Source of the DNA: a virus
IMG/VR virus record: IMGVR_UViG_3300037044_000228
Span: 35,650 to 99,649 of that record
Length of the DNA: 64,000 bases
Direction: 5' to 3' (one strand)
How positions within the stretch are numbered: position 1 is the first letter of the stretch; the number at the start of each line of letters is the position of its first letter. The notes beneath the pieces are model-generated. The model saw nothing but the letters and a program-made list of their open reading frames with translations, made no database searches and had not been told where the DNA came from. Below are positions 1 through 64,000 of this stretch, piece after piece. Position numbers and translations under genes: made by a program.

Positions 1-474
1 AGCCGCGAGGCGGTAGCCTTCAAGACATCGCACTACACGCGCGGCAAGGATGGCGCGCCCAGCGTGATCTTCCCGCCGTTGTCAGCGGACGCCGACCGCG
101 GCGACCAAGAGGCGGTGCTCTTATGTCCCGGCGACGCGATCGCGTTCGCGCTGCGTGGTCGGGAGGGTGGCGTGGCGCCGGAGATCCACGGTGATGGCAC
201 GACCGTCGGCGCGCTGCGTTCTGCGAGCGGCGGGTCCAGCCGTGACTATCTCGCGATCGGCGACGTCGTGCGTCGCATCACGCCGCGCGAGGCAGAGCGG
301 CTGCAGGGCTTCGAAGATGACTACACGCTCGTGCCCTTCGCGGGCGGGATGATGTCGGACAGCCAGCGCTACAAGCAGCTTGGCAACACGATCGCGGTGC
401 CTGTGCTCGACTGGCTGGGGCGGCGCATCGATCGCGTCGAGGCAGAGATGGCGCGGATGCGCGTCGCCGCTTAG
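1..474 (+). CDS. DNA (cytosine-5) methyltransferase, C-terminal part (5' truncated by window)
   Basis: RRITPREAERLQGF...RYKQLGNTIAVPV matches C5-MTase motifs IX-X. Confidence 0.85.
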   Translation, partial: SREAVAFKTSHYTRGKDGAPSVIFPPLSADADRGDQEAVLLCPGDAIAFALRGREGGVAPEIHGDGTTVGALRSASGGSSRDYLAIGDVVRRITPREAERLQGFEDDYTLVPFAGGMMSDSQRYKQLGNTIAVPVLDWLGRRIDRVEAEMARMRVAA

Positions 475-983
475 GCGCGGTCGGCGTTCTCCATGTCCTC
501 CCAGCGGATGATGAAGCTGGTGAGCCATTGGCGCTGCTCGCGCGTGAACCACTCTGCGTGCAACACGAGCTCGTCGGCGCTCATGTCCCAGCCGGGCGGC
601 ACCTTCAACTGCGCGTTCTCCGCAAGCCAAGCGTCATACTCGGCGGTGAGCACGTCTCGCAGCGAGGGCGCTGCAACCTCAAGGTTCCCGCCCAGCGCAG
701 TGATGCGGGTCGTCCAGCCAGTGAGGATCGCGGCGCCTGTGCGGCTCGCGCGATCTACGCCGCGCGCGATGGGTAGGGCGGATGCGCCGTCGCCGTCGAG
801 AAGCGGCGTCATCATCTCTGCGATGGCGTCCATCACCACCGGGCCGACCGCGACTTCGTCCCAACCGTTCCAGCGTTGCCCGGTGGCGGTCCCGGCGAAC
901 AGCGTGTGATCGATGCCGAGCGCGCTATCAATGCGGAAGATGACTTCCGCGCCGGCGGCGTACGTCTTGGCTTCTGTGCTCAT
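471..983 (-). CDS. hypothetical protein
   Basis: 170-aa ORF, AGGAGG RBS, directly follows parB. Confidence 0.7.
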   Translation of the reverse strand: MSTEAKTYAAGAEVIFRIDSALGIDHTLFAGTATGQRWNGWDEVAVGPVVMDAIAEMMTPLLDGDGASALPIARGVDRASRTGAAILTGWTTRITALGGNLEVAAPSLRDVLTAEYDAWLAENAQLKVPPGWDMSADELVLHAEWFTREQRQWLTSFIIRWEDMENADRA

Positions 984-992
984 GTGTTCCTC

Positions 993-1919
993 CTACACCA
1001 TCGACGGCGTGACTGCATGCGACCGCAGCGCGGTCTCGAGACGGGCCAGATCCTCGCGCATGACCGCGATGAGATCGGCAGCGGCCGTCGCCTTGCCGGG
1101 GTTCACTTGGCGCAGCGCGACGATCTCGTTGTTGACCGTGGACGCCCGCAGCAGCGCGGCGACGCCGGTGAGGCGTTTCTCGAACGAGCGCGCGCGGCGG
1201 CGATCGGCTTCCGAGACCGGGGGCGGGGCGTCAAGATCGAAGAACGATTGGTGCTCGGCTTCCTTGATCTGGATCGCGGCGTTGCGGAGCGCGTCATACG
1301 TCGCGCAGTCCCCGGCCTTGATACACCGGAACAGCGCATCCTGCCCGCCGGGCGACAGCTGCGCCATCTCGTAGGCCTGACTGTTCGAGAGCGATTTGCC
1401 ACGGAGCAGCGTCTGGTACTCCGGGCGCAGCTTGAGCAGGCAGGTGCGTTCGGTGACGCGCCACGCCTGCTGCAGACCAAGGCGCTTGGCGAGCTCTTCG
1501 ATCGTGAGGCCCATATCGAGGCAGCGTTGGTAGGCGACCGCCTCTTCCAGCGGCGAGACGTCCCGGCGCGCGGCGTTCTCAACGATGGCGCGCAGCATGA
1601 CGTCGCGATCGGTCAGCACGCCTTCGACGCGGGCTTCGATCTCGGTGCGACCGAGAAGGCGATGGGCGCGAAACCTGCGTTCACCTGCCACGATCATGTA
1701 GCCCATGCGGACCTCGCCGACGGTGTCGGACGGCATCTCGCGCGGCGTGACGACGATGGGTTGCATCAAGCCCTGTTCCTCGATCGCATCCGCGAGCTCG
1801 CGCAGCGCGGTCCCGTCGAAGTGCTGGCGCGGTTGGTCGGGGTTGGCGAACACGTCGCACATGGGGACCATGCGGACGGGCGAGGGTGCGGCGGCGACTG
1901 GCGTGGTGGCGGTGGTCAT
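993..1919 (-). CDS. parB: ParB/RepB/Spo0J family partition protein
   Basis: NPDQPRQHFD, GLMQPIVV, IVAGERRFRA, ENAARRDVSPLEEA and an HTH region. Confidence 0.9.
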   Translation of the reverse strand: MTTATTPVAAAPSPVRMVPMCDVFANPDQPRQHFDGTALRELADAIEEQGLMQPIVVTPREMPSDTVGEVRMGYMIVAGERRFRAHRLLGRTEIEARVEGVLTDRDVMLRAIVENAARRDVSPLEEAVAYQRCLDMGLTIEELAKRLGLQQAWRVTERTCLLKLRPEYQTLLRGKSLSNSQAYEMAQLSPGGQDALFRCIKAGDCATYDALRNAAIQIKEAEHQSFFDLDAPPPVSEADRRRARSFEKRLTGVAALLRASTVNNEIVALRQVNPGKATAAADLIAVMREDLARLETALRSHAVTPSMV

Positions 1920-1962
1920 CTGGTGGCTCCCGGTGGTGGCGGGCTAGAGGGGCGACTTGCGT

Positions 1963-2010
1963 CTAGGGCTATACTTGCGGACAGAACCCGCCGGCGCAAG
2001 GGCAAAATGC
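1963..2010 (-). promoter_or_regulatory. variant copy of the GTATAGCCCTAG promoter/box element upstream of parB
   Basis: CTAGGGCTATAC at 1963-1974 plus downstream GCAAGGGCAAAATGC like the other copies, but with a longer spacer. Confidence 0.6.
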
Positions 2011-2023
2011 GATGCGCTGCAAC

Positions 2024-2059
2024 GAAAAGCCGCCCGGCTTGGGAGCGGGGCGGCTTTCC
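2024..2059. terminator. putative intrinsic terminator
   Basis: AAAAGCCGCCC...GGGCGGCTTT hairpin just after the 2082-3284 minus-strand ORF. Confidence 0.6.
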
Positions 2060-2081
2060 TGCGTGATTGTGGCTGCGTTTG

Positions 2082-3284
2082 TCAGTCGCCTTCGTCTTCC
2101 GCGAGGTCGATCGTGATCCATCCCTCGACCGGGTCTGCGATCTTGAACACGTTGGCGATGCTGTCGCAGTCCCGCTGAATTTCGAGCGCCTTGCGCGCTG
2201 CGTCCCGGGGAGATGTCGCGTCAAGCTCGATTTCCCACATGACAAGATACTCGCGCGCAGTATCATGGAGGGGGGCGTCTGGCGCGGCGGATGGCGCGCC
2301 GGTTGGCGCAGAGGCGGGCGCAAAGGCCAGCGTGGCGGCGGCGAGCCTACGCATGTGGCCGTCGCCGGGACCGGCGCTCTCGACGAACGCGCGCGCTTCG
2401 ACCAGCGCTGCGGCGAGCGGCGCGAGCTTCTCGCGGCCTTCATCATATGTCCCGTCTTCCAGGCCGGAGGCGAGATCGTCGTGGTAGCTGTCCGCTGCGT
2501 CTGTGAGCGTGGCGATGGCGTCGACCGAGAGGGTGGCGGTCGGCGGCACTTGGAAGCCACCCGGCGTGCTGGCGACGAACTCAACCGGCGCATCGGAGAG
2601 GCGCTGCGCTTCGGCGCCGGTGATCCAGGCTGGCGCACCATGCGTGATCTTCACGTCGTCGATCGTCGAAGGGTGCCGGGAGAAGGGGACCATGCTGAAC
2701 TCGCGCACCTGTGGCGCGGGCTTCTTCGCCGCGAGATCTTCGCGCAGGTTGGTCGCCCATGCGCGGAAGCCTTGCTCAAGCGACTCGGCGATGTCCTGCG
2801 TCGCCATTTTGTCTTCTATGCCGGGCGCGGCGATCGCCATCGCGTCGGCGATGAGATCCAGCCCGACGAGCACGTCGTCATCATCGATGAGGCCATCGGC
2901 CCGTATGTCGGCGATGGTGAGCATGTCGCGCGCAACTTGCAGCAGTGAGAGATCAGAGGCCTGCCGCTGCGCGGACGGTGCGAACATCTGGCAGGGCGGG
3001 CTTTCGGTGATGAGATCGTGCGCGGCGAAGTGGTCCGCGACGCCCGGCCCGACCGTCATGGCGATGGTGGGGCCGCAGTTGAGGCGCTCGCAGAGCGTGT
3101 CGATCTCGTCGGCCGTCAATGCGGGATGCGTCTCGCCGTTCGTGGCGATGTCGAGCAGGGCGTCGGCATCAACCGCGCGCCGATCCGAGAGAGGCCCTAG
3201 AGCCTGCCAGTACCGCAGCGCCGCGAGCACGGTCGCGTGCTCGGGCCCTATCAGCGCGTAGAGCTTTCCGTCTGTGGTGGTCAT
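2082..3284 (-). CDS. hypothetical multidomain phage protein
   Basis: 400-aa ORF with GGAG RBS; contains ATVLAALRYWQ...IATNG...EIDTLCERLN and YLVMWEIELDATSPRDAARKA segments. Confidence 0.75.
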   Translation of the reverse strand: MTTTDGKLYALIGPEHATVLAALRYWQALGPLSDRRAVDADALLDIATNGETHPALTADEIDTLCERLNCGPTIAMTVGPGVADHFAAHDLITESPPCQMFAPSAQRQASDLSLLQVARDMLTIADIRADGLIDDDDVLVGLDLIADAMAIAAPGIEDKMATQDIAESLEQGFRAWATNLREDLAAKKPAPQVREFSMVPFSRHPSTIDDVKITHGAPAWITGAEAQRLSDAPVEFVASTPGGFQVPPTATLSVDAIATLTDAADSYHDDLASGLEDGTYDEGREKLAPLAAALVEARAFVESAGPGDGHMRRLAAATLAFAPASAPTGAPSAAPDAPLHDTAREYLVMWEIELDATSPRDAARKALEIQRDCDSIANVFKIADPVEGWITIDLAEDEGD

Positions 3285-3355
3285 GTGATCTCCGTGTGGT
3301 GGGGTGGTGGCGGTGAGAAGGGCGCGACCGGCTACGTTCTGTAGCCGATGCGCGC

Positions 3356-3763
3356 TCAGATCAGCGAGCCTTCTGCTGCGGGCGGCGGCGCGGCCTTTTT
3401 CGTGGCGATGCGCGGCGTCGGCTGGATCTCGAGCACTTCATGCCCGAGCGTGCGTTCAAACCAGCGGGCCACTGCAGTTCGATGGCAGAACTCGCCGTCC
3501 TTCTGCAGCGACTCCCAGCACAGCAGCACCGGCTCAGCGCCGCCCGCGAGCTTGTGCAGTTCGTCCCAGGTGGCCTGCGGGTCCAGCCGCGCGAGGATCG
3601 CCTCGTAGCGCGGGTCGTACTCGGGCTTCGCCATCTTGAGCATGTCAGCGTCCGGGTAGAGCGGTTTGAACAGGCGGAAGCCCGCCGGGGAATTGCGCGG
3701 CACGCCACGCGAGATGCCGATGCGGCCCTCGCCCTTGTAGCCGAACCAGTATGAAGTCTTCAT
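3356..3763 (-). CDS. DUF488-like protein
   Basis: MKTSY...ISRGVP...LLCWE...FCHR motif pattern; start taken at ATG 3763. Confidence 0.7.
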   Translation of the reverse strand: MKTSYWFGYKGEGRIGISRGVPRNSPAGFRLFKPLYPDADMLKMAKPEYDPRYEAILARLDPQATWDELHKLAGGAEPVLLCWESLQKDGEFCHRTAVARWFERTLGHEVLEIQPTPRIATKKAAPPPAAEGSLI

Positions 3764-3899
3764 TCCTCTAATTCCTTGCGTTTCACTGTGCCGGTACTGG
3801 CGCAGCATTTACCAAACTTAGCACAATACTGCCCGCGCAACAGCGAAAAGACGCACGTTGCTGGCCTTTTACATGCGTCACCGGAGCCCGTGAGAAGCC

Positions 3900-5264
3900 A
3901 TGTTCATCGGTGGAATTCCCAAGGTCGTCGCGCAGCAGATCGCGACAGCGCTCGACGGCTCGACCGCGACCGACGTCTATGTGTGTTGCAGCGGGTCCTT
4001 TCGCACCGAGCGCACGATCTGGCAGCAGCTGCCCGGCGCACGCGTGCACGGCAATGACGTGAGCCTCTATTCCAGCGCGATCGGTGAGTGGCTTGCGGGA
4101 GGCGCGCTCGACTGCGAGTTTACCGACGCGCTTGCGCCGCTCGAGAAAGCGATCAACGCCGGCGTCGGCGCGTCGGCGCGTCGGCGCGCGGCGGGCGCTG
4201 TGTATGCGGCCGAACTCGCGCGCTTTGCGACCGGCAAGATGAATGCGTTCAAGGAGGCGCATGTCGCGCATCTGATGAACGGGGCCGAAGCGGCGCTCGA
4301 TGCGATCGAGGAGAAACTCGAAACCGCATGCGCCGGCGGACGCCTGGCATCTTTCCATCGGCGCGACTGGCTGGCGCACTTGCGTGATGGCGTCGCCAAC
4401 GGCGCGACCGTGGTGGCGTTCCCGCCGACCTATCGCGGCGGTTACGAGAAGACCTATGCGTGGATCGAGGCGAACGCCCGATGGACGCCGCCGACCTATG
4501 AGACATGGGACCCCAAGAACCTCGACGGTGTCGTGCGCGAGCTCGCGGCAGGCGGGGCCGACTATTGCATTCTCGCTGACCGAAAGCTGGAGGGCGTTGA
4601 GCCCGACACCATGTTCCAGGCGCTCGGGAAGCGCGTCATCTATGGCTACACGCACAAGGGCCGGCCGCAATGGGCGAAGGCCGCGTCGACGGGCAAGCCG
4701 TTCAACTACAAGCCCCTCGACACGTCGAAGATCACCAAGGACTCAGTGGTCGAAGTGACGCCGATCGACGGGCCGCGCGCGCTCTACATTCGCACCGTCT
4801 ATATCAAGAACACGATCGCGCCCGCGCCGGCGCTGCAGAACTACTTCATCTTCATCGACGGCATGCTCGCGGGCGTGCTGGGCTACAGCGTGAACAAGAT
4901 GCCCGGCGCGGTGGGCAAGAACAAGGAGCACCTGATCTCGTGCTACCTCATGTGCGACGTCTCGCTCTCGCGCGAGGGCAGGATCTCCAAGCTGATCGCG
5001 CGACTGGCGCTCAACCGCGACGTGGTCGGGCACTTCGGTCGGCGCATGCTGCAGCCCTACAAATACATCGTCACGACGGCGTTCTCCGATCACCCGGCTT
5101 CGATGAAGTACCGGGGTATCTGGGAGCTTCTGAGCCGCAAGGAAGTGGAGCCACCGGGACGCGGCTTCAATCTGCAATACGGGGGGCACGTCATCAATGA
5201 GACGCCGGCCGAGGCTTTCGGCTGGTGGTGGAGCAAACACAGTGACAAAGCCCAAGGCAAATGA
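3900..5264 (+). CDS. DNA modification protein: adenine-methyltransferase-like N-terminus with possible GNAT-like C-terminus
   Basis: VYVCCSGSF...HGND (SAM-binding-like) and FPPTY (DPPY-like); C-terminal FIFIDGMLAG...TTAFSDHPASMKYRG. Confidence 0.6.
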   Translation: MFIGGIPKVVAQQIATALDGSTATDVYVCCSGSFRTERTIWQQLPGARVHGNDVSLYSSAIGEWLAGGALDCEFTDALAPLEKAINAGVGASARRRAAGAVYAAELARFATGKMNAFKEAHVAHLMNGAEAALDAIEEKLETACAGGRLASFHRRDWLAHLRDGVANGATVVAFPPTYRGGYEKTYAWIEANARWTPPTYETWDPKNLDGVVRELAAGGADYCILADRKLEGVEPDTMFQALGKRVIYGYTHKGRPQWAKAASTGKPFNYKPLDTSKITKDSVVEVTPIDGPRALYIRTVYIKNTIAPAPALQNYFIFIDGMLAGVLGYSVNKMPGAVGKNKEHLISCYLMCDVSLSREGRISKLIARLALNRDVVGHFGRRMLQPYKYIVTTAFSDHPASMKYRGIWELLSRKEVEPPGRGFNLQYGGHVINETPAEAFGWWWSKHSDKAQGK

Positions 5265-6138
5265 TGCGGCGGCGCAGCCGAGCGAGATGCAACCGTCGGT
5301 GACGTCGGATGCGTGGGGGCCGCTGGAAACCAAGTTCATCCAGATCGACCCGCGCAAGCTCAAGCGGCAGGCGCTGAACGCCCGCTACATGACGGCGGCG
5401 CAGATGGACTTGCTCGTCCAGAACGTGCGGGTGGATGGGCGCCTGACTTCGACGCCGCTCTGCTACCAGCCGCCGGGCGCCGACGAAGACGGGATCGAGA
5501 TCCTGTCCGGCCATCACCGCACCGAAGCCGCGATCCGCGCGCCGCTCGACGAGATCACGATCGAGGTCATCGTCACCGAGCTCTCGCACGAACGGAAGGT
5601 GCAACTGCAGCTGGCGCACAATGCGGTCAGTGGGCAGGACGATGCGACGAAGCTGGCGCAACTCTACGACAGTCTCGACCTGAACGCGCGCAAGGCGTCG
5701 GGTTTGACCGACGACGTGCTCAATGCGTTCAAGGACATCACGCTTGGCGGACTGTCTGTGTCGCTGCAGTACCAGGAGATGAACCTCTTCTTTCTGCCCG
5801 AGGAAGCCGAGGTCGTGAAGAAGGCGTTCGCGCGCATCGACAAAGCGGCGAAGAAACAGACCGCCTACATTGCTGCGTATGCGGACTTCCAGACGTTCTT
5901 CGACGTCGCGGTGCGGGTGAAGTCGAAGTTCGATGTCTTCAACAGCGCGACCGCACTGCGGATGATGGTCGATCTTGCGACGCAGCGGCTCGACCAGATC
6001 GAAGCCGAAGAGGCCGAGGATGCGGCGAACGCGGAAGCGGCGCGGCAGAGCGGCGGATCAGGCGGCGCCGCAGGTGGACCAGCGAGCGCACCGGCAGCGC
6101 CGGCGGAACAACCAGCCAGACCAAAGAAGGCGGCGTGA
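5242..6138 (+). CDS. ParB-like (ParB/Srx N-terminal) domain protein
   Basis: NARYM...ILSGHHRTEAA...QLAHNAVSGQDD; GTG start at 5242 with GGAG RBS. Confidence 0.8.
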   Translation: MTKPKANDAAAQPSEMQPSVTSDAWGPLETKFIQIDPRKLKRQALNARYMTAAQMDLLVQNVRVDGRLTSTPLCYQPPGADEDGIEILSGHHRTEAAIRAPLDEITIEVIVTELSHERKVQLQLAHNAVSGQDDATKLAQLYDSLDLNARKASGLTDDVLNAFKDITLGGLSVSLQYQEMNLFFLPEEAEVVKKAFARIDKAAKKQTAYIAAYADFQTFFDVAVRVKSKFDVFNSATALRMMVDLATQRLDQIEAEEAEDAANAEAARQSGGSGGAAGGPASAPAAPAEQPARPKKAA

Positions 6139-6276
6139 AGCGTATGTCCGAAGCCATGTCCGAAGACTGCGGACATGGGGAGGCGAGCGCATACAAGCAC
6201 GTCGAATCCCACGGGCAATCCCGACCCAATCCCCGCCGGTATAGCCCTGTCTATGTTCACACCATCGGTGACATAG

Positions 6277-6996
6277 ATGGCGACGACTCGAAAGACGGCG
6301 GGCACTGGCAAGAAAGCGGCGACGGCGCGCAAGGGGGCTAAGGCCCGTGCGCGGGCGGCGTCGAAGGGAGGCGCGCAGGCGAAGGCCGGCGGCTCCACCC
6401 GCCCGAAGAGCGTCAAGGCCATGGCGGCGTCCGCGGCACAGGGGCCAGCGGACGCCGCCGCACCACATTCCCCACCGCGCGATGCGGCCCACGCTGCGCC
6501 AGACTCCACGATCAAGACAACGGGCCTGAAACCGGGACCGCGTTCCGCGCAGCGCAGCGGCGATCATGTGCGCGCCGACGGGGCTGAGACCAAGGCGAAC
6601 GAGAAGTACCCGGTTGAGCTCGTGGAGATGGCGCTGCGCACTTCGGCGGGCGTGTATTCAGTCGCGGCCGAGAAGATCGGGTGCGCGCGCAACACGATCG
6701 CGAACTACGTCAAGCGCTACCCCTATCTCGCCGATGCGCTGACCGAGATCGAGGACGGCAACGTCGATCTGGGCGAAGCGCAGCTGATCTCGGCCATGTC
6801 GAAGGGCGAGTCGTGGGCGGTGCTCTTCTACCTGCGCTGCAAGGGCAAGCGGCGCGGTTACACCGAACGGCACGAAATCACCGGCGCCGGGGGCGGGCCG
6901 GTCAAGGTGGCCTCAATCGACTTGAGCAAGCTGAACCTCACCGATGCCCAACTCGCTGTCCTCGATCAAATCGCAGGCGCCGCAGCACTCGGCTGA
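6277..6996 (+). CDS. terS: terminase small subunit (basic N-terminus, HTH)
   Basis: HTH VAAEKIGCARNTIANY, FYLRCKGKRRGY, EITGAGGGP; lies directly upstream of terL. Confidence 0.75.
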   Translation: MATTRKTAGTGKKAATARKGAKARARAASKGGAQAKAGGSTRPKSVKAMAASAAQGPADAAAPHSPPRDAAHAAPDSTIKTTGLKPGPRSAQRSGDHVRADGAETKANEKYPVELVEMALRTSAGVYSVAAEKIGCARNTIANYVKRYPYLADALTEIEDGNVDLGEAQLISAMSKGESWAVLFYLRCKGKRRGYTERHEITGAGGGPVKVASIDLSKLNLTDAQLAVLDQIAGAAALG

Positions 6997-8683
6997 GTGG
7001 CTGGCGAGCGAGCAGGGGCGTATCGACGTCGACCGCGAGATCTGTCGCCGGTCCATGATCGCCTTCGTGCGCAAGGCCTGGCACATTCTCGAACCGAGCA
7101 CGCCCTACGTCGAGGGCTGGGTTCTCTACGCGATCTGCGATCACTTGATGGCGGTGAGCCGCGGCGAGATCTCGCGCCTGCTCATCAACGTGCCGCCGGG
7201 CATGATGAAGTCGCTGCTCGTGTCGGTGTTCTGGACCGCTTGGGAGTGGGGTCCCCTCGGCGCGCCCGGCATCAAGACGATCACGGCGTCCTACCAGATC
7301 GACCTTGCCATCCGCGATGCGCGGCGGCTACGCATGCTGGTCGAAAGCGAGTGGTTCCAGGCGCGCTGGCCGCTGGCGATGGCGTCGGACCAGAACCAGA
7401 AGACCCGCTTCGAGAACGTCAAGACCGGCTTCCGCGCGGCCAAGCCCATCACGTCGCTCACCGGCGATCGCGGCCACCGTCTCATCATCGACGACCCGCA
7501 CTCCATCAAGACGGCGGAAAGCGACGCACAGCGCAACGAGGCGGTGCGCGAGTTTCGCGAAGCCGCGCCGAGCCGCATGGTCGATCCGACCAAGTCAGCG
7601 ATCGTCGTCATCATGCAGCGGATCCACCAGGGCGATGTGTCCGGTGAGATCATCGACCGCATCGGCGGTTACGAGAAGCTGATTCTGCCCATGGAGTACG
7701 ATGTCGAGCGTCCGTGCACGACGTCGATCGGCTTTAAGGATCCGCGCACCGAGGATGGCGAGCTTCTCTTTCCCGAGCGCTTTCCGGCCGAAGTTGTGGA
7801 GCGCGACAAGGCGGTGCTCGGTCTCTATGCGAGCGCGGGCCAGTTCCAGCAGGCGCCGTCGCCGCGCGCCGGCGGTCTCTTCATCAAGTCCAAGGTCGGC
7901 GTCATCGCCGCGGTCCCGGCGGGCTCCGTGCGCGTGCGCAAATGGGACTTGGCGGGAACCGAGAAGGGCGTGAACAAGAAGGGCGTCGCGAACGATCCGG
8001 ACTTCACGGTCGGCCTGCTCATGGCGAAGACCACCGACGGGCGCAGCATCGTCGAAGACGTCGTGCGGCTGCAGGCCTCTCCCTTCGACGTCGAACAAGC
8101 GGTGCTGCGCACGGCGCAGCAGGACCGCGCGGCGCATGGCAATTCCGTCGTCGTGCATCTCAACATCGATCCGGCGCAGGCGGGCATCCACCAGGCCAAC
8201 ACCTACACCAAGCTGCTCAACGGCTTCATCGTGAAGATGGAGCCCGAGCGCGGGTCCAAGGAGTACCGCGCATTTCCCGTCGCGGCCCAGGTCGAAGCGG
8301 GAAACGTCTTCATGGTTCCAGGGCTGTGGAACGCGAAGTTCCTCGAAGAGATCGGGCTCTTTCCGCAGGGTCGCTACAAGGACCAGGTCGACGCACTCAG
8401 CGGCGCCTACAACTTTATGAACAATCCGATGGACGGCCAGCACTTCTGGGACTGGATGATGAAGGCTGTCGCAGAGCAGGAAGCCGCGAAGGCCGAGGCG
8501 CGTGCGGAAGCGCCGGTCGACCGCGTGCCGATGCACCCGCCGGTCGGCGTGCTGTCTGCGACCGGGCGGATGGGCGACGGCTACAATCTCGATAAGCACG
8601 GCGTCATGTGGGTCAAACCGGACGACGCTCTGATCTTCGCGCGCGCAGGCTTCAGGCGCGTCGAAATCCAACAGGCTGCGTGA
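6944..8683 (+). CDS. terL: terminase large subunit
   Basis: LLINVPPGMMKS Walker A, IIDDPH Walker B, MQRIH, WDLA and FPQGRYKDQVDA nuclease motifs. Confidence 0.95.
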   Translation: MPNSLSSIKSQAPQHSAEWLASEQGRIDVDREICRRSMIAFVRKAWHILEPSTPYVEGWVLYAICDHLMAVSRGEISRLLINVPPGMMKSLLVSVFWTAWEWGPLGAPGIKTITASYQIDLAIRDARRLRMLVESEWFQARWPLAMASDQNQKTRFENVKTGFRAAKPITSLTGDRGHRLIIDDPHSIKTAESDAQRNEAVREFREAAPSRMVDPTKSAIVVIMQRIHQGDVSGEIIDRIGGYEKLILPMEYDVERPCTTSIGFKDPRTEDGELLFPERFPAEVVERDKAVLGLYASAGQFQQAPSPRAGGLFIKSKVGVIAAVPAGSVRVRKWDLAGTEKGVNKKGVANDPDFTVGLLMAKTTDGRSIVEDVVRLQASPFDVEQAVLRTAQQDRAAHGNSVVVHLNIDPAQAGIHQANTYTKLLNGFIVKMEPERGSKEYRAFPVAAQVEAGNVFMVPGLWNAKFLEEIGLFPQGRYKDQVDALSGAYNFMNNPMDGQHFWDWMMKAVAEQEAAKAEARAEAPVDRVPMHPPVGVLSATGRMGDGYNLDKHGVMWVKPDDALIFARAGFRRVEIQQAA

Positions 8684-8719
8684 GCATTCCGCTCACCTGA
8701 GTGAGAAGGGACAACCATC

Positions 8720-9397
8720 ATGACCGACGTCAAAATGAAGGCGCCTGCCGGGCTGACCGGTGCGGTGCAGACCGAATACGGCACGGTGCAGATCGACGCC
8801 AACGGCTTCGTCACCGTCGATGCACGGGTGCAAACCGTGCTGCTCGGCGCGGGCTTCACGGCTGCGGCCCTCGGCATCGGCTCACAGGCGATCGGCGCTG
8901 ACGGCGTGCCGACGTTCCGCGTGCCGATCCTGAGCTTCCGCTCCACCGACGGCGCGGTGAACGTGGCGGCGGCGGCGGGCAAGTTCGGACTCGCGGCGAC
9001 CCTGGGCACCAGCCACAACCTCGTCAGCGAGGCGGCGCAGAACAACACCAAGACCGACATCGCGTTCGCCGAGGTCGTGCTGCCCGCGAACTATGTGGCG
9101 GGGCAGGACATCGTCGTCACCATGAGCGCGAAATACACGCTCGCCGCCGGCACCGCCGGCGCGTGCACGATCGACCTGCAGGCCTACGAAGTGAGCGATG
9201 TGGGTGCGCACGGCGCCGACATCTGCGCGACCGCGGCGCAAGCCCTGACCGCAGCGGACGCGGACTATGCGTTCACGCTCACCGGAACCAACCTGGCGCC
9301 GGGCGACCGTATCGCCCTCAAGGTGACGCAGGTTATCATCGAGACCGCGAACGGCGGGACCGTGACGGGTTCCATTGCGTCCGTGCGCGTGGGCTAA
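8720..9397 (+). CDS. putative virion structural or decoration protein
   Basis: 225-aa beta-rich Ala/Gly/Thr protein between terL and portal, with RBS. Confidence 0.6.
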   Translation: MTDVKMKAPAGLTGAVQTEYGTVQIDANGFVTVDARVQTVLLGAGFTAAALGIGSQAIGADGVPTFRVPILSFRSTDGAVNVAAAAGKFGLAATLGTSHNLVSEAAQNNTKTDIAFAEVVLPANYVAGQDIVVTMSAKYTLAAGTAGACTIDLQAYEVSDVGAHGADICATAAQALTAADADYAFTLTGTNLAPGDRIALKVTQVIIETANGGTVTGSIASVRVG

Positions 9398-9501
9398 GAC
9401 CGAGCGCTGCAAGGCATGATGGGCGGCGGCGCCACCGTCGCCCATCAATCCTATCGCGCATGGGGCGGACTATTCTCACGCTGGATCTAGCCAGCGGGTG
9501 A

Positions 9502-12500
9502 GTGATGTCGAGCGACGCGCCGCGAGCGCAAACCGGGGGCAGGGCGTTCGCGCTTTCCCCGACCGTTGTGCAGGTCCGCTTTGGCGACACGCCGATGATG
9601 GCGCCCGGCGCCGGCAATGCTGCGGCCGACTGGTTCGGCCCGCTTTCTCCGATGAAGCCCGCTGCCCCGCCGTTCGTTACGGGCCGGCGCTTCGACTATC
9701 AGTCCGGCTACAACCTGCAGACCCGGGCGCGGCCCGGCGAGCTCGGCTTCGACCAGCTGCGCGCGTTCGCCGACGCCTACGACATTCTCCGGCTCGTGAT
9801 CGAGACCCGCAAGAGCCAGATGTCGCGTCTGAAATGGGCCATCCTGCCGCGCGCGCGGCCCGATGCGGCGACCATGAAGGAGGTCCAGACCGACCATCTC
9901 AACCCGATCTGCAAGCAGATCACGGACTTCCTGCGCCGCCCCGATCGCCGCCTGTTCTGGAACGACTGGCTGCGCATGGCGCTCGAGGATCTCTTCGTTC
10001 TCGATGCGCCCGCGATCTGGAAGCGGCGCAACCGCGCGGGCCAACTCTACGCGCTTGAGATCATCGACGGCGCGACCATCAAGCCGATCATCACCGAAGC
10101 GGGGCGCCAGCCCGAGCGTGGCCCCGCGTTCCAGCAGATCCTCAAGGGTCTTCCGGCGGTGGAATACGACTCGCGCGATCTGATGTACCTTCCGCTCAAC
10201 CGCAGACCGCACAAGGTCTATGGGTACGGTCCGGTCGAACAGATCATCATGACCGTCAACATCGCGCTCAAGCGCCAGATCTGGCAGCTGCAGCACTGGA
10301 CGGAAGGCAACCTGCCGCAAGCGCTTATCGGCGTCCCGGAAAGCTGGACGCCTGAACAGATCAGCGCGTTCCAGACCAACTTCGACGACCTGCACACCGG
10401 CAACATGGCCGAGCGGCGTCGTGCGCGGTTCGTGCCGGCGGCGTCGGCGAAGAGCTACACGCCCACGCACAACGACAGTGAGATGTTCGGTCGCGGCGAA
10501 GAGTGGCTGGCGCGCGTCGTCTGCTATGCGATGGGCGTCGATCCCACGCCGTTCATCCAGAGCGTGAACCGCGCGACGGCGGAAAGCGCAGCAGAAGAAG
10601 CGATCAAGGACGGCATCGCGCCCGTCCAAAGCTGGGTCAAGAACCTCGTCGACGGCGTCATCATCGACGAGTTCGGCACAAACGAAGTCGAGTTCGTCTG
10701 GCAGGACGACACGATCGCCGATCCGGAGAAGCTCACGAAGGTGATCTGCTTGCAGGTCGAGTCGGGGCTGATCTCGCTCAACGAGGCGCGCGCCGAACTC
10801 GGCAAGACGCCTGTGGATCACGCCGCGTTCAACGTGCCGATGGTGAAGACGGGCGTTGGCTACGTGCCGGTCGAACCGCCCGCGCAAGCCGACGGCCTGG
10901 GCAACATGATGGGCCCGGGCGGCGAGAACCTCGGACCGGCGCCCGCGCCAGGCGGCTTCGTCGGCCCGGGCGGTGAGATGCTTGCGCCGCCGGAAGGCGC
11001 GGCTGCGGGCGGTGAGAACGTGGCGCCGGCTGATGACGCGGGCGCGGAACCAGGCGCGGGGGCTGACGCGGAGCCGCCGCCAGACGATGAACCGCCGGAA
11101 GGTGGCGGTCCTGCTGGCGGCGGAGGCGCGCTCCCGGGCGACAACGGCGGCGGTGGCGGACCGGCCCCCGCAGCGGGCGACGACGAAGCCGCTGCTGCGG
11201 CGGCGGCCATGAGCGACGACGACCTCGCGGCAGTCGAAGAGGAAATGGCGGCGCAGGGGATCGATGTCGCCGATGCGGGCGACGGCGAGGCCGAGAGCCA
11301 GGCCGATCTCTTCGCAGCCGATGAAGACCGCGTCGTGCCTGCGGGCGCGATGACGGCAGATCAGATCGACGACGGCGGCGACGTGCGCAGCGAAACGCCC
11401 GGCGCCAACGTCGCGCCGGCGGACGTTCCCGGCGAGGGCGGCGCTGCTGGCGTGGAGGCGGAAGCCGCACCGACGGATGAACCTGGGGATGGCGACGACG
11501 AACCGCAACCGCCGCGCCCGCCGAGCAAGCGTGACGTGCGACGCGCGGCGCTTGATCGACTCGGTGCGCTTGGCGCGCTGCGTCGCGGCGAACCGGCTGG
11601 CGATCTGGCGAAGGCTGCAGAGCGCGGCGCGGACCCCGGCAAGAACGAGCGCGGGTCTGCGCGCATCTCGCGCAAGAAGGGCGGGGCGCCTTACGGCGTC
11701 AATGAGCGCGGCGACTGGCGCGACGTCAAGAGCCCGCGCATGATCCGTGGCACGCCGCGTCGCGCGCCCGATGGCAGCGGCCCGATCAATCGCGACGAAG
11801 CAGCGCTCGACGAGATGTTCAACCGCGTCACTGCCGAAAAGGAAGCGGCGCGTGATCGCAAGGCCCGGCGTGCGCAGCAACGCATGGGCGGACGTCGTTA
11901 CCTGCACCCGGATCGCACGGCGAGCGGCCGCGCCGAGATCGTGAAGGGCTTCGGCGTTCATGGCTTCTGGAACGGCACGGAGCCGCACCGGGGCGGCGGT
12001 GGCGCGCGTGGCGGATCAAGGCGCGGCGCGCAAGCGGGCGTCGGCGGCGGCGCTGCGAGCGGCGGCGCGGAAGCGAAGATCGCGGCGCATCGGGTGGCGC
12101 AACGCGCGGCGGCGACCATCGCGGCGTCAGCTGCTGCGGCTGCACCGCCGCGTCCGTCTGTGGGCGAAGGCCTTACCAGGCTCGGGCGCGGACGCTCCAA
12201 GGACGTCTATGCGCACCCGACCAACAAGAACCGCGTCATCGTTTCGATGCAACGCCACGCAGCGACCGAAGCGTTTCTCGACTTCTCTCGCGCCGCGCAC
12301 GCCGCCAAGGCGCCGATCGCGCAGCATCTCCCCAACCCGTCGGCGATCAAGGTCGAGGCGGGCGGCGTGACGTTCCAGACAGCACGCCTGCAACCGAACA
12401 CGACGCCGGTGCGCATCGGGCGCGATGAGAACGGCTTCTATCTCAACGGCCTGCCGAAGACCCACCCGCAACATGCGCCGCTGCTCGCGACCGTGACCGC

Positions 12501-13095
12501 GCTCGACAGCTATCTCAAGCAGGCGCTCCCGGGATCGCGGCACTACTTCGATCTGAGTGCGCAGAACTTCATGGTCACGCGCTCCGGCAAGATCGTGATG
12601 AACGATCCCGTCGAGGGCGGCGCGGCGATCCAGGCGCGCGCCATGGCGCCGAGCTTTCCCGCAGCGCCAGCGCGTGCGCCGGCGAGACCGAAGGCCGCTT
12701 CCGCGCCGCGTCCTGCAGCGGCGAACGCGGCTGCGGCTGCGGCCGCACAACCAGCAGCACGGCCCGCACGCGCGACGCCCACGAAGGCCGAGCAAACGCG
12801 CGCGGCGCAGTTCCGCGCCTCGGCGGGCAACGGTCTGCCTGAGTGGATGACCATGGGCACGCGGCCCGCGAAACTCGCGACGATGCGTTGGGCGGCGAAG
12901 GGCGATCCGGCGGCGATCGCGTCGCGACTGCGCTCCCTGCCGCGCGAGATCGACTTCCAGCGCCAGACGCTCGAGCGGGCGCCGAAGAGCCATCAAGCAG
13001 TGGAACGTCGTCGACTCGCGAAGCTGGAAGCCGAGCATGCCGCGTTGCGCGCCGCGCGATCGGCGTCGCGTGGCGGCGGCGGACCGGCGCGGTGA
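9502..13095 (+). CDS. portal protein with long C-terminal extension (acidic linker, tag, kinase-like domain)
   Basis: Portal core LEDLFVLDA...IDGATIKP...YGYGPVEQ...NRATAE...SLNEARAELG, followed by about 740 extra residues. Confidence 0.9.
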   Translation: MMSSDAPRAQTGGRAFALSPTVVQVRFGDTPMMAPGAGNAAADWFGPLSPMKPAAPPFVTGRRFDYQSGYNLQTRARPGELGFDQLRAFADAYDILRLVIETRKSQMSRLKWAILPRARPDAATMKEVQTDHLNPICKQITDFLRRPDRRLFWNDWLRMALEDLFVLDAPAIWKRRNRAGQLYALEIIDGATIKPIITEAGRQPERGPAFQQILKGLPAVEYDSRDLMYLPLNRRPHKVYGYGPVEQIIMTVNIALKRQIWQLQHWTEGNLPQALIGVPESWTPEQISAFQTNFDDLHTGNMAERRRARFVPAASAKSYTPTHNDSEMFGRGEEWLARVVCYAMGVDPTPFIQSVNRATAESAAEEAIKDGIAPVQSWVKNLVDGVIIDEFGTNEVEFVWQDDTIADPEKLTKVICLQVESGLISLNEARAELGKTPVDHAAFNVPMVKTGVGYVPVEPPAQADGLGNMMGPGGENLGPAPAPGGFVGPGGEMLAPPEGAAAGGENVAPADDAGAEPGAGADAEPPPDDEPPEGGGPAGGGGALPGDNGGGGGPAPAAGDDEAAAAAAAMSDDDLAAVEEEMAAQGIDVADAGDGEAESQADLFAADEDRVVPAGAMTADQIDDGGDVRSETPGANVAPADVPGEGGAAGVEAEAAPTDEPGDGDDEPQPPRPPSKRDVRRAALDRLGALGALRRGEPAGDLAKAAERGADPGKNERGSARISRKKGGAPYGVNERGDWRDVKSPRMIRGTPRRAPDGSGPINRDEAALDEMFNRVTAEKEAARDRKARRAQQRMGGRRYLHPDRTASGRAEIVKGFGVHGFWNGTEPHRGGGGARGGSRRGAQAGVGGGAASGGAEAKIAAHRVAQRAAATIAASAAAAAPPRPSVGEGLTRLGRGRSKDVYAHPTNKNRVIVSMQRHAATEAFLDFSRAAHAAKAPIAQHLPNPSAIKVEAGGVTFQTARLQPNTTPVRIGRDENGFYLNGLPKTHPQHAPLLATVTALDSYLKQALPGSRHYFDLSAQNFMVTRSGKIVMNDPVEGGAAIQARAMAPSFPAAPARAPARPKAASAPRPAAANAAAAAAAQPAARPARATPTKAEQTRAAQFRASAGNGLPEWMTMGTRPAKLATMRWAAKGDPAAIASRLRSLPREIDFQRQTLERAPKSHQAVERRRLAKLEAEHAALRAARSASRGGGGPAR
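11944..12056 (+). repeat. tag repeat copy 1 (KGFGVHGFWNGTEPHRGGGGARGG..RGAQAGVGGGA)
   Basis: Near-identical DNA at 14294-14353 and 21314-21426. Confidence 0.95.
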
Positions 13096-13448
13096 GGAAA
13101 ATTGCGCTAAACGCACATTTCTAACGCGCGTTAACCAGTCGTCCACCACTGTCGCTGCATAAGGGCATCATGCGCAGCGTGCGACAGGGGCTAAGGCCTC
13201 CCGCGCGGCGCAGTCCCCCAGAGAATCGAGCCGATCGCACCCAGCCCGCCGCGGAGCGCGCTGGCGTCGACGTTTGCGATCGAGCGCCCGCCGATCGGGG
13301 CACACACTTCGGCATGGCTGGTGACAGTTCCCGGCGCGACCGCGATCTGCGCCGCGTATGCAGGGATAAACCCGGCCTGCCGATCCTTACCGACGCGCGG
13401 CGTCCACTACGGCGACGTGAGGGCTTGCAGGTCCCTTTCGCGCCCAAC

Positions 13449-13599
13449 GGTTTCTGCGGCGGCGTGGAAGGGAACACGCATCGGCCCGTGCGGTGACGTG
13501 CGGTGTTCGAGGGCCAAGGGCTCGCGTGGGCTGCTCTGCCCATAGAGCACGCGAGTAAGCCAGCTCCTTAGCCGGGGTAACGTCCGGCCCGTAGAATCC
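13449..13599 (+). ncRNA. tRNA-like structured RNA (candidate)
   Basis: Closing stem TTCTGCGG/CCGTAGAA, D-like arm GCGTG-gaagggaa-CACGC, T-like arm GCCGGG-gtaacg-TCCGGC, internal hairpins; lies in a roughly 530-bp gap with no credible CDS. Confidence 0.5.
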
Positions 13600-13630
13600 C
13601 ACACCCACACCTGACACACGCGAGGCGAAC

Positions 13631-14386
13631 ATGCGCAAGGATGCGACGTTCGCCGCCCCTGCGTCAGCGACCACCGGTCTCGCGGCGCACGATCTCGAGG
13701 GGCAGGGTCGCAATCAGCGACGGCTCGCGCGTCTCGCGGCGCGGCGTGCGGATCCATCTTCGGGCGAGACGCGGATGGTGCTGCGTCCCGTCGCTGACGT
13801 GAACCCAATCACATCGGAAGTGTTCAACGATCTTGAGCCGCCGGAAGCGATCACGCTCCGGCCGGGCTGGGATCCCATCTCCGAGATCCCGGTCGCCGAC
13901 ACCGACACCATCGTCGACGTAGTGAGCGCGCTCGAGCAGTGCGTGCCGGCATGGCGCATACACCCTGAAACGCTCCCGCTCGTCGCGGTCCCGCGCGGCG
14001 AGATCGTCGCGCTGCAGGCGGGCGTGAAGGCCGAGAAGGTGGCGGGCATCCAGGCCAAGGCGGCGCGCGGCGACCGCAGCGGACCGCGACCGGTCGGCGT
14101 CCAGTTCAACGGGCGCACCTATGTGCGGGACGGCCACCACCGTACGATCGCGGAGCTCCGCGACGGCGCGAAGGCGGTCGAGATGCGCGTGGCGGTGATC
14201 GCCGAAGCCAAATCCCTTTCTACTCCTTCCGGGGGCAAAGACATGACCACGAGCGCGTTCGCGTCGGATATCAAGCGCGCGAGCGCCTTCGCCAAGGGTT
14301 TCGGCGTCCACGGCTTCTGGAACGGCACTGAGCCGCACCGGGGCGGCGGTGGCGGCGGCGCAGCGGACTCAGCGCGTGACGCGTGA
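13631..14386 (+). CDS. ParB-like domain protein ending in a leader plus tag (possible internal start at 14243)
   Basis: GAGG RBS; IVALQ...YVRDGHHRT ParB/Srx-like motif; ends MTTSAFASDIKRASAFAKGFGVHGFWNGTEPHR. Confidence 0.7.
   Translation: MRKDATFAAPASATTGLAAHDLEGQGRNQRRLARLAARRADPSSGETRMVLRPVADVNPITSEVFNDLEPPEAITLRPGWDPISEIPVADTDTIVDVVSALEQCVPAWRIHPETLPLVAVPRGEIVALQAGVKAEKVAGIQAKAARGDRSGPRPVGVQFNGRTYVRDGHHRTIAELRDGAKAVEMRVAVIAEAKSLSTPSGGKDMTTSAFASDIKRASAFAKGFGVHGFWNGTEPHRGGGGGGAADSARDA
14294..14353 (+). repeat. tag repeat copy 2
   Basis: aagggtttcggcgtccacggcttctggaacggcactgagccgcaccggggcggcggtggc. Confidence 0.95.
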
Positions 14387-15617
14387 AGTGCAGGATCTGG
14401 TGAACCGGCGCGCGAGCGGCGACAACCCTCTCGAGAACAAGCGCCCGGCGGATTATGCCGAGCGCAAGGCGTTCGTCGACTCGATGGCGCGGGGCTCTGC
14501 GCGCGACAATGGCAGGGCGGAGACGCGAGCGCAGCGCGCCGAATCCCGGCAACGGGCGATCGAGTCAGGACGTGCGAAGCCGTCAACGCAAGGGATACTT
14601 CCCAACCGGGGCGGTCAGCGCGCTATCGCCAACCAGGCGCGCCAGCAAGCGAAGGCCGATCGCGACGACCAGTTCCGGTCGGAGCACAACGCGGAGAGCG
14701 CGCTACGCTCGACGAGTTTCGGTCGCGGACGCGAGAGCGGTTCTGCGCGCCGGTCCGATGTCGAAGTGGCGTCCATCAATACCGCGGCAGCCACGCGCGC
14801 CGCGCGCAACGCCGAACGCCGCGAGCGCGTCGCCGACTATCTGCGCGAGCGTGGCGGGCGTCCGAAGCCGAAGAACGGCGGCGCCATCGAGAGCGCGGCG
14901 GTACGGATCGCGACACGCGAGAACGCGAAGCAGACCGCGCGCGCCGAGCAGCTGGAAGCGCGCGCCGAGAGCGCCCGGGCGCGCATGCAAGCCGCACCCG
15001 GCGGATCGTCACAGCGGATTCGTCTCAGCCAGGAGGCAGACCGGCTCAGGGCGCAGGCGCAACGCGCCCGCGATGCTGCGGAGAGCGCAGCGAACGTCGC
15101 TGGCCTTACGCGCGCGCCTGCGGCGGCGGCGCCGTCAACCGCGCCCACAACGCCGGTGCGACTCCGCGATCTCGGTCTTACGACGACAGCGCCGGCAGCG
15201 GCGAGCGCTGCGCCAGCCGCTGGCGGCAAGTTCAACGTCCAGAGCGAACTCCGCCGGCTCGAAGAGGGCGGTGCGCCCGGCACTTACTCGCCGGCTCAAC
15301 GGAGCGCACTCCGTCAAGAGATCAACGAGGCTTTGGCGAGCGCGAACAACCGTGTGACCATCGGACAAAGTGGCGACGGCGGTGGCGGACGGGCGGCGGC
15401 TCAGGCGCAACGTCTGCAACAAATCGAACGAGACCTCGCTAAACCTGCAACCACCGTCACGCGCGCCGCCGACCGCGCGGTGGACCGCGCCGCAGCCAAG
15501 CATGGCGTCGACACCGACATCGCGCGCGGCATCGCGGACGTGGCGCGGCGCGCCAATCCGCGCGCGAGCAACCGCGAGATCGAACGCCAGATCCGCGAAT
15601 ACGCGGGCCAACAGTAG
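14349..15617 (+). CDS. Arg/Ala-rich basic protein, probably the out-of-frame continuation of tag copy 2
   Basis: 422-aa ORF in the +1 frame whose annotated GTG start lies inside the tag's GGC run; shares a motif with 21260-22777. Confidence 0.7.
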   Translation: MAAAQRTQRVTREVQDLVNRRASGDNPLENKRPADYAERKAFVDSMARGSARDNGRAETRAQRAESRQRAIESGRAKPSTQGILPNRGGQRAIANQARQQAKADRDDQFRSEHNAESALRSTSFGRGRESGSARRSDVEVASINTAAATRAARNAERRERVADYLRERGGRPKPKNGGAIESAAVRIATRENAKQTARAEQLEARAESARARMQAAPGGSSQRIRLSQEADRLRAQAQRARDAAESAANVAGLTRAPAAAAPSTAPTTPVRLRDLGLTTTAPAAASAAPAAGGKFNVQSELRRLEEGGAPGTYSPAQRSALRQEINEALASANNRVTIGQSGDGGGGRAAAQAQRLQQIERDLAKPATTVTRAADRAVDRAAAKHGVDTDIARGIADVARRANPRASNREIERQIREYAGQQ

Positions 15618-15733
15618 GCCGTAGTAGGCCGTAGGCAGCAAGCCGATCGCGGCGACGCCACCGCCACACACACACCAACAACCAGAAGGCAGCAAGGCCC
15701 CGCGCGACATGCGCGAGCCCATAGGAGAGCCGC

Positions 15734-18289
15734 ATGTCCAAGACCAATCTTGCCGTCGCAGCGCCGGCGCTCGCGATGTTCGTTCCCATCACGAAGGTCG
15801 ATGAAGAAAAGCGCCTCGTCTATGGGCGCATCACGGCGGAAAGCGTCGACCGCTCGAACGAGATCCTCGACTATGCGGCGTCCAAGCCGCACTTCGAGAA
15901 GTGGTCGCAGGGCTTTTCCGATGCGACCGGCGGGAAGTCGAAGGGCAACCTGCGCGCGATGCACAAGAACGTGAGCGCGGGCAAGTTCACCGAGATCGTC
16001 TTCAACGACGACGCCAAGGAGATCCACGGCGTCGCGAAGGTGGTCGACGATAACGAGTGGCAGAAGGTGCTCGAGGGCGTTTACACCGGTTTCTCGATCG
16101 GTGGAAAGTACGCCTCGCGCGCGCCCGACGCCGTGGAGAAGGGCAAGACCCGCTATGTGGCGCTGCCCGGTGAAGTGTCGCTCGTCGACACACCCTGCCT
16201 GCCGATCGCGACCTTCGAGTTCGTGAAGGCCGACGGCGCGTCCATGCAAAAGAACTTCGTGCCGTGGCAACCCGACAACAACACCCTGTCGGTGCGGGCG
16301 CGCGAGCTCGCCAAGGCCGCAGGCGATGAGACTGCGTGGCCCGACCACATCGGCGCCGCGCGCGAGGATCTGATCGCCAAGCGCTTCGCGGCATCGTCTG
16401 CCGAAGAGGGTGCGGCCCAGGAAAACCCCGCGACCGGCGCGGGCGGTGCGGGTGGCGAAGCGGCAGGCGAGGGCGCTGCAGCCGATGTCGCTGCTGCTGC
16501 GGCCGCTGCGGCGGACGTCGCCAAGCGCGATGAAGGTCCGAGCGCAGCCGAGCTTGGCGTGACGCAGGAATGGAAGGCCCCCGACGGGCAAGTCTTCCTT
16601 ACAAAAGCCGATGCGATGCGCCATGCATCGTCCCTCAGCCGCAATCCCGTCGCCGATGCGCTCGCGCGCGCCGATGCGGTGATGAAGGGCACAGTCGTGG
16701 CGGGCGACTATGGCGATGTCGCCTACGCCGACACCGGACTTCTCAAGGACGCCAAGCCGCGCTTTCCCATCGACTGCCCGCTGAATGTGCGCGCCTCGTG
16801 GGCGCATTTCTGCAAGGGCGCCGGCGACATGGGCTACGCCGAAGCAGAACTCACCAAGATCGCGACCGCGATCGCAACCGCATGGGTGGACATCGTCAAC
16901 CCGAACGGCCCGCCGTCGGTGGAGCAGATGGACGCCGTCGCCGATGTGGGCCTGTTTACCGATGCGCTCGCTGTGCTCGGCAAGCGCGCCTATCTCAACA
17001 CGCGTGATGGCGGCGGGAACGGCAGCTACACCGGATCCATGGCGGAAGCCTGCAGCCCGTGGAGCCATCAAGGCACGGGTCTCAACTTCGTGCACCAGAT
17101 CGCCTCACTCGTGAGCGATGCGGTGCGCGCGTCCAACCAGGCCGCGCAACTTGACGGCGAAGACAGCCCGATCGCAGCGCAGTCGCGCGACATGCTCGCG
17201 GCGACCGCGACGCTGCTCGCGGAAGCCACACACGGCGAAGTGGCGCGCATCCTCGACGAAGTGGAAGCGTTCGACGGCGATCCCGATGCGGAGGGCATGG
17301 AAGAGTTCGCCGACATGGAGGACGCCCAGAAGCTCGCGGCCGACATCGTCGATCTCGTGAAGGCCGACGACGTGCTTCTCGATGCGATGGATGAGATCGC
17401 CGAGCAGCGCGAGGCTGGCTATCTCGTCAAGTTCCAGGAGTGCGTCGGCGCGCTTCCGGCCGACCGCAGCGACGACGCGGCGGACACGCTGGATCTCGTC
17501 GGCGGCGGGTTGAGCAAGATGGCGGACGCTGCGGCGCCGGCCTTCCTGTCACGCGGCCTGCTCGCCATCGCGAAGATGAGCGATCACGTCGCGTCGTTCT
17601 CCGATCTCGTCGCCGGACTGCGCGAATCCGGTCTCGCAAAAGGGACCGACCCGCTTCTGGTGGCGAACGATATTGTGGAGACCCTCGGCCAGATCGTCAT
17701 CGCCATGGCGCATGACGAAGTCGCCGAGATCCATGGCGAGATCGACGTCACGAAACTCGATGCGGCGGACCAGTACGGCAAGGCGGCAGGCGAGCTCTTC
17801 GAACTCGTGAAGGCCGACACCGAAACACTTGAGAAGGTGGGCGCGCGCAACAGCAAGACCGACAAGGCCATGATCCAGTCCATCCACGACTACGCCGAAA
17901 AGCTCGGCGCGGCGTGCGGCGTGGAGAAGGCCGCAGGCGGCGAGGGGGAGGGCGATCTAGCGAAGGCGGACGATCCGGTGAAGGCCGAGAACGCGGCGCT
18001 CAAGAAGAGCGTCGACGAAGCGGTCGAGGGCATCAAGAAGCTCACCGACAAACTCGCCGAGCAGGACGCGACGATCAAGAAGCTGAGCGAACAGCCGCAG
18101 CAGGGCGGACCGGTGCGCACCGATTTGAACAAGGGCGGCGGTGGCGCAAGCGGCGTCGATCAAGAGCAGCTGACCGCGTACCTCGCGAAGTTCGCGAAGA
18201 TGACGCCCGATCAACAGGCGACTGAAGTCATCAAGATGCAGCAGCTGCAGCCGCAGTCGTTCACCGCGCGCATGGCCCCGGCAGGCTGA
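15734..18289 (+). CDS. prohead protease/scaffold (XkdF-like protease, DUF6582-like domain, coiled coil)
   Basis: ITKVDEEKRLVYG...NLRAMH...WQKVLEGVYTGFSIGG...EVSLVD; YADTG...RFPID...VRASW; AGGAG RBS. Confidence 0.85.
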   Translation: MSKTNLAVAAPALAMFVPITKVDEEKRLVYGRITAESVDRSNEILDYAASKPHFEKWSQGFSDATGGKSKGNLRAMHKNVSAGKFTEIVFNDDAKEIHGVAKVVDDNEWQKVLEGVYTGFSIGGKYASRAPDAVEKGKTRYVALPGEVSLVDTPCLPIATFEFVKADGASMQKNFVPWQPDNNTLSVRARELAKAAGDETAWPDHIGAAREDLIAKRFAASSAEEGAAQENPATGAGGAGGEAAGEGAAADVAAAAAAAADVAKRDEGPSAAELGVTQEWKAPDGQVFLTKADAMRHASSLSRNPVADALARADAVMKGTVVAGDYGDVAYADTGLLKDAKPRFPIDCPLNVRASWAHFCKGAGDMGYAEAELTKIATAIATAWVDIVNPNGPPSVEQMDAVADVGLFTDALAVLGKRAYLNTRDGGGNGSYTGSMAEACSPWSHQGTGLNFVHQIASLVSDAVRASNQAAQLDGEDSPIAAQSRDMLAATATLLAEATHGEVARILDEVEAFDGDPDAEGMEEFADMEDAQKLAADIVDLVKADDVLLDAMDEIAEQREAGYLVKFQECVGALPADRSDDAADTLDLVGGGLSKMADAAAPAFLSRGLLAIAKMSDHVASFSDLVAGLRESGLAKGTDPLLVANDIVETLGQIVIAMAHDEVAEIHGEIDVTKLDAADQYGKAAGELFELVKADTETLEKVGARNSKTDKAMIQSIHDYAEKLGAACGVEKAAGGEGEGDLAKADDPVKAENAALKKSVDEAVEGIKKLTDKLAEQDATIKKLSEQPQQGGPVRTDLNKGGGGASGVDQEQLTAYLAKFAKMTPDQQATEVIKMQQLQPQSFTARMAPAG

Positions 18290-18456
18290 GCGCTACCGGC
18301 TGACGCCATCCACCCGATCAACCGCACAACCAGACGACCGCGCGCGCCGGTGATGCCGGCGCACGCGCACCGAGAACCAGCGCCACCCGGCGCCGGCCCA
18401 TCCCATCGGCAGGGGGACTGCCGAAACAACCATCAACACGACGACAGGAGACGATC

Positions 18457-19977
18457 ATGCCCGATGGGATGACGACGATCGAACAACCGACGAACGCCAT
18501 GGAGGCGATTCTCGCGGTTCTCGCGAAGGCCAATGAGATCACCGACCCGCGCATGGCGCACCTGAACCTCGCCAAAGCGACGTTCGGCCAGGCGGGCGGA
18601 CCGACGACCGGTCTCACTTTCTACGATCTCGAGCCGGGCGCAAAGCTCATGTACCCGGTGCTCACGCCGCTCCGTAACGCCATCCCCCGCGTGAGCGGAA
18701 AGGGCGGCGTCGAGGCGTCGTGGCGCGCGATCACGGCCATCAACACGCAGAATATCCAGATCGGCGTGTCGCAGGGCCACCGTGGCGGCGTGGTCGCCGT
18801 GCAGACGAAAGACTACACCGCCGCCTATCGCGGCATCGGCACGGAAGCGTCCGTCAACTTCGAGGCGCAATACGCAGGGCAGGGCTTCGAGGACATTCGT
18901 GCGCTTGGCGCGCGGACCGGTCTCGAGTCCCTCATGCTCGGCGAAGAAGCGGTCATCCTCGCGGGCAACGGCGGCAACACGTTCGGCGTGACGCCGACGC
19001 CTGTCTGCGTCGGCTCCAACACCGGCGGCTTCCTCGCCAACGCCGCCTACAACGTCTATTGCGTCGCGCTGACCTATGCCGGTTATGTCGCGTCGACAGT
19101 GGCGAGCGGCGTTGTGGGCCAGGTCACGCGCACGAACGCCGACGGCTCCACCGACACGTTCGGCGGCGGCTCGGCGAACAAGTCCGTTGCGGGCACGGCG
19201 ACGATCTCCGGCGGCGGCGTCGGCAAGATCACCGCGACGCTTACCGGCGTCCCCGGCGCTTCGGGCTACGCATGGTTCTGGGGCACGGCGGGCAGCGAAC
19301 TGCTGGGCGCGATCACGACGGTTCCCACTGTCGTCATCAACGCGGCAGCGACCGGTTCGCAGAACGCTTCGGCGATCACGGGTGACAACTCCGTCAACTC
19401 GACGATCTTCTCGGGCATGATCCAGATCGCGGCCACGTCGGGCTCGGGCTCGTATGTCAAGGATCTCGGCGGTGCGGGCTTCACGTCCGACAACGCCGGC
19501 GGCATCGTCGAAATCGACGATATGCTCAAGCACTTCTGGGACAACTATCGTCTGTCCCCCGATGAACTGTGGGTCTCCGCTCAGGAGCTCAACAACATCG
19601 GCAAGAAGATCCTCGGCGCGGGCGGCGCTGGCACCGGTGCGTTCCGCATCAACATCAACCAGAGCCAGGGTGCGATCGGCGGCGGCATCGCCGTGGCGTC
19701 GTACCTCAACAAGTTCAGCATGGCGGGCGCGAAAGTGCTCGACATCAAGCTGCACCCGAACATGGCTCCCGGCATGGTCTTGGCGGTGACGAAGCGGCTC
19801 CCGTATCCGCTCTCCGACGTCAACAACCTGATGCAGATCCGCTGCCGTCAGGACTACTACCAGATCGAATGGCCGCTCATCACGCGCCAGTACCAGTACG
19901 GCGTCTATGCGGACGAAGTGCTGCAGCACTACTTCCCGCCGTCCCTGGGCATCATCCAGGGCGTCGGCAACCTCTAG
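18457..19977 (+). CDS. major capsid protein
   Basis: 506 aa after the scaffold; YDLEPGAKLMYPVLTPLRNAIPR...YQYGVYADEVLQHYFP. Confidence 0.85.
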   Translation: MPDGMTTIEQPTNAMEAILAVLAKANEITDPRMAHLNLAKATFGQAGGPTTGLTFYDLEPGAKLMYPVLTPLRNAIPRVSGKGGVEASWRAITAINTQNIQIGVSQGHRGGVVAVQTKDYTAAYRGIGTEASVNFEAQYAGQGFEDIRALGARTGLESLMLGEEAVILAGNGGNTFGVTPTPVCVGSNTGGFLANAAYNVYCVALTYAGYVASTVASGVVGQVTRTNADGSTDTFGGGSANKSVAGTATISGGGVGKITATLTGVPGASGYAWFWGTAGSELLGAITTVPTVVINAAATGSQNASAITGDNSVNSTIFSGMIQIAATSGSGSYVKDLGGAGFTSDNAGGIVEIDDMLKHFWDNYRLSPDELWVSAQELNNIGKKILGAGGAGTGAFRININQSQGAIGGGIAVASYLNKFSMAGAKVLDIKLHPNMAPGMVLAVTKRLPYPLSDVNNLMQIRCRQDYYQIEWPLITRQYQYGVYADEVLQHYFPPSLGIIQGVGNL

Positions 19978-20160
19978 GCAGGGGTGTTCGGTGCGCGCGG
20001 GTTTCGATCACCCGCGCGCACATTCACAACGATAAGGCCCGCCGCCGCCACGCGGCGGGCCGATCGTCGGGGCAAACCCGGCGATCGGAACGTGGCGCAA
20101 AGGGACTGTCCAATCATTTCCGGCCGCAGCGGCAGACCGCGCGCCGATAGGAACCACACC

Positions 20161-20517
20161 ATGAAAATCCAGACTCCCGAAGGCTTCTCCGGCGCGAGCT
20201 ACGAGCATGCGCGCTACACTGCGGACGAGAACGGTGTGATGACAGTCGACGTGCCCGCGCATGCGCAGCACTTCCTCACGCACCCGGCCTATGGCGGATC
20301 GTTTACGCCCTACATTCCGCCCGCCGAACCGGTGGTTCCGGCAGCGCCCGCGCCTGCCGTTTCAGCGGCTCCCGCCGGCGCGCACTTCGACGCGTCCGGC
20401 GCGGGCGATACCGCCGGTGACGGCGACGGCGCGGGCGAAGCCGCGGGCGAGGGCGGCGCAGGCGATGGCGGCGAAACACCGAACACCGGCGGACGCAAGG
20501 CCAAGGCGAAGACCTGA
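20161..20517 (+). CDS. small head-associated protein
   Basis: ATG 20161 with AGGA RBS; follows the capsid gene; low-complexity C-terminus. Confidence 0.65.
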   Translation: MKIQTPEGFSGASYEHARYTADENGVMTVDVPAHAQHFLTHPAYGGSFTPYIPPAEPVVPAAPAPAVSAAPAGAHFDASGAGDTAGDGDGAGEAAGEGGAGDGGETPNTGGRKAKAKT

Positions 20518-20604
20518 GCCAAACGCGACACCAAACACCAACCGACGCGCCGGGCCGTGGAGTGATCTGCGGTCCGGCCTCGTGCGCACTGCGAAGAGGG
20601 CGTC

Positions 20605-21249
20605 ATGGCCGATCCACTCATCGACCTCGCCAACCTTGCGGCGGTGAAGACGTACCTGACAGCAGCGGGGCTCGCGCAGCCCGACGATGCGGTGCTCGAG
20701 CGGCTTGTGACAGCGGTGAGCCAGCAGATCCAGAGCCATCTCAATCGCCGGCTGGTGCGCCAGTCCTACACGCAGACCTTCAACGGCCATGGGCGCAACG
20801 CGCTCTATCCGCCGCAATTCCCGATCCAGGCGGTGTCATCGGTCACGGTGAACGGGCGGGTGGTGAGCGCGGCGAACGGACCGACGGGCGCGGGCTATGT
20901 GTTTTCCGAGCAAGCGATCTATCTGCGCGGCGGCGCGTTCGATCGCGGTATCCAGAACGTCGTCATCGCCTACGAAGCGGGCTACAACCCGCTCCCTGCC
21001 GATCTTGTGCAGGCACTCCACGGCGCGATCGGCGCGCTGACATCTGACGAGTTTTCCGTCACCGGGCAGGGCATCCCCAAGGGGGTGTCTTCGTACTCGG
21101 CTGGCGACCATTCCATTTCTTTCGGCGGCGGCGCAGCGGCGGCGGGCTCGAGCGCGAGCGGCGATGCGATGCTGCTGCCGCTTGATGGCACGACGATCGC
21201 GCAGCTGGCGCCGTATCGGCGCGTGCACGCTGTCGATCTTGGCCGGTGA
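20605..21249 (+). CDS. head-tail connector/adaptor protein
   Basis: LAAVKTYL...DAVLERLVTAVS...NVVIAYEAGY..PADL pattern. Confidence 0.75.
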   Translation: MADPLIDLANLAAVKTYLTAAGLAQPDDAVLERLVTAVSQQIQSHLNRRLVRQSYTQTFNGHGRNALYPPQFPIQAVSSVTVNGRVVSAANGPTGAGYVFSEQAIYLRGGAFDRGIQNVVIAYEAGYNPLPADLVQALHGAIGALTSDEFSVTGQGIPKGVSSYSAGDHSISFGGGAAAAGSSASGDAMLLPLDGTTIAQLAPYRRVHAVDLGR

Positions 21250-21259
21250 GGCGAAACCC

Positions 21260-22777
21260 ATGAGCGACCGCAAGACTTTCGCCAGCGCAGTGAACCGCGC
21301 GACAGCCTTCTCGAAGGGCTTCGGCGTCCACGGCTTCTGGAACGGCACGGAGCCGCACCGGGGCGGTGGTGGTGCGCGTGGCGGCGCGCGGCGGGGCGCG
21401 CAAGCGGGCGTCGGCGGCGGCGCTGCAACGCCTGTCGCCAGCGCAGGCGCGCAAGCCAAGGCCGATGCGGTGCGGGTCGCGCAACGGCAAGGTGCGGTGG
21501 AAGTGGCGCGTGCGCCGGCGACTCCAGCCGCAGCGTCGGCGCGTTTCAGTGCGCGGGATGAACTTTCGCGTCTGGAAGCGGGCGGTGCGCCGCGCAAACT
21601 CCGAACGCGCCAGCAGGAAGCGCTCATGCGCGAGGCGATCGCCACGAGTCGCGTGCGCAACAACGAAGACCCCAAGGTGAGCGCGATCATATCGTCGCTC
21701 GGCGGCAACAACGGTACGAAGCTCCCGATCTATGCGGGCGGTCCGAGACAGGCGCCTGCGCCGGCGCGTGCCGCCAGCGCGGCAGCGGCCGGACCGAACG
21801 CCGCGGCGATCGATCGCGTCGCCAACAACATGCACGATGCATGGCGCAAGGAGTTCGTCGCGGCCAATGGCGCCGGGGCGCAACGCTGGAAGCCGGTGAA
21901 CCCTGAGAGCGCGGCATGGATCGCGGCCAACCCGCGCGCGATTCCGAAGACCCAGATCCGGACCAATCCGGAGACCGGTCAGCAGGAAATCAACATCGCG
22001 GGGCTACGCAACAAGCAGCTTCCGCCGAACCAGCACGGCAAGGAAAACGCCGACGGCGCGCGTCATGCGGTCGAGACGGTCGCGCGCAATCCGCGCGCCA
22101 GCGTCGACGAGCATGCAGCGGCGGTGCATCAAGCGTGGCTCGCGCGGAACGGCTCATGGGCGCCGGCTTCGCAGAAGGTGCCCTACAATCGTCTGTCGGA
22201 TGCCGACAAGGAAAAGGACCGCGTTATCGTCCGCGCGGCCATGCGCGCGCTCGGCGTGAAGCCTGAGCCCACTACACCGGCGCGTGCGGCGGCGAACGCT
22301 GCGGCGGGCGCGGCTAGATCCAGCGCGAGCGGCGGCGCGACTTCCCTGTCAGCGGCTCGACGCACTCTCGACGAGGCGCAAGAGCGGTTCCGTGGCGCGT
22401 CTGCGACGTACCGCGACGGCGGCGGCAGTGCGGAATCGGTGGCGAACGCCAACCGCGCGCTGCAGAACGCACAGGCGGCATGGGCGCGCGCGCGCACCGA
22501 GAACGCGGCGCGGTCAACGGAGATCAAACGCGCGCCCGGCGAGAGCCGTACCGTGGCGTATCTGCGTGCGGCCGAGGGCAATCTCTCGAGCACACAACGG
22601 ATCGTGCAGTCCATGGCGTCGCAATCTCGAGCGGAAGTCGTCGCGGTCGCGCGCGAGCTCGGCTTGCCGGTGCGCGCCAACACCACGAAGGCGAACGCTC
22701 TCGCGATGATCTCTGGCCGTGCGGCTAAGAGCGAGTCCGACGCGGCGTTGAACGAGCGCATCCGCAACGGCGCGTGA
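21260..22777 (+). CDS. tagged basic protein with RyR-like domain (putative head cargo)
   Basis: ATG 21260 with GAGG RBS; leader plus tag; VHQAWLARN...KVPYNRLSDADKEKDR. Confidence 0.8.
   Translation: MSDRKTFASAVNRATAFSKGFGVHGFWNGTEPHRGGGGARGGARRGAQAGVGGGAATPVASAGAQAKADAVRVAQRQGAVEVARAPATPAAASARFSARDELSRLEAGGAPRKLRTRQQEALMREAIATSRVRNNEDPKVSAIISSLGGNNGTKLPIYAGGPRQAPAPARAASAAAAGPNAAAIDRVANNMHDAWRKEFVAANGAGAQRWKPVNPESAAWIAANPRAIPKTQIRTNPETGQQEINIAGLRNKQLPPNQHGKENADGARHAVETVARNPRASVDEHAAAVHQAWLARNGSWAPASQKVPYNRLSDADKEKDRVIVRAAMRALGVKPEPTTPARAAANAAAGAARSSASGGATSLSAARRTLDEAQERFRGASATYRDGGGSAESVANANRALQNAQAAWARARTENAARSTEIKRAPGESRTVAYLRAAEGNLSSTQRIVQSMASQSRAEVVAVARELGLPVRANTTKANALAMISGRAAKSESDAALNERIRNGA
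21314..21426 (+). repeat. tag repeat copy 3
   Basis: About 113 bp nearly identical to 11944-12056. Confidence 0.95.
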
Positions 22778-22797
22778 TCTGACCAGCGGAGCAGCGC

Positions 22798-23169
22798 GTG
22801 TCGATTCCCAGCTTCATCTATCCGCGCACGATCTCGGTGCGGCGACCGAAGACGGTGAACCCGGCGACGTCGGTGGGCGACCGTGGCTACAGCGCCCAGC
22901 GCGGGCCGGTGGACGAAGACGTCATCATCGCCGGGCCGGTGGCCGCGTCAGTCCAGCTTTCGAGCGGCGGGAAGGGTAAGGCCGGCGTGCCGTCCGATCC
23001 AGGCGTGGCGTCGGCGTCGATCTTTATTCCAGCGACGGCAGGCATCGCCCTTGGCGCGATCAAGGAAGCCGACGTCGTCACCGACGACATGGGCCGGCGC
23101 TTTCTTCTGTCGAACGCCTACTGGACCTCCCTCGGCTGGAAGCTGACCGGGTCCGAGATGACCGTCTAG
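22798..23169 (+). CDS. putative head closure protein
   Basis: 123 aa, neck-gene position, YPRTISVRRP...DVVTDDMGRRF. Confidence 0.6.
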   Translation: MSIPSFIYPRTISVRRPKTVNPATSVGDRGYSAQRGPVDEDVIIAGPVAASVQLSSGGKGKAGVPSDPGVASASIFIPATAGIALGAIKEADVVTDDMGRRFLLSNAYWTSLGWKLTGSEMTV

Positions 23170-23206
23170 CCGCGCCGACCAGCGCTGCACCGTAGGGAGC
23201 GCGAGC

Positions 23207-24175
23207 ATGGCGGACGTTTCCGACGTCGAGAACGCGTTCAAGGCGCTCATCGTCTCGAAGATCTACGCGAACGGCACGGCAGCGCCGAGCGTGATGAAGA
23301 TGGACAACAACGCGGCGATTCCCGCCGTCGTTATGCGCGGTTGGCCGAACAAGACCCAGCTGCAGCGCGATCTCGCGGCGGGCGTGTGCACGATCAACAT
23401 CTGGCCGCGCCCCGGCAGCGACCAGGACGTCACACCGATGTCGGCGGGCGCATGGCAGCAAGACACAGCGCGTATGGCCGAGGCGATAGCCACGCCCGTG
23501 ACCATGACGTTCTCCGCGACCGGCGGCGTCTCGGCCGCACCCGACCGGATCGTCTTCGGCGGACCGGCGGCGGCGGCGCAGAACGTCTCTGTGGTGGTGG
23601 ATGGGCGCGGCTATCACGTCTCTGTCACCGCGAACCAGACCGCCGCGAGCATCGCTGCAGCGTTTGCAGCGCTCATCTCGGCCGACCGCACGGCGACCAG
23701 CAATGGCGCGACGCTGGATCTACCCGGCGCGCATCGGTTGCAAGGGGCGTCCGGCGCGATCGTGTCGCGCGGTCTCTGGCGCGAGATCAACCGCACCAAG
23801 CGCGTGTTTCAGATCGGCTTGTGGTGTCCTTCGCCTGAGCAGCGAGACGCGGCGGGGCGCTTCCTCAACGGCGTGCTGCGCGGCAAGGGCACGCTCGCGG
23901 GGCATCTCTCGCGCTTCGATCTTGCCGATGGATCGACGGCGCATCTGCAGTACCAGAACACGCAGATGAGCGACGATCCCGAGATGGCGGGCCTGTTCCG
24001 GCGCGACTTCTTTTTCAGCGTCGAATACGGCGACATCGAGTTCGCAGACGCCGCGCAGATCGTCCAGATCGAAACGCACTTCACGCCGCATGGCGGGGGC
24101 GGGGGCTTCGGCCCGGGCGAAGAGGCGCCGCCGGCGCTTCTGCCTGCGCCCATCGTCACGCTGATCTCAAGCTAG
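23207..24175 (+). CDS. putative tail terminator/completion protein
   Basis: MADVSDVENA...RGWP...WCPSPEQRD...FRRD; upstream of the sheath gene. Confidence 0.6.
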   Translation: MADVSDVENAFKALIVSKIYANGTAAPSVMKMDNNAAIPAVVMRGWPNKTQLQRDLAAGVCTINIWPRPGSDQDVTPMSAGAWQQDTARMAEAIATPVTMTFSATGGVSAAPDRIVFGGPAAAAQNVSVVVDGRGYHVSVTANQTAASIAAAFAALISADRTATSNGATLDLPGAHRLQGASGAIVSRGLWREINRTKRVFQIGLWCPSPEQRDAAGRFLNGVLRGKGTLAGHLSRFDLADGSTAHLQYQNTQMSDDPEMAGLFRRDFFFSVEYGDIEFADAAQIVQIETHFTPHGGGGGFGPGEEAPPALLPAPIVTLISS

Positions 24176-24184
24176 GAGCACGTC

Positions 24185-24451
24185 ATGGATTTCGGCGAAG
24201 CGCTTAGCGCGCTCAAGAGCGGCCAGCGCGTCGCGCGCGCGGGATGGAATGGCAAGGGCATGTGGCTCGCGCATGTCGCCGGGCAAGATCAACCTGCAGC
24301 GTTTGCTGCGTACTCGATCAAGTCCGACCATGTGGCGAGCGATTACGCGCCAGCGGCGTGGATCGGCATGAAGACAGCGGACGACAAGTTCGTGCCGTGG
24401 CTTGCCAGCCAGACCGACATTCTGGCCGAGGACTGGACCGTCCTCGGCTGA
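24185..24451 (+). CDS. tad2: DUF2829 / Tad2-like anti-defence sponge protein
   Basis: MDFGEALSALKSGQRVARAGWNGKGMW...PWLASQTDILAEDW. Confidence 0.85.
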   Translation: MDFGEALSALKSGQRVARAGWNGKGMWLAHVAGQDQPAAFAAYSIKSDHVASDYAPAAWIGMKTADDKFVPWLASQTDILAEDWTVLG

Positions 24452-24507
24452 GCCGTTTGGAGCGCTTTTGAACCGTTCCTGAGCCGTTTTCCACCCGAGA
24501 GGCAACC

Positions 24508-24696
24508 ATGCACCTGATCGTCACTGCGCCCTTCGCCAAGCATGCGATCGGCGAACACATCACCGACGCCGGCGAAGTGGCCGCGATCCTCGCCAGCGAG
24601 AACGTCGCGCACGTCGTCAAGACCGCAGCGCCGCCGGCCGCGCCGGCTGTCGACGTCAAGCCTGACACGCCGGCGCGCGCCCGGAAGACCTCGTAA
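24508..24696 (+). CDS. small hypothetical protein preceding sheath
   Basis: 62-aa ORF with GAGG RBS. Confidence 0.6.
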   Translation: MHLIVTAPFAKHAIGEHITDAGEVAAILASENVAHVVKTAAPPAAPAVDVKPDTPARARKTS

Positions 24697-24739
24697 GCGC
24701 GAGCGCCGCCGAAACCCCTTCTCTCAGGAGACTTCTGAC

Positions 24740-26602
24740 ATGACCATGTATTTCGGCGGCGCCCTCAATACGGCGGCGCAAGTGGTGCCCGATCTTTCGG
24801 TGGTGGTGCAACCGCCCGACGTGCATCTCATCAACGGCCAACCCACCAACATCTTCGGCATCGTCGGCTCGGCCTCCTGGGGCCCGGTCAATTCGCCGGT
24901 CGTGCGCGGCGGCTATGCGGATGCAGCGGCGCTGTTCGGTCCGGTGAAGAACCGCGAGCACGACATGCTCACCATCCTCGCGACTGCGGTGCTGCAGGGC
25001 GCGAACAACTTCCGTTGCGTGCGCGTCACCGACGGCAACGACGTCGCGGCCTTCGTCCAGGTGCTCACCAACTGTATCCGCTTCACGTCGCGCTACACGG
25101 GATCGCTTGCGAACGGCGACAAGGTCACGATCGGCGCGGGCACGCAGAACACGAGCTATCAGGTCACGGTCATTCGCCCCGGCCAGCCTGCCGAAGTGTT
25201 CGACAATATCGGCGCGGGCCTGTCTGGCGCGGCGCTCTGGACCGCGATCGCGGATGCGATCAACAACGGCGTTTCCGGCGGCGTGCGCGGCCCTTCCGCA
25301 TATATCGTGGCGAGCGCCGGCGGCGGCGCAGCAGCGGCGGTCAACGCCACCTACACGCTTTCTGGCGGCGCCGATGGCGCAGCGCCGAGCGCGGCGGTGA
25401 AGGCCAGCGTTACGATCCAGACCGACTGCATGTCGCTTGCGGCAGTCGCTGCAGGGACGTCCGGAAACGCCAAGACGTTCGAGATCGCGGCGGGCACGAC
25501 GCTCAACACGTTCAAGGTTATCATCAACGCGGTCGAGACTATCGACAATATCGGTCTCGGCCTGACCGGCAACGCCCTCTGGGCGGCGATCGTCAACGCG
25601 GTCAACACGCTACCGTCTGTGCACGTTATCGCCATTCTGGGCGCGGGCGTGGCCGCGCCCACCAATGCGGTGCATACCCTCACGGGCGGCGTGGCGTCTG
25701 TCGGCGGCGTGACCGAGACGCAGCTGATCGGCGTCGACACTTCGCCGCGCACCGGCATGTACGCGCTTTCTGGCGCGGGCTGCAGCGTCGCGGCGCTGGC
25801 GGATGCGACCGACACGTCGTCCTGGGCGGCGCAAGTGGCGTTCGGCCTGTCCGAAGGCGTTTACATGCAAGGCGCCGGCGCGAGCGGTGAATCCATCACC
25901 ACAGCGGCGACCAACCGCAACTCGATCGGCGTCGATACGCCGTGGTTCAAGGTCGCGCTGGGCGACTGGATCCTCTGGAACGACGTCGTCAACGGTGTGC
26001 AGCGCTTTGTCTCGCCGCAGGGCTTCTATGGCGGTCAACTGGCGACCCTCGGTCCTCACCAGAGCGGTCTCAACAAGCCGCTCTACGGGATTATCGCGAC
26101 CCAGAAGAGTTACGCCAACCAGACCTATAGCTCTGCCGAACTCCAGCAGATGGCGATGGCCGGACTTGACGTGATCGCGAACCCCAGCGTCGGCGGCTTC
26201 TACTTCTCGCCGCGCTTCGGTCGCAACTCGTCGTCGAACGCGCTGCTGCATGGCGATAACTATCCGCGCAACACCGCGTTCATTGCGCGCACGCTCAATG
26301 CGGGCCTCGGGATCTACGTCGGCGACCTGCAGTCGGAAGATGTGCAGCGCGAGGCGGAAGCCACCATTACGCACTTGCTCGAGGCGCTCTGGGCGCAAGG
26401 CATGATCGGCAATTCGCAGGGAACCGTCCCTTTCTCGGTGCAGATCGCCGACATTTCCATCAACCCGCCGTCGCGCGTGGCCCTCGGCTACATGATGGCG
26501 CGGGTGCGCGTGCAATACCTGTCGGTGATCGAATACTTCATCTGCAATCTGCAGGCGGGGCAGGGCGTCACCATCGAAACCGTCGGTCCGGTCGCGGCCT
26601 GA
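24740..26602 (+). CDS. tail sheath protein
   Basis: GIVGSASWGPVN, CVRVTDG, LSGGADG, INPPSRVALGYM..VRVQY; start at ATG 24740 after AGGAG. Confidence 0.9.
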   Translation: MTMYFGGALNTAAQVVPDLSVVVQPPDVHLINGQPTNIFGIVGSASWGPVNSPVVRGGYADAAALFGPVKNREHDMLTILATAVLQGANNFRCVRVTDGNDVAAFVQVLTNCIRFTSRYTGSLANGDKVTIGAGTQNTSYQVTVIRPGQPAEVFDNIGAGLSGAALWTAIADAINNGVSGGVRGPSAYIVASAGGGAAAAVNATYTLSGGADGAAPSAAVKASVTIQTDCMSLAAVAAGTSGNAKTFEIAAGTTLNTFKVIINAVETIDNIGLGLTGNALWAAIVNAVNTLPSVHVIAILGAGVAAPTNAVHTLTGGVASVGGVTETQLIGVDTSPRTGMYALSGAGCSVAALADATDTSSWAAQVAFGLSEGVYMQGAGASGESITTAATNRNSIGVDTPWFKVALGDWILWNDVVNGVQRFVSPQGFYGGQLATLGPHQSGLNKPLYGIIATQKSYANQTYSSAELQQMAMAGLDVIANPSVGGFYFSPRFGRNSSSNALLHGDNYPRNTAFIARTLNAGLGIYVGDLQSEDVQREAEATITHLLEALWAQGMIGNSQGTVPFSVQIADISINPPSRVALGYMMARVRVQYLSVIEYFICNLQAGQGVTIETVGPVAA

Positions 26603-26648
26603 TCCAGCGCAGATCGCCACCCTCCCACGATGGGGAGGGTGCGTGCCC

Positions 26649-26692
26649 TATGACCGATCGGTCATATCTCAAATTATGACCGCCCGGTCATA
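26649..26692. promoter_or_regulatory. tandem 18-bp palindromes (operator-like)
   Basis: TATGACCGATCGGTCATA at 26649-26666 and TATGACCGCCCGGTCATA at 26675-26692. Confidence 0.6.
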
Positions 26693-26720
26693 GATCCACC
26701 TTCCATTCAGGAGATCCACC

Positions 26721-27155
26721 ATGCCGCAGAACGGCTATTCGATCGGGCGCGATTTCACGCTCGACGTCATCAAGGGCAACGGCGCGGTCCTGCGCATCAA
26801 GGTGAAGACCGGCTACACCGCGCGTCAGCAGGTCAAGGAGGAAGTGGTGGAGCGCCTCGACGGCGTGACCGACTATCTCAACATGCCGAAGGGATGGGGC
26901 GGGACCATCGAATATGACCGTCAGGACGACGAGATCGACGCCTACTTCGCGCAGTGGGAAGCCGACTATCACGCCGGCCGCAATCAACCCAATCTCACCA
27001 TGACCGAGACGATCACCAATCCCGGCGGCGGCATTACGCAGTACCGGTTCGTGGGCGTCGCGCTCAAATACGAGGACACCGGCAACAAGAACGGACAGAG
27101 CGTCGTGAAAGGCCGTCTCGGCTGGAACGCGTCGCGCCGTCTCAAGATCCGCTAG
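26721..27155 (+). CDS. tail tube protein
   Basis: 144 aa directly after the sheath gene, AGGAG RBS. Confidence 0.8.
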   Translation: MPQNGYSIGRDFTLDVIKGNGAVLRIKVKTGYTARQQVKEEVVERLDGVTDYLNMPKGWGGTIEYDRQDDEIDAYFAQWEADYHAGRNQPNLTMTETITNPGGGITQYRFVGVALKYEDTGNKNGQSVVKGRLGWNASRRLKIR

Positions 27156-27292
27156 CGAGCGCGACGTCGGGGGACGCACGCAGGAGGCCAACGCGGGGAC
27201 ATCGTCTGGGTGGGAGGGCGGACGGGCGCCCGGCATGTCGCCGAAGCCCGCAGTTACAGCGCCCCCGCGGGGCCACATGAAGGATCGATCGA

Positions 27293-27697
27293 ATGGCTGG
27301 ACAGCGCCAAGTGAAAGTCCGCACGCCCGAGGCGGCGGGCGATGATGATGAAAGCGCGGTGCGCACTCTCTCACCGAAGGCGCAGGCGATCGCGCTCGAT
27401 CCCGATGAAGACGGCAAGGTCGTTTGGATCAAGAAGCCCGGCCCGCTCGCGCAATTCCGTCTCACCGAGGCGCTGGGCCAGGCGGCGCAGAACCTGACCT
27501 ATCTGCAGATGTGCGCGCCGCTGCTCTACGTCACGAAGGTCGACGACGTCGACGTCTATCCGCCCGCCAACAAGCGCGAAGTGGAAGCGATCGTGGAGCT
27601 TCTCGGCGAGTCCGGTCTCGATGCGCTCATGAAAGGGGTGCAGAAACACTTCCAGTCCAAGACGGAGGATGAAGCCCGCGAGGCCATCCGAAAATAG
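27293..27697 (+). CDS. tail assembly chaperone (G-like)
   Basis: Position after the tube gene; ends ATC CGA AAA TAG. Confidence 0.75.
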   Translation: MAGQRQVKVRTPEAAGDDDESAVRTLSPKAQAIALDPDEDGKVVWIKKPGPLAQFRLTEALGQAAQNLTYLQMCAPLLYVTKVDDVDVYPPANKREVEAIVELLGESGLDALMKGVQKHFQSKTEDEAREAIRK

Positions 27698-27876
27698 CAA
27701 CGGAGCCGTCGATCCAGGAGTCGCTCTGGCTGGTGAAGAACGGCGTGCCATTCGGCACTGCGTTCTCGCTGGATTCCGAAACCCGGATCGCCTTCGCCAT
27801 CGTGTTCGGCGGCTTCGAAGGCAACGAGTGGGATTGGGACGACATGGCGTTCCGCGAGCGCCGCGAGGGAGGGTGA
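27688..27876 (+). CDS. tail assembly chaperone -1 frameshift extension (GT-like)
   Basis: The -1 frame is open and reads IATEPSIQESLWLVKNGVPF...EGNEWDWDDMAFRERREGG*. Confidence 0.7.
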   Translation, partial: PKIATEPSIQESLWLVKNGVPFGTAFSLDSETRIAFAIVFGGFEGNEWDWDDMAFRERREGG

Positions 27877-27878
27877 GC

Positions 27879-28415
27879 ATGCAAGGCCTGCTGCAACTTA
27901 ATTCCTTCGCGGCGCTCGCCGCGTCTCTCGCAGCGGAAGCGACCGGCTTCTACAAGCGCGAGCAGCAGTTTCTCGAGGTCGCGGCGATCGAGATCCAGCG
28001 GACGGCGAAGTCCATGTACGGGATCTATCAGCCGTCTGTGGACGTGTTCGGCGCATGGCCCGAGCTCGCGGCGTCTACAAAGGCCGATCGGCGCAGCAAG
28101 GGCTATACCGAGAACGATCCGCTGCTGCGGTCGGGGGGTCTGCGCGATTCCATCAAATACGAGATCCACGGTCTGAGCGCGGTGATCGGGTCCGAAGACA
28201 AGGTCGCGTTCTGGCAGGAGTTCGGTACGTCCGGCATGCCGCCGCGGCCGACGCTCGGCCCCGCGCTTGCGCGATCCATGCCGCGCGTGTCCGAACTGCT
28301 CGGCGACGTGCTGATCCGGGGTGGGCAGGCGATCAATTTCAACATGCTCGCGCCAGGCGCATCGATGCCGATGTCGCCGACCGGCTATGAGCGTCAGTCG
28401 GTGCTCACACCTTAG
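27879..28415 (+). CDS. virion morphogenesis / tail completion protein
   Basis: WPELAASTK...PLLRSGGLRDSI...QEFGTSGMPPRP; GGAGG RBS. Confidence 0.75.
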   Translation: MQGLLQLNSFAALAASLAAEATGFYKREQQFLEVAAIEIQRTAKSMYGIYQPSVDVFGAWPELAASTKADRRSKGYTENDPLLRSGGLRDSIKYEIHGLSAVIGSEDKVAFWQEFGTSGMPPRPTLGPALARSMPRVSELLGDVLIRGGQAINFNMLAPGASMPMSPTGYERQSVLTP

Positions 28416-28521
28416 CGCGCGCGAACGCCTGTGCCGGGCGTGCGTTCGCGGCTTGTTCACCTTGCGCCAGTGCTGCGTTCCCGTGGAAATCAACACGAAC
28501 GCGCACAACGGGTGGAACCAG

Positions 28522-29043
28522 ATGAAATCGCTTGCGGCAATCGCCCTGATCCTCGCGCTGGCTGCGTGCTCGCCGCCGACCGAAGCGGAGATTGCGGAGG
28601 CGGGACGGCGGATCGAAGCGCAGGAGTATGTGGACGCGACGCGCGATGCGGAGCGGCGTCTCGACCGGGCCAAGAAACTCGACCTCGACAAGTCCATCTT
28701 CGTTGTGCCGGGCGCGCCGTTGTGCCCTGACAAACGCGAGATCGAAGCGGTGATCGGCGGCGCGCCGAACCGCTGCCTTGAAGCGCCGGCGTCCGTGGAA
28801 GCGCACTTCATGGGCAGTGGAATCGTCGCCATGACCATCATGGCCTATCAGGTCCGTATTCCGTTCAAGGATGGCACGGGCTTCGGCGAGTTCTGGATCC
28901 CCGAGGGCGGCGTCGTCAACGACGTTGCGGAGCTCGCGCTTGCAGCGACAGCCCTGAGCGCGGCCCGCATGGCCGAGCGTGCCGCATTGGCGCCCACGCC
29001 CGCGCCGTCCGCAGCGATCGAGGCGACGGCGCCGACCCCGTAG
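28522..29043 (+). CDS. lipoprotein (moron-like)
   Basis: MKSLAAIALILALAAC signal peptide with lipobox. Confidence 0.7.
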   Translation: MKSLAAIALILALAACSPPTEAEIAEAGRRIEAQEYVDATRDAERRLDRAKKLDLDKSIFVVPGAPLCPDKREIEAVIGGAPNRCLEAPASVEAHFMGSGIVAMTIMAYQVRIPFKDGTGFGEFWIPEGGVVNDVAELALAATALSAARMAERAALAPTPAPSAAIEATAPTP

Positions 29044-29099
29044 GGGCCAATCCCAGCACCGGCCAAACCGCTGACAATGCGGCGGGTCGGAGCATCGCC

Positions 29100-31226
29100 G
29101 TGATTTCGAACTACGCCGTAGCGATACGGCTCTCTCTCGAGAACCAGGTCGCCGGGGGGCTCATGGCCCTTTCGAGCCAGTTCGTGCATTTGCACGGGCA
29201 GGCTGGCGCGCTGCAGACCCAACTTCTGCGCATCGGCGCCACGGCGCTTTCGGGCGGCATCCTGCTCGGCGTGGGCGCGGCGATGGCGAAGATGTTCGAT
29301 CGCCCGATCCAGCGCGCGATGGAACTGCAGGGCGAGATCTCCAAACTGTCCACGTTGCCGCTGGGCCCCGGCATCCTGAAACTGCTCGAGGATGGCGCGC
29401 GCGCGGAAACGCGGCGCACGCCGACCTCGACCACTGTCGGCAATATCGGCTATCTGCGGGAAATGATCGGCGCGTTCGGCCCGGTCGAAGGCAATGAAGA
29501 GCAGGCCGCGCGCGAGGCGCTCGCGGTGCTGCCCTATGTGAACCAGATCGACGCGCTCATGCGCATCGCCGGCAAGCCGCAGCAGTTCATCGGTCGCGAT
29601 CTGGTGAAGCTGGTCGATCTGTCCATCCGCAACGGACAGGTGATGACGCCAGAACTCATGGCGCATCATTCGAACCTGATTTCAAAGGCGATCGTGGCGC
29701 AGGGCGGCGCGATCAACGTCAACAATCTGCTGCAGGCCGCGCAGGCGTCTGGCTCCAGCTACGCGAAGTGGACCGACGACTTCAAGTATTCGATCTTCCC
29801 GACGATGGTCGCGGAAACGGCAGGAAGCCCGTCGCAGATCGGTACATGGCTCAACTATCTCGACCGCGCCGGCGGCGGTCGCCGACTGATGAGCAAGCAC
29901 AACCTGAAATACTGGCTGGCGTCGGGCCTGATCGACGAACGCTTCATCGACGTCAACAACTTCACCGGCGGCGTGTTTACCGACCCGCGCGCGCTGGTCG
30001 ACCAACAACTCTTCCGGCGCGACAAGCTCGAATGGGTGCGCAAGCACATGCCGGCGATCCAGTCCGGCGCAGCGTCGATCGGTCTGGAATCGAGCGACTA
30101 TCTGTCGATCCTGTTCGGCAATTCGGTGCAGGCCGACAAGGCGATGAGCCAGATCTGGAACTCGTTCCTTACGCTGGATCGGGAAGGGAAGTTCACGCGC
30201 GCGAACGCGGGCCTCGGCAACTATCAGAAGATGCTCGAGACCAATCCGACCATGTTCAAACTCGTGATAGCGGCGCAGCAGACCGAGATCTCCGGCAATG
30301 TCGGCAAGATTTTCATGCCGATCTACATGGCGATCATGCAGCATCTGATGCCCAATCTGCAGGGCCTGTCGCAATGGGTGCAGGAGAACCCGGCCAAGGT
30401 CAAAACGCTCACCGTCGCCTTCCTGGGACTTGCGGCGTCCATGATGATCGCGGGCACGGTGATGTTGCTCAACGCGGCGTTCAAGGCGCTGGCGATCACG
30501 CTCGGACTTGTTCGCATCGCCAACGGGCAGGCGGTGCTTGGACCGATCCTTACCTTCCTGTTCGCGCTGCGTGGCGGCGCGGCTGGCGCGGCGGCGATTT
30601 CTCGCCTCGGCCCGTGGCTGCAGGTGCTCGCGCGCGGCCTGCGCCTGCTGATCTCGCCCATCACGTTCCTGCTGCGGCCGCTTGCGATGTTCGTGGCGTC
30701 GGTGGCGGCGTGCAATCCGGTCGCGGTGGCGATCGCGGCGGCGCTCGTGGCGGTCGGCGCGGCATGCCTGTGGGCCTACAACAATCTCGGCTGGTTCCGG
30801 GCGGGCGTGGATGCGGTCGTCGTGCTCACGCAGCGTCTCTTCAAGGCGATCAAGGACGGCGTCATGGGCCTGTTTAATTGGGTGAAGGGCATCCTTCCGC
30901 CCGGCATGGTGAAGTCCATGGGCGGCTTCTTTGCGGGCATAACGGCAGCGGACCCCAATGCGGTGCGCGAGTCCCGCGAGATGCGCGCCCGGTGGGGCCT
31001 TCTGTCTGCAGCTGAAATCGCCGAAGACCGGCGCGCGGCGGTGCCCGGTGCGCGCAATGGTCAGCCGATCGTCGTGCAGTCGACGCTCAAACTTGACGGC
31101 GTGACGGTGGCGCGCGCGGTGAGCCATCCGCTTGCGATGGGCATTGGCGGCGTCTCCGGCGGCGGCACCGGATGGGACCCGGCGCAAACCGCGCCGTCGC
31201 CCGGCGGCAGCTACACGGCGCACTAG
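29100..31226 (+). CDS. tail tape measure protein
   Basis: 708 aa, helical with hydrophobic segments, between chaperones and baseplate genes. Confidence 0.8.
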   Translation: MISNYAVAIRLSLENQVAGGLMALSSQFVHLHGQAGALQTQLLRIGATALSGGILLGVGAAMAKMFDRPIQRAMELQGEISKLSTLPLGPGILKLLEDGARAETRRTPTSTTVGNIGYLREMIGAFGPVEGNEEQAAREALAVLPYVNQIDALMRIAGKPQQFIGRDLVKLVDLSIRNGQVMTPELMAHHSNLISKAIVAQGGAINVNNLLQAAQASGSSYAKWTDDFKYSIFPTMVAETAGSPSQIGTWLNYLDRAGGGRRLMSKHNLKYWLASGLIDERFIDVNNFTGGVFTDPRALVDQQLFRRDKLEWVRKHMPAIQSGAASIGLESSDYLSILFGNSVQADKAMSQIWNSFLTLDREGKFTRANAGLGNYQKMLETNPTMFKLVIAAQQTEISGNVGKIFMPIYMAIMQHLMPNLQGLSQWVQENPAKVKTLTVAFLGLAASMMIAGTVMLLNAAFKALAITLGLVRIANGQAVLGPILTFLFALRGGAAGAAAISRLGPWLQVLARGLRLLISPITFLLRPLAMFVASVAACNPVAVAIAAALVAVGAACLWAYNNLGWFRAGVDAVVVLTQRLFKAIKDGVMGLFNWVKGILPPGMVKSMGGFFAGITAADPNAVRESREMRARWGLLSAAEIAEDRRAAVPGARNGQPIVVQSTLKLDGVTVARAVSHPLAMGIGGVSGGGTGWDPAQTAPSPGGSYTAH

Positions 31227-31280
31227 GCGGCGTGATGGCGCGCGCGAGCGAGCGCAGGCGTCCCAAAAAAACCGGCGCGT

Positions 31281-31304
31281 TGTCCCAATCTGTGTCCCAA
31301 TCTG
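31281..31304. repeat. 12-bp tandem direct repeat TGTCCCAATCTG x2
   Basis: Seen directly in the intergenic gap. Confidence 0.7.
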
Positions 31305-31328
31305 TCGCATATCGCGTGAGAACCCGAA

Positions 31329-32282
31329 ATGAGCGCGAGCCTTAAACCCGACACGGTCGTGCGGCTCGGCGAACTCGTGTTCGAGTCGACGGAAGTGCCG
31401 ATGAAGATGCCCTTCGGCGGTGAGCAGAAACTCGCGGCCCAGGAGCTCATCGGCGGCGAGCGGATCGTCGACGCCATGGGCCATGTCGAAGACGACATCA
31501 CATGGAGCGGGCGGTTTCGCGGCGCCAATGCGCGCGCGCGATCCCGGCTCCTTGACGAGATGCGGATTGCGGGCGGCGAGCACACGCTTACCTGGGACGA
31601 GTTTTCCTACCGCGTCGCGATCAAGAAGGTGTCGTGCGAATACGAGCGCTTCTACGAGATCCCGTACACGATCACCGTTCTGGTGGTGAAGAACAACTCT
31701 GCGACCGCGGCGCAGATGAACGCGAGCCTCGACGCGCAGATGCAGGCCGACGCGGAATCTGCAGTGACGCAGGCCAAGCGTTCGGGTGTACAGCGCGTCA
31801 TCGATGCGGCGCAGACCGCGCGCGACAAGATCTCGGGCGTGACCAACTTCATAAAGTCATCGCTTGCGCAGGTGACGGCGGTGAAGAACGCCGTTTCGTC
31901 CGTCATCATCGAAGTGCAGGGGGCCATCACTGAGGCGGAATCGGTGTGGGGAACCGTGATGAGCATTGACGACCGCTTCGGCGAGGTTGCCGACGTCGTC
32001 ATGTCCACGGCGAGCCTGCAGGATGTTCGCGCGACCGCGCGCCGGATGGCGCAGAACCTGAGCGCTTTCGGGCAGGCCGGCGCCGTGCGCACCGTCGCCG
32101 GCGGCGATCTCTATCGCATCGCAGCGGAAACCTATGGCGATCCGGCGGAATGGGTCACGATCGCGGCCGCCAACCCGATACTCGGCGATGATCCGACCAT
32201 TACGGGGTTGCGTGAAATCCTCGTGCCCGCGCTCCCGCTTGAGAGCGGCGGCGTTTCCGCAGGCATGGAAGAGGCTGCGTGA
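31329..32282 (+). CDS. tail tube initiator/baseplate protein with C-terminal LysM-like domain
   Basis: FGGEQKLA...ITWSGRFRG; GDLYRIAAETYGDPAEWVTIAAANP. Confidence 0.75.
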   Translation: MSASLKPDTVVRLGELVFESTEVPMKMPFGGEQKLAAQELIGGERIVDAMGHVEDDITWSGRFRGANARARSRLLDEMRIAGGEHTLTWDEFSYRVAIKKVSCEYERFYEIPYTITVLVVKNNSATAAQMNASLDAQMQADAESAVTQAKRSGVQRVIDAAQTARDKISGVTNFIKSSLAQVTAVKNAVSSVIIEVQGAITEAESVWGTVMSIDDRFGEVADVVMSTASLQDVRATARRMAQNLSAFGQAGAVRTVAGGDLYRIAAETYGDPAEWVTIAAANPILGDDPTITGLREILVPALPLESGGVSAGMEEAA

Positions 32283-33394
32283 TGGCGCGCAACGTCGCGC
32301 TCAAGGCGCAGGTCCGGACGCCACGGGCGATGGTGCTCCTGAACGGCGTGCAGATTCCGTTCTCGGGCTTCGAGGTCGAGAACCACATTTTCAGCCACTC
32401 CGATCGCGCAACGGTGCGCGCGCCGGCGTCGTCTTTGCCTGCCGCCATGAACATGGCGAAGCTGGTGGCGGCGGAAACGATCACACTCGAGATCCTCGCG
32501 GGCTTTGTCAAAGACGGGGCGCGGTTCACGCGCGACGAACTCCAGACGATCTTCCAGGGCGACGTCGACGTGAACCGCTGGGTGGCGGGCGATGCGCGCG
32601 TCGAGTTCGAGGCGCGATGCTTTTCCGCAGCTCTTGTCGACGCCAAGACGTCCGAGCAGTACCGGAACCTGACCGCGAGTGCGGTCGTGACCAAGATCGC
32701 CGGCGAGCATGGCTTGACGCCCGTGGTGACGGCGACGACGCGCACGATCGGGCGTTACTATCGCAGCGATACCGCGGCGCGCACGCATTCTGAGCGTACA
32801 AAGTGGGACCTGCTCGTCTGGCTGGCGCGTGAAGAGGGCTTCGTCGTCTATGTGAAGGGCAAGGAGCTCCACTTCGAGCCGCGCCCTGAGCCGACGCAGG
32901 ACCCATACCTCATCGAATGGGCCGGGCCGGGCGGGGCGGATCCGAACGCCTTCGGTCACAAGGCGTCGGCGAGCCAGATCGAAGTCTCGCGCAACCTGAC
33001 CCAATCGGAGAGCGTGAAGGTCATCGTGCGGTCATGGAATCCTCGCGACAAGCGCAGCTACGAGGCGTCGAAGACCAAGACCAAGGGCACCAAGAAGCCC
33101 GTCGACCACGTTTACAACATTCCCGGCCTGACGGCGCAGCAGACCACCGATCGGGCGGCGCAGATCCTTAATGAGATCACGCGGCACCAACTCAAGATCG
33201 TCGTCGAAAGCCCCGCCGACGACGTGCTCAAGATCACCGACATCCTGAAACTCGAGGGATCGCCCTACGACGGGACGTTCTACATCGACTCCATTTCGCG
33301 CCGACTGAACCGGGAAGACGGCTATGTCTGGACCATCGAAGGCAAGACCACTGGTCTGGGCGATGATGATGGCGTCACCGACCAGACCGGCTGA
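32279..33394 (+). CDS. baseplate hub / late control D-like protein
   Basis: KIAGEHGL...WDLLVWLAREEGFVVYVKGKELHF. Confidence 0.8.
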   Translation: MMARNVALKAQVRTPRAMVLLNGVQIPFSGFEVENHIFSHSDRATVRAPASSLPAAMNMAKLVAAETITLEILAGFVKDGARFTRDELQTIFQGDVDVNRWVAGDARVEFEARCFSAALVDAKTSEQYRNLTASAVVTKIAGEHGLTPVVTATTRTIGRYYRSDTAARTHSERTKWDLLVWLAREEGFVVYVKGKELHFEPRPEPTQDPYLIEWAGPGGADPNAFGHKASASQIEVSRNLTQSESVKVIVRSWNPRDKRSYEASKTKTKGTKKPVDHVYNIPGLTAQQTTDRAAQILNEITRHQLKIVVESPADDVLKITDILKLEGSPYDGTFYIDSISRRLNREDGYVWTIEGKTTGLGDDDGVTDQTG

Positions 33395-33429
33395 CGCCCG
33401 CGGCGCGCTAGATCCAGCGAGAAAATGTC

Positions 33430-34125
33430 ATGTCCTTCGACCGCCTGGCGAACGCGATGCGTGCGCAGTCGCAACGCTCGCTGCAATCGGTGCGCGCTTT
33501 GCGCGGCGGCATCGTCACGTCTTACGATCCAGAGAGCTATTCGGCGCGCGTGTCGCTGCAGCCCGACAACGTTGAAACGGGTTGGTTGCCCGTATGGTCG
33601 CCGTGGGCGAACGAGGCATGGGGGCTTGTGTGCCCGCCGTCGCCGGGCGCTCAGGTGGCGGTCATCTTTTTCGAGGGCGACCCCGATGCGGGCGCGGTGT
33701 TCGGCGGGCTCTACTCGAACGCTGATCCTGCGCCGAAGATGCCCGCTGATGAAGACGGCGAGCCGCGCGATGGCGAGGCGGGCGAGTTCTTTCTCGTCCA
33801 CAAGTCCGGCAGCTGCCTTGCGTTCCGCAATGACGGCACGGTGCTCGTGCGCGCCGACACGACCATGCAGATCGACGCGCCGCAGGGGCTCAAGATCAAC
33901 GCCAATGGCGGCGTCCAGATCAATGCCGTGGATGGCGGCGTCGAGATCTCCGGCGACATCACGCACTACGGGAACCAGGAGACGACGGGCGATCACATCG
34001 ACTCCACCGCCAACGGAAACAGCACGAACCTCCGCACCTTCCGCCAGAAATACAATGAACACCTGCACATCGGCGTCATGCCGGGTGGGGGCGTTTCCGG
34101 CATTTCCAACAAGCCGACTGTGTAG
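33430..34125 (+). CDS. baseplate spike (gpV-like)
   Basis: GIVTSYDP..ARV...TGWLP...PSPGAQV; C-terminal YNEHLH. Confidence 0.85.
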   Translation: MSFDRLANAMRAQSQRSLQSVRALRGGIVTSYDPESYSARVSLQPDNVETGWLPVWSPWANEAWGLVCPPSPGAQVAVIFFEGDPDAGAVFGGLYSNADPAPKMPADEDGEPRDGEAGEFFLVHKSGSCLAFRNDGTVLVRADTTMQIDAPQGLKINANGGVQINAVDGGVEISGDITHYGNQETTGDHIDSTANGNSTNLRTFRQKYNEHLHIGVMPGGGVSGISNKPTV

Positions 34126-34133
34126 GGCGAGCG

Positions 34134-34523
34134 ATGTCCAATCTTTCCGATCTCGTCGACGTCGGCCACTGGTACGGCGGCGATCTCATCATCGGTGCGA
34201 CCGGCGATCTTGCGAGCGTCACACGCGTCACGCGCAGCCAGCAACGGGTCTTGCGGCGGCTGCTGACTGCGCCAGGCGACTATCTCGCGCACCCTGATTA
34301 TGGCGCGGGCCTTCCGTCGCAGGTCGGTGAAAACCTCGATGAGCGGCGCGTGACCGGGATCATCCGCAATCAGATGCGGCGCGAGGAAAGCGTCGTGCGC
34401 ACGCCCGAGCCCACCGTCGCGCTGCTTCCAATCCTCAACGGCGTCCGAACGGACATCAATTATGTGGTCGCGCCCGGCGCGATTCCGGCAGTGGTGAGCT
34501 TCGACGTGAGCAACCCGACTTGA
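34134..34523 (+). CDS. baseplate wedge (gpW/gp25-like)
   Basis: QQRVLRRLLTAPGDYLAHPDYGAGL. Confidence 0.8.
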   Translation: MSNLSDLVDVGHWYGGDLIIGATGDLASVTRVTRSQQRVLRRLLTAPGDYLAHPDYGAGLPSQVGENLDERRVTGIIRNQMRREESVVRTPEPTVALLPILNGVRTDINYVVAPGAIPAVVSFDVSNPT

Positions 34524-34575
34524 GCGGCGTGACGATGAGTACACGCACCGCCGGCGAGAGAGCGTAGGGGCCCCC

Positions 34576-35703
34576 ATGTCGCTGCAGACCAAGACCTTCA
34601 CGCAGTTCGTTTCCGATCAGGTCGCCGCTATCCAGGGCGCCGCGGCCGGTCTGATCGACTTCGCGGAAGGCTCCATTCTTCGCGCCGTCTCCGAGGCGGT
34701 GGCCCTTGTGGCGCTCTGGCTCGAGAGCCTCGTGGTGCAAGTGCTGCGGATGACGCGCGCATCGACGTCGGTGGGCGACGATCTTGACAGCTGGGTCGCC
34801 GATTTCGGGCTCACGCGCGCATCGGCGGCGCTGGCGCAGGGCGTCGTGACGTTCGCGCGGTTCACATCGACGACAGCGGCAACCGTTCCGGTGGGCGCAC
34901 AGGTCCGCACGGCGGATGGCGCGATGGTGTTCGAGGTCATCGCGGATCTGACCAACAACGCCTACGACGCAGGCGCGCTCGTCTATCGCATGGCGATCGG
35001 CGTGGCGAGCGTGGACGTGCGGGTGCGTGCGCTCACCGTCGGTACGTCCGGCAACGTGCAACCCGGCGCCGTCAATACCATCATGTCGTCGATCACCGGC
35101 GTCGATACCGTGACCAATGCGCAGGCGTTCTCAGGTGGCGGGGCGGCTGAGACCGATGCGGCGCTGCGGGCGCGGTTCGTGGCCTATCTCGCGTCGCTAT
35201 CTCAAGCGACCCATGGCGCGATCGCCTACGCGATCAATTCGGTCCAGCCGGGTCTGTCCCACTTCATCATCGACGGCGCCGACGTCGACGGCACGCCGCA
35301 CCCTGCGTTCTTCTATGTGGTGGTCGACGATGGCAGCGGCGCGCCGTCGGCGGGGCTCATTGAAGACATTGCGGCGGCGATCGAGGAACGCCGTGCGGTA
35401 GGGGTCACATACGGCGTTGTCGGGCCGACCGTGCTGTTTGCATCGGTGGTGCTCACCGTGACGGTCAACCTTGGCTATGACGCGGCTGCGGTGCGTGCGG
35501 CGGCGGTGACGGCGATCGAGGATTTCATCACGTCGCTGGGTGTCGGCAAGACGCTTCACATTTCGCGCCTTGTGCAGCTGGCGTACGACGCCACGCCCGG
35601 CGCGGTTTCCAACGTGACCAATGTCTCCATCAACAGCGGCGGCGTCGATCTTGTGCCGACGCCGGTGCAGGTGGTGCGCACGTCGCTTGTGACGGTGAAC
35701 TGA
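34576..35703 (+). CDS. baseplate J-like protein
   Basis: GSILRA...GNV...GGAAETDAALRARF. Confidence 0.9.
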   Translation: MSLQTKTFTQFVSDQVAAIQGAAAGLIDFAEGSILRAVSEAVALVALWLESLVVQVLRMTRASTSVGDDLDSWVADFGLTRASAALAQGVVTFARFTSTTAATVPVGAQVRTADGAMVFEVIADLTNNAYDAGALVYRMAIGVASVDVRVRALTVGTSGNVQPGAVNTIMSSITGVDTVTNAQAFSGGGAAETDAALRARFVAYLASLSQATHGAIAYAINSVQPGLSHFIIDGADVDGTPHPAFFYVVVDDGSGAPSAGLIEDIAAAIEERRAVGVTYGVVGPTVLFASVVLTVTVNLGYDAAAVRAAAVTAIEDFITSLGVGKTLHISRLVQLAYDATPGAVSNVTNVSINSGGVDLVPTPVQVVRTSLVTVN

Positions 35704-35704
35704 C

Positions 35705-36394
35705 ATGGCGACCGGCGATCAAGCCGATGTGCACGCGCGGCTCAAACGGCTCATGCCGCGTTGGTTCGGGCAGGATGCGGGTCCGACGCCTGTGCTCGAC
35801 GCGCTGCTGCAGGCGCCGGCGAACGCGTTTGCATGGGTCCACGCGCTCATTGTCTATGCACGGGCGCAGGCGCGCATCACGACGTCCACCGGCGGGTGGC
35901 TTGATCTCAGCGCACGTGATTTCTACGGGCTGACGCTGCGCCGGCGGGCAGGCGAGAGCGACGCGGCGTTCTCGCTGCGAATCCGCACATCGATTTTCAA
36001 GCCAGGCGCAACGCGCCAGGCGCTTATCGAGGCGATCACCGACGCCAACTTGGGCGTACCGCCGTCTCGCGTGTTCGAAGTGGAGCGCCCGCTCGACACC
36101 GGCGGCTATGGCGGCACGCATATCGGCTACGGGCTTGCGGGCGGGTGGGGCTCGATCGAGGCGCGCGGCAACATCTTCGTCGACGTGCCTGTGCAGGCGG
36201 CGCCGCCGCCGTACCTGCCGAGCGGATTCGGGTCGTCCTACGGGGGCTTTGGCGGATCGGGCGGCGCTGGCGCAGGCCAACTGGCGTGGAGCGCCGACGG
36301 CGCGTTCCCGCCGGACCAGATTTTCGCGGACATTTTCGCGGCCATCGAGCGGGTGAAGCCCGCCGGCATGAACGTGTGGGTCCACTTCTACTGA
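35705..36394 (+). CDS. baseplate wedge (gpI-like)
   Basis: RITTSTGGWLD...RRAGESDAAF...VKPAG. Confidence 0.75.
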   Translation: MATGDQADVHARLKRLMPRWFGQDAGPTPVLDALLQAPANAFAWVHALIVYARAQARITTSTGGWLDLSARDFYGLTLRRRAGESDAAFSLRIRTSIFKPGATRQALIEAITDANLGVPPSRVFEVERPLDTGGYGGTHIGYGLAGGWGSIEARGNIFVDVPVQAAPPPYLPSGFGSSYGGFGGSGGAGAGQLAWSADGAFPPDQIFADIFAAIERVKPAGMNVWVHFY

Positions 36395-36407
36395 TTTCGG
36401 AGCGAGC

Positions 36408-38351
36408 ATGAACCGCACTATCGTCAAGACCGGGCAGATCCCGATGGATACGGATCTCACGGGCGCCCAGCGGCAGACCTACGTCGCGATGGGGAAGCTG
36501 TTTGAGGCGGTGTTCGGGCAGGGGCCCATCGTGCGCGGATTGCCTTGCGTTCCCACGTCCCCGGCGTCCATGGCCGTGCTTGTCAACCCCGGTGAGATCT
36601 ACTCGCTCGCGCAGGTGGACGCGACCGCGATCGGATCGCTACCGGCGGATACGACTCACTCCATAGTGAAGCAGGGTCTCAATCTCGATCCGGTGACGCT
36701 TAGCTGCCCGGCGCCGCTCACACTCGGGCACTCGATCAACTATCTCGTGCAGGTTAAGTTCGAGAGCGCGGATACGACCAACGTCGTGCGCGGCTACTTC
36801 AACAGCGCGGCGCCGTCGATCCCGTGGACCGGTCCGGGCGGCGGTAATGCCGCGGATGCGACCGTTCGCGAGGACAAGTGTACGCTTGCCGTGAAAGCCG
36901 GCGTGTCTGCGGCGACGAACACGCAGACCACGCCCGCGCCAGATGCAGGATACATCGGCCTTTATGTGGTGACGGTCGCCACAGGGCAGACTTCGATTCT
37001 ACAGGGCAACATCGCACGGCTTAACGGCGCGCCGTTCGTGGACAACAGCCTTGCGGTGAACAATTTCGCCAGCGCATCGGCGATCCAGAGGCAGACCCAC
37101 ACTTACGCGGCCGACACTGGCGGCATCAATGCGTATGTGGTGACCCTCACGCCGGCGCCTACCGCATACACCGATGGCATGAAGTTCTCGTTCCGGCCGA
37201 TCAACACCAACACCGGCGACGCGACTGTGAACGTCAACGGACTCGGCGCAAAGCAGATCAAACGCAACACCGCGGCGGCGCTCGCCCCCAACGACATCTG
37301 GGCGGGCTCGTACACGACCGTGACGTATAGCGCGCTGCTCGACCAATTCCTGCTCGACGTCATCTCCGACAGTCAGATCGTACACCGCTTTGCGAACGAA
37401 ACGATCGACGGTGAGAAGCGATTTGTCGGGGGCGTGACGACGTTCGAGTCGACTTACACCACCCTGGCGTTCGTCGACACGAACGCGGCGCTCAATGAAA
37501 AGCGCTTCGTGATGGAGGTCTCGGGCGGACTTCTCAGCTGGTACACCCAAACCGACGACACTTCCAGCACGTCGCCGTTCATGCGCGTGGGGCGCACTGG
37601 CCTGACGCCTACGGAAGTGAACTTCCTTTCGACTACGCTCAAGCATGGCGGCAGCAATGTCCTGACTGTCGCCAATCTCGGTGGAACGTCCAATAACTTT
37701 ACGGTCCAGCAGACATTCTCAAACCCGAGCGGCGCCATTCTTGTCGCGGCCGATGGCGCGAGCTTCAACTACCCGGTGCGGTTGCGCAACAACCAGATCA
37801 ACGGCTCCGGCCAAGGATTGTCGCTCGTATGGCAGATGGGCACAGGCGGTTCGACGGTCGATGCGGCGTACCTTCACGCGATTTCCACGGCCGACTGGAC
37901 CATCTCTGGCAATCGATCGCTCGCGCTCGAGTTTCACACCTCCCAAGCAGGTTCGATCACAAAGCGCCTCATCATCGGCTCGCCGGCGGTGGAAGTGGTG
38001 AACGCGGATCTGCGCGTTCCCGTCACTCGGCCGTCGATCACCGACAACAGCGTGGCGCTGCTTCGTCTGGTGGCGGCGTCGATCACGACCGGCACGCCGA
38101 TCGCGACCGATAGCGGCAAGCGCATCAAGTGTTCGGGCGGCGTGACGATCCCGGTGAACACGTTCGCCGATGGCGACACGCTGGTGATCTATGGCAACGG
38201 CACCAGCCGCACGATCACGCAGGGGAGCGGCCTGACGCTCATTTGGGCCGACACCGGCGGCACCGGCAACCGCACACTCTCGGCATACGGCACCTGCGTC
38301 GTCACGTTCAATAGCGCGACGGAAGCGGTCATTTCGGGGAACCTGACATGA
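36408..38351 (+). CDS. tail fibre protein
   Basis: Baseplate-proximal N-terminus; YAADTGGINAY...NTGDATVNVNGLGAK; beta-rich C-terminus. Confidence 0.8.
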   Translation: MNRTIVKTGQIPMDTDLTGAQRQTYVAMGKLFEAVFGQGPIVRGLPCVPTSPASMAVLVNPGEIYSLAQVDATAIGSLPADTTHSIVKQGLNLDPVTLSCPAPLTLGHSINYLVQVKFESADTTNVVRGYFNSAAPSIPWTGPGGGNAADATVREDKCTLAVKAGVSAATNTQTTPAPDAGYIGLYVVTVATGQTSILQGNIARLNGAPFVDNSLAVNNFASASAIQRQTHTYAADTGGINAYVVTLTPAPTAYTDGMKFSFRPINTNTGDATVNVNGLGAKQIKRNTAAALAPNDIWAGSYTTVTYSALLDQFLLDVISDSQIVHRFANETIDGEKRFVGGVTTFESTYTTLAFVDTNAALNEKRFVMEVSGGLLSWYTQTDDTSSTSPFMRVGRTGLTPTEVNFLSTTLKHGGSNVLTVANLGGTSNNFTVQQTFSNPSGAILVAADGASFNYPVRLRNNQINGSGQGLSLVWQMGTGGSTVDAAYLHAISTADWTISGNRSLALEFHTSQAGSITKRLIIGSPAVEVVNADLRVPVTRPSITDNSVALLRLVAASITTGTPIATDSGKRIKCSGGVTIPVNTFADGDTLVIYGNGTSRTITQGSGLTLIWADTGGTGNRTLSAYGTCVVTFNSATEAVISGNLT

Positions 38352-39064
38352 GCGCTGTCCGCGCGGTTCTCTCCGCACTCAAGGCGTCAGCTGCTTCGGG
38401 TCTGGCGGCGATCACTGGCGTGGTGTGGGGCGACATCACAGCGACGTCGCCGGCGGCGAACAACACCAACGCCAACCAGACGATTACCTTCACCGGCGGC
38501 GGCTCGCGCACGCTGCAGGCGTCCTTCGCCATGATGGGGACTCTCGAGTATTCGAAGAACAGCGGGGCTTTCACGTCCATCGCCAACTTCGGCACTGTGA
38601 GCGTGGCGACTGGCGACACGTTGCGCTGGCGATACACGCCCAACGGCGCGGCTGACGAGCTCGCTGTCGTGAACATCCAGGACGTGACACGCGGGAGCGC
38701 GCTTGATTCTTTCAACGTGCAGGCGGTGGGTTACGCCGGCGCTTTCATCGGCGGCGGACCCATCGGCGTCGTCCAGGATCTCTACCCGTCGAACGGCTAT
38801 ACGCGATCCAATTCGTTGACCGTGCTGTCGTCGTTCACGCTGACCCTGTCGGCGGGTACGGGGTCGAAGTGGCTCGTCTCCATCAACGGCGGGGCGGGGC
38901 AGTCAGTGGCGGGCAGCTATGCGGTGAACGCGGGCGAGACCATCGCGCTTCTGTTCCGCAGCAGCGGCTACGGCGATGAAGACACGTGCGCACTCTTGCG
39001 CAACGGCGCGGCGTTTGACACGTGCTTCGGCCAGACCTTCGGGTATGACTACGGCCTACTTTAA
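38348..39064 (+). CDS. tail fibre-associated protein
   Basis: Beta-rich Gly/Thr/Ser ORF overlapping the fibre stop codon. Confidence 0.6.
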   Translation: MSAVRAVLSALKASAASGLAAITGVVWGDITATSPAANNTNANQTITFTGGGSRTLQASFAMMGTLEYSKNSGAFTSIANFGTVSVATGDTLRWRYTPNGAADELAVVNIQDVTRGSALDSFNVQAVGYAGAFIGGGPIGVVQDLYPSNGYTRSNSLTVLSSFTLTLSAGTGSKWLVSINGGAGQSVAGSYAVNAGETIALLFRSSGYGDEDTCALLRNGAAFDTCFGQTFGYDYGLL

Positions 39065-39449
39065 GCGGAGCGGACCCTTGCAAATCGAATGGAAGATCAC
39101 GGGCCTGAAAACGTCGGTCGTTCCGGCGCCGGGCACCGTTGTGGAAGCGTCGTACTCCGCGCGCATTTTCGATCCAGCGGATGAGGGCGCGGCCAGCGCA
39201 GAGATGCACGGGTCTGTGCCGATCGAGAAGCAACCCAAGCCACGCGTGCCGGTGGGGCCGCAGCCGGCTCCGGAGCCCGACGCGCCGTTCGTTGCGGTCG
39301 GCGACCTGACCGAAGCGATGGTGCTCGCGTGGCTATGGGAAGGGCCGGTCGGCAAGGAAGCGACCGAGACTGAGCTTCGCCGACGCGTCGGGGGGGCGGC
39401 GACGTCGTTGCCGTGGGCGCCGCCCGTCGAGGATCCATCGCCGGCGTAA
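39045..39449 (+). CDS. putative fibre assembly protein
   Basis: IEWKITGL...FVAVGDLTEAMVLAWL...LPW; start uncertain. Confidence 0.55.
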   Translation: MTTAYFKRSGPLQIEWKITGLKTSVVPAPGTVVEASYSARIFDPADEGAASAEMHGSVPIEKQPKPRVPVGPQPAPEPDAPFVAVGDLTEAMVLAWLWEGPVGKEATETELRRRVGGAATSLPWAPPVEDPSPA

Positions 39450-39482
39450 CTCCCGCGCGCCGACCGCGCGCTATCTTGGCGC

Positions 39483-39884
39483 ATGATTTTCCGCGTCATC
39501 TACCCTGGAGCCCTCGAACCCCTGCTCACCGAGCGGGCGGGTCGAGGGCTCTTTCGCGTTTGTGTGCCCTGCGTGTTCGCGATTGGCGACCGTCACATCG
39601 TCGTGCCGCGCGGCTTCATCACCGATGGCGCGAGCATCCCGCGCTGGGCGCGCTGGGCGATTGAAAGCTGGGGCAGGGTGGCGTTTGCGTCGATCCTTCA
39701 CGACTACATGCTCGAGCACACCAACGAAGAGAAGTGGCTCATCGACTGGTGCTTCTACGGCATGCTGCGAGCGTGCGGCGTCGGCGGATTGACTGCGGCC
39801 GCCATGTATCTGGCAGTGCGCACACGCTCGGCGGCGGCGCGCAAATCCCAAGTCGACGGGCTTGGCGCAAACTGCTTCGCATGA
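39483..39884 (+). CDS. DUF1353 family protein
   Basis: VPRGFITDGASIPR...ASILHDYM...MYLAVR. Confidence 0.85.
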   Translation: MIFRVIYPGALEPLLTERAGRGLFRVCVPCVFAIGDRHIVVPRGFITDGASIPRWARWAIESWGRVAFASILHDYMLEHTNEEKWLIDWCFYGMLRACGVGGLTAAAMYLAVRTRSAAARKSQVDGLGANCFA

Positions 39885-40315
39885 TCCAAGCTCTCCTGCA
39901 CGTCTTCACTTTCATTGTCGCCACGGTCGCTGTGCTGTGGACGCTCTACGCGTTCACCAGCGGCCAAAAGAACCCGGTCGCAGTCTGGCTGTCGCCGCTG
40001 CGCGCGGCGGTTGCGTGGCTCGTGGAGCGCTGGCGCGACGTCAACGGCCTGTTCGCGGCCAAGCGCGTGGCGACCTTCGCAGCGTTTGCGGGGGAGGCGG
40101 AACGGTTCACACCGCTCGATCGCGCGGGGATCTTGCTGCGCGGCGCGCCGCGCGTGGCGTTCGGCTTCGCGATCGTGGTGGCGGTGATCCAGCTGCTCGT
40201 CGTTCTGCCGACGCTCAAGGTCGAAGTGTCCGACGCGACGCTCGCGGCGCTTGTGGGGCTCGCGGGGCTCTATCTCGGCGCGCGCTCGATCGACAAGGCC
40301 AACGGCGTCTCGTGA
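39881..40315 (+). CDS. putative holin (multi-TM)
   Basis: Three hydrophobic segments, C-terminal YLGARSIDK; precedes the spanins. Confidence 0.55.
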   Translation: MIQALLHVFTFIVATVAVLWTLYAFTSGQKNPVAVWLSPLRAAVAWLVERWRDVNGLFAAKRVATFAAFAGEAERFTPLDRAGILLRGAPRVAFGFAIVVAVIQLLVVLPTLKVEVSDATLAALVGLAGLYLGARSIDKANGVS

Positions 40316-40725
40316 TGGGCGGCAGCTGGAAACTCTACGCGGCCGCTGCTGCAGCGCTCGTCATCATCACCGGCGTGATCGCCGTTGTTTCGGCGGTGCG
40401 TGACGCCGGCGGCGATGTCGAGGCGGCGCAAGGGCAGACCCGCGCGGCCAACGGCGCGGCCCGGGTGGCGATCGTGCGCGAGACCACTCAGGGCGCGGTG
40501 GCGGAAGAGACCGCGCGCCAGGCGACGCAGCAGGTGATCGTCGAACGCGTGGTGGTGACACAAATCCAGAAGGTGCGAGCGCATGTGGAATCGAAAACGC
40601 CTATTCCCGCTGATCTTGCTCGCGACTGGATCGCTGGGCTTGAGCGCGTGTGCGACAAAGGCCCAGCCGATGCCTGCCCGGTCGGCGGCGACGATCGATC
40701 TCAGCGAGACGCTCAAGACGAGTAA
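40315..40725 (+). CDS. putative i-spanin (Rz-like)
   Basis: N-terminal TM segment followed by helical region. Confidence 0.6.
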   Translation: MGGSWKLYAAAAAALVIITGVIAVVSAVRDAGGDVEAAQGQTRAANGAARVAIVRETTQGAVAEETARQATQQVIVERVVVTQIQKVRAHVESKTPIPADLARDWIAGLERVCDKGPADACPVGGDDRSQRDAQDE

Positions 40726-40948
40726 CTGCTTGCGGGGGACCATGCCTGTCGAAGACGGGCTTGATCTGGGGGACGTGATGGCGTTCGGCGCCGAGCAACT
40801 CGGGGGCCGGATCTGTGAGAGGGAGCGGGGCGATAGCCTCGTCTCCGTCGTGGCGAAGTTCAATGCCGCCCAGATCGACGCCGTCGCCGCCGCCGAGCGG
40901 GAGGCGCAGGCAGCGGAGCGCAAGCGCCGACGCTGGCGGCTCTGGTAG
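40583..40948 (+). CDS. putative o-spanin (Rz1-like lipoprotein)
   Basis: LGLSAC lipobox; overlaps the i-spanin in another frame. Confidence 0.6.
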   Translation: MWNRKRLFPLILLATGSLGLSACATKAQPMPARSAATIDLSETLKTSNCLRGTMPVEDGLDLGDVMAFGAEQLGGRICERERGDSLVSVVAKFNAAQIDAVAAAEREAQAAERKRRRWRLW

Positions 40949-41010
40949 CCCCGTAGGCGCGCAAGACGCCGATCGGCTGTATGGTGAGGCGCGACGCGCC
41001 CGACGAAACG

Positions 41011-41045
41011 AGAAGGGCCCCGGCTTCCCAGCCGGGGCCCTTTCT
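41011..41045. terminator. bidirectional intrinsic terminator
   Basis: AAGGGCCCCGGCT-tccc-AGCCGGGGCCCTTT between convergent operons. Confidence 0.85.
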
Positions 41046-41089
41046 GCGTTCGTGGGTCCGATGACGGGCCAGGCGCGGCCCAGGTCCCG

Positions 41090-41111
41090 CTAGATCCGGC
41101 GCTGGATCTAG
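41090..41111. repeat. 22-bp palindrome built from the dispersed CGCTGGATCTAG motif
   Basis: CTAGATCCGGCGCTGGATCTAG with one mismatch. Confidence 0.8.
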
Positions 41112-42115
41112 GCGCGGACCCGGATGCGGGTGTCGCCTTCGCCGCCGAGCGGTACGTCGCCGATCATATCTTTGAGGTCGAGAACGGACTGCTCGAGCGG
41201 GGTGGCGGCGAGATCGTCGCCTTCGGCGATGCGTTCGGCTTCGACCTGTGCATCGACGTGGGCGTAAAAGATCGCCCGGGCGCGGTGATAGGTCAGGTGG
41301 CAGGCGCGCATGGTCGGGCGGATCTGAGCGCCTTGCTCGAACATCTGGCGCGCCATTTCCTCACGGCGTTCCTGCGGCAGCTTGGCGACGTCAACGACGG
41401 CGCTCTGCTCGATCCCGACGGGGGCTGCGTCGGCCTGCGGGGGCAGGGCGCCGGCGCCGAGGCCGAGCGCGAGCATGCCCATCGCAGCGGCCTTGCCGCC
41501 ATCCATGACGCTGAACCCGCGCCGGGCGTCGGTCTCGGCGCGCACAAGCGATTCCTTGGCTTCGGTCTCACGGCGCACGCGCTCGTCTTCTTCCTTGGCT
41601 TCGTCCTTGTCGATCGACTCCCGGCCCGAGATGATCCAGTTCGACGACATCTTGCCCATGGCGACGAACACGGCGCACGCGACCACCAGCGCGCCCGGCG
41701 GCAGCGCCATTTCCGACATATCGGGCTTGGTCAGCACTTCCCAGCCGATGTGCACGCCCACGGCTCCCGTGAGAGCGAAGCCGACGGCGAAGAAGGTGGC
41801 GGGGATGGCGACGTGCAGATAGCGCCGGCCGTGCTTCCACGCGACCTGTGCGTGCGACGCCATGCAGTTTGCGGCGCCCATGGCGGATGCGCCGGCGAGC
41901 GCAAAGGCGGCGACGCAGACGGCTTTCAGGAAAGGTCCGGCGTTGAGGGTGGCGGGCAGGAAGTCCGAGCGCCACAGCAGCACGCCTGCAACCAGCATCG
42001 CCGCAACGGACCCGGTGAGGGCCCATGCGAAGAACTTCGACACTTCGTACTTGTTCACAACACGCTCCTTGGTTTGGGGCCAAGGGTCGGCGGTGTCGGT
42101 TAACGCGCGTTCCAT
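41108..42115 (-). CDS. multi-pass membrane protein with possible C-terminal HTH
   Basis: Four or more hydrophobic segments; start uncertain (possibly GTG near 42058). Confidence 0.7.
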   Translation of the reverse strand: MERALTDTADPWPQTKERVVNKYEVSKFFAWALTGSVAAMLVAGVLLWRSDFLPATLNAGPFLKAVCVAAFALAGASAMGAANCMASHAQVAWKHGRRYLHVAIPATFFAVGFALTGAVGVHIGWEVLTKPDMSEMALPPGALVVACAVFVAMGKMSSNWIISGRESIDKDEAKEEDERVRRETEAKESLVRAETDARRGFSVMDGGKAAAMGMLALGLGAGALPPQADAAPVGIEQSAVVDVAKLPQERREEMARQMFEQGAQIRPTMRACHLTYHRARAIFYAHVDAQVEAERIAEGDDLAATPLEQSVLDLKDMIGDVPLGGEGDTRIRVRA

Positions 42116-42136
42116 TAACTCCGGGCGCGCGTGCCC

Positions 42137-42170
42137 GAAAGAAAAAGCCCGGCGGTGGAAGCCGCCGGGC
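42137..42170 (-). terminator. putative intrinsic terminator
   Basis: GCCCGGCGG...CCGCCGGGC hairpin followed by a T-run on the minus strand. Confidence 0.6.
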
Positions 42171-42220
42171 CAAGTCTGGGATTAGGGAGGGTGTCTGTCC
42201 AAGGGAAGACGAGGGAGAGG

Positions 42221-43345
42221 TTAGCCCCGCGCACCGCGTTGGGGAGAGAGCGCGCGGAACACGTCCCCGAGCATGGCGCCCAGACCCTGACGACCGCCGG
42301 GCGGGAAGGACATGATCTGCGCCGTCCCGCCGCTCTTGGCCGCGTGGTACTTCGCGCGCGCTTCGGCGTTCTTGGCTTCACGCTTTTCGGCGTCCAGTTC
42401 GTCGGGGGATTTGGCCGGGATCTGGAACGCCGACGTCACGCCGATGATGAGCGCGAGGATCAGCGCGGCGAGCCCGATGTTCTCTGGCGAGCGGTGTGCG
42501 GTGATGACGTCGCCCTTCTGGACGGTGGGCAGGTATTTCGCGCGTTCGGCGAGGGCGTTGGCGCGACGTTGCGCGATTCCGGCGCGGCGTGCGGCGATTT
42601 CGACCTCGGCGAACTTGTACGGTTCGGAGACTGTTTTGGTATCGAGCAGCCGTGTGATTTCGGCATCGATTCCGCGCAGACGGCGTTGGGCTGCGGCGAT
42701 GGCGTCGGCTTGGGTGGCGGGGTCGGCGTTGGCGACGAAGGTGAAGGCGCGCGAGCGTTCCGCCGAGAGGCGGGCGCGTTCGGTCGTGCGTGCGGCGGCG
42801 TCTTCTTCGGACGCGGCTTGCGCGCGGCCGACGATGGCGGATTCGTCGATCGAGGCTTCGGCGACATCGAGGCTTGCGATGGCGGCGTCGGAGGCGGCGA
42901 TGCGCTTCTTGGCGAAGGCATAGTCGTCGGACGCGCGGTGCTGTGCGGCAGCCGCCTTGGCGTCGCCTTCCGCCAGTGCGCCCGACAGCTGGAAGCCCGA
43001 CCAGACGAGGCAACCGATGACGACGAAGAGCGGAATGAGCAGCGACGCGAACGCGCGACGGCTGGCGAGATAGCCGATCACGCGCAGGCCGAGCATGCCG
43101 GTGGTCGAGAAGACGATCGAGGCGACGAGGAACGCGCGTCCCCATTCTTCGGTCGCAGCGGCGGCGCGGGTGTGGTCGGCGATGACGTATTCGACGAAGC
43201 CGCCGGCGACGATGCCGATGACGCCGAGAATGAAGGCGGTCTTGATCGGGCGCTGGTGGCGCACGGGCGCAGAGGCGGGCGCTGCGGTTTTGGCCTTCGC
43301 CGGCGCGGGCGCCGGGGGCAGGTACATGGGGAGATCGGATTGCAT
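42221..43345 (-). CDS. membrane protein with coiled coil
   Basis: Three N-terminal TM segments, Ala-rich coil, one C-terminal TM; start MQSDLPM after AAGGA. Confidence 0.7.
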   Translation of the reverse strand: MQSDLPMYLPPAPAPAKAKTAAPASAPVRHQRPIKTAFILGVIGIVAGGFVEYVIADHTRAAAATEEWGRAFLVASIVFSTTGMLGLRVIGYLASRRAFASLLIPLFVVIGCLVWSGFQLSGALAEGDAKAAAAQHRASDDYAFAKKRIAASDAAIASLDVAEASIDESAIVGRAQAASEEDAAARTTERARLSAERSRAFTFVANADPATQADAIAAAQRRLRGIDAEITRLLDTKTVSEPYKFAEVEIAARRAGIAQRRANALAERAKYLPTVQKGDVITAHRSPENIGLAALILALIIGVTSAFQIPAKSPDELDAEKREAKNAEARAKYHAAKSGGTAQIMSFPPGGRQGLGAMLGDVFRALSPQRGARG

Positions 43346-43485
43346 TGTGGTGGTTCCTTCGTTGTGGTGGCGGTGCGGTGGGGTGAGGGCGATCGAGCGG
43401 AACGGTCTTGGTGAGGGTGAGATGTGCGGGTGGTGCGGGTGAAGGTTGAGCGGAACGAGCGCCGCATGGCGGTGCGGCGACTCCC

Positions 43486-43515
43486 AAACTAGGGCTATAC
43501 GCACACCTATGCAAG
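43486..43515 (-). promoter_or_regulatory. repeated promoter TTGCAT-N17-TAGTTT with GTATAGCCC box
   Basis: Same box and 17-bp spacing as four other copies. Confidence 0.75.
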
Positions 43516-43575
43516 CGCGAGAGGCGAGTCCGCGCATGATATTTTCGACAGGGTGATTGCGCCAATCTTAGCGCG

Positions 43576-43800
43576 TCATGGCGACGGCAACTGCGCCTTC
43601 ATCTGGCAGACGAACTGCACGTCCATGACGTGATGCGGTCCGCCATTGACGATCTCTGCTTGCGAGATGGTGAGCATGTGATCGCGAACGCTGCAGCGTT
43701 CGCAGGAGACCGCGAGCTCTTGGGCGCGCGTGGCGCGGTTCTCGGTCATTTCCGCGCTGGCGTGGCACCCGGCCTTGTCGGCGGACAGCTTGAACTTCAC
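43576..43800 (-). CDS. small hypothetical protein
   Basis: Packed between neighbours; GTG start inferred. Confidence 0.4.
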   Translation of the reverse strand: MKFKLSADKAGCHASAEMTENRATRAQELAVSCERCSVRDHMLTISQAEIVNGGPHHVMDVQFVCQMKAQLPSP

Positions 43801-43801
43801 G

Positions 43802-44050
43802 TCATTCTCCGAGCAGGATTTGCAGCGCGCGCTCGCCGGCATGGCGCGAGCACATGGGGCGACCGTCGATCTCGACGGAGCAGTAGAGCGCGCATCGCGC
43901 GGGATCCAGATTGCGCTTGGCGTACTGCGCCGCGCGCCATCCAGGGGCGCCGTGCGGATCGGCGACCGGCACGGAGCACTGGATGCAGCTGCTGACGTGC
44001 GGCACGCGGCGCGGGGCGATGCGGCGCGCGCGGGGCAGGGCGTCGGTCAT
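43802..44050 (-). CDS. small Cys-rich hypothetical protein
   Basis: Coupled to the upstream ORF. Confidence 0.5.
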   Translation of the reverse strand: MTDALPRARRIAPRRVPHVSSCIQCSVPVADPHGAPGWRAAQYAKRNLDPARCALYCSVEIDGRPMCSRHAGERALQILLGE

Positions 44051-44259
44051 GGCGTTTCTTTCAGGCCATCCAGGATGAAGAGGCGCGCGGCTTGCGCGAC
44101 GCTCACGCCCTTCTTCTTCGCCGCGTCGCGGAGCTCTTCGTATTCGTCTTCGAACAAGCGGACGGCGAACTGCAGCCGGGCGCCGGTCTTTGTGCCGGTC
44201 GGCGTTCCGCGCATGATCGGGGCATGGCCGAGCGGGCGACCGGTTGGGTTGGCGCTCAT
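44047..44259 (-). CDS. ribbon-helix-helix (CopG-like) protein
   Basis: QFAVRLFEDEYEELRDAAKKKGVSVAQAARLFI. Confidence 0.65.
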   Translation of the reverse strand: MSANPTGRPLGHAPIMRGTPTGTKTGARLQFAVRLFEDEYEELRDAAKKKGVSVAQAARLFILDGLKETP

Positions 44260-44486
44260 GGTGCGGCGTCCACGGCGAGCGAGGCCATGCGCCACTGTAT
44301 CGCCGGGCGCCCGTTGTTGTGGTTGCGACGCTCACAAATGACCTCGCCGCGTCCGCGCATGGCGTCCAGCATCGCCCACGTTTTCATCGGCGGCTGTTTC
44401 AACGCGAAGGAAAGCGCTTTGAGGGTCATCGGGCCGTCGCGAAGCAGGCGTGCGATATCGGCGGCAGGCGTGTTATCGGCGCTCAT
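44256..44486 (-). CDS. small winged-HTH-like protein
   Basis: LLRDGPMTLKAL...GRPAIQWR. Confidence 0.55.
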   Translation of the reverse strand: MSADNTPAADIARLLRDGPMTLKALSFALKQPPMKTWAMLDAMRGRGEVICERRNHNNGRPAIQWRMASLAVDAAP

Positions 44487-44761
44487 GGCGTGCGCGACCC
44501 GCCGCTGCCGAAGAGGATCGACATGCGGTCTTGCATCTCTGCGACGATCGCCTCTGCGCTGCGTGCGCCCGGGACGTAGGGCCAGAGGAACTGATGCGGC
44601 TCGGGGCGATAGAACCACGTCTTGTGGCATTTGCGGCACGCGCAGCCTGCGGGCGCGCCGGTCCAGTCGCGCGGCTCGTGCGTGCCGCCCATGACGCACG
44701 CGCGCGAGGCGATGAGGCGGCGCTCGTAGGCGTTGCCGCGTTCTTCGGGGGAGAGGCTCAT
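44483..44761 (-). CDS. small Cys/His-rich protein
   Basis: CVMGGTHE...CACRKC; ATGA coupling. Confidence 0.55.
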   Translation of the reverse strand: MSLSPEERGNAYERRLIASRACVMGGTHEPRDWTGAPAGCACRKCHKTWFYRPEPHQFLWPYVPGARSAEAIVAEMQDRMSILFGSGGSRTP

Positions 44762-44958
44762 GGCGTCGGCTTTTCGCAGTGGGCGGCAACTTCGACACGT
44801 CGAATGTTGGCCCCGTCATCGACTTTTAATCGTCCGTTCGACCAGTGCGCGAGGCCCGCGCTGAGGAGATCATCGCCCGCGACCTCGTAGGTGTGGCGCG
44901 CCACGGCGAGCGGGCGATTGTCGAATGTGGCTTGGTACATGATGCGCACGTCGCTCAT
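44758..44958 (-). CDS. hypothetical protein
   Basis: ATGA-coupled on both sides. Confidence 0.5.
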   Translation of the reverse strand: MSDVRIMYQATFDNRPLAVARHTYEVAGDDLLSAGLAHWSNGRLKVDDGANIRRVEVAAHCEKPTP

Positions 44959-45722
44959 TCCGCTTCCCCGAGCGTGGCGGCGGCGCCTTCGCTGAAGGCA
45001 TTGGCGGGGGAGGCGGCGCCGCCGATCCACTTGTATTCGGTCGCGCGCAAGGCAGGGTCGCTGGCCTCGTGCATCGCGATGAACGTCTCGGCATCGATCT
45101 TTCGCGCGAACCGCATCGCCTTGTTGGCGTCGGGCCAGAAGGTCGTGTTGCCGTATCCCGGCCCGAACTGGAGCCACTGCGGCGCGCCCAAATCGTTGCG
45201 CTCGATAAGCCAACCCGTCTCCGCTTCCCGTGCTTCTGCCGACACCCACTGCCGCCGCTTGATCTCCGACGCGGCGAGCGCTGCCGATAGGCGCGCGATC
45301 ATCGCGGCGCCGGCTTCCAGCTGCGTGGCGAGGCGATCGGGTCGACCTTCGACGACGGACTTGCGTTCGTCGTTGCTGCGCCGGATGGCGGCGCGGATGA
45401 GCATGGCTTCGGCGAGCTCGTGCGATTCCCGGCCGAGCGCGGCGACGTGATCGCCGATATCGCTGTCGAGCATCACTCCCAGGACTTCGGCGAGCCGGGG
45501 CAGGAGATCGGCGTACACCTGCACCAGCAGACCGAGCACGGCGGCGTCGACCGGCACATTGGCGCCCATATCGGCTTGCACACGCGCGCGCAGCTTCGCG
45601 ATCTCGTCTGGATCTATCTGCAGGAACATGGTCGTCGAGCCGTGGGCGTTGCGGACTTCGCCGCGGCGCGCTTCGGCGAGCAGGCGTTGGAGGGCGACGC
45701 TGTCGAGCGCAGGGGCGGGCAT
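44955..45722 (-). CDS. hypothetical protein
   Basis: GAGGA RBS; GWLIER...FWPDANKAMRFARKIDAE segment. Confidence 0.6.
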   Translation of the reverse strand: MPAPALDSVALQRLLAEARRGEVRNAHGSTTMFLQIDPDEIAKLRARVQADMGANVPVDAAVLGLLVQVYADLLPRLAEVLGVMLDSDIGDHVAALGRESHELAEAMLIRAAIRRSNDERKSVVEGRPDRLATQLEAGAAMIARLSAALAASEIKRRQWVSAEAREAETGWLIERNDLGAPQWLQFGPGYGNTTFWPDANKAMRFARKIDAETFIAMHEASDPALRATEYKWIGGAASPANAFSEGAAATLGEAE

Positions 45723-45826
45723 GGGAGATCCTCGGCGTGGTGGTGGCGTGGTGGCATGACAGGGTAGGCAAGTGCACGATCGCCGCATGGGGCTACGCAG
45801 CGATCGCGCGGTGCGTGTGAGCTACT

Positions 45827-46027
45827 TCATGGCGGGCCTCCCTTGCGCGAGGGAGCGGCGGGCGCGGCGCGCGCGGCCTGAGCGGCATAGTGGAGGTCGC
45901 GTCTGTGCTGCGCGCGACGATCATCTTCGCACAGGTGGCACCCATAGCCGAGATATGACGCATCGCTGTCGTGGATCGCATAGGCGGGCTCGCCGGAGCC
46001 GCAGCGACAGAGGAACGGCTTGCCCAT
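45827..46027 (-). CDS. small Zn-finger-like protein
   Basis: CRCGSG...CHLC. Confidence 0.55.
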   Translation of the reverse strand: MGKPFLCRCGSGEPAYAIHDSDASYLGYGCHLCEDDRRAQHRRDLHYAAQAARAAPAAPSRKGGPP

Positions 46028-46263
46028 CAGGCGGCGCTTTCAGCGGGCGCGTTGTCGATTTCGGTCTGCCATTCGTCGGCCCATTTCTTGAGGTCGATCG
46101 ATGCGGAATAGGCGTCGAGTGCGGGCGTCAGCGCTTCGAAGCGTGCGGCCTGCTCCGGGGTGAGCCGCTTGATGATGGCGTACATATCCTTGTCGGTCTG
46201 GCGCAGGCGGTCGGCGAGATCGTCGATCATGGCGACGGTGGTGGCGGGGCCGTGGTCGGTCAT
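46027..46263 (-). CDS. hypothetical protein
   Basis: Coupled 78-aa ORF. Confidence 0.55.
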   Translation of the reverse strand: MTDHGPATTVAMIDDLADRLRQTDKDMYAIIKRLTPEQAARFEALTPALDAYSASIDLKKWADEWQTEIDNAPAESAA

Positions 46264-46781
46264 GTGGCCGCCCCCGTCTTCATGTGTGAGCGAGCGATGC
46301 GGCGCAGAAAGGCCCGCGCAACTTTGGCGGCGTCTCGCGATGCGCCTTCAACCCACAAGGCGCCCTCCAATGCCTCAACAAACTCAAAGGCAGCGTCAGC
46401 ATTCTTTAGGTGGCGCGGGCGCATGGGGTTGCCGAGATAGTGGTCGATCTCCGCGTAGGCGCCGTGCTCGGTGAGGCGATACTTCAATGTCGCGCCGCAA
46501 AGGCTGCAGGCCTGCGGACCGTCCTCGATCGCGGAGTACCAGTCGCCGCCGTCAATACCCTCGACGAAAGCCTCTTCCTCGTCGGTGCGCGCATAGGCCG
46601 GTTGCGCGTCGGGCACACATGCGAGGCCAAGCTCTTTCGCGCGGGCGATGCGGACGCACGGGTAGCAATAGCTCGGGCCTGCGTCTGACCACAGCCAGTA
46701 TTGCGGCGGCGGTGACGAGGCGAACGCATTCGCGCGACAGATGGCCGTCGCGATGGCGTCTCGGGGGCTCTGGCGCGCCAT
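46260..46781 (-). CDS. hypothetical protein with two CxxC motifs
   Basis: YCYPC and CSLC; start at MARQSP. Confidence 0.55.
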   Translation of the reverse strand: MARQSPRDAIATAICRANAFASSPPPQYWLWSDAGPSYCYPCVRIARAKELGLACVPDAQPAYARTDEEEAFVEGIDGGDWYSAIEDGPQACSLCGATLKYRLTEHGAYAEIDHYLGNPMRPRHLKNADAAFEFVEALEGALWVEGASRDAAKVARAFLRRIARSHMKTGAAT

Positions 46782-47281
46782 CACGAGATCCCCGCGTCGG
46801 CGTTGAGCAGGGCGACCGCGTCTTCGATCGGCAGATCGTTCAAGATCTTGTCGACCCATGGCGTTTTGCGCGCCGCTTCCAGCTTGGCGATCGGCTGCTC
46901 GAAGATGCCGGGCTTTTCCTTGTGCGTGAACAGCACCTTGCGGCGCAGCGCGGCTTTCGTGGTCGTCGTGTGCACGAAGGCGTCGACCTGCGTGTCCACT
47001 TCCCACTCGAGATTGTGCGGGCAGGTCATGGCGGGCGTGTTGCCTTCGGCTTTCTGCAGCACGACCTGCGGCTTGTTGGCGATCAGCCACGCGTCGACCT
47101 TGGCGAGCAGGGCGCGGCCTTCCTCGCCGGGCGTGATGGGGTTGACGTCGGTCGACCCGCCGTGGCCCCGGTTGGAGGCGAGGAACGCCTTCTTGCCGTC
47201 GACATAGACGTCGGCGGTGAAGCAATTCGTCTCTTCCGAGAGGGTGGCGTGATAGGCGATCTTCTTGAGCGTGACTTGCAT
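46781..47281 (-). CDS. conserved-looking phage early protein
   Basis: LSEETNCFTADVYVDGKK...SNRGHGG; first gene after a promoter repeat. Confidence 0.7.
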   Translation of the reverse strand: MQVTLKKIAYHATLSEETNCFTADVYVDGKKAFLASNRGHGGSTDVNPITPGEEGRALLAKVDAWLIANKPQVVLQKAEGNTPAMTCPHNLEWEVDTQVDAFVHTTTTKAALRRKVLFTHKEKPGIFEQPIAKLEAARKTPWVDKILNDLPIEDAVALLNADAGIS

Positions 47282-47335
47282 GGCTTGGCTCCGGTGGTGG
47301 ACGGATCGCGCCGGCGGCGCAGTGGTGGCATGACC

Positions 47336-47378
47336 AAACTAGGGCTATACCTCCCCCATGGCAAGGGAAAAATGCCCC
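47336..47378 (-). promoter_or_regulatory. repeated promoter TTGCCA-N17-TAGTTT with GTATAGCCC box
   Basis: Copy of the repeat family. Confidence 0.8.
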
Positions 47379-47406
47379 ATTGCGAACGAAAGTGCAACGG
47401 CTGGTT

Positions 47407-47781
47407 TCAGCGTGCGGGCGCGGGGCACCATTGCGCCTTGCGGCCGCGCCAGCGCTGGGCGTGGCCGGCGCGCATCATCATCTCGCCGAAGTCGCGGCCA
47501 TCCAGGAGGATGCGCGCGACCGGGCGCCCGTAGCGATCGGTTCGCCCGGTGGGCAGCGCTTCGACTTTGCGGGCGCGCCCGATGATCTGCCCGGCGTAGC
47601 GTTGCGCGGCGCGGCCGCGTTCGATCTCGACGGGGCACTGTGCGCGCGTGGCGCTGGTTTCCGGCGCATCGATGTTCTCGACCCGCCACCGCACGCCCGT
47701 GTGCCGATCGCGGATGGTGTCGCCATCTGAGGCGACCGGCGTGGTGAGCAGCACAGCGGCGAAGGCGAGGGAGATGAGCAT
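47407..47781 (-). CDS. thermonuclease (SNase-like) with signal peptide
   Basis: DGDT, IDAPET, DRYGR, MMRAGHA motifs. Confidence 0.85.
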   Translation of the reverse strand: MLISLAFAAVLLTTPVASDGDTIRDRHTGVRWRVENIDAPETSATRAQCPVEIERGRAAQRYAGQIIGRARKVEALPTGRTDRYGRPVARILLDGRDFGEMMMRAGHAQRWRGRKAQWCPAPAR

Positions 47782-47793
47782 GGTTTGGCCGTC

Positions 47794-48564
47794 CTATGCT
47801 GCGAACAATGGCATGTGCTGCTCGAGCGCGTAACCGCCCCACTGGGATGCCATCGCTTTGGCGATTCCGGGGAAGGTTTGGCTGCGGATCTCGGAGCGCT
47901 TCGGGCCCGGCGGGGCGTTGTGCACGGCCGACCACTTCTTGTGTTCTTCGGTGCCGGCCTTCGGCGGAGTGAGGCGGTTGGTATCTTTGAGCGCCGGCAG
48001 CCCGCGCAAATAGAACGACGTGGCCTTGAACGCCTCGTCTCCGAAGTACCACGGCTGCACGGTCTGCGCGGGATCGGCATAGTTCACGATCCGCGCTTTC
48101 GCGTGCTTGTGCATGACCGGGTTCTCGACGGCGATGCGATCGATCGGGGCATTCCACGCGGCAGAAAACAGCGCAGCGCCTTCCTCCAGACTGGACCAGA
48201 GGAAGGCGAGACGTTCCTCCCGGTTCATCATCGCATACGCGTCCGCCTGCGCTTGCGTGTAGTGCTCGAGGTTGAGTTGGCCGCACGGCTCTTTGAGCCA
48301 GCGGACGCCGCTATTTGTGAGCCTAGTACATGGGGGATGGGCCACAATGAGCAGATCCCACCCGTCATGCAGGTGGTCGCGCACGTCGCCGCGTATGTGC
48401 CTGTTGGAGCCGTCGCGCGATGGCTTGAGATCGCACGACCATGCATCGTGTCCGAGTTCGGCGAAGGCGCGTCGCACCACGCCCGATTCCTCGAACGCGA
48501 TGAGCACGCTCAACGGTTTGACGATCGCGGGGGAGGGAGCGGGGCGCATGTGGTGGATGCTCAC
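47794..48564 (-). CDS. short phage-type C5 DNA methyltransferase-like protein
   Basis: VLIAFEESG, WSCD, HPPCT, ENP, RSQTFPGIA..MA.QW. Confidence 0.8.
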   Translation of the reverse strand: MSIHHMRPAPSPAIVKPLSVLIAFEESGVVRRAFAELGHDAWSCDLKPSRDGSNRHIRGDVRDHLHDGWDLLIVAHPPCTRLTNSGVRWLKEPCGQLNLEHYTQAQADAYAMMNREERLAFLWSSLEEGAALFSAAWNAPIDRIAVENPVMHKHAKARIVNYADPAQTVQPWYFGDEAFKATSFYLRGLPALKDTNRLTPPKAGTEEHKKWSAVHNAPPGPKRSEIRSQTFPGIAKAMASQWGGYALEQHMPLFAA

Positions 48565-48589
48565 ACAGGGCTGGCGGTTTGGGAGGGCG

Positions 48590-48817
48590 TCAGTCGAGAC
48601 GCGTGAGGTAGGCGCCGCGCACCGTGCAGAACGACGCCGTGGTGATGTAGCGGTCGTTCCAGTCGCGGTTGTCGGCGTAGGCGACGTCGACCGCGCCGCG
48701 CTGTGTGCGCGACTGCGCTTTCGCGAAGCGCTTTGCGGCGTCGACCGAGGCCATGTCGCGGGTGAGATCGTCGACGCGGTCGCCGTCCTGATCGTAGAGG
48801 ATGAAGTCGAATTGCAT
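48590..48817 (-). CDS. hypothetical protein
   Basis: GGAGG RBS. Confidence 0.6.
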   Translation of the reverse strand: MQFDFILYDQDGDRVDDLTRDMASVDAAKRFAKAQSRTQRGAVDVAYADNRDWNDRYITTASFCTVRGAYLTRLD

Positions 48818-48843
48818 GGCGTGACCTCCGGTGCGCGCGGCGG

Positions 48844-49041
48844 TCAGTAGCCGAGCCAGCGGAGCACATCGGCCGCGTCCCACTCCGGACCGGGGCCGAG
48901 CTCGGCGAAAGCGAACGCGTCGTCGCAGTCGTGCTGCGCGAGCAGGTAAGCGACGTTGCGGCGATCGAGCATGATGGGGTCGCCGTCTTCGCTCGCCTCG
49001 AAAGCGTCGCAGACGGTGTAGCGTTCCTGGGTGGTGGTCAT
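48844..49041 (-). CDS. small hypothetical protein
   Basis: First gene after a promoter repeat; ends VLRWLGY. Confidence 0.65.
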   Translation of the reverse strand: MTTTQERYTVCDAFEASEDGDPIMLDRRNVAYLLAQHDCDDAFAFAELGPGPEWDAADVLRWLGY

Positions 49042-49086
49042 CGTAGTGGCTCCGGTGGTGGGCGGGTTGCCGTTGGTGATGAAGCG

Positions 49087-49131
49087 AAACTAGGGCTATA
49101 CCTGCACGGGCGCAAGCGAAAAATGCCTCAC
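49087..49131 (-). promoter_or_regulatory. repeated promoter TTGCGC-N17-TAGTTT with GTATAGCCC box
   Basis: Copy of the repeat family. Confidence 0.8.
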
Positions 49132-49155
49132 GTCTGCCTTTTCCGTCCTTTGTTT

Positions 49156-49641
49156 TCAGGCGAGCCGCAGCAGATGGCGCAAGCCGCGCTCGAGCATGGC
49201 GGGCTTGTCGTCATCCTTGAACTTCGCGCGCGCCTCGTTCCAGACGTCGAGATGGTCGGCGCGTTTAAGGGTGACGCCCAGCTGCAGGGGCTTGCCGGCG
49301 GGCGATGGTTTTATCGTCGAGCGGGGTAGGCGGTCAGGCAGCGGCGGGCGACGCTTCCGGCCCATGAGCGACGCCAGCGCGAGCACGATGAGTTCTGGCT
49401 TTGTGAGCTCGGGCCAGGTCGCGCGCGCGAGATCCCACAAGTCGATGTGCTCCGGGCGCTTGAGCACGATCGCGAGGGGCAGGTGCTTACCTTCCTCGCG
49501 CATGGCGCGCTCATACGCGGCCGACCATTCCGGTTGGCGTTCATGGTACACGCGAGACGGGGCGGGGGCGGGCGTTCGGGGGGCGGCGCGCGCCGCGCGT
49601 TTGCGGGCGGGCTTCTTCTTCGTGCGTGTGGTGGCGACCAT
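49156..49641 (-). CDS. putative regulator with tandem RHH-like repeat
   Basis: LPLAIVLKRPEHIDLWDLARA and LQLGVTLKRADHLDVWNEARA form an internal duplication. Confidence 0.6.
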   Translation of the reverse strand: MVATTRTKKKPARKRAARAAPRTPAPAPSRVYHERQPEWSAAYERAMREEGKHLPLAIVLKRPEHIDLWDLARATWPELTKPELIVLALASLMGRKRRPPLPDRLPRSTIKPSPAGKPLQLGVTLKRADHLDVWNEARAKFKDDDKPAMLERGLRHLLRLA

Positions 49642-49711
49642 GGGGTCAGCCTCTTCACACAGTATAGCCCTATCTGCAACGCCGCCGCCGGCGGTGTCGA
49701 AAGCAGCCATC

Positions 49712-51145
49712 TCAAGCGGCCTTCGCGGCGCGGGCCGCTTCGGGGAGGTTAATCCGCAGGGTGACGGTGTTGACGTTCGTGCCCAACGCTTCGAACGACC
49801 GGGCGGGCAGGTCCCAGAACTTGCCCTTCATCGCCTTGACCTTTTCGCGGAAGAGCACGGTCTTGCGGTCCTCGCGAAACTCCACACCCGCCGACATGAC
49901 CGCGATCAGCTGACCGCCCGGCCGCACGAATTTGAGGGCGTGGTTGACATGGTCGACGTCCAGCCCGCGATCAAAGGGCGGGTTCATCACGACCGCGTCG
50001 AAGAGCGGCAGGCCGAGCGCGGTCCATTCTTCCGGATCGCGATCGAGGAAGTCGCAACAGTACGTCTCGAAACCCTGGGCCCGCAGATGGTTCGCGCGAT
50101 CGGGGTGGATCTCGATGCACGTCACAGTGCGCCCGGCGTCGCGGAGCGCGCGCGCGATCGCGCCCTTGCCGGCGGACGGCTCGAGGATGCGCTTGCTCTC
50201 AATCCAGAGATCGTTGAGCAGCGTTTCAACCACGCGCTCCGGTGTCTCGAAAAACCCGAGGTTCTTCGCCATGGCGCGCGACGGTTCGGATGCGGCCTTG
50301 TCATGGGCGGCGTCAGCGGATGCGTCCGCGCCGGCGCCGAGCGTTTCGCCGTAGTATTCGGCGAGCAGCTGATTGACCTTCGTGACCAGATCCTTGCGCT
50401 TGAACCACAGGTGAGCGTTGCCGTTCTGATAGACGCAGATCCGGAAGAAGTCGTCTTCGGCCTCGAAGGCGCCGATCTTCCAGCCGTCGTTGCCGCCTCC
50501 GCCACGATTGCACTTCGCGTCGTTGAGCTTGCCGATGATCGACCCGTGGTAGCGCTCCGGGTGCGGGCGATCGTCCAGGACGCAGAAGACGCGCTCGACG
50601 TCGCGCAATGTCTCGTCCTTGTTCATCGTGCCGAACTCCGAATAGAAGTGCGACAGGATCACGCGCGACCCGATCTTGAAGCCGTCGTGCGAGCGGAAGC
50701 GACGGTCTAGGCCCGAGAAGGCGTTGGCGAGACCGCGCCGGAAAATGAGCCCGCTATCCTGCACCAGCGTCGCCATGGTGGCGAAACAGTTCTCGGCGGT
50801 GGCGGGCGGGGGATTGTCGCGCAGGGACTGGCGAAACTCTTCGCGCGCTTTGGCGTCCATGAGCTTCTCCAAACCCATGTGATCCAGCAGGCGATTCCAG
50901 ATCCCACGGTCCAGGTGCTGCGTGCGATCGAGCAGGAAGGCGTCACGGTCGCCCTTGGGCCAGTCGCGCGAGTAGCGGTCGCCGATGCCGAGGCGCGGGC
51001 CTTCTCGGTTGTCGGTGGCGCAGGCGGCGAGGTGTTCGGCCTCGCGCAGCACGTCGAAGGCTTGGCCGAAGGTCTCGATCGCGCGAGTCCGGAATCCCTC
51101 GATCTGCTCGATGGTGGCGCGGGGGACGGGGAGTGTGGTGGTCAT
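49712..51145 (-). CDS. DUF4942-like domain plus amino (N6A/N4C) methyltransferase
   Basis: FFETP, ILEPSAGKG, VVMNPPF, GTNVNT; N-terminal YQNGNAHLWF. Confidence 0.85.
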   Translation of the reverse strand: MTTTLPVPRATIEQIEGFRTRAIETFGQAFDVLREAEHLAACATDNREGPRLGIGDRYSRDWPKGDRDAFLLDRTQHLDRGIWNRLLDHMGLEKLMDAKAREEFRQSLRDNPPPATAENCFATMATLVQDSGLIFRRGLANAFSGLDRRFRSHDGFKIGSRVILSHFYSEFGTMNKDETLRDVERVFCVLDDRPHPERYHGSIIGKLNDAKCNRGGGGNDGWKIGAFEAEDDFFRICVYQNGNAHLWFKRKDLVTKVNQLLAEYYGETLGAGADASADAAHDKAASEPSRAMAKNLGFFETPERVVETLLNDLWIESKRILEPSAGKGAIARALRDAGRTVTCIEIHPDRANHLRAQGFETYCCDFLDRDPEEWTALGLPLFDAVVMNPPFDRGLDVDHVNHALKFVRPGGQLIAVMSAGVEFREDRKTVLFREKVKAMKGKFWDLPARSFEALGTNVNTVTLRINLPEAARAAKAA

Positions 51146-51179
51146 GGGGTCAGTGTCCGGTGGTGGCGGATGGCGGGGG

Positions 51180-51380
51180 TTAGGCGGCTTCGTTCTGCGG
51201 GCGCGCGCAGTCCGGACAACCGGCATCGCCGCAGCTGCCCTGATATCCGGCGTCCTTGCAGTCGATTGACCCGATCTCGGCATTGCACGACGGGCACTTG
51301 TCGTTGCAGTCGCAGCAGTGCTCATCTTCCCACGTCTCGTCGCAGGCCTCGCAGTGATAGGTCTTCGTGAACCATGCCAT
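51180..51380 (-). CDS. small Zn-ribbon protein
   Basis: YHCEAC..WEDEHCCDCNDKCPSC; AGGAG RBS. Confidence 0.7.
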   Translation of the reverse strand: MAWFTKTYHCEACDETWEDEHCCDCNDKCPSCNAEIGSIDCKDAGYQGSCGDAGCPDCARPQNEAA

Positions 51381-51452
51381 GACGATCTCCTATGGTGCAG
51401 CAGGCGCGCCGCGCGCCGCGCGCAGCGTGCGCGCGGCGTCCGGTGAGTGTGG

Positions 51453-51686
51453 TTAGGCGGCGAGGGCGGCGCGGTCGAGGATTTCGATTGCGCCCGCTTC
51501 CTCGGCATCGGCGAGCACGTTTTGGATGAAGCGCATGACGAGGGCATCGGCATCGAAATCCCCAAGCGCTTCGCCGGTTTTGCGCACGAGGGTGTAGGGC
51601 GCCGAGCCGCCGCCGGTGGGCGAGATGGCGAGCAGCGCGGCGTGGATGGTTTGCAGTTCGGCGGTGGTGAGCGAGAGGGTGTGCAT
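51453..51686 (-). CDS. hypothetical protein
   Basis: First gene after a promoter repeat. Confidence 0.65.
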   Translation of the reverse strand: MHTLSLTTAELQTIHAALLAISPTGGGSAPYTLVRKTGEALGDFDADALVMRFIQNVLADAEEAGAIEILDRAALAA

Positions 51687-51724
51687 TGTGGCGGCTCCGG
51701 TGGTGGTCGGTTGCTGATGAATTG

Positions 51725-51767
51725 AAACTAGGGCTATACCAAACGGAGCGCAAGCGAAAAATGCCCC
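51725..51767 (-). promoter_or_regulatory. repeated promoter TTGCGC-N17-TAGTTT with GTATAGCCC box
   Basis: Copy of the repeat family. Confidence 0.8.
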
Positions 51768-51817
51768 GCCAGCATCCGGCGAGGCATTATTTATTCGATC
51801 GTCCAGCGGCGCTGGAT

Positions 51818-52411
51818 CTAGCTCTTGTGCGCGCGTTTGGATGGCGCGCGCTTGGCGACGCGTTTGCCGCCGGTGGCGAGCACGGAACCCGCCAGATCCT
51901 TCGCGCCACGCGCCTGCTTACCCTTCACCGCCACGGCTCCCATGGACGTCGAGAGGAACTGCCCCTTCGCCCTGGCGGCGACCTTCTTTGTGTAGTCAGT
52001 CAGCGGGCCGTGAGCGTGCTGCATTTCTTTCATCGCGAAGGTGTCGCCACGCACGGTGTCGCGGACATTTCCGAAGCCCAGCTTCGTCGCGCGGCCCTCC
52101 ATTACGGCGATCTCGTCGAGCGCGCCATGGACCGCCTTGCGCACGACTTCGGGCGCGAGATCGATCACGATGATGAGGGTGCGAGTCGCCTTGTCCGGCA
52201 TCGCGCGGCCCTGTTCCCAATCGCGCACGGTGGCGACCGCGAATCCATACTGCTCTGCGAACTGCTCCTGGGTGAGGCCGAGGCGCGTGCGGATACGCTT
52301 GGTGTCGATCGGGTGGGGCACATGCACGCGGACGCCAGGCGCGTCTTCGCCGCGCGCGAAGGCGAGGGCGCTGCGGGCGCCGGCGAGGATCTTGTCTCCT
52401 GCTTTCGTCAT
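51818..52411 (-). CDS. higA: HigA-like Xre-HTH antitoxin with C-terminal extension
   Basis: IRTRLGLTQEQFAEQYGFAVATVRDWEQGR; downstream of and overlapping the toxin. Confidence 0.85.
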   Translation of the reverse strand: MTKAGDKILAGARSALAFARGEDAPGVRVHVPHPIDTKRIRTRLGLTQEQFAEQYGFAVATVRDWEQGRAMPDKATRTLIIVIDLAPEVVRKAVHGALDEIAVMEGRATKLGFGNVRDTVRGDTFAMKEMQHAHGPLTDYTKKVAARAKGQFLSTSMGAVAVKGKQARGAKDLAGSVLATGGKRVAKRAPSKRAHKS

Positions 52412-52791
52412 GGCTTCTGTTTCCCTTTCAATTCGGCGACTTTTCTCTGCACCCCAGCGAGATATTCCGGCCCGATCTTCGCGAGCAGCTTCTTCAACGC
52501 ATTGACCTCGGCGGCGGTCAGATTGTCCTTCTCGCCCTTCGCGAAGAGCGCGAGCAGGAACACCGGCACGTTGTCGCCGGCGAAGTAGGTGATGACACGA
52601 ACGCCGCCGCTCTTGCCCTTGTTGTCTTTGGCCGCGAAGCGGAGCTTGCGGGCGCCGCCCGATCCCCGAATGATCGCGCCGGCACGGGGGTTCGCGGCGA
52701 TGGTCGCCGCGATCTCGTCGAGTTCATCCTGCTCGACACCGGCTGCTTTCGCGTGCGCGACATAGGGGGTGGTTTCGATGACCGCGTGCAT
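52408..52791 (-). CDS. higB: RelE/HigB-family toxin
   Basis: VIET...GSGGARKLRF...GKSGGVRVITY...LLALFAKGEKDNL. Confidence 0.9.
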   Translation of the reverse strand: MHAVIETTPYVAHAKAAGVEQDELDEIAATIAANPRAGAIIRGSGGARKLRFAAKDNKGKSGGVRVITYFAGDNVPVFLLALFAKGEKDNLTAAEVNALKKLLAKIGPEYLAGVQRKVAELKGKQKP

Positions 52792-52794
52792 GTC

Positions 52795-52825
52795 TATAAC
52801 TACGGGAAACCCGTAGCTATGTCAA
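52795..52825 (-). promoter_or_regulatory. TA promoter with palindromic operator
   Basis: Minus strand TTGACA-N17-TAGTTA; CTACGGG-aaa-CCCGTAG palindrome spans the spacer. Confidence 0.7.
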
Positions 52826-53151
52826 CCGCGATGTAGCACCGCGCTTCCTTTGCGCGGCGTCGAAACCGGCGCGATCGGGTCGGACGGCGCGCGGGGCAGG
52901 CAGCGCGAGCGCAGCAGGGTCAACGGCTGGCCGCGCACTTCCGGGGTGATGCGCAAGAGCCAGATCCGGACGCCGGCGGCATCGACCCGGCGCACGATGA
53001 TCTTGTCGGAGCCGATGCGCCGGGAGGTCTCGACGCTGCCGCTGCGCATGCCCTCGCTGCAGTCACGACAGAAGACGCGGCCGTCGCGGGCCGCGCCTTC
53101 GTCGCGCTCACACAAGGCGGCGCAACCGCCGCAGGTGACGAACGGCTCCAC
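52822..53151 (-). CDS. hypothetical Zn-finger protein
   Basis: CGGC...CRDC. Confidence 0.45.
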   Translation of the reverse strand: MEPFVTCGGCAALCERDEGAARDGRVFCRDCSEGMRSGSVETSRRIGSDKIIVRRVDAAGVRIWLLRITPEVRGQPLTLLRSRCLPRAPSDPIAPVSTPRKGSAVLHRG

Positions 53152-53152
53152 G

Positions 53153-53437
53153 TCAGTCGAACCGGATCGTCGCGCCCTTGAAGACGCCCCGGCAGACCGC
53201 GCCGCTCACGCGCACGCCGCTCGGCGATGTGGCGCGGAAGCCGGTCGCATAGACGTCGTCTTTGCTGCAGGCGAGCCAGCGGTAGCCCGTGGGCTCGATC
53301 TGCGCGAAACCTTGGGCGGTGAGCAGGCGCGTCGCGCCGCGCGCATCAACGCCCCAGAGTGGTAGGGTGACGGTCGCGATGACGGCGAGCGCGCCGATCG
53401 CAAGCGTGACCATCCAGCTTAGATCCCGTGTTCTCAT
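53153..53437 (-). CDS. small membrane-anchored phage protein
   Basis: N-terminal TM; GYRWLACSKDD...TGF.A...SGAVC; GGAGG RBS. Confidence 0.7.
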   Translation of the reverse strand: MRTRDLSWMVTLAIGALAVIATVTLPLWGVDARGATRLLTAQGFAQIEPTGYRWLACSKDDVYATGFRATSPSGVRVSGAVCRGVFKGATIRFD

Positions 53438-54108
53438 GTTGCACCTCCCGCGTTTGCGACCGCGTCGTGCGTCTGCGCGTCGGCGCCGGCTTCTTCGGTA
53501 GGTTCCGACCGCTCTTCTTCGAGCTCGTAGTCGAGATCCGGCTCCAATCGTCGGCGTTCGGGCAAGAGCGCACACAGCCAGGGCGGCGGCTCGAACCAGT
53601 GCGTCGGGCCATCGATCGGGTCGCACCTGTCGCCCCTGTAGCCCCACGACAGCCATCGGCCGTCGTCCAGGCAACCGGACGAAAGCGCCACCTGCGGCGG
53701 GTAATCGTCGTCACCCTCGCGGTAGAGCAGCACCCACGCACTCGGCGGCGCGGTGTCGATCGGCATGAGCGCATCGGGCGGGGGCGCGTCGAGGGCGGCT
53801 GGATCTACATGGGCGCCCTCGGTGCGCGCGAGCAGGGCAGTTGCACGGGCGTACATATCGTCGAACTCTGCGCGGGTCTGGTCGGCGCCTTCGCCGTGTT
53901 CGTCGTGCGTGGCGTGCTGCAGCAGTTCACGGACCATCGCGACCAGCTTGGGGAAGAGATGGCCAGGCTGCGGCCGCTTCTTCACGCGCACGACGCGGAA
54001 GACCTTCTCTGGAAACTTGCGCGTTAGCCGCTCGCGTTCGGTGCGCGCTTTGTCGAGGGAGGCGTGGCGGACATAGCGCCGGTTCGTGACGATCCAGTGG
54101 TCAGACAT
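53434..54108 (-). CDS. hypothetical protein with DUF551-like segment
   Basis: PIDTAP...PTHWFEPP. Confidence 0.6.
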   Translation of the reverse strand: MSDHWIVTNRRYVRHASLDKARTERERLTRKFPEKVFRVVRVKKRPQPGHLFPKLVAMVRELLQHATHDEHGEGADQTRAEFDDMYARATALLARTEGAHVDPAALDAPPPDALMPIDTAPPSAWVLLYREGDDDYPPQVALSSGCLDDGRWLSWGYRGDRCDPIDGPTHWFEPPPWLCALLPERRRLEPDLDYELEEERSEPTEEAGADAQTHDAVANAGGAT

Positions 54109-54145
54109 AGGGGCTCCTGTGGTGGCGGTGGCGAGAGGGGCGGGG

Positions 54146-55798
54146 TCAGGCGGCGCGTTCGATCGCAAGCTCTGGGCAGTTCGCCGAGACCAGAGCATCG
54201 GCGAGATCGGGGCACACGCTGTTGCCACAGAGACGGCCTTGCGCGGTTTTTGTCAGCGGCGAGCCATCGGCGCGGCGATCGATGATGTACGTTTCCGGGA
54301 AACCCTGGGCCCGGAAGCGCTCGCGCGGCGTGAGCATGCGCATGCCGATGTCCACGATCTGATAGATCACTCCGCCGATCGTCACGATGCCGGCGGTGGC
54401 GGGATCGGCGCCGCAGCGTGCGACCATGAACGCGCGCACTTCGGCGACATGCTGCCCGCCGGCGCAGATGGTCGGCATGGGCGTGTCGACGGGCCAGCCG
54501 CCGCGGTTGTCGCTGCCCTTCATGTTCAACAGCGTGGCGGCGACGATCGCTTGGTGCGTGGGAACGCTTGTCTGCGTCGAGAGCGGCTTGCGCGCGTCGC
54601 GGCCGATCACGCCGGTATTGTGCTGCGCGAGGAAGGCGGCGACGACGGCGTGCGTGTTCGCGTTGGTCTGCGTGCCGATGGGATCGTCGACCGGATACTC
54701 GCGGCGTCCGCCGCTGTAGCCGTGCGCGACGCTCACAAGGTAGGGCGTCACCAGCGATGCGCCGTTGCCTGTCGGCACGACCGTCGCCATTGGCGCGTCT
54801 GCCGGCGCCGTTCGAGGGTCTTGACGGGCGCGCTCGCCATAGCGCGGAACGAGGAACGGCGTCACGAGCGCGTGCTCGCCCCGGTTGGCGGTGGTCTGCG
54901 TGCGCATCGGCTCATCTATCGAGTGCACGCGCGCATCGCCTTGATGCGTCACGGGGACGATGAAGGGCTTGGCGGCGTCGATCACATAGCGCTGCACGCC
55001 GCGCGCGATGCGTTCCATGGTGGCGTCAACCAGCGGGCGATTCACGCCGAGCGCGCGGCCCTGTTCTCGGGTGAGAAAGATCGAGGGGCAGGGCAGCGAC
55101 CAGTCGATGCACTCGGCCGCGGTGCGCCATGGCAGCTTGCGCCCGGCGATCACTTCGCGATCCGTCGGCGCGCCATGCGTCGGCGTGGGCCAGACGATCG
55201 GGGCGCCGTCGCGCCGGGCGATGAGAAACAAGCGCTTGCGGATCGTGGGCGCGCCATAGTCGCACGCACGGAGCTCGCGCCAGTCGACTTTGTAGCCCAG
55301 CCTGCGCAGTTGCTTGACGAACGAGACGAACGTTTCGCCCGCGCGATCTGGGCAGGGCGTGCCATCCAGCAGCACCGGCCCCCATGTCTGAAACTCTTCG
55401 ACGTTCTCAAGCATGATGACGCGCGGGCGTGCGCGCTTGGCCCAGACAAGGCCGACCCATGCGAGATCTCTGATGTTGCGCGCTACCGGCGCTGCGCCCT
55501 TGGCCTTCGAGAAGTGCTTGCAGTCCGGCGAGAGCCAGAGCAGCCCGACGGCGCGACCCTGGACGTAGTCGAGGGGATCGACCTGCCACACATTGCGCTG
55601 CAGGTGCATCGTCGTGGGGTGGTTGACGGCGTGGCAGGCGAGGGCGTCGTCGTCGTGGTTCACGGCGATGTCTGGCGAGCGGTTGAGCGCGCGCTCGATG
55701 CCGGTGGACGCGCCGCCGCCGCCGGCGAAGAGGTCGACGATCAACTCGGCGTGCGGCGCGAAACGCGCAGGCTGCGGTAAGGCGATGGCGCTATCCAT
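54146..55798 (-). CDS. dcm: DNA (cytosine-5) methyltransferase
   Basis: DLFAGGGG, SPDCKHFS, ENV, YGAPTIRKR, RMLTPRE..AQGFP, GNSVCP. Confidence 0.95.
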   Translation of the reverse strand: MDSAIALPQPARFAPHAELIVDLFAGGGGASTGIERALNRSPDIAVNHDDDALACHAVNHPTTMHLQRNVWQVDPLDYVQGRAVGLLWLSPDCKHFSKAKGAAPVARNIRDLAWVGLVWAKRARPRVIMLENVEEFQTWGPVLLDGTPCPDRAGETFVSFVKQLRRLGYKVDWRELRACDYGAPTIRKRLFLIARRDGAPIVWPTPTHGAPTDREVIAGRKLPWRTAAECIDWSLPCPSIFLTREQGRALGVNRPLVDATMERIARGVQRYVIDAAKPFIVPVTHQGDARVHSIDEPMRTQTTANRGEHALVTPFLVPRYGERARQDPRTAPADAPMATVVPTGNGASLVTPYLVSVAHGYSGGRREYPVDDPIGTQTNANTHAVVAAFLAQHNTGVIGRDARKPLSTQTSVPTHQAIVAATLLNMKGSDNRGGWPVDTPMPTICAGGQHVAEVRAFMVARCGADPATAGIVTIGGVIYQIVDIGMRMLTPRERFRAQGFPETYIIDRRADGSPLTKTAQGRLCGNSVCPDLADALVSANCPELAIERAA

Positions 55799-56436
55799 TA
55801 GGCTGCTTGCTCCCGTGTCGCGCGCCCGGTGACGCGCATGTCCCACTCATGAAACCGCTGCATGTGATCGCGCATCGCGTCGGTAACGGCAGGCAGCGTT
55901 TCGTCGGGCGTTCGATTCTGCCGCTCGCGCGCGGGCTTAACGTCAAGCAATCGCCACATGAGCCGACGGCTGTCCGGATCGTCGTAGCGATAGACTTCTG
56001 TGCCGAGATCGGGCCGCAGATAGAACCACTGCGACTTGCGGTTCTCGGGCATCGGGTGGCGGCAGGTGTAGCGCGGGAAGTAGCGCGAGCCGGTTTCATC
56101 GAAGGGCGATGTGAACACGGTCTGATTGTTCAAGAGCCAGTCATCGAACGGGCGGTCGGCGCTGGCGCGCATACGCTCGGAATAGCCCGGCGTGTCGGGA
56201 GTCCGGTTCTCATAGTCGCGGCAGAACTTGTAGAGCGACCACAGCCGGTCGAGTGGTCGGCGCACAAGCCCGACGCGCCGCCAGCGGTCGTAGCCCTGCG
56301 GCACGCCATCGGCTTCCATGTGGCGATAGATCTGCATCGCATCGGGCCAGCGCTCGCGCAGGGCGTGGCGCAGACTGCTGCTGCCGGTGCGCGGCGTGAG
56401 GATGACGACTGTTTCGATGGAGGGGAGCAGGATCAT
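55798..56436 (-). CDS. sulfotransferase-family protein
   Basis: TPRTGSSS (5'-PSB-like) and RRPLDRLWSLY (3'-PB-like). Confidence 0.7.
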   Translation of the reverse strand: MILLPSIETVVILTPRTGSSSLRHALRERWPDAMQIYRHMEADGVPQGYDRWRRVGLVRRPLDRLWSLYKFCRDYENRTPDTPGYSERMRASADRPFDDWLLNNQTVFTSPFDETGSRYFPRYTCRHPMPENRKSQWFYLRPDLGTEVYRYDDPDSRRLMWRLLDVKPARERQNRTPDETLPAVTDAMRDHMQRFHEWDMRVTGRATREQAA

Positions 56437-56834
56437 GCGAGATCTACTTTCACCGCCCGGACGTCGGCGGGGATCATCAATCGAATGCGATCATTGCTCG
56501 CGCGCAGCTGATTGGCGGCGTAGGCGCGTGACTCGCGCAGGTTGACGCCGGCGCGGTCCAGGTCGGCGGCACGCGCAGCGTTCGCGGCCATTGCAAGCTG
56601 CAGTCCTGCCGCGACGCCATCGCCCTCCAACGCGGCGGACGCCAGCGCGAAAAGCGCCAGATCGCGCCGGTACTTTTCGGCGAAGTGCGCGCTTCCGTGT
56701 GCGATCTCGGGGTTCGGCGAGTCCAGGTTGCCTTCTGTGCGTGCGAGCGCGCGGCGCGTGCGGATCGTCTCGTGTTCGATGAAGGTCCGCAGGCGCGCGA
56801 TTTCTTCAGGAGAGGCGGGGAGATGTTCACTCAT
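56433..56834 (-). CDS. hypothetical protein
   Basis: ATGA-coupled ORF. Confidence 0.6.
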   Translation of the reverse strand: MSEHLPASPEEIARLRTFIEHETIRTRRALARTEGNLDSPNPEIAHGSAHFAEKYRRDLALFALASAALEGDGVAAGLQLAMAANAARAADLDRAGVNLRESRAYAANQLRASNDRIRLMIPADVRAVKVDLA

Positions 56835-57106
56835 GCCGGCACCGCCTGCATGGGATCCTCGACGATGAGTTCGTCGACGTCTTCAACGGTGACGTCGCCG
56901 TTTGATTGCCAGTCGATCGAGAGGTTGTCCGTTGGACCCTGCCACTCGTTGGCGATGACGCCCGCCGCCTTGGCGCAGGGATCATCGTCGCCTGAGAAGG
57001 CATGCGCGAGCGCGACCTTTTCGGCGGCATCGCCATCGGGCGCTTCGACGATGACGCCGAACGTCACCGGGACCATCGTCGTGAGGCGGACTTCAAACTG
57101 CGCCAT
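56831..57106 (-). CDS. small acidic hypothetical protein
   Basis: TAATG-coupled ORF. Confidence 0.6.
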   Translation of the reverse strand: MAQFEVRLTTMVPVTFGVIVEAPDGDAAEKVALAHAFSGDDDPCAKAAGVIANEWQGPTDNLSIDWQSNGDVTVEDVDELIVEDPMQAVPA

Positions 57107-57597
57107 TACACGCCTCCCGCGGCTTGCTCGGCGGCGGGCGCATCGGGTGCGGCCGGCGTGGCGCCTTCGTCACCCCAGATAACGACGGTGGCGGTTTCGT
57201 CCGAATTCTTGTGATAGAACTCGAGCGACACCGTTTCGAAGCGCGTTACCGCGACCTGCAGGCCTTCTGCGCCCCAATAGCGGTAGAGCGTGGCGGCGGT
57301 GCGTGTGGGGGCGACTTCTTCTTCAATACCGAGCGCACACTCGATATCGCCGCGCAGTTCTTTGCTGACCTCCATGTCGGCGACCGCGAAGGCATCACAG
57401 ATGTCGTGGTCTTTCGTTTCGGTGAGCACGTCGAACACGTCGTCGCCGTCGAGGCGGACTTCGGCGAGATCCGGGAAGGCGGCGAACGCCGACCTCGCCT
57501 TCGCGACTGCGGCGTTGAGCGCATCGCGATCGATGCGAACCCAATTCGTCAGGTCGGTTTCTCTGTTCCAAGTGACGGCGAGCAGTAGCGGCTTCAT
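57106..57597 (-). CDS. hypothetical protein
   Basis: AGGAG RBS before MKPLLL. Confidence 0.6.
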   Translation of the reverse strand: MKPLLLAVTWNRETDLTNWVRIDRDALNAAVAKARSAFAAFPDLAEVRLDGDDVFDVLTETKDHDICDAFAVADMEVSKELRGDIECALGIEEEVAPTRTAATLYRYWGAEGLQVAVTRFETVSLEFYHKNSDETATVVIWGDEGATPAAPDAPAAEQAAGGV

Positions 57598-57649
57598 GGT
57601 GGTTCTCCTGTGGTGGCTGGGTGGTGGGGTGATGATGTCTCGCGCGCGG

Positions 57650-57982
57650 CTACCAGCGCTCGCCTTCGAGCCACGCGTAGAACGTCTCGGGGAACGCAAC
57701 GCCCTTCGGATATTCCTTCGACGGGCGGCAGGGGCGGGCGCCGGCTCTGTTCGCCTGCATCCACGCCTGCCATTCCTTGAACTTTGGGTGCGCCATGATC
57801 GCGCGATCGCGCGCCTCACGTTCGCCGGCGGAGCGCCAGCTGGCGAAGCTCATTGCCTCGACCAGCAGCACGTTCATCGCCGATCGATACAGCTGATATT
57901 GCGGAAACAACGGGTTGTTGCGATCGGCTTCACTTATGTGCGGCTGGATCGGCGGCAGCGCGGCTTTGCTTATCGTGACCAT
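57650..57982 (-). CDS. hypothetical protein
   Basis: GGAGG RBS; FPETFYAWLEG..W C-terminus. Confidence 0.6.
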   Translation of the reverse strand: MVTISKAALPPIQPHISEADRNNPLFPQYQLYRSAMNVLLVEAMSFASWRSAGEREARDRAIMAHPKFKEWQAWMQANRAGARPCRPSKEYPKGVAFPETFYAWLEGERW

Positions 57983-57993
57983 GATCGCCTCCC

Positions 57994-58599
57994 TCACGCT
58001 GCGGCTTGGGTGAGGGAGGGCGTGTTGCGCGCCAGCGCGATGACGACGCGGTCGGCTTCCTTGCCGAACTGTTCGAACGTCGGGTCGGCGCCGTAGCTGG
58101 TGATGCCGTAGCAAATCCGGATCGGGTCGACGGCGCGCAGGGCGGCGAAGCGATCTTCTTCCGAGAGCGTCGCGAAGCCCGCCTTCACCGAGGCGACGAA
58201 GGCGTCGGTCAGGTTGCGGCTGCAGGAGATGTAGTCGGCGCCGAACGAGACGCGCTCTGCGCCGGGGCAGGGCGGGGCGTTCTCTTCCGACGGGCGCACG
58301 CCCATGCTGCCGAGCGTGCCGCGATCGCGCGCGACGATGGCGTCGCCGTTGGGCAGCAGCCAGTGATCGACGGAGGTTTTAAGGTCGATCATGCCATCGA
58401 AGCGCGCGCTGGCGTATTGTTGCGCGACGGCTTCAACGTCCTTCCATACCGGACCGTCATTCCAGCGGATGTCGATCGAGGCGCCACCGGCATAGGTCGA
58501 CGAGCGCACGGAAAAGGTGGTGGCCGGGAAAGCCTTCTTGAGTGCGGCGCGGACCAGCTTGGCGGTGTTCGCGCAGGAGATGTAGCGGCGGTCGGTCAT
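57994..58599 (-). CDS. LPD29-like domain protein
   Basis: TAKLVRAALKKAFP..FSVRS..YAGGASIDIRWNDGP...FDGMIDLK. Confidence 0.75.
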   Translation of the reverse strand: MTDRRYISCANTAKLVRAALKKAFPATTFSVRSSTYAGGASIDIRWNDGPVWKDVEAVAQQYASARFDGMIDLKTSVDHWLLPNGDAIVARDRGTLGSMGVRPSEENAPPCPGAERVSFGADYISCSRNLTDAFVASVKAGFATLSEEDRFAALRAVDPIRICYGITSYGADPTFEQFGKEADRVVIALARNTPSLTQAAA

Positions 58600-58640
58600 G
58601 TGGCGGCTCCGGTGGTGGGCGGTGCGTTGCTGATGACCTG

Positions 58641-58685
58641 AAACTAGGGCTATACTTGACGGGGTGCAAGCGAAAAATGCCTCAC
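58641..58685 (-). promoter_or_regulatory. repeated promoter TTGCAC-N17-TAGTTT with GTATAGCCC box
   Basis: Copy of the repeat family. Confidence 0.8.
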
Positions 58686-58705
58686 GCCCGCACAAAGTTT
58701 GCCCG

Positions 58706-58978
58706 TCACGACCACGGCAGCGGATGGGGATAATGGCGCACGGCGAGGCTTTCGTCGGGCAGCGGCGGCACGTCGATCGCGGCGACATGGATCTTGGCGG
58801 TCGGGTCGCCGTCCAGGCACAGGCCCAGGATCGCCCCGTCGCTCGCGCGCACCGCCAGCGACGGCGTGCATTCCGATACCCAGCGCATGAGCAGCGCGCG
58901 GACTTGGCGCTTACGCGCGGCGTTCGCTTCGTCGAGGGCGGCGCGGTTCACAGCGTCAAGGGCGTAGGAGAAGCGCAC
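58706..58978 (-). CDS. hypothetical protein
   Basis: 90-aa ORF, GAGG RBS. Confidence 0.5.
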   Translation of the reverse strand: MRFSYALDAVNRAALDEANAARKRQVRALLMRWVSECTPSLAVRASDGAILGLCLDGDPTAKIHVAAIDVPPLPDESLAVRHYPHPLPWS

Positions 58979-58987
58979 GCTATCGCC

Positions 58988-59248
58988 TCACTTGCCCTTC
59001 GGCGCGGGCGGCGATCGCGGTTTGAGGTACGCCGTCTCAAGACTTTCCAGCGCGTTCAACACCTGTTCGATCTGTCGGCGGGGCAGCTTCGTCGCGTCGT
59101 GGATCAAGAGGATGATCGTGCTCCGCTTCAACGGCGATGCTGCGAGGTGCTTCATGGCGGCGGCGATATCGACGATCGCCTGCGCCATGATCTCCGACGC
59201 AGGCATCGGCTCGCCCGGCTTCGTTGTCACTTTCGGCGTTTGCGCCAT
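58988..59248 (-). CDS. hypothetical protein
   Basis: AAGGA RBS before MAQTPK. Confidence 0.6.
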   Translation of the reverse strand: MAQTPKVTTKPGEPMPASEIMAQAIVDIAAAMKHLAASPLKRSTIILLIHDATKLPRRQIEQVLNALESLETAYLKPRSPPAPKGK

Positions 59249-59249
59249 G

Positions 59250-59435
59250 TCATTGTCCTTCCCAGATGACCGCGTCGGCGCGGCCTGTGAAGACGAGCCA
59301 GGCGGCGTGCAGCCGCTCCCAGATCGTCGGGCATGAAGCGGGGCGGGCAGGCGCCCAGCGCCCGCCCAGATCAACCCACGCGGCGGGATGCGCGATCTCG
59401 GACGCCCGCATGACGTTGGGGTGGTCGCGCTTCAT
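59250..59435 (-). CDS. small phage protein
   Basis: WAPARP...RLHAAWLVFTGRADAVIW. Confidence 0.65.
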   Translation of the reverse strand: MKRDHPNVMRASEIAHPAAWVDLGGRWAPARPASCPTIWERLHAAWLVFTGRADAVIWEGQ

Positions 59436-60142
59436 GCGCGCGGGCTCTCGGCGTTGTGCTTGGCGTCTGCTTCGGCGCGGTTGAGGCGCGCGAGCTCGGC
59501 GATGATGAGCGCGCCGGCGCGTTCGAGATCACGGCGCGCGGTGTTGGGCTTCCACCATTGCGCCTCCCACGGCCAGTGCATCGGCAGCTGACCCGACACG
59601 CGCAGCCGCGCCGATGGCGGCAGACTCGCGTGGAAGCTGTAGGCTGCGGCCGCACGCGCGAGCTCGCCGTCGGCGTAACGGTCGTCATGCGCGTCGCTGT
59701 AGCCTTCGCGCGTGGTGTGCGCGGCGCGTTCGCGCAGCACGGCCATGGCGGCGGCGGTCTCGGGATCCGACTCGTCGAGGGCGTCGAGCGCCTTGAGCGC
59801 ATCGCCCGCGATCGTGCGCGCGACGTCGAGATGAAGCGGGCTATCTTCGGTCTCGCCACGCACGCGGCCAGTGGCGATCATCTCGAGCGCTTGGCGCGTC
59901 ATGCGCAGCGTGATCGCCATGGCGGCGGGATCTAGCCCGGGCGCTTCGATAACCTGGCGCGTGACGCCGTCGATGTGGTCTGCCAGGCGCGCGCGTGCAG
60001 CCTGCAGATCATTGACGATTGCGGTGAGCTCTGGATGCGCGCCGATATCTTCGACCGCCAGCATGGCGTTACGGATCGCGTGCTCTTCTGGCGTCATCTT
60101 GTCGAGGCATGCGCGACGTGGCGCGGGGATTTCGTCTCTCAT
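59432..60142 (-). CDS. two-domain phage hypothetical protein
   Basis: TPEEHAIRNAMLAVEDIGAHPELT and HDD...GELARAAAAY...WPW...WWKP..RRDLERAGALIIAE. Confidence 0.7.
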   Translation of the reverse strand: MRDEIPAPRRACLDKMTPEEHAIRNAMLAVEDIGAHPELTAIVNDLQAARARLADHIDGVTRQVIEAPGLDPAAMAITLRMTRQALEMIATGRVRGETEDSPLHLDVARTIAGDALKALDALDESDPETAAAMAVLRERAAHTTREGYSDAHDDRYADGELARAAAAYSFHASLPPSARLRVSGQLPMHWPWEAQWWKPNTARRDLERAGALIIAELARLNRAEADAKHNAESPRA

Positions 60143-60654
60143 TGTGGTGGTCTCCATGGAACTAGCGGGGTGCTGTAGGCGAGCATCAAGGGGTGGCGCG
60201 GATGGCCGTCTTGCGACGTGCCCCAGCACTGCAGTTCGACGCCACGGCGCTCGGCGATGGCGACGACGTCGCGCCAGCGCGTGCGCAGCGTGTTCGGCAG
60301 CTTCGCGAGCGCGCCCCAGCCGACGATGTGCAGGTCGGCGTCAAGGAACGCCTGCTCAATGCGCGCGTCATTGAAGTGGCCGATCGGATCTGCGGCGGTC
60401 TTGAGCTCGTCGACTTCGGTGGCGCGATACGCGAACTCGTTGACGACGATCCAGCGCGAGATGTTGAGGGGCGCGCCGAAGCCGTAGAGCTTGACGATGG
60501 TGTGATCGTCGACCTTGGCGTCGGCTTTCGAGGGGTTTACGCCGCAGAAGACGGCGGTGCGACCGGGGCGACCGTTGTCGCGCTCGAGCCGCCAGCGAAA
60601 CAAGCCGCACGACGAAATGTCTGCGTTACGCCGGTAGAGCAGATCAGTTGCCAT
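60139..60654 (-). CDS. DUF1643 family protein
   Basis: ISSCGLFRWRL...NPSKAD...DDHT...VVNEFAYRAT...GWG...GHPRHPL. Confidence 0.85.
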   Translation of the reverse strand: MATDLLYRRNADISSCGLFRWRLERDNGRPGRTAVFCGVNPSKADAKVDDHTIVKLYGFGAPLNISRWIVVNEFAYRATEVDELKTAADPIGHFNDARIEQAFLDADLHIVGWGALAKLPNTLRTRWRDVVAIAERRGVELQCWGTSQDGHPRHPLMLAYSTPLVPWRPPQ

Positions 60655-61195
60655 AGTCGACCGCCACGATGCGGCCTTCGAACACGCCGAAGCTGTCTTC
60701 CTTGCACTCGACCGGGATGATGTAGTCGGCGTCGAGGGTGAGCCACGGGACTGCGCCGTGCGCGAAGGGCTTCATCTCGATCGGCGCCGTCGCCAGTTCG
60801 GCAGCGGTGAGCGGACGCGCACGCGACATGACCACAAGCCAGCCGCCCGGAATCGAGAAGCGGATCGGGCAGAACTCGGGCCAGCCGGTCGCCGCAAACT
60901 GCCGCTCCTGCATGTTCGCGAGCAAGCCTTGCAGGAAACATTTCCAGCCATAGGTCAGCTTTGGCAGCTTGAACGCGAGCGATCCCACGAGGAAGACGTC
61001 GCGCGTGACGCCGGTGCGGACCCACTGAAAGTTCGAGGGCGTTTTCAGCGGCGCGGGGCGATGCAAGATCACGCTCGTTTCAACGTCGTCATCGATGACG
61101 ACGTCCACGTTTTGCCAACCCGCTTCGTGTCGCGGGTCTCGCGCGATCGCCGCCCATGTAGCGCCGTTCATGAGGACCGTGTGGCGCTCCTTCAT
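60644..61195 (-). CDS. minimal protein-kinase-like protein
   Basis: GVTRDVF..AFKLP, ANMQE, LVVM, ECKEDSFG, IVAVDYG. Confidence 0.55.
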   Translation of the reverse strand: MKERHTVLMNGATWAAIARDPRHEAGWQNVDVVIDDDVETSVILHRPAPLKTPSNFQWVRTGVTRDVFLVGSLAFKLPKLTYGWKCFLQGLLANMQERQFAATGWPEFCPIRFSIPGGWLVVMSRARPLTAAELATAPIEMKPFAHGAVPWLTLDADYIIPVECKEDSFGVFEGRIVAVDYGN

Positions 61196-61641
61196 CGGAC
61201 GCTCACCCATTGATCCTTGCCGCCAACCGGGCCGCGTTTCGATTTGCCTTGGGCGCGCTCGCGGTCCGCGACTTTCAGGATTTCGAGCCGCGCGCAGGCC
61301 GCGCACATGAGATAGGTCGCACGGTCGAGGGCTTTAAGGCGGCGGTTCTCGTAGGTTCCGCACGCGCACTTCACGACCCATGTGAGCCGGGTGTTCTTCG
61401 CGCGGTTCTCCGGCTCGAAGATGCCGATGCAACGCAGGCGACCGAACGTCTTGCCGGTGAGGTTGGGGCCGTCGCCTGACCATGGGCGCATCGGCAGCGG
61501 GACGTCGGAATGGGCGACATGCGCCGGCATAGTGCGCGTGGGCGCCGCTTCTCGGCCTTGCGCGACGACGATCGCGGCGTCTCGGTTCAACGGCTCGGCG
61601 GCGGCGAGCGCGTCCCAATTCGTGGCGAGGCGGGCGCTCAT
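61192..61641 (-). CDS. hypothetical protein with NLTGKTFGRL / CxCG motif
   Basis: NLTGKTFGRL...WVVKCACG, reminiscent of endonuclease-associated DNA-binding modules. Confidence 0.6.
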   Translation of the reverse strand: MSARLATNWDALAAAEPLNRDAAIVVAQGREAAPTRTMPAHVAHSDVPLPMRPWSGDGPNLTGKTFGRLRCIGIFEPENRAKNTRLTWVVKCACGTYENRRLKALDRATYLMCAACARLEILKVADRERAQGKSKRGPVGGKDQWVSVR

Positions 61642-62129
61642 TGCGTCATGTTCCGGAGGTTGTTGAGCAGATGCCCGACACGCGCCCACGCGGGGCCGTC
61701 GAACGGCATGTCTGGCAGGAAGCCGTCGCCGAACATCAGCGGTTGGCGCGGCGAGACATCGCCGGCGAGGCGCATCAACAACGCCGCTTCGTGCACCGGC
61801 AGGTTGCGCGTCGCCGCCCAGAGCACAAGCGTGGCGATCTCGCACGCCATCGCGGCCTGCTCAGAGAGTGCGCGCGGCGCGTGCACGGCGGCGCCCGCAT
61901 CGCTTGGGGCATACTTCTTCGCGAGATCGCGCAGGCGATCCTTCGCCGCGATTGCGTTGCCGGAGCCGCCGACCCGGAAGTCCAGCGCCTGCTCTATGCG
62001 TTCGCGGATGGCGTCGGCGTCGGCGCCCATGCCGTGCATCTCGTCGATGCTTTCGACTTCCATGAGGAAGTCGAGCGACGGGTCAGTGTCGTGACCGAAG
62101 CGGCCCATCTTGAGGGTGTCTGCAGGCAT
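61638..62129 (-). CDS. hypothetical protein
   Basis: GGAG RBS before MPADTL. Confidence 0.6.
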   Translation of the reverse strand: MPADTLKMGRFGHDTDPSLDFLMEVESIDEMHGMGADADAIRERIEQALDFRVGGSGNAIAAKDRLRDLAKKYAPSDAGAAVHAPRALSEQAAMACEIATLVLWAATRNLPVHEAALLMRLAGDVSPRQPLMFGDGFLPDMPFDGPAWARVGHLLNNLRNMTQ

Positions 62130-62155
62130 GGGTTTCTCCGAGGGGCGGGTTGGCG

Positions 62156-62335
62156 TCACTGGCCGCGTTCTTTCGCGGCCGCGTCCAGCGCACGCTTGCC
62201 GTTGATGTAGCGCAGCTGGCCGGCGCGACGCTTGGCGTCGAACGCCTTGCGCTCGGCGGGCGTCATGCTGTCCCACCACTGCTTCTGTTTCTGGCGGCGC
62301 TGCTCGGTGAGCGCGGGATCGACGGGCTTCGTCAT
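62156..62335 (-). CDS. small basic hypothetical protein
   Basis: WWDSMTPAER; ATGA coupling. Confidence 0.5.
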   Translation of the reverse strand: MTKPVDPALTEQRRQKQKQWWDSMTPAERKAFDAKRRAGQLRYINGKRALDAAAKERGQ

Positions 62336-62850
62336 GCCGCGACCTGCCGGCGTATCGGCGCGCGCTTGGCCCAATCCTGCAGATCCAGCGCCAGTCTGAT
62401 GAAGCGCAGGCGCGCATCGATCTCACTGTAGCGTTCGGCGGCGTCGAGGACGACGGCGGTCCACAAACAAGGGTGCTCGTAGCCTTGGCGGGTGAGCCAG
62501 TGCGGGCGGTGGACGTTCAACGGCAGGATCGTCCCGGGCGGTTGCTCCTCCGGGAGATCCTCCACGGCGCTCCACACGCGGCTGTGCTTGCTGCGCAGCA
62601 CGAGCAGGTGCGACCACTCCGGAAACGAGGGGTCGGTGTGCACCGGCACTTCGCGCCAGGTGCTGATGAAGGTGACGGGGCCGACCTTCTCCATCGCGGC
62701 GCCGCCTTCGTCGCCGTACTCGGACCAGCAGTCGAAGCCACGCTCGCCGATGGCGGCGTCGCGCGGGATATGGGCTCGCCGAACGAGCAGCTTCATCGCC
62801 GCCCAGAAGATCGGCACAAGATCGGCGTGGGCGCCTTGCGGTCTAGCCAT
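62332..62850 (-). CDS. putative 2OG-Fe(II) oxygenase/cupin-like protein
   Basis: VPVHTD...GTILPLNVHRPH (HxD...H). Confidence 0.5.
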   Translation of the reverse strand: MARPQGAHADLVPIFWAAMKLLVRRAHIPRDAAIGERGFDCWSEYGDEGGAAMEKVGPVTFISTWREVPVHTDPSFPEWSHLLVLRSKHSRVWSAVEDLPEEQPPGTILPLNVHRPHWLTRQGYEHPCLWTAVVLDAAERYSEIDARLRFIRLALDLQDWAKRAPIRRQVAA

Positions 62851-63055
62851 CGGCGCGGCCCCGCAGTTCGTCGCCTTCGACGGATGCCGGCGCAGGCGCG
62901 TCGTCGTCGCGAGGCTCGCGCCAGCCATACGCCTTGAAGCTCTCGAAAATCGCATCCAGAGCGACGTCCAGATCGCGCGGGCCGGGTAGGCCGTCCTTGG
63001 CGATGGTGGTGAGCACGTCGGCGACGTCGTCGCGCAGCTGTTCGCTATCGGCCAT
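62843..63055 (-). CDS. small acidic hypothetical protein
   Basis: Overlap-coupled ORF. Confidence 0.5.
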   Translation of the reverse strand: MADSEQLRDDVADVLTTIAKDGLPGPRDLDVALDAIFESFKAYGWREPRDDDAPAPASVEGDELRGRADG

Positions 63056-63284
63056 TGCGCAGCGCCTTGAATGCGGCACGCTCTGCAGCGCGACGCTGTT
63101 GACGGGTTTGCGGCGTCGTCTGCACGATTTTCCCCGTGGCGGGTGCGTCCGGCGTTTCCGGATCGCGCGGCTCTGGCGGCGCAGCGTCTGTGACGGCTGT
63201 CGCCTGCGCAGCCATGGCGAACGCGTTCGCGGCCACCAGCGCGAGCATTAAGCCGCCTCTATGGCCGCGCACCATGCCGATCAC
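63045..63284 (-). CDS. small hypothetical protein
   Basis: Overlap-coupled; TRQQRRAAERA. Confidence 0.45.
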   Translation of the reverse strand: MIGMVRGHRGGLMLALVAANAFAMAAQATAVTDAAPPEPRDPETPDAPATGKIVQTTPQTRQQRRAAERAAFKALRNGR

Positions 63285-64000
63285 CGCGCGCCACCATACG
63301 GCTCGAGCGCGGCGAACGCGCCGGCGCGATCCTTGTGCAGAATGTCGATGCCTTGCCGGTCGTCGGGGTGCGGCAGGCTTTCATCGCGATCCAGCACGAG
63401 CTCGCGATGCACAAGCCGGTAGTGCGGATGGCCGAGGAAGAGGCGGCTGAACTCCATCTTGCGCGCGGTCAGCTGATCTGCGTGACCGTAGGGGCGGGCG
63501 CCCGGCGCGTTCGGCAGGAAGTCTTGCACGATCAACAGGCCGTTGTCGGCGAGCAGCCGGTCGGCTTCCTGCACGGCGGTGAAATAGTCCCCCGGATCCA
63601 GGTACGTCATGAAGAAGCCGAGGATGACAACTCCGGCCGATCCCGATGCGAATGGCGCGGCCAGGCCGGAGGCGATACGCAGGTCAAGACCGCTATAGGC
63701 GGTACTGCCGTCCATGATGGCGGCAGGCGAGAGATCGCAACCGGCGCCGCGTCCGCCGCGGCGCGTGGTGAGGCGATGGAGCCGCGTGCCATCGGCGCAG
63801 CCAATCTCGATCGCGAGATCGTTTGCGAGACCGCGCGGCCAGTTGAGGCGCGCGAGCGCTTCGACAACCTGATCGCTCTTGCGTCCGCGCACATAGGCCT
63901 TGTTGCGGAGCCACCACGCATCGGCGCTCGCGTGATCGAAGACCGTCATCGGGGCGCTCGCGTTGGCGGGGGTAGGGCAGTGGCGAAGACCGTCAGCCAT
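63281..64000 (-). CDS. class I SAM-dependent methyltransferase (start may lie inside or beyond the window)
   Basis: IEIGCADG, GCDLS..AI, EADRLLADNGLLIVQDF. Confidence 0.8.
   Translation of the reverse strand: MADGLRHCPTPANASAPMTVFDHASADAWWLRNKAYVRGRKSDQVVEALARLNWPRGLANDLAIEIGCADGTRLHRLTTRRGGRGAGCDLSPAAIMDGSTAYSGLDLRIASGLAAPFASGSAGVVILGFFMTYLDPGDYFTAVQEADRLLADNGLLIVQDFLPNAPGARPYGHADQLTARKMEFSRLFLGHPHYRLVHRELVLDRDESLPHPDDRQGIDILHKDRAGAFAALEPYGGAR

What the first reader, a model, noticed from the sequence alone, without database searches (positions are those of the whole stretch)
11944..21426. Identical peptide tag (K|GFGVHGFWNGTEPHRGGGG) on three unrelated head-region cargos: candidate virion addressing/ejection system
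Seen: the 19-aa motif KGFGVHGFWNGTEPHRGGG is encoded at 11944 (inside the portal extension), 14294 and 21314. Differences between copies in the core are synonymous (ggc/ggt, gtt/gtc, cat/cac, acg/act), so the peptide rather than the DNA appears to be conserved. Each copy follows a hydrophobic-x-Lys site (EIVK, AFAK, AFSK). Copies 2 and 3 also share a short leader (FASDIKRASAFAK / FASAVNRATAFSK). Downstream sequences differ: a kinase-like domain, an Arg/Ala-rich protein and a RyR-like protein. Established: phage heads can carry protease-matured internal proteins (T4 capsid-targeting sequence), and MuF or portal proteins can carry variable effector domains. Inference: the leader or portal fusion loads cargo into the prohead, the protease cleaves after Lys, and the exposed GFGVHGFW N-terminus acts as a shared ejection or DNA-piloting signal. 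The DNA repeat could also allow cargo shuffling by recombination.
Basis: partly seen in the sequence, partly recalled or inferred. Interest (0 to 1): 0.92.

Follow-up and report, generated by a model that had tools for sequence, protein, structure and literature searches.

The report
Shared tag on phage head cargo
A prophage writes the same 20-residue peptide, directly after a probable head-protease cutting site, into its portal protein and two other head-region proteins; this most likely marks protein modules that are loaded into the virus head, cut loose there and delivered with the DNA, but no experiment has shown it.

Summary
K-GFGVHGFWNGTEPHRGGGG is encoded three times (11944, 14294, 21314), and all six DNA differences are synonymous. 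One caveat: copy 2 ends 16 codons after the tag, and the Arg/Ala-rich ORF follows in the +1 frame.

The region is a myovirus-like head module of an IMG/VR provirus. In about 5.8 billion proteins the tag occurs in only one other protein (P0010). There it joins a homologous ParB-like domain in frame to a 400-aa tail.

Eighty contigs related by capsid protein lack this tag. Twenty-five of them carry a different peptide ([QEH]-P-R...G-G-[QR]-[WF]) in the same slots: portal tail, ParB-like protein, small genes after the capsid gene. It precedes DddA-like, barnase-like and zeta-toxin domains, and some contigs hold orphan portal-3' cassettes.

Both tags follow hydrophobic-x-Lys. That site marks the capsid propeptide boundary in 21 of 21 relatives and is four times enriched in the scaffold.

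Best reading (about 0.5): a lineage-specific junction tag of a protease-processed head-cargo system. The ejection-signal idea is untested.

Similar tags (DUF7211, HPR-type) were noted earlier by this scan on other DNA; this tag matches neither model. It is a new variant of a known kind.

The parts
9502..13095 (+). Portal gene (1197 aa). It has a portal core (about aa 60-470), an acidic Gly/Ala/Pro-rich spacer, a basic stretch, tag copy 1, and a 363-aa tail with a kinase-like lead.
   Evidence: Pfam Phage_portal 1.1e-17 and phrog_2662 5e-68. For the tail: Pfam YrbL-PhoP_reg E 0.0096, below cut-off, and an ESM Atlas lead to T7 kinase-family clusters, score 0.92. The AF2 model was poor.
11935..12003 (+). 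Tag copy 1: the EIVK site (11935-11946) followed by GFGVHGFWNGTEPHRGGGG (11947-12003).
12004..12057 (+). Gly/Arg block (ARGGSRRGAQAGVGGGAA) that follows tag copy 1. It is nearly identical after copy 3 and is partly kept in P0010.
13631..14386 (+). ParB-like protein (251 aa, DGHHR motif) that ends with the leader, tag copy 2 and 16 more residues.
   Evidence: tblastn to phage ParB-like nuclease proteins and to 'DNA methyltransferase/prohead protease' polyproteins, E 7e-7 to 8e-3. It is 52% identical to the N-terminal domain of P0010.
14258..14353 (+). Leader FASDIKRASAFAK (14258-14296) and tag copy 2 (14297-14353).
14349..15617 (+). Arg/Ala-rich ORF (422 aa) in the +1 frame relative to tag copy 2. 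It is either a broken fusion or a coupled overlapping gene. It shares a second motif (ELxRLExGGAP) with the third tagged protein.
   Evidence: An in-frame GTG at 14388 lies 2 nt after the upstream stop (read from the sequence).
15734..18289 (+). Prohead protease (N-terminal about 175 aa) fused to the scaffold. It carries 15 hydrophobic-[AVS]-Lys sites.
   Evidence: phrog_9427 and phrog_34096 'head maturation protease', E 7.5e-9 and 5e-7. Pfam Peptidase_S78_2 E 4.5e-4, below cut-off. Enrichment is 15 observed against 3.8 expected, p<0.0005.
18457..19977 (+). Major capsid protein. The inferred maturation site lies after Lys40 (LNLAK|ATFGQ; Lys codon 18574-18576).
   Evidence: phrog_13692 5e-132. 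58% identical to the capsid gene of Brevundimonas phage Polewnik. The boundary is conserved in 21 of 21 relatives.
20605..21249 (+). Head-tail adaptor, the gene upstream of the third tagged gene.
   Evidence: phrog_442 7e-27
21257..22777 (+). Third tagged gene (505 aa as called). Order: 19-aa leader, tag copy 3, Gly/Arg block, a disordered Ala-rich stretch, a RyR-repeat-like domain and a helical C-terminal part.
   Evidence: Gene call P0007. AF2 gives a leader helix and a tag at pLDDT about 30. RyR evidence: Pfam E 0.3, PDB phmmer E 0.06, Foldseek ranks 1 and 3, VIA Z 6.2-6.5 to B. thetaiotaomicron RyR over model residues 275-334.
21278..21427 (+). Leader FASAVNRATAFSK (21278-21316), tag copy 3 (21317-21373) and the Gly/Arg block (21374-21427).

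Best explanation
The peptide is a lineage-specific junction tag of a head-internal cargo system.

Proposed steps:
1. A carrier on the N-terminal side (the portal itself, a ParB-like domain, or a 19-aa helical leader) brings the polypeptide into the assembling prohead. This step is inferred.
2. The XkdF/HK97-type prohead protease cuts after the Lys of the hydrophobic-x-Lys site that immediately precedes the tag. This is inferred from site statistics and comparative data.
3. The cut frees tag, Gly/Arg linker and C-terminal module inside the capsid.
4. The freed module leaves with the DNA at infection. This step is inferred from analogy only.

The tag is an exposed linear motif in a disordered Gly-rich linker. 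It most likely serves as the P'-side docking or recognition element that makes these particular sites substrates of the protease, or that holds the module on the capsid interior.

The shared DNA block also offers a recombination point for swapping C-terminal modules.
For: - The tag is under purifying selection as a peptide. Six of six differences are synonymous. It is about 17 of 20 identical in P0010, whose neighbouring ParB-like domain is only 52% identical.
- All copies sit in the head module.
- All four known copies follow hydrophobic-x-Lys.
- Hydrophobic-[AVS]-Lys occurs 15 times against 3.8 expected in the protease-scaffold (p<0.0005). The enrichment is specific to Lys, the reversed motif is not enriched, and the Polewnik scaffold also shows it (8 against 2.9).
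- In 21 of 21 related capsid proteins a variable stretch of about 40 aa ends in hydrophobic-x-Lys, followed by an invariant [SAG]-(x)-T-F.
- Related phages put a different tag in the same slots: portal tail, ParB-like polyprotein, genes after the capsid gene, and once just after the protease domain. In 37 of 40 unique cases it is preceded by hydrophobic-x-Lys.
- That other tag stands in front of DddA-like (1.8e-15), barnase-like (1.3e-6) and zeta-toxin (1e-15) domains.
- MuF-type portal fusions are also preceded by [MLF]-A-K.
- AF2 leaves the tag unstructured (pLDDT about 30) after a helical leader.
- Published precedents: the T4 capsid-targeting sequence with gp21 cutting at I/L-x-E (cited in PMC12991175), the P1 DarB 30-residue packaging signal (PMC9024508), and portal, MuF, ParB and kinase 'polyvalent' virion proteins (PMC5512222, PMC5576092).
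Against: - No proteomic or biochemical data exist for this phage or any close relative.
- The cleavage code is inferred from motif statistics. An amphipathic-helix bias in the scaffold is not fully excluded.
- Only two phages carry the tag, so comparative power for the tag itself is small.
- Copy 2 has no in-frame cargo, so cutting there would merely trim a 35-aa tail.
- The cargo domains are not recognisable toxins or enzymes by Pfam; the kinase-like and RyR-like calls are weak.
- The tag shows no detectable sequence similarity to the relatives' tag or to DUF7211. The equivalence is positional only.
Confidence: 0.5

Rival explanations
1. The tag is a pure docking peptide, a cargo-loading peptide in the manner of encapsulins. 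It binds the capsid interior, the scaffold or the portal and is not cut. The neighbouring Lys is part of the binding motif.
For: The tag is a short, conserved, unstructured motif in a flexible linker. It occurs at N-terminal, internal and C-terminal positions. Relatives have an analogous tag in the same slots.
Against: A portal-fused module needs no address label, yet it carries the tag. The hydrophobic-x-Lys site coincides with the capsid propeptide boundary and with the scaffold enrichment, which a binding-only model leaves unexplained.
Confidence: 0.2
2. The repeat is mainly a recombination junction, like the VENN or Rhs core-end motifs of polymorphic toxins. The shared DNA lets C-terminal cassettes move between carriers, and the peptide has no role of its own beyond being a tolerated linker.
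For: Copies 1 and 3 share about 114 nt at roughly 90% identity with sharp edges. Relatives carry tandem partial portal-3' copies with alternative tails, and the tags sit at the variable boundary. The C-terminal modules differ completely.
Against: All six core differences are synonymous, and the leader of copies 2 and 3 is kept as protein while the DNA has diverged. The peptide is kept in P0010 at a higher level than its flanking domain. No orphan cassettes are present in this window. This reading is compatible with, rather than an alternative to, a peptide function.
Confidence: 0.15
3. The tag acts after delivery. It would be a common motif that takes the injected modules to one host target, or that helps them or the DNA end through the tail and envelope.
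For: If cutting occurs after Lys, the tag stays on the released module as its new N-terminus in copies 1 and 3. The aromatic-rich core followed by an RGG-type block could bind a membrane or nucleic acid; this is inference only.
Against: No data of any kind. Copy 2 would leave the tag on a 35-aa peptide. Relatives use an unrelated sequence in the same slot, which fits co-evolution with a phage partner better than a conserved host target.
Confidence: 0.1
4. The proteins are not virion components. The tag would then be a shared regulatory, chaperone-binding or degradation motif of proteins that merely happen to be encoded in the head operon.
For: No direct evidence places any of the three in particles. 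The cargo domains are poorly annotated.
Against: One copy is covalently part of the portal. The equivalent slots in relatives hold MuF-, portal- and protease-linked modules.
Confidence: 0.05

Closest known systems
T4 capsid-targeting sequence on internal proteins IPI-III and Alt, removed by prohead protease gp21 at I/L-x-E (Mullaney and Black 1996, as cited in PMC12991175)
   Same: A short shared peptide on unrelated proteins that end up inside a myovirus head. It is coupled to a simple protease site that also processes the scaffold and capsid proteins.
   Different: The T4 signal is strictly N-terminal and is removed. Here the conserved peptide lies on the C-terminal side of the inferred cut, so it would stay on the module, and it occurs internally and near a C-terminus. 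The inferred site is hydrophobic-x-Lys rather than I/L-x-Glu, and the protease is XkdF/HK97-type rather than gp21-type. There is no sequence similarity.
P1 Dar system: the DarB N-terminal 30-residue packaging signal, and DdrB with a ParB-like domain (PMC9024508; PMC5512222)
   Same: A myovirus packages large effector proteins through a short signal, and a ParB-like domain protein is among the head-internal proteins.
   Different: No shared repeated peptide among the P1 Dar proteins has been reported. The homology of the window's ParB-like domain to DdrB was not tested.
MuF- and portal-linked polymorphic toxins and phage 'polyvalent proteins' (Jamet 2017, PMC5576092; Zhang 2012, PMC3482391; Iyer 2017, PMC5512222)
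   Same: A head-associated carrier (portal, MuF) is fused to variable C-terminal modules. ParB-like and kinase domains are typical modules. Cassette-like variation occurs, and relatives of this phage carry DddA-like, barnase-like and zeta-toxin modules.
   Different: In the passages I searched, these papers describe no conserved junction peptide or protease-site code. The window's own modules are not recognisable toxins, and no immunity gene is evident.
The [QEH]-P-R...G-G-[QR]-[WF] junction tag in contigs related by capsid protein, also noted by this scan elsewhere as W-x-P-x-x-[HQ]-P-R-x-x-x-G-[RK]-[FW] (e1-5354862)
   Same: It occupies the same slots (portal tail, after a ParB-like domain, small genes after the capsid gene), is preceded by the same hydrophobic-x-Lys, is followed by the same kind of Gly-rich stretch, and stands in front of variable modules.
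   Different: No detectable sequence similarity: an HMM built from 40 such tags scores the window's tags at noise level.
Pfam DUF7211 (PF23847), a head-module tag noted repeatedly by this scan
   Same: A short Gly- and aromatic-rich tag after a hydrophobic-x-His site on unrelated head-region proteins. By eye, F-G-V-[KH]-G-[MF]..W looks similar.
   Different: The PF23847 model finds nothing in this record even at E 10. The preceding residue here is Lys, not His.

Membership tests
T4-type capsid-targeting sequence / internal head proteins | The signal lies at the extreme N-terminus of the cargo | tested here: not met
   Only copy 3 is near an N-terminus, after a 19-aa leader. Copy 1 is at aa 815 of the portal and copy 2 at aa 222 of 251.
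T4-type capsid-targeting sequence / internal head proteins | The prohead protease removes the signal at a consensus site shared with scaffold and capsid proteins | tested here: inconclusive
   A shared hydrophobic-x-Lys site is supported statistically and comparatively. However, the conserved peptide lies after the site, not before it, and no cleavage has been observed.
T4-type capsid-targeting sequence / internal head proteins | The proteins are present in virions and are ejected | not testable with these tools
   This needs virion proteomics.
Portal/MuF-linked polymorphic toxins and polyvalent proteins | A head-associated N-terminal carrier domain (portal or MuF) is fused to a variable C-terminal module | tested here: met
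   The portal core is followed by a 727-aa extension. The tails of related portals differ completely after the junction.
Portal/MuF-linked polymorphic toxins and polyvalent proteins | The C-terminal module is a recognisable toxin or effector domain | tested here: inconclusive
   In the window only weak leads exist: a kinase-like lead (Atlas 0.92; Pfam E 0.0096) and a RyR-like lead (VIA Z about 6.3). Relatives have DddA-like, barnase-like and zeta-toxin domains.
Portal/MuF-linked polymorphic toxins and polyvalent proteins | A cognate immunity gene lies downstream of the toxin module | tested here: inconclusive
   A 108-aa ORF (13170-13496) follows the portal but matches no family. Nothing comparable follows the other two genes.
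Pfam DUF7211 (PF23847) | A match to the family model | tested here: not met
   The genome search with PF23847 on the whole record finds no match at E <= 10. hmmscan of the tag peptides at E <= 10 finds nothing.
[QEH]-P-R...G-G-[QR]-[WF] junction tag of related phages | Sequence match to a profile of the tag | tested here: not met
   An HMM of 40 unique tags run with --max gives a best window score of 4.7 bits, and that is not at a tag.
[QEH]-P-R...G-G-[QR]-[WF] junction tag of related phages | It occupies the junction after hydrophobic-x-Lys in the portal tail, the ParB-like protein and small head-module genes | tested here: met

The most novel reading that the evidence does not exclude
A large clade of alphaproteobacterial-type (pro)phages shares this capsid protein and the XkdF-like protease-scaffold. 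These phages may run a general, programmable cargo system with three elements: a hydrophobic-x-Lys protease code, an interchangeable prefix tag that co-evolves with a phage partner, and swappable effector cassettes hung on the portal, on ParB-like carriers or on short leaders, with orphan portal-3' cassette arrays. That would amount to a phage-capsid-delivered polymorphic effector system whose passengers can be read from sequence. The window's tag would be a second, independently evolved key for the same lock.
Probability: 0.35. Interest if true: 0.8.

Novelty: new variant of a known kind. Interest (0 to 1): 0.6.

Why it matters
If the reading holds, injected phage proteins could be recognised from sequence alone in this clade: a hydrophobic-x-Lys site plus a tag. 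These proteins include anti-defence factors, host-takeover enzymes and toxins.

It would also show that a portal can serve as a cleavable carrier for 12 copies of an enzyme module. It would give a short, portable handle (leader plus tag) for loading foreign proteins into a capsid.

Two unrelated tag sequences occupy the same slots in related phages. That offers a natural experiment on how such address labels co-evolve with their partner.

Tried and rejected
**Searches for the tag elsewhere**
- Exact peptide patterns (GFGVHGFWNGTEPH and HGFWNGTEP) found nothing in viral contigs or metagenome contigs.
- A profile of the tag against 1.84 billion representatives, and a word-indexed search of 5.8 billion proteins, found only the window's three proteins and P0010. 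P0009 and P0011 are unrelated repeat proteins.
- The search for related loci with the ParB-like-plus-tag alignment gave no relatives in viral or metagenome contigs, and only distant archaeal ParB-like hits in genomes.
- Megablast of the region against phage records found no match.

**Tests against known tag families**
- DUF7211 membership was rejected.
- Homology to the relatives' tag was rejected at the sequence level.

**Cargo annotation**
- The kinase-like tail has no PDB sequence hit, no phage tblastn hit and no homologue in the big protein search. Its single-sequence AF2 model has pLDDT 40 and is unusable. PF27024 is not in the local Pfam copy.
- An Atlas search on the tag region gave no usable hit.
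- P0005 and the tail of P0010 are not detectably related, so the frame break at copy 2 could not be resolved by homology.

**Other**
- The genome search 'relatives' is not available for a virus record.
- A literature search for the motif strings and for DUF7211 found nothing.

**Ideas considered from memory and not pursued for lack of any test here**
- resemblance of the FAS...K leader to the Prp-cleaved L27-type leader of Staphylococcus phage 80alpha;
- the N-G-T sequon as a glycosylation site;
- Asn-Gly self-cleavage;
- a Lys-Asn isopeptide link to the capsid.


Full report
**1. Observation**

The three copies are real. Translating around 11944, 14294 and 21314 gives the identical 20-mer K-GFGVHGFWNGTEPHRGGGG each time. 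A degenerate DNA pattern for the core finds exactly these three sites, with none in 100 shuffles. A search of the whole 99,649-base record finds no fourth copy.

The three copies differ at six positions. All six are third codon positions and all are synonymous. By my own count about 24% of single-base changes in these 20 codons would be synonymous, so six of six has P of about 2e-4.

Each copy follows a hydrophobic-x-Lys site (EIVK, AFAK, AFSK). Copies 2 and 3 share a 13-residue leader that is similar as protein and diverged as DNA. Copies 1 and 3 also share the next 18 residues, a Gly/Arg block. This gives about 114 nt of roughly 90% identical DNA with sharp edges on both sides.

One correction is needed. 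The frame of copy 2 stops at 14386, 16 codons after the tag. The 422-aa Arg/Ala-rich ORF (14349-15617) is in the +1 frame. GC3 moves from one frame to the other exactly at the Gly run. An in-frame GTG lies 2 nt after the stop. The region is therefore either a broken fusion or two coupled genes, and I could not decide which.

**2. Setting**

The window is part of an IMG/VR provirus record. The genes around the tags form a myovirus-like head and neck module:

| Coordinates | Gene |
|---|---|
| 6944-8683 | large terminase |
| 9502-13095 | portal |
| 15734-18289 | XkdF/HK97-type protease fused to a long scaffold |
| 18457-19977 | major capsid protein (phrog_13692) |
| 20605-21249 | head-tail adaptor |
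| 24542-26602 | tail sheath |

The nearest named phages are the Brevundimonas siphoviruses Polewnik and Strzyga, with 58% capsid identity. Polewnik's head module has none of the three tagged insertions, and its portal ends in a MuF-like domain instead.

**3. How widespread is the tag?**

It is very rare.
- Exact-peptide scans of viral and metagenome contigs found nothing.
- A profile of the tag against 1.84 billion representative proteins found only the window's three proteins and one other, P0010. A word-indexed search of 5.8 billion proteins gave the same result.
- Eighty contigs related by capsid protein lack it.

P0010 is a 637-aa protein from a 73-kb Logan contig. Its first 210 residues are 52% identical to the window's ParB-like protein. 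It then reads ...DVEK-GYGLHGFWNGTEPDRHGGGGG-RGGSRR... and continues in frame into an unrelated tail of about 400 aa. The tag is thus better conserved than the domain next to it. In that phage it is an internal junction, with no leader.

**4. What the relatives show**

A self-comparison of ORFs within each related contig found no copy of the window's tag. It did find a different shared peptide in 25 of 81 loci. Typical forms are K-YSPDQPRVPAGNPDGGQWT, K-AGFNPDEPRVPAGNPDGGQWT and K-xxxWDExKHPRWPxG..QGGRF.

This peptide occupies the same slots as the window's tag:
- It lies 25-40 residues after the end of the portal core, in front of portal tails of 60-560 aa that differ completely.
- It occurs in genes between portal and protease.
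- It occurs in small genes just after the capsid gene.
- In L031 it lies right after the protease domain. In the same locus it also lies after a ParB-like (DGNHR) domain, in a protein that continues into a zeta-toxin kinase and a MuF domain.

It precedes real effector domains: DddA-like deaminase (1.8e-15), barnase-like ribonuclease (1.3e-6) and zeta toxin (1e-15).

Several contigs carry tandem partial copies of the portal 3' end, and some of the capsid 3' end, each with a different tail. This resembles the orphan cassettes of polymorphic toxin loci.

An HMM built from 40 unique copies of this tag does not detect the window's tag. The Pfam DUF7211 model does not detect it either. The equivalence is one of position and context, not of demonstrable homology.

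**5. The Lys site**

- Hydrophobic-[AVS]-Lys occurs 15 times in the window's protease-scaffold against 3.8 expected (p<0.0005).
- The enrichment is specific to Lys and is absent for the reversed motif. It recurs in the Polewnik scaffold (8 against 2.9, p=0.007).
- In 21 of 21 related capsid proteins a variable N-terminal stretch of about 40 aa ends in hydrophobic-x-Lys. Conservation begins immediately after it with [SAG]-(x)-T-F. In the window this reads LNLAK|ATFGQ. That is what a propeptide boundary looks like.
- Thirty-seven of 40 unique tags in the relatives have hydrophobic-x-Lys 4-8 residues before the P-R.
- MuF-type portal fusions are also preceded by [MLF]-A-K.

Cutting after Lys by the prohead protease is therefore a well-supported inference. 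It has not been observed.

**6. The modules**

- The ParB-like call is supported by the DGHHR motif and by tblastn hits to phage ParB-like nuclease proteins and to 'DNA methyltransferase/prohead protease' polyproteins.
- The kinase-like call rests only on a sub-threshold Pfam hit to a kinase-clan family and an Atlas lead to T7-kinase-family clusters. No homologues were found, and the AF2 model was unusable.
- The RyR-like call has weak but consistent support: Pfam E 0.3, PDB phmmer E 0.06, Foldseek ranks 1 and 3, and VIA Z 6.2-6.5 at 20-23% identity to the Bacteroides RyR repeat over model residues 275-334.
- In that model the leader is a helix and the tag is unstructured, with pLDDT about 30.
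- The Arg/Ala-rich ORF and the RyR-like protein share a second short motif, ELxRLExGGAP. This shows that the +1 frame is truly coding there.

**7. Mechanism**

The most economical reading is a cut-and-tag junction. A carrier (portal, ParB-like domain or short leader) takes the chain into the prohead. The protease cuts after Lys. The tag, the Gly/Arg linker and the module are released inside the head.

The portal-fused copy argues that the tag is not just an address label, because that module is already tethered to the portal. The strict adjacency to the Lys site suggests a different role: recognition on the P' side, or retention after release. The replacement of the tag by another sequence in related phages points the same way, to a partner that co-evolves with the tag.

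The shared DNA block may in addition serve cassette exchange. I put about 0.5 on the cut-and-tag reading. The rivals are scored in their own sections.

**8. Relation to what is known**

- Capsid-targeting signals are established: T4, with gp21 cutting at I/L-x-E (cited in PMC12991175), and the 30-residue signal of P1 DarB (PMC9024508).
- Portal- and MuF-fused effector modules, ParB-like and kinase domains in virion 'polyvalent proteins', and MuF polymorphic toxins are also established (PMC5512222, PMC5576092, PMC3482391).
- In the passages I searched, none of these papers describes a conserved junction peptide tied to a protease-site code. The motif strings are absent from the literature library.
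- This scan has already noted similar tags on other DNA: DUF7211-type and HPR-type.
- This finding is therefore a new, very narrowly distributed variant of a kind of system that is known in outline and that the scan has met before.

Noticed in passing
L049:3711-5606, 6881-7948, 11538-12065, 18120-19250; also L052, L061, L068, L079, L084, L087: Twenty-five of 81 contigs related by capsid protein share a different junction peptide (hydrophobic-x-K ... [QEH]-P-R-x-P-x-G ... G-G-[QR]-[WF]). It recurs in several head-module ORFs of the same contig. Pfam has no model for it among the ORFs tested.
   Followed up: partly
L087:1-5555; L068:407-5275; L016, L029, L052: These loci hold tandem partial copies of the portal 3' region (80-98% identical over 45-220 aa). 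Each continues into a different tag variant and tail. L084, L086 and L087 also hold repeated capsid 3' fragments. They look like orphan cassettes for swapping portal tails. Metagenome assembly artefacts are not excluded.
   Followed up: partly
L079:11204-12343; L087:6890-7969; L031:1-2340: Tagged ORFs in relatives carry a DddA-like dsDNA deaminase domain, a barnase-like ribonuclease domain, and a ParB-like plus zeta-toxin plus MuF polyprotein.
   Followed up: partly
window 18457-18576 and the capsid genes of 21 related loci: The capsid N-terminus is variable for about 40 aa, then reads hydrophobic-x-Lys followed by an invariant [SAG]-(x)-T-F. This is a likely propeptide cleavage site for the whole clade.
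   Followed up: yes
window 15246-15290 and 21560-21604: The Arg/Ala-rich ORF and the RyR-like protein share a second short motif, [RK]F..[DS]EL.RLE.GGAP. A faint echo (RISRKKGGAP) lies in the portal tail at about 11680.
   Followed up: partly
L007:9661-11985 (Brevundimonas phage Polewnik): The annotated portal is a portal-MuF fusion. The MuF-like C-terminal domain is preceded by ...KMAK|ADG. L022 and L053 have the same layout.
   Followed up: partly
L049:5606-5950: A DUF6968 protein (3e-33) is encoded directly after the tagged portal tail. It may be an immunity or partner protein for that tail.
   Followed up: no
window 13096-13630: The gap between the portal and the ParB-like gene holds only a 108-aa ORF (13170-13496) with no family match. 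It could be a small partner or immunity gene, or non-coding.
   Followed up: no
L012:3403-4524 and L057:4104-4988: The tails after the tag contain a conserved ...HHIVEQT...NLVRIP..H..I.GWY... stretch. From memory this resembles HNH/EndoVII-type toxin motifs. Pfam gave no hit.
   Followed up: partly

Follow-up and report, generated by a model that had tools for sequence, protein, structure and literature searches.

The locus described here raises the question of why the portal gene of a provirus should end in a protein-kinase-like domain, and whether that domain, which carries a valine where kinases usually have the beta3 lysine, could be an active enzyme delivered with the phage DNA. Our analysis considered the whole stretch of 64,000 nucleotides taken from the source record, referred to below as the window. 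The source record is a metagenome-derived provirus, and the phage is temperate and myovirus-like. The gene in question is composed of the following segments:

9502..13095, plus strand: portal–kinase fusion, an open frame of 1197 aa with a GTG start, the next codon being an ATG at 9505
9502..10899, plus strand: portal core, aa 1–466, with PF04860 over aa 139–434 (E 1.1e-17) and the portal family phrog_2662 (E 5e-68)
10900..11540, plus strand: acidic Gly/Ala/Pro/Asp/Glu-rich low-complexity linker, approximately aa 467–680, read from the translation, with approximate boundaries
11541..11943, plus strand: basic region, kept in protein P0006 according to the alignment (RAALDRL..., PRM-x-RG-x-PRR, RDR-x-ARRA)
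11944..12003, plus strand: 20-aa "tag" KGFGVHGFWNGTEPHRGGGG, copy one of three in the window by a six-frame motif scan, predicted to be disordered
12004..12159, plus strand: Gly-rich spacer and short helix (AEAKIAAHRVAQ), also found upstream of the kinase domains in P0005 and P0006
12160..12627, plus strand: minimal T7K-like protein-kinase domain, aa 887–1042, with N-lobe, alphaE, catalytic loop and DPV, and no further C-lobe
12628..12906, plus strand: Ala/Pro-rich disordered linker, pLDDT 30–42 in a model of aa 815–1197
12907..13092, plus strand: C-terminal basic helical hairpin, its helices having pLDDT 81–87 in the model

The preliminary description of this DNA had taken the ORF for a portal gene fused to a kinase, and both halves of that proposal hold. 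The portal is identified by the Pfam Phage_portal and phrog_2662 matches (E 1e-17 and 5e-68, respectively), and the portal of Brevundimonas phage Polewnik is 54% identical to the portal core, with the similarity ending at aa 466 (VGYVPVEPP). As judged by Pfam and PHROG, the gene is flanked by those of the terminase and the head protease and belongs to the late head operon. The translation also has all of the kinase-like strings that had been quoted, from L894 (nt 12181) to V1037 (nt 12612). As the record derives from a metagenome, one could still suspect an assembly or gene-calling artefact, with the kinase being a separate gene. Yet an independent metagenomic protein, P0006 (1218 aa, 52% identity), is colinear with the ORF end to end, from portal to kinase, two contigs on record encode the exact protein (P0004), and the coding signature is unbroken, with GC3 ranging between 0.75 and 0.88 along the ORF and reaching 0.87 where the kinase is encoded. 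No in-frame start preceded by a Shine-Dalgarno sequence was found from aa 652 to aa 900, which rules out separate expression of the kinase through an internal start in that interval. An artefact is hardly credible in the face of these data, and the portal–kinase fusion is real and conserved.

The acidic linker differs from that of P0006 in both length and sequence, and the basic region has no family match in Pfam or PHROG. The other two copies of the tag lie at 14294 and 21314. Downstream of the kinase, BLASTP of aa 1043–1197 against T7K, the kinase of phage T7 (gp0.7), gave no likeness to the shut-off domain of the latter, and the model shows a helical hairpin only. The C-terminal tail was also considered as an additional C-lobe, and this was rejected, as some 95 disordered residues part the tail from the domain.

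The kinase domain itself was modelled by AF2 with a pLDDT of 91.3 and a pTM of 0.85. When the family profile was compared to T7 gp0.7 with hhalign, the two aligned over 139 columns, from the G-loop to DPV, with a probability of 92.3% and an E-value of 5.6e-7. In a Foldseek search of BFVD, the top matches were protein kinases of T7-like phages (E 3e-8, TM 0.65–0.70), and the matches in BFVD and the PDB together were all kinases, those in the PDB being HopBF1, OspG and eukaryotic-type kinases. The PDB kinases align to the domain model from the N-lobe to DFG only. VIA gave Z scores of 8.8–9.3 to MPS1, Stk1 and PLK4 over model residues 1–154, scores which should be considered middling, as SAICAR synthetases reach similar values. 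An ESM Atlas cluster with PF27024 (Phage_T7_kinase) scores 0.95. The kinase fold and the homology to T7 gp0.7 that had been proposed from the letters alone are thus upheld, and the gp0.7 pattern that had been given for comparison was also correct, as the T7 record V01146 has LGNG...YSHP...NRVIK...PN...FDMHSGNIM...TDPV. The match of the domain to T7K is well beyond chance.

Direct HMM matches to kinase families fall below curated cut-offs, including that to phrog_15752 (E 0.012), and the weak colinear profile matches comprise PF10707 YrbL-PhoP_reg for the G-loop, the T7 kinase family phrog_15752 for the catalytic and DPV part, and APH. Standard annotation misses such domains, the Pfam and PHROG matches here being below cut-off. 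By tblastn, the gp0.7 locus of Klebsiella phage cp31 was found with 24.5% identity over 95% of the query, at an E-value of 0.2. A PDB sequence search with the single domain gave no match, and a search with the profile gave only BMPR2 (E 0.06), an alignment that served for register only. The APH match should be considered together with the possibility that the domain is a small-molecule or nucleotide kinase, similar to APH or choline kinase, rather than a protein kinase. Two members match Pfam APH weakly (E 0.002), and aminoglycoside phosphotransferases and YihE are among the structural matches, with Z of about 7. However, the APH matches span the generic catalytic loop only, and the nearest relatives by both sequence and structure are T7-type protein kinases, making a small-molecule substrate very unlikely.

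Whether the domain could transfer phosphate depends on its active site, the elements of which are:

12184..12210, plus strand: G-loop G895-R-G897-R-S-K900-D-V-Y903, in which K900 (12199–12201) replaces the third glycine
12241..12243, plus strand: V914, at the position usually held by the beta3 lysine (K93 of T7K), at an ungapped spacing from the G-loop equal to that in T7K
12550..12567, plus strand: catalytic loop D1017-L-S-A-Q-N1022 (D195...N200 of T7K), with the D1017 codon at 12550–12552 and that of N1022 at 12565–12567
12604..12612, plus strand: D1035-P-V1037, the DFG-equivalent "DPV" (213–215 of T7K)

In the portal kinase as in T7K, the beta3 position follows the second loop glycine at a distance of 17 residues, and because of this equal spacing V914 takes the place of K93 of T7K and K900 that of S79. 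K900 is likewise aligned with S79 in T7K and with the third glycine of the BMPR2 loop GRGRYG. In the AF2 model, strand beta2 starts at K900, and V914 lies in beta3. The preliminary description had noted the valine in beta3 and the lysine in the Gly loop, and the pattern is not peculiar to this protein. Active-site residues were counted in the 15 family members that could be aligned, and all of them have a G-loop lysine at the third-glycine position (G-x-G-x-x-K-x-V-Y/F), whereas a beta3 lysine is present in 0/15, with Val or another non-Lys residue there. The kinases of T7 and Klebsiella phage cp31 present the reverse, namely a Ser in the loop and a Lys in beta3. Such reciprocal invariant conservation of the loop lysine versus the beta3 lysine is the pattern predicted by selection for catalysis. 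Sequence register and modelled secondary structure together suggest that the phosphate-anchoring lysine has left beta3 and now stands in place of the third glycine, where beta2 begins. A precedent exists in WNK1, which is active with Lys233 from beta2 instead of the beta3 lysine (PMC4718504).

Both loop glycines, G895 and G897, are retained, and the second is invariant in the family, as are the catalytic D-x4-N and N-D-P, in sequences down to ~28% identity, with DPV kept. In T7K, for which the DPV motif was described, G76 is essential and the G76F mutant is catalytically dead (PMC13645617). The catalytic Asp appears in a YFD context, with no His before it. Since the domain retains the glycines of the Gly loop as well as its catalytic Asp, its Asn and the DPV Asp that binds metal, we read it as probably catalytically competent. 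The alternative is a pseudokinase that binds a nucleotide or a partner without phosphate transfer and gives the portal arm a structural, docking or sensing function. Such a role would agree with the loss of the canonical beta3 lysine in all members, with the absence of the C-lobe and activation segment, and with the alphaC glutamate (TEAF), which is common in the family, albeit not invariant, and is absent from T7K. Nonetheless, T7K has the same truncated fold and is active (PMC13645617), and a pseudokinase would not readily explain why the catalytic D, N and DPV Asp are invariant down to the most divergent members at ~28% identity, nor why a compensating lysine is invariant at the very position used by WNK. 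We consider a pseudokinase improbable and prefer an active kinase.

The family that shares this active site is tiny, with 17 cluster representatives among 1.8 billion. None of its members was found in isolated phages when three members were searched by tblastn against 50,697 phage records. Neither the kinase alignment nor the single domain revealed a related locus among genome contigs and IMG/VR, and the portal alone as a query for related loci found nothing; a two-portal alignment query found one related locus, in IMG/VR (L004). A word search for stand-alone homologues gave 0 with the single domain and four with the profile. The kinase domain is modular: the same module is found in "polyvalent" proteins (P0009 and P0013; 3934 and 3300 aa) that also contain LPD22 and Zeta toxin domains, as well as in a 1281-aa phage protein. 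The portal C-terminus, in turn, is a swap site in this clade. In the Polewnik portal and in L004, a MuF domain follows the portal-core junction, where the kinase arm stands here. As the MuF signature (H-x-C-R-C in a real frame) was found nowhere else in the window, the kinase arm replaces the MuF of relatives and is not an addition to it.

What, then, might a kinase do on a portal, the ring by which DNA passes into and out of the capsid? In the explanation that we prefer, the portal gene of the provirus would bear a C-terminal cargo arm, in which a disordered acidic linker, a conserved basic region, the short tag, a minimal T7K-family kinase, a disordered linker and a helical hairpin would follow one another. 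In portal structures, the C-terminal end faces the capsid interior. Because the kinase is part of the portal polypeptide, each procapsid would hold up to 12 copies of it. As an effector already made when infection starts, the kinase would then most likely phosphorylate host proteins at an early stage, which T7K achieves as the product of an early gene. For this, the kinase would have to come free of the portal and travel with the DNA, two steps that are presumed here. We infer activity, packaging number, cleavage, ejection and targets from the sequence and its setting. Portal- and MuF-fused effectors, as well as truncated kinases in polyvalent proteins, have been described as probably injected (Iyer et al. 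2017, PMC5512222), and T7K disarms bacterial defences through mass phosphorylation (PMC13645617).

For delivery speak, as context, the portal C-terminal swap site with MuF in relatives and the presence of the module in LPD22-bearing polyvalent proteins; the kinase domain is also predicted to lie between disordered linkers. It should be considered, however, that portal-tethered domains need not exit the capsid. The kinase could be active while tethered, or in the producing cell, where its targets would be phage or host proteins of late infection and assembly, or where free portal subunits would act, with no injection being involved. Its being a single polypeptide with the portal, expressed from the late head operon, is compatible with such a role, as are the moonlighting host-directed roles possible for portals (PMC13483052). 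Set against this, polyvalent proteins that contain the module and MuF at the same junction in relatives are architectures of packaged or injected cargo (PMC5512222), and the long, predicted disordered linkers suit release or unfolding. A kinase that stays behind is thus rather unlikely, although somewhat less so than a pseudokinase. An active, virion-carried effector kinase on the portal arm stands, in our estimate, at an even chance. The fuller picture is only tentative, namely that an undescribed small branch of the T7 kinases reached the WNK solution independently and became mobile capsid cargo, about a dozen pre-made copies per virion being freed beside the exiting DNA to phosphorylate host defence proteins before phage transcription. 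If it were true, protein delivery would be a second route to the end that T7K reaches by early transcription, i.e. a virion-delivered counterpart to the early-gene strategy of T7, and kinases would join the list of effectors fused to portal or MuF domains. That the catalytic lysine is swapped throughout the family offers a clean natural experiment on rewired ATP anchoring in kinases.

Among known systems, the closest is T7 gp0.7 (T7K; PHROG 15752, PF27024), with which the domain shares a phage origin, a minimal fold ending just past DPV and a homologous core, in which the motifs LG-x-G, Y-x-HP, NRVI, PN, FD-x4-N-x-M and DPV follow one another in the same order and at the same spacing. Sequence identity is only ~25%, and the two differ in the Val and Lys that replace K93 and S79, respectively. 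Unlike T7K, which is a stand-alone early gene product, the portal kinase is the tail of a portal protein in the late operon of a myovirus-like provirus, and no shut-off/DNA-binding domain was detected in it. Prophage and jumbo-phage homologues are noted to lack that domain (PMC13645617). In the same study, homologues outside T7-like phages were sporadic and their function was left open (PMC13645617). The resemblance to WNK ("with no lysine") kinases lies, by analogy, in a catalytic lysine apparently supplied by beta2 and the Gly loop, in the third-glycine place of G-x-G-x-x-G. It reflects convergence and not kinship, as WNK1 ranked 30 among hundreds of kinase matches in the Foldseek PDB search, and WNKs, unlike the portal kinase, are eukaryotic kinases of full size that have an activation loop and sense chloride. 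Our literature search found no paper on a WNK-like phage kinase.

As in the effectors of Iyer et al. 2017 (PMC5512222), an enzymatic domain is carried on a portal in a terminase–portal head operon, with MuF at the same site in relatives, and as in their polyvalent proteins, the kinase domain recurs in giant proteins composed of several domains, LPD among them. The portal fusions named there, however, involve PBECR, 2H and InPase domains (PMC5512222), and no description of a portal–kinase fusion was found. The polyvalent kinase clade of that study, from Verrucomicrobia, Chlamydia and Bacteroidetes, has lost the C-terminal subdomain and is said to keep the canonical active-site residues, and its signatures are a Glu before strand 2, a Gln in the last N-lobe strand and an insert between His and Asp (PMC5512222). 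Compared with that clade by its description only, the portal kinase shares the C-lobe loss and differs in having neither the beta3 Lys nor the His before the Asp (YFD).

Stripped-down kinases of ~170 aa that are delivered into a target cell are also represented by HopBF1 and OspG, the top PDB matches by Foldseek (E 8e-5 to 1e-3). Both use a canonical beta3 lysine. The similarity is, however, limited to a TM of 0.38–0.45 and 11–16% identity, and these two enter eukaryotic cells by type III secretion. The portal kinase varies two themes already described, the kinases of the T7K family and the effectors fused to portal or MuF.

The window, which has a G+C content of 66.5%, makes up the right-hand end (64 kb) of an IMG/VR provirus record that is 99.6 kb long and has an estimated completeness of 78%. 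The late operon of a contractile-tailed phage extends from ~3.9 to 40 kb of the window and holds sheath, tape measure and baseplate genes, as well as the following:

6944-8683, large terminase
9502-13095, + strand, portal-kinase ORF, 1197 aa
15734-18289, 851-aa ORF with an N-terminus weakly resembling an S78-type head protease (PF14550, E 4.5e-4; phrog_9427), its C-terminal part being long and acidic

The last of these is probably a protease-scaffold fusion. Its counterpart in L004, an IMG/VR locus, is 823 aa long and directly follows the L004 portal. Upstream of the terminase, 3900-5264 encodes a 454-aa protein matching Pfam DAM-like-phage1 (E 1e-52), GNAT-phage-like (E 3e-41) and phrog_7858. 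For the ~530-nt gap 3' of the portal gene (13096-13630), Rfam (E up to 1) returned no credible match and ARAGORN found 0 tRNAs in the whole window, so tRNA-like elements in this gap are unsupported.

The portal itself comprises aa 1-466 (PF04860, E 1e-17; phrog_2662, E 5e-68) and is 54% identical to the portal of Brevundimonas phage vB_BpoS-Polewnik, with the likeness ending at aa 466. Past this junction, the 774-aa Polewnik protein (L005:5962-8286) carries a MuF domain (PF04233), and the nearest IMG/VR relative (L004:7986-11231, 1081 aa, 46% identity) is likewise a portal-MuF fusion (PF04233). The kinase arm of the window ORF occupies the place held by MuF in these two proteins, and no MuF signature was found elsewhere in the window. 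The C-terminus of the portal in this clade is therefore a junction at which modules internal to the head are swapped. The Polewnik portal-MuF gene is annotated merely as 'putative portal protein'.

The fusion of portal and kinase reported in the preliminary description is supported as genuine. A 1218-aa metagenomic protein, P0006, is colinear with the window ORF over its full length (52% identity overall, 56% in the kinase), both presenting the order portal, acidic linker, basic region, Gly/His/Trp-rich stretch and kinase. The window protein is recorded as an exact sequence on 2 contigs, the codon-position G+C of the kinase segment (0.66 / 0.47 / 0.87) matches the signature of the portal core, and no in-frame start with a ribosome-binding site was found ahead of the kinase segment.

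The kinase fold and the kinship to T7 gp0.7 proposed from the sequence alone also held: all of the strings quoted were found in the ORF translation at 12181-12612, and the T7 gp0.7 pattern given with them proved accurate against the T7 record. Single-sequence searches gave weak yet colinear matches: the G-loop hit PF10707 YrbL-PhoP_reg (E 0.004), the catalytic segment together with DPV hit phrog_15752, which is the T7 kinase family (E 0.012), and the domain N-terminus hit another kinase PHROG. A profile of 6 family members aligned to the T7 gp0.7 kinase along 139 columns that begin at the G-loop and end at DPV, with a probability of 92.3% and E 5.6e-7. A tblastn search of phage genomes led to the gp0.7 position of a Klebsiella Przondovirus, where 95% of the query aligned at 24.5% identity. 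The AlphaFold2 model (6 sequences; pLDDT 91.3, pTM 0.85) displays beta1-beta2-beta3, alphaC, beta4-beta5, 2 further strands and a single long helix, alphaE; after the catalytic loop, short strands lead up to DPV. Foldseek against BFVD ranked T7-like phage protein kinases (Xylella, Pantoea, Klebsiella, Yersinia, Ralstonia) at the top (E 3e-8 to 1e-6, TM 0.63-0.70), while against the PDB there were only kinases among the matches listed, with HopBF1 and OspG, both minimal effector kinases, in the lead. A second aligner, which does not depend on Foldseek, found protein-kinase-like folds in 47 of its 50 best rows, the remainder being SAICAR synthetases, with coverage always running from the N-lobe to DFG and Z scores of up to 8.8-9.3, which by themselves would be no more than middling. 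In the ESM Atlas, the domain adjoins a cluster with PF27024 Phage_T7_kinase. A model of aa 815-1197 places disordered stretches on either side of the kinase, followed by a helical hairpin, and contains no additional C-lobe. Taken together, the fold and family assignment is well supported.

The family is small: when 1.84 billion cluster representatives were searched exhaustively, no more than 17 relatives came up with E values up to 1e-3, and a profile search added 2. The domain of 15 members was aligned with the T7 and Klebsiella kinases. The missing beta3 Lys and the Lys in the Gly loop, noted at first for the window protein, are a family trait: G-x-G-x-x-K-x-V-[YF] is present in 15/15 members, and the beta3 place is Lys in 0/15 (VIV, VVV or VFV, as against VIK in T7). 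The T7 and Klebsiella kinases are the inverse, with a loop Ser and a beta3 Lys. In both the T7 and the window kinase, the beta3 position lies 17 residues, without gaps, after the second Gly of the loop; hence V914 takes the place of the T7 beta3 Lys, K93, and the G-loop Lys, K900, that of S79. K900 starts strand beta2 in the AlphaFold2 model, and a weak BMPR2 profile match aligns the family Lys with the third glycine of GRGRYG. D-x4-N and N-D-P-[VLF] are kept in 15/15. The reciprocal, invariant Lys pattern and the invariant catalytic Asp, Asn and Asp, retained down to ~28% identity, are the main argument that the domain is probably active rather than a dead relic.

The kinase module is mobile. 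It stands alone in proteins of 158-237 aa, and in P0005 (791 aa) it is preceded by the portal-arm leader (a Gly/His-rich stretch, then the AKIAAHR helix) and, before that, by an N-terminal region that differs from the portal protein's. That region has a DGHHR motif which recalls ParB/Srx-type domains; P0005 had no Pfam or PHROG match. The 1281-aa phage protein P0007, which contains the module, has a further match to a large PHROG in the head-and-packaging category. Two metagenomic proteins, P0009 (3934 aa) and P0013 (3300 aa), start with LPD22, a domain that marks large polyvalent proteins, and carry the module near residue 2000, the greater part of their length being without a Pfam match; P0009 includes a Zeta-toxin/AAA domain at 1192-1337.

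The window encodes three copies of a 20-aa peptide, KGFGVHGFWNGTEPHRGGGG, each preceded by hydrophobic-x-Lys:

11944-12003, + strand, copy 1, portal arm, 72 aa ahead of the kinase
14294-14353, + strand, copy 2, end of ORF 13631-14386
21314-21373, + strand, copy 3, near the start of ORF 21164-22777

Copies 1 and 3 are near-identical over ~39 aa, and the tag is disordered in the aa 815-1197 model. It fits an element for addressing or processing that head cargo proteins would have in common, and the kinase could, hypothetically, be released by proteolysis. The frame of copy 2 ends at 14386, and a 422-aa ORF in another frame (14349-15617), which spans a Gly-codon run, has no Pfam or PHROG match. 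A frameshift, a sequencing error or the presence of two genes may account for this frame change (14294-15617).

Iyer et al. 2017 (PMC5512222) argued for the packaging and injection of such polyvalent proteins, as well as of effector domains joined to MuF or portal, and described a different C-lobe-less kinase clade in polyvalent proteins, with the T7 kinase cited as functional precedent. A 2026 study (PMC13645617) shows that the T7 enzyme, a hyper-promiscuous Ser/Thr/Tyr kinase, weakens many defence systems, with DPV as its signature motif and rare, uncharacterised prophage homologues; portals go unmentioned there. For the window protein, we infer its kinase activity and targets, the stoichiometry of its packaging, and its release and ejection.

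The window kinase belongs to the T7 kinase family by homology, fold, G-loop, D-x4-N and DPV, but it lacks the beta3 Lys, its gene is a portal fusion in a late operon, and no counterpart of the T7 C-terminal domain was detected in the protein. For this reason we class it as a diverged sister branch rather than a T7 kinase orthologue. WNK1 provides the documented precedent of an active kinase with Lys supplied from beta2 (PMC4718504). The arrangement here is WNK-like by convergence only. Overall, the domain is a T7-family kinase with such a Lys arrangement, used as a cargo module of portal fusions and polyvalent proteins.
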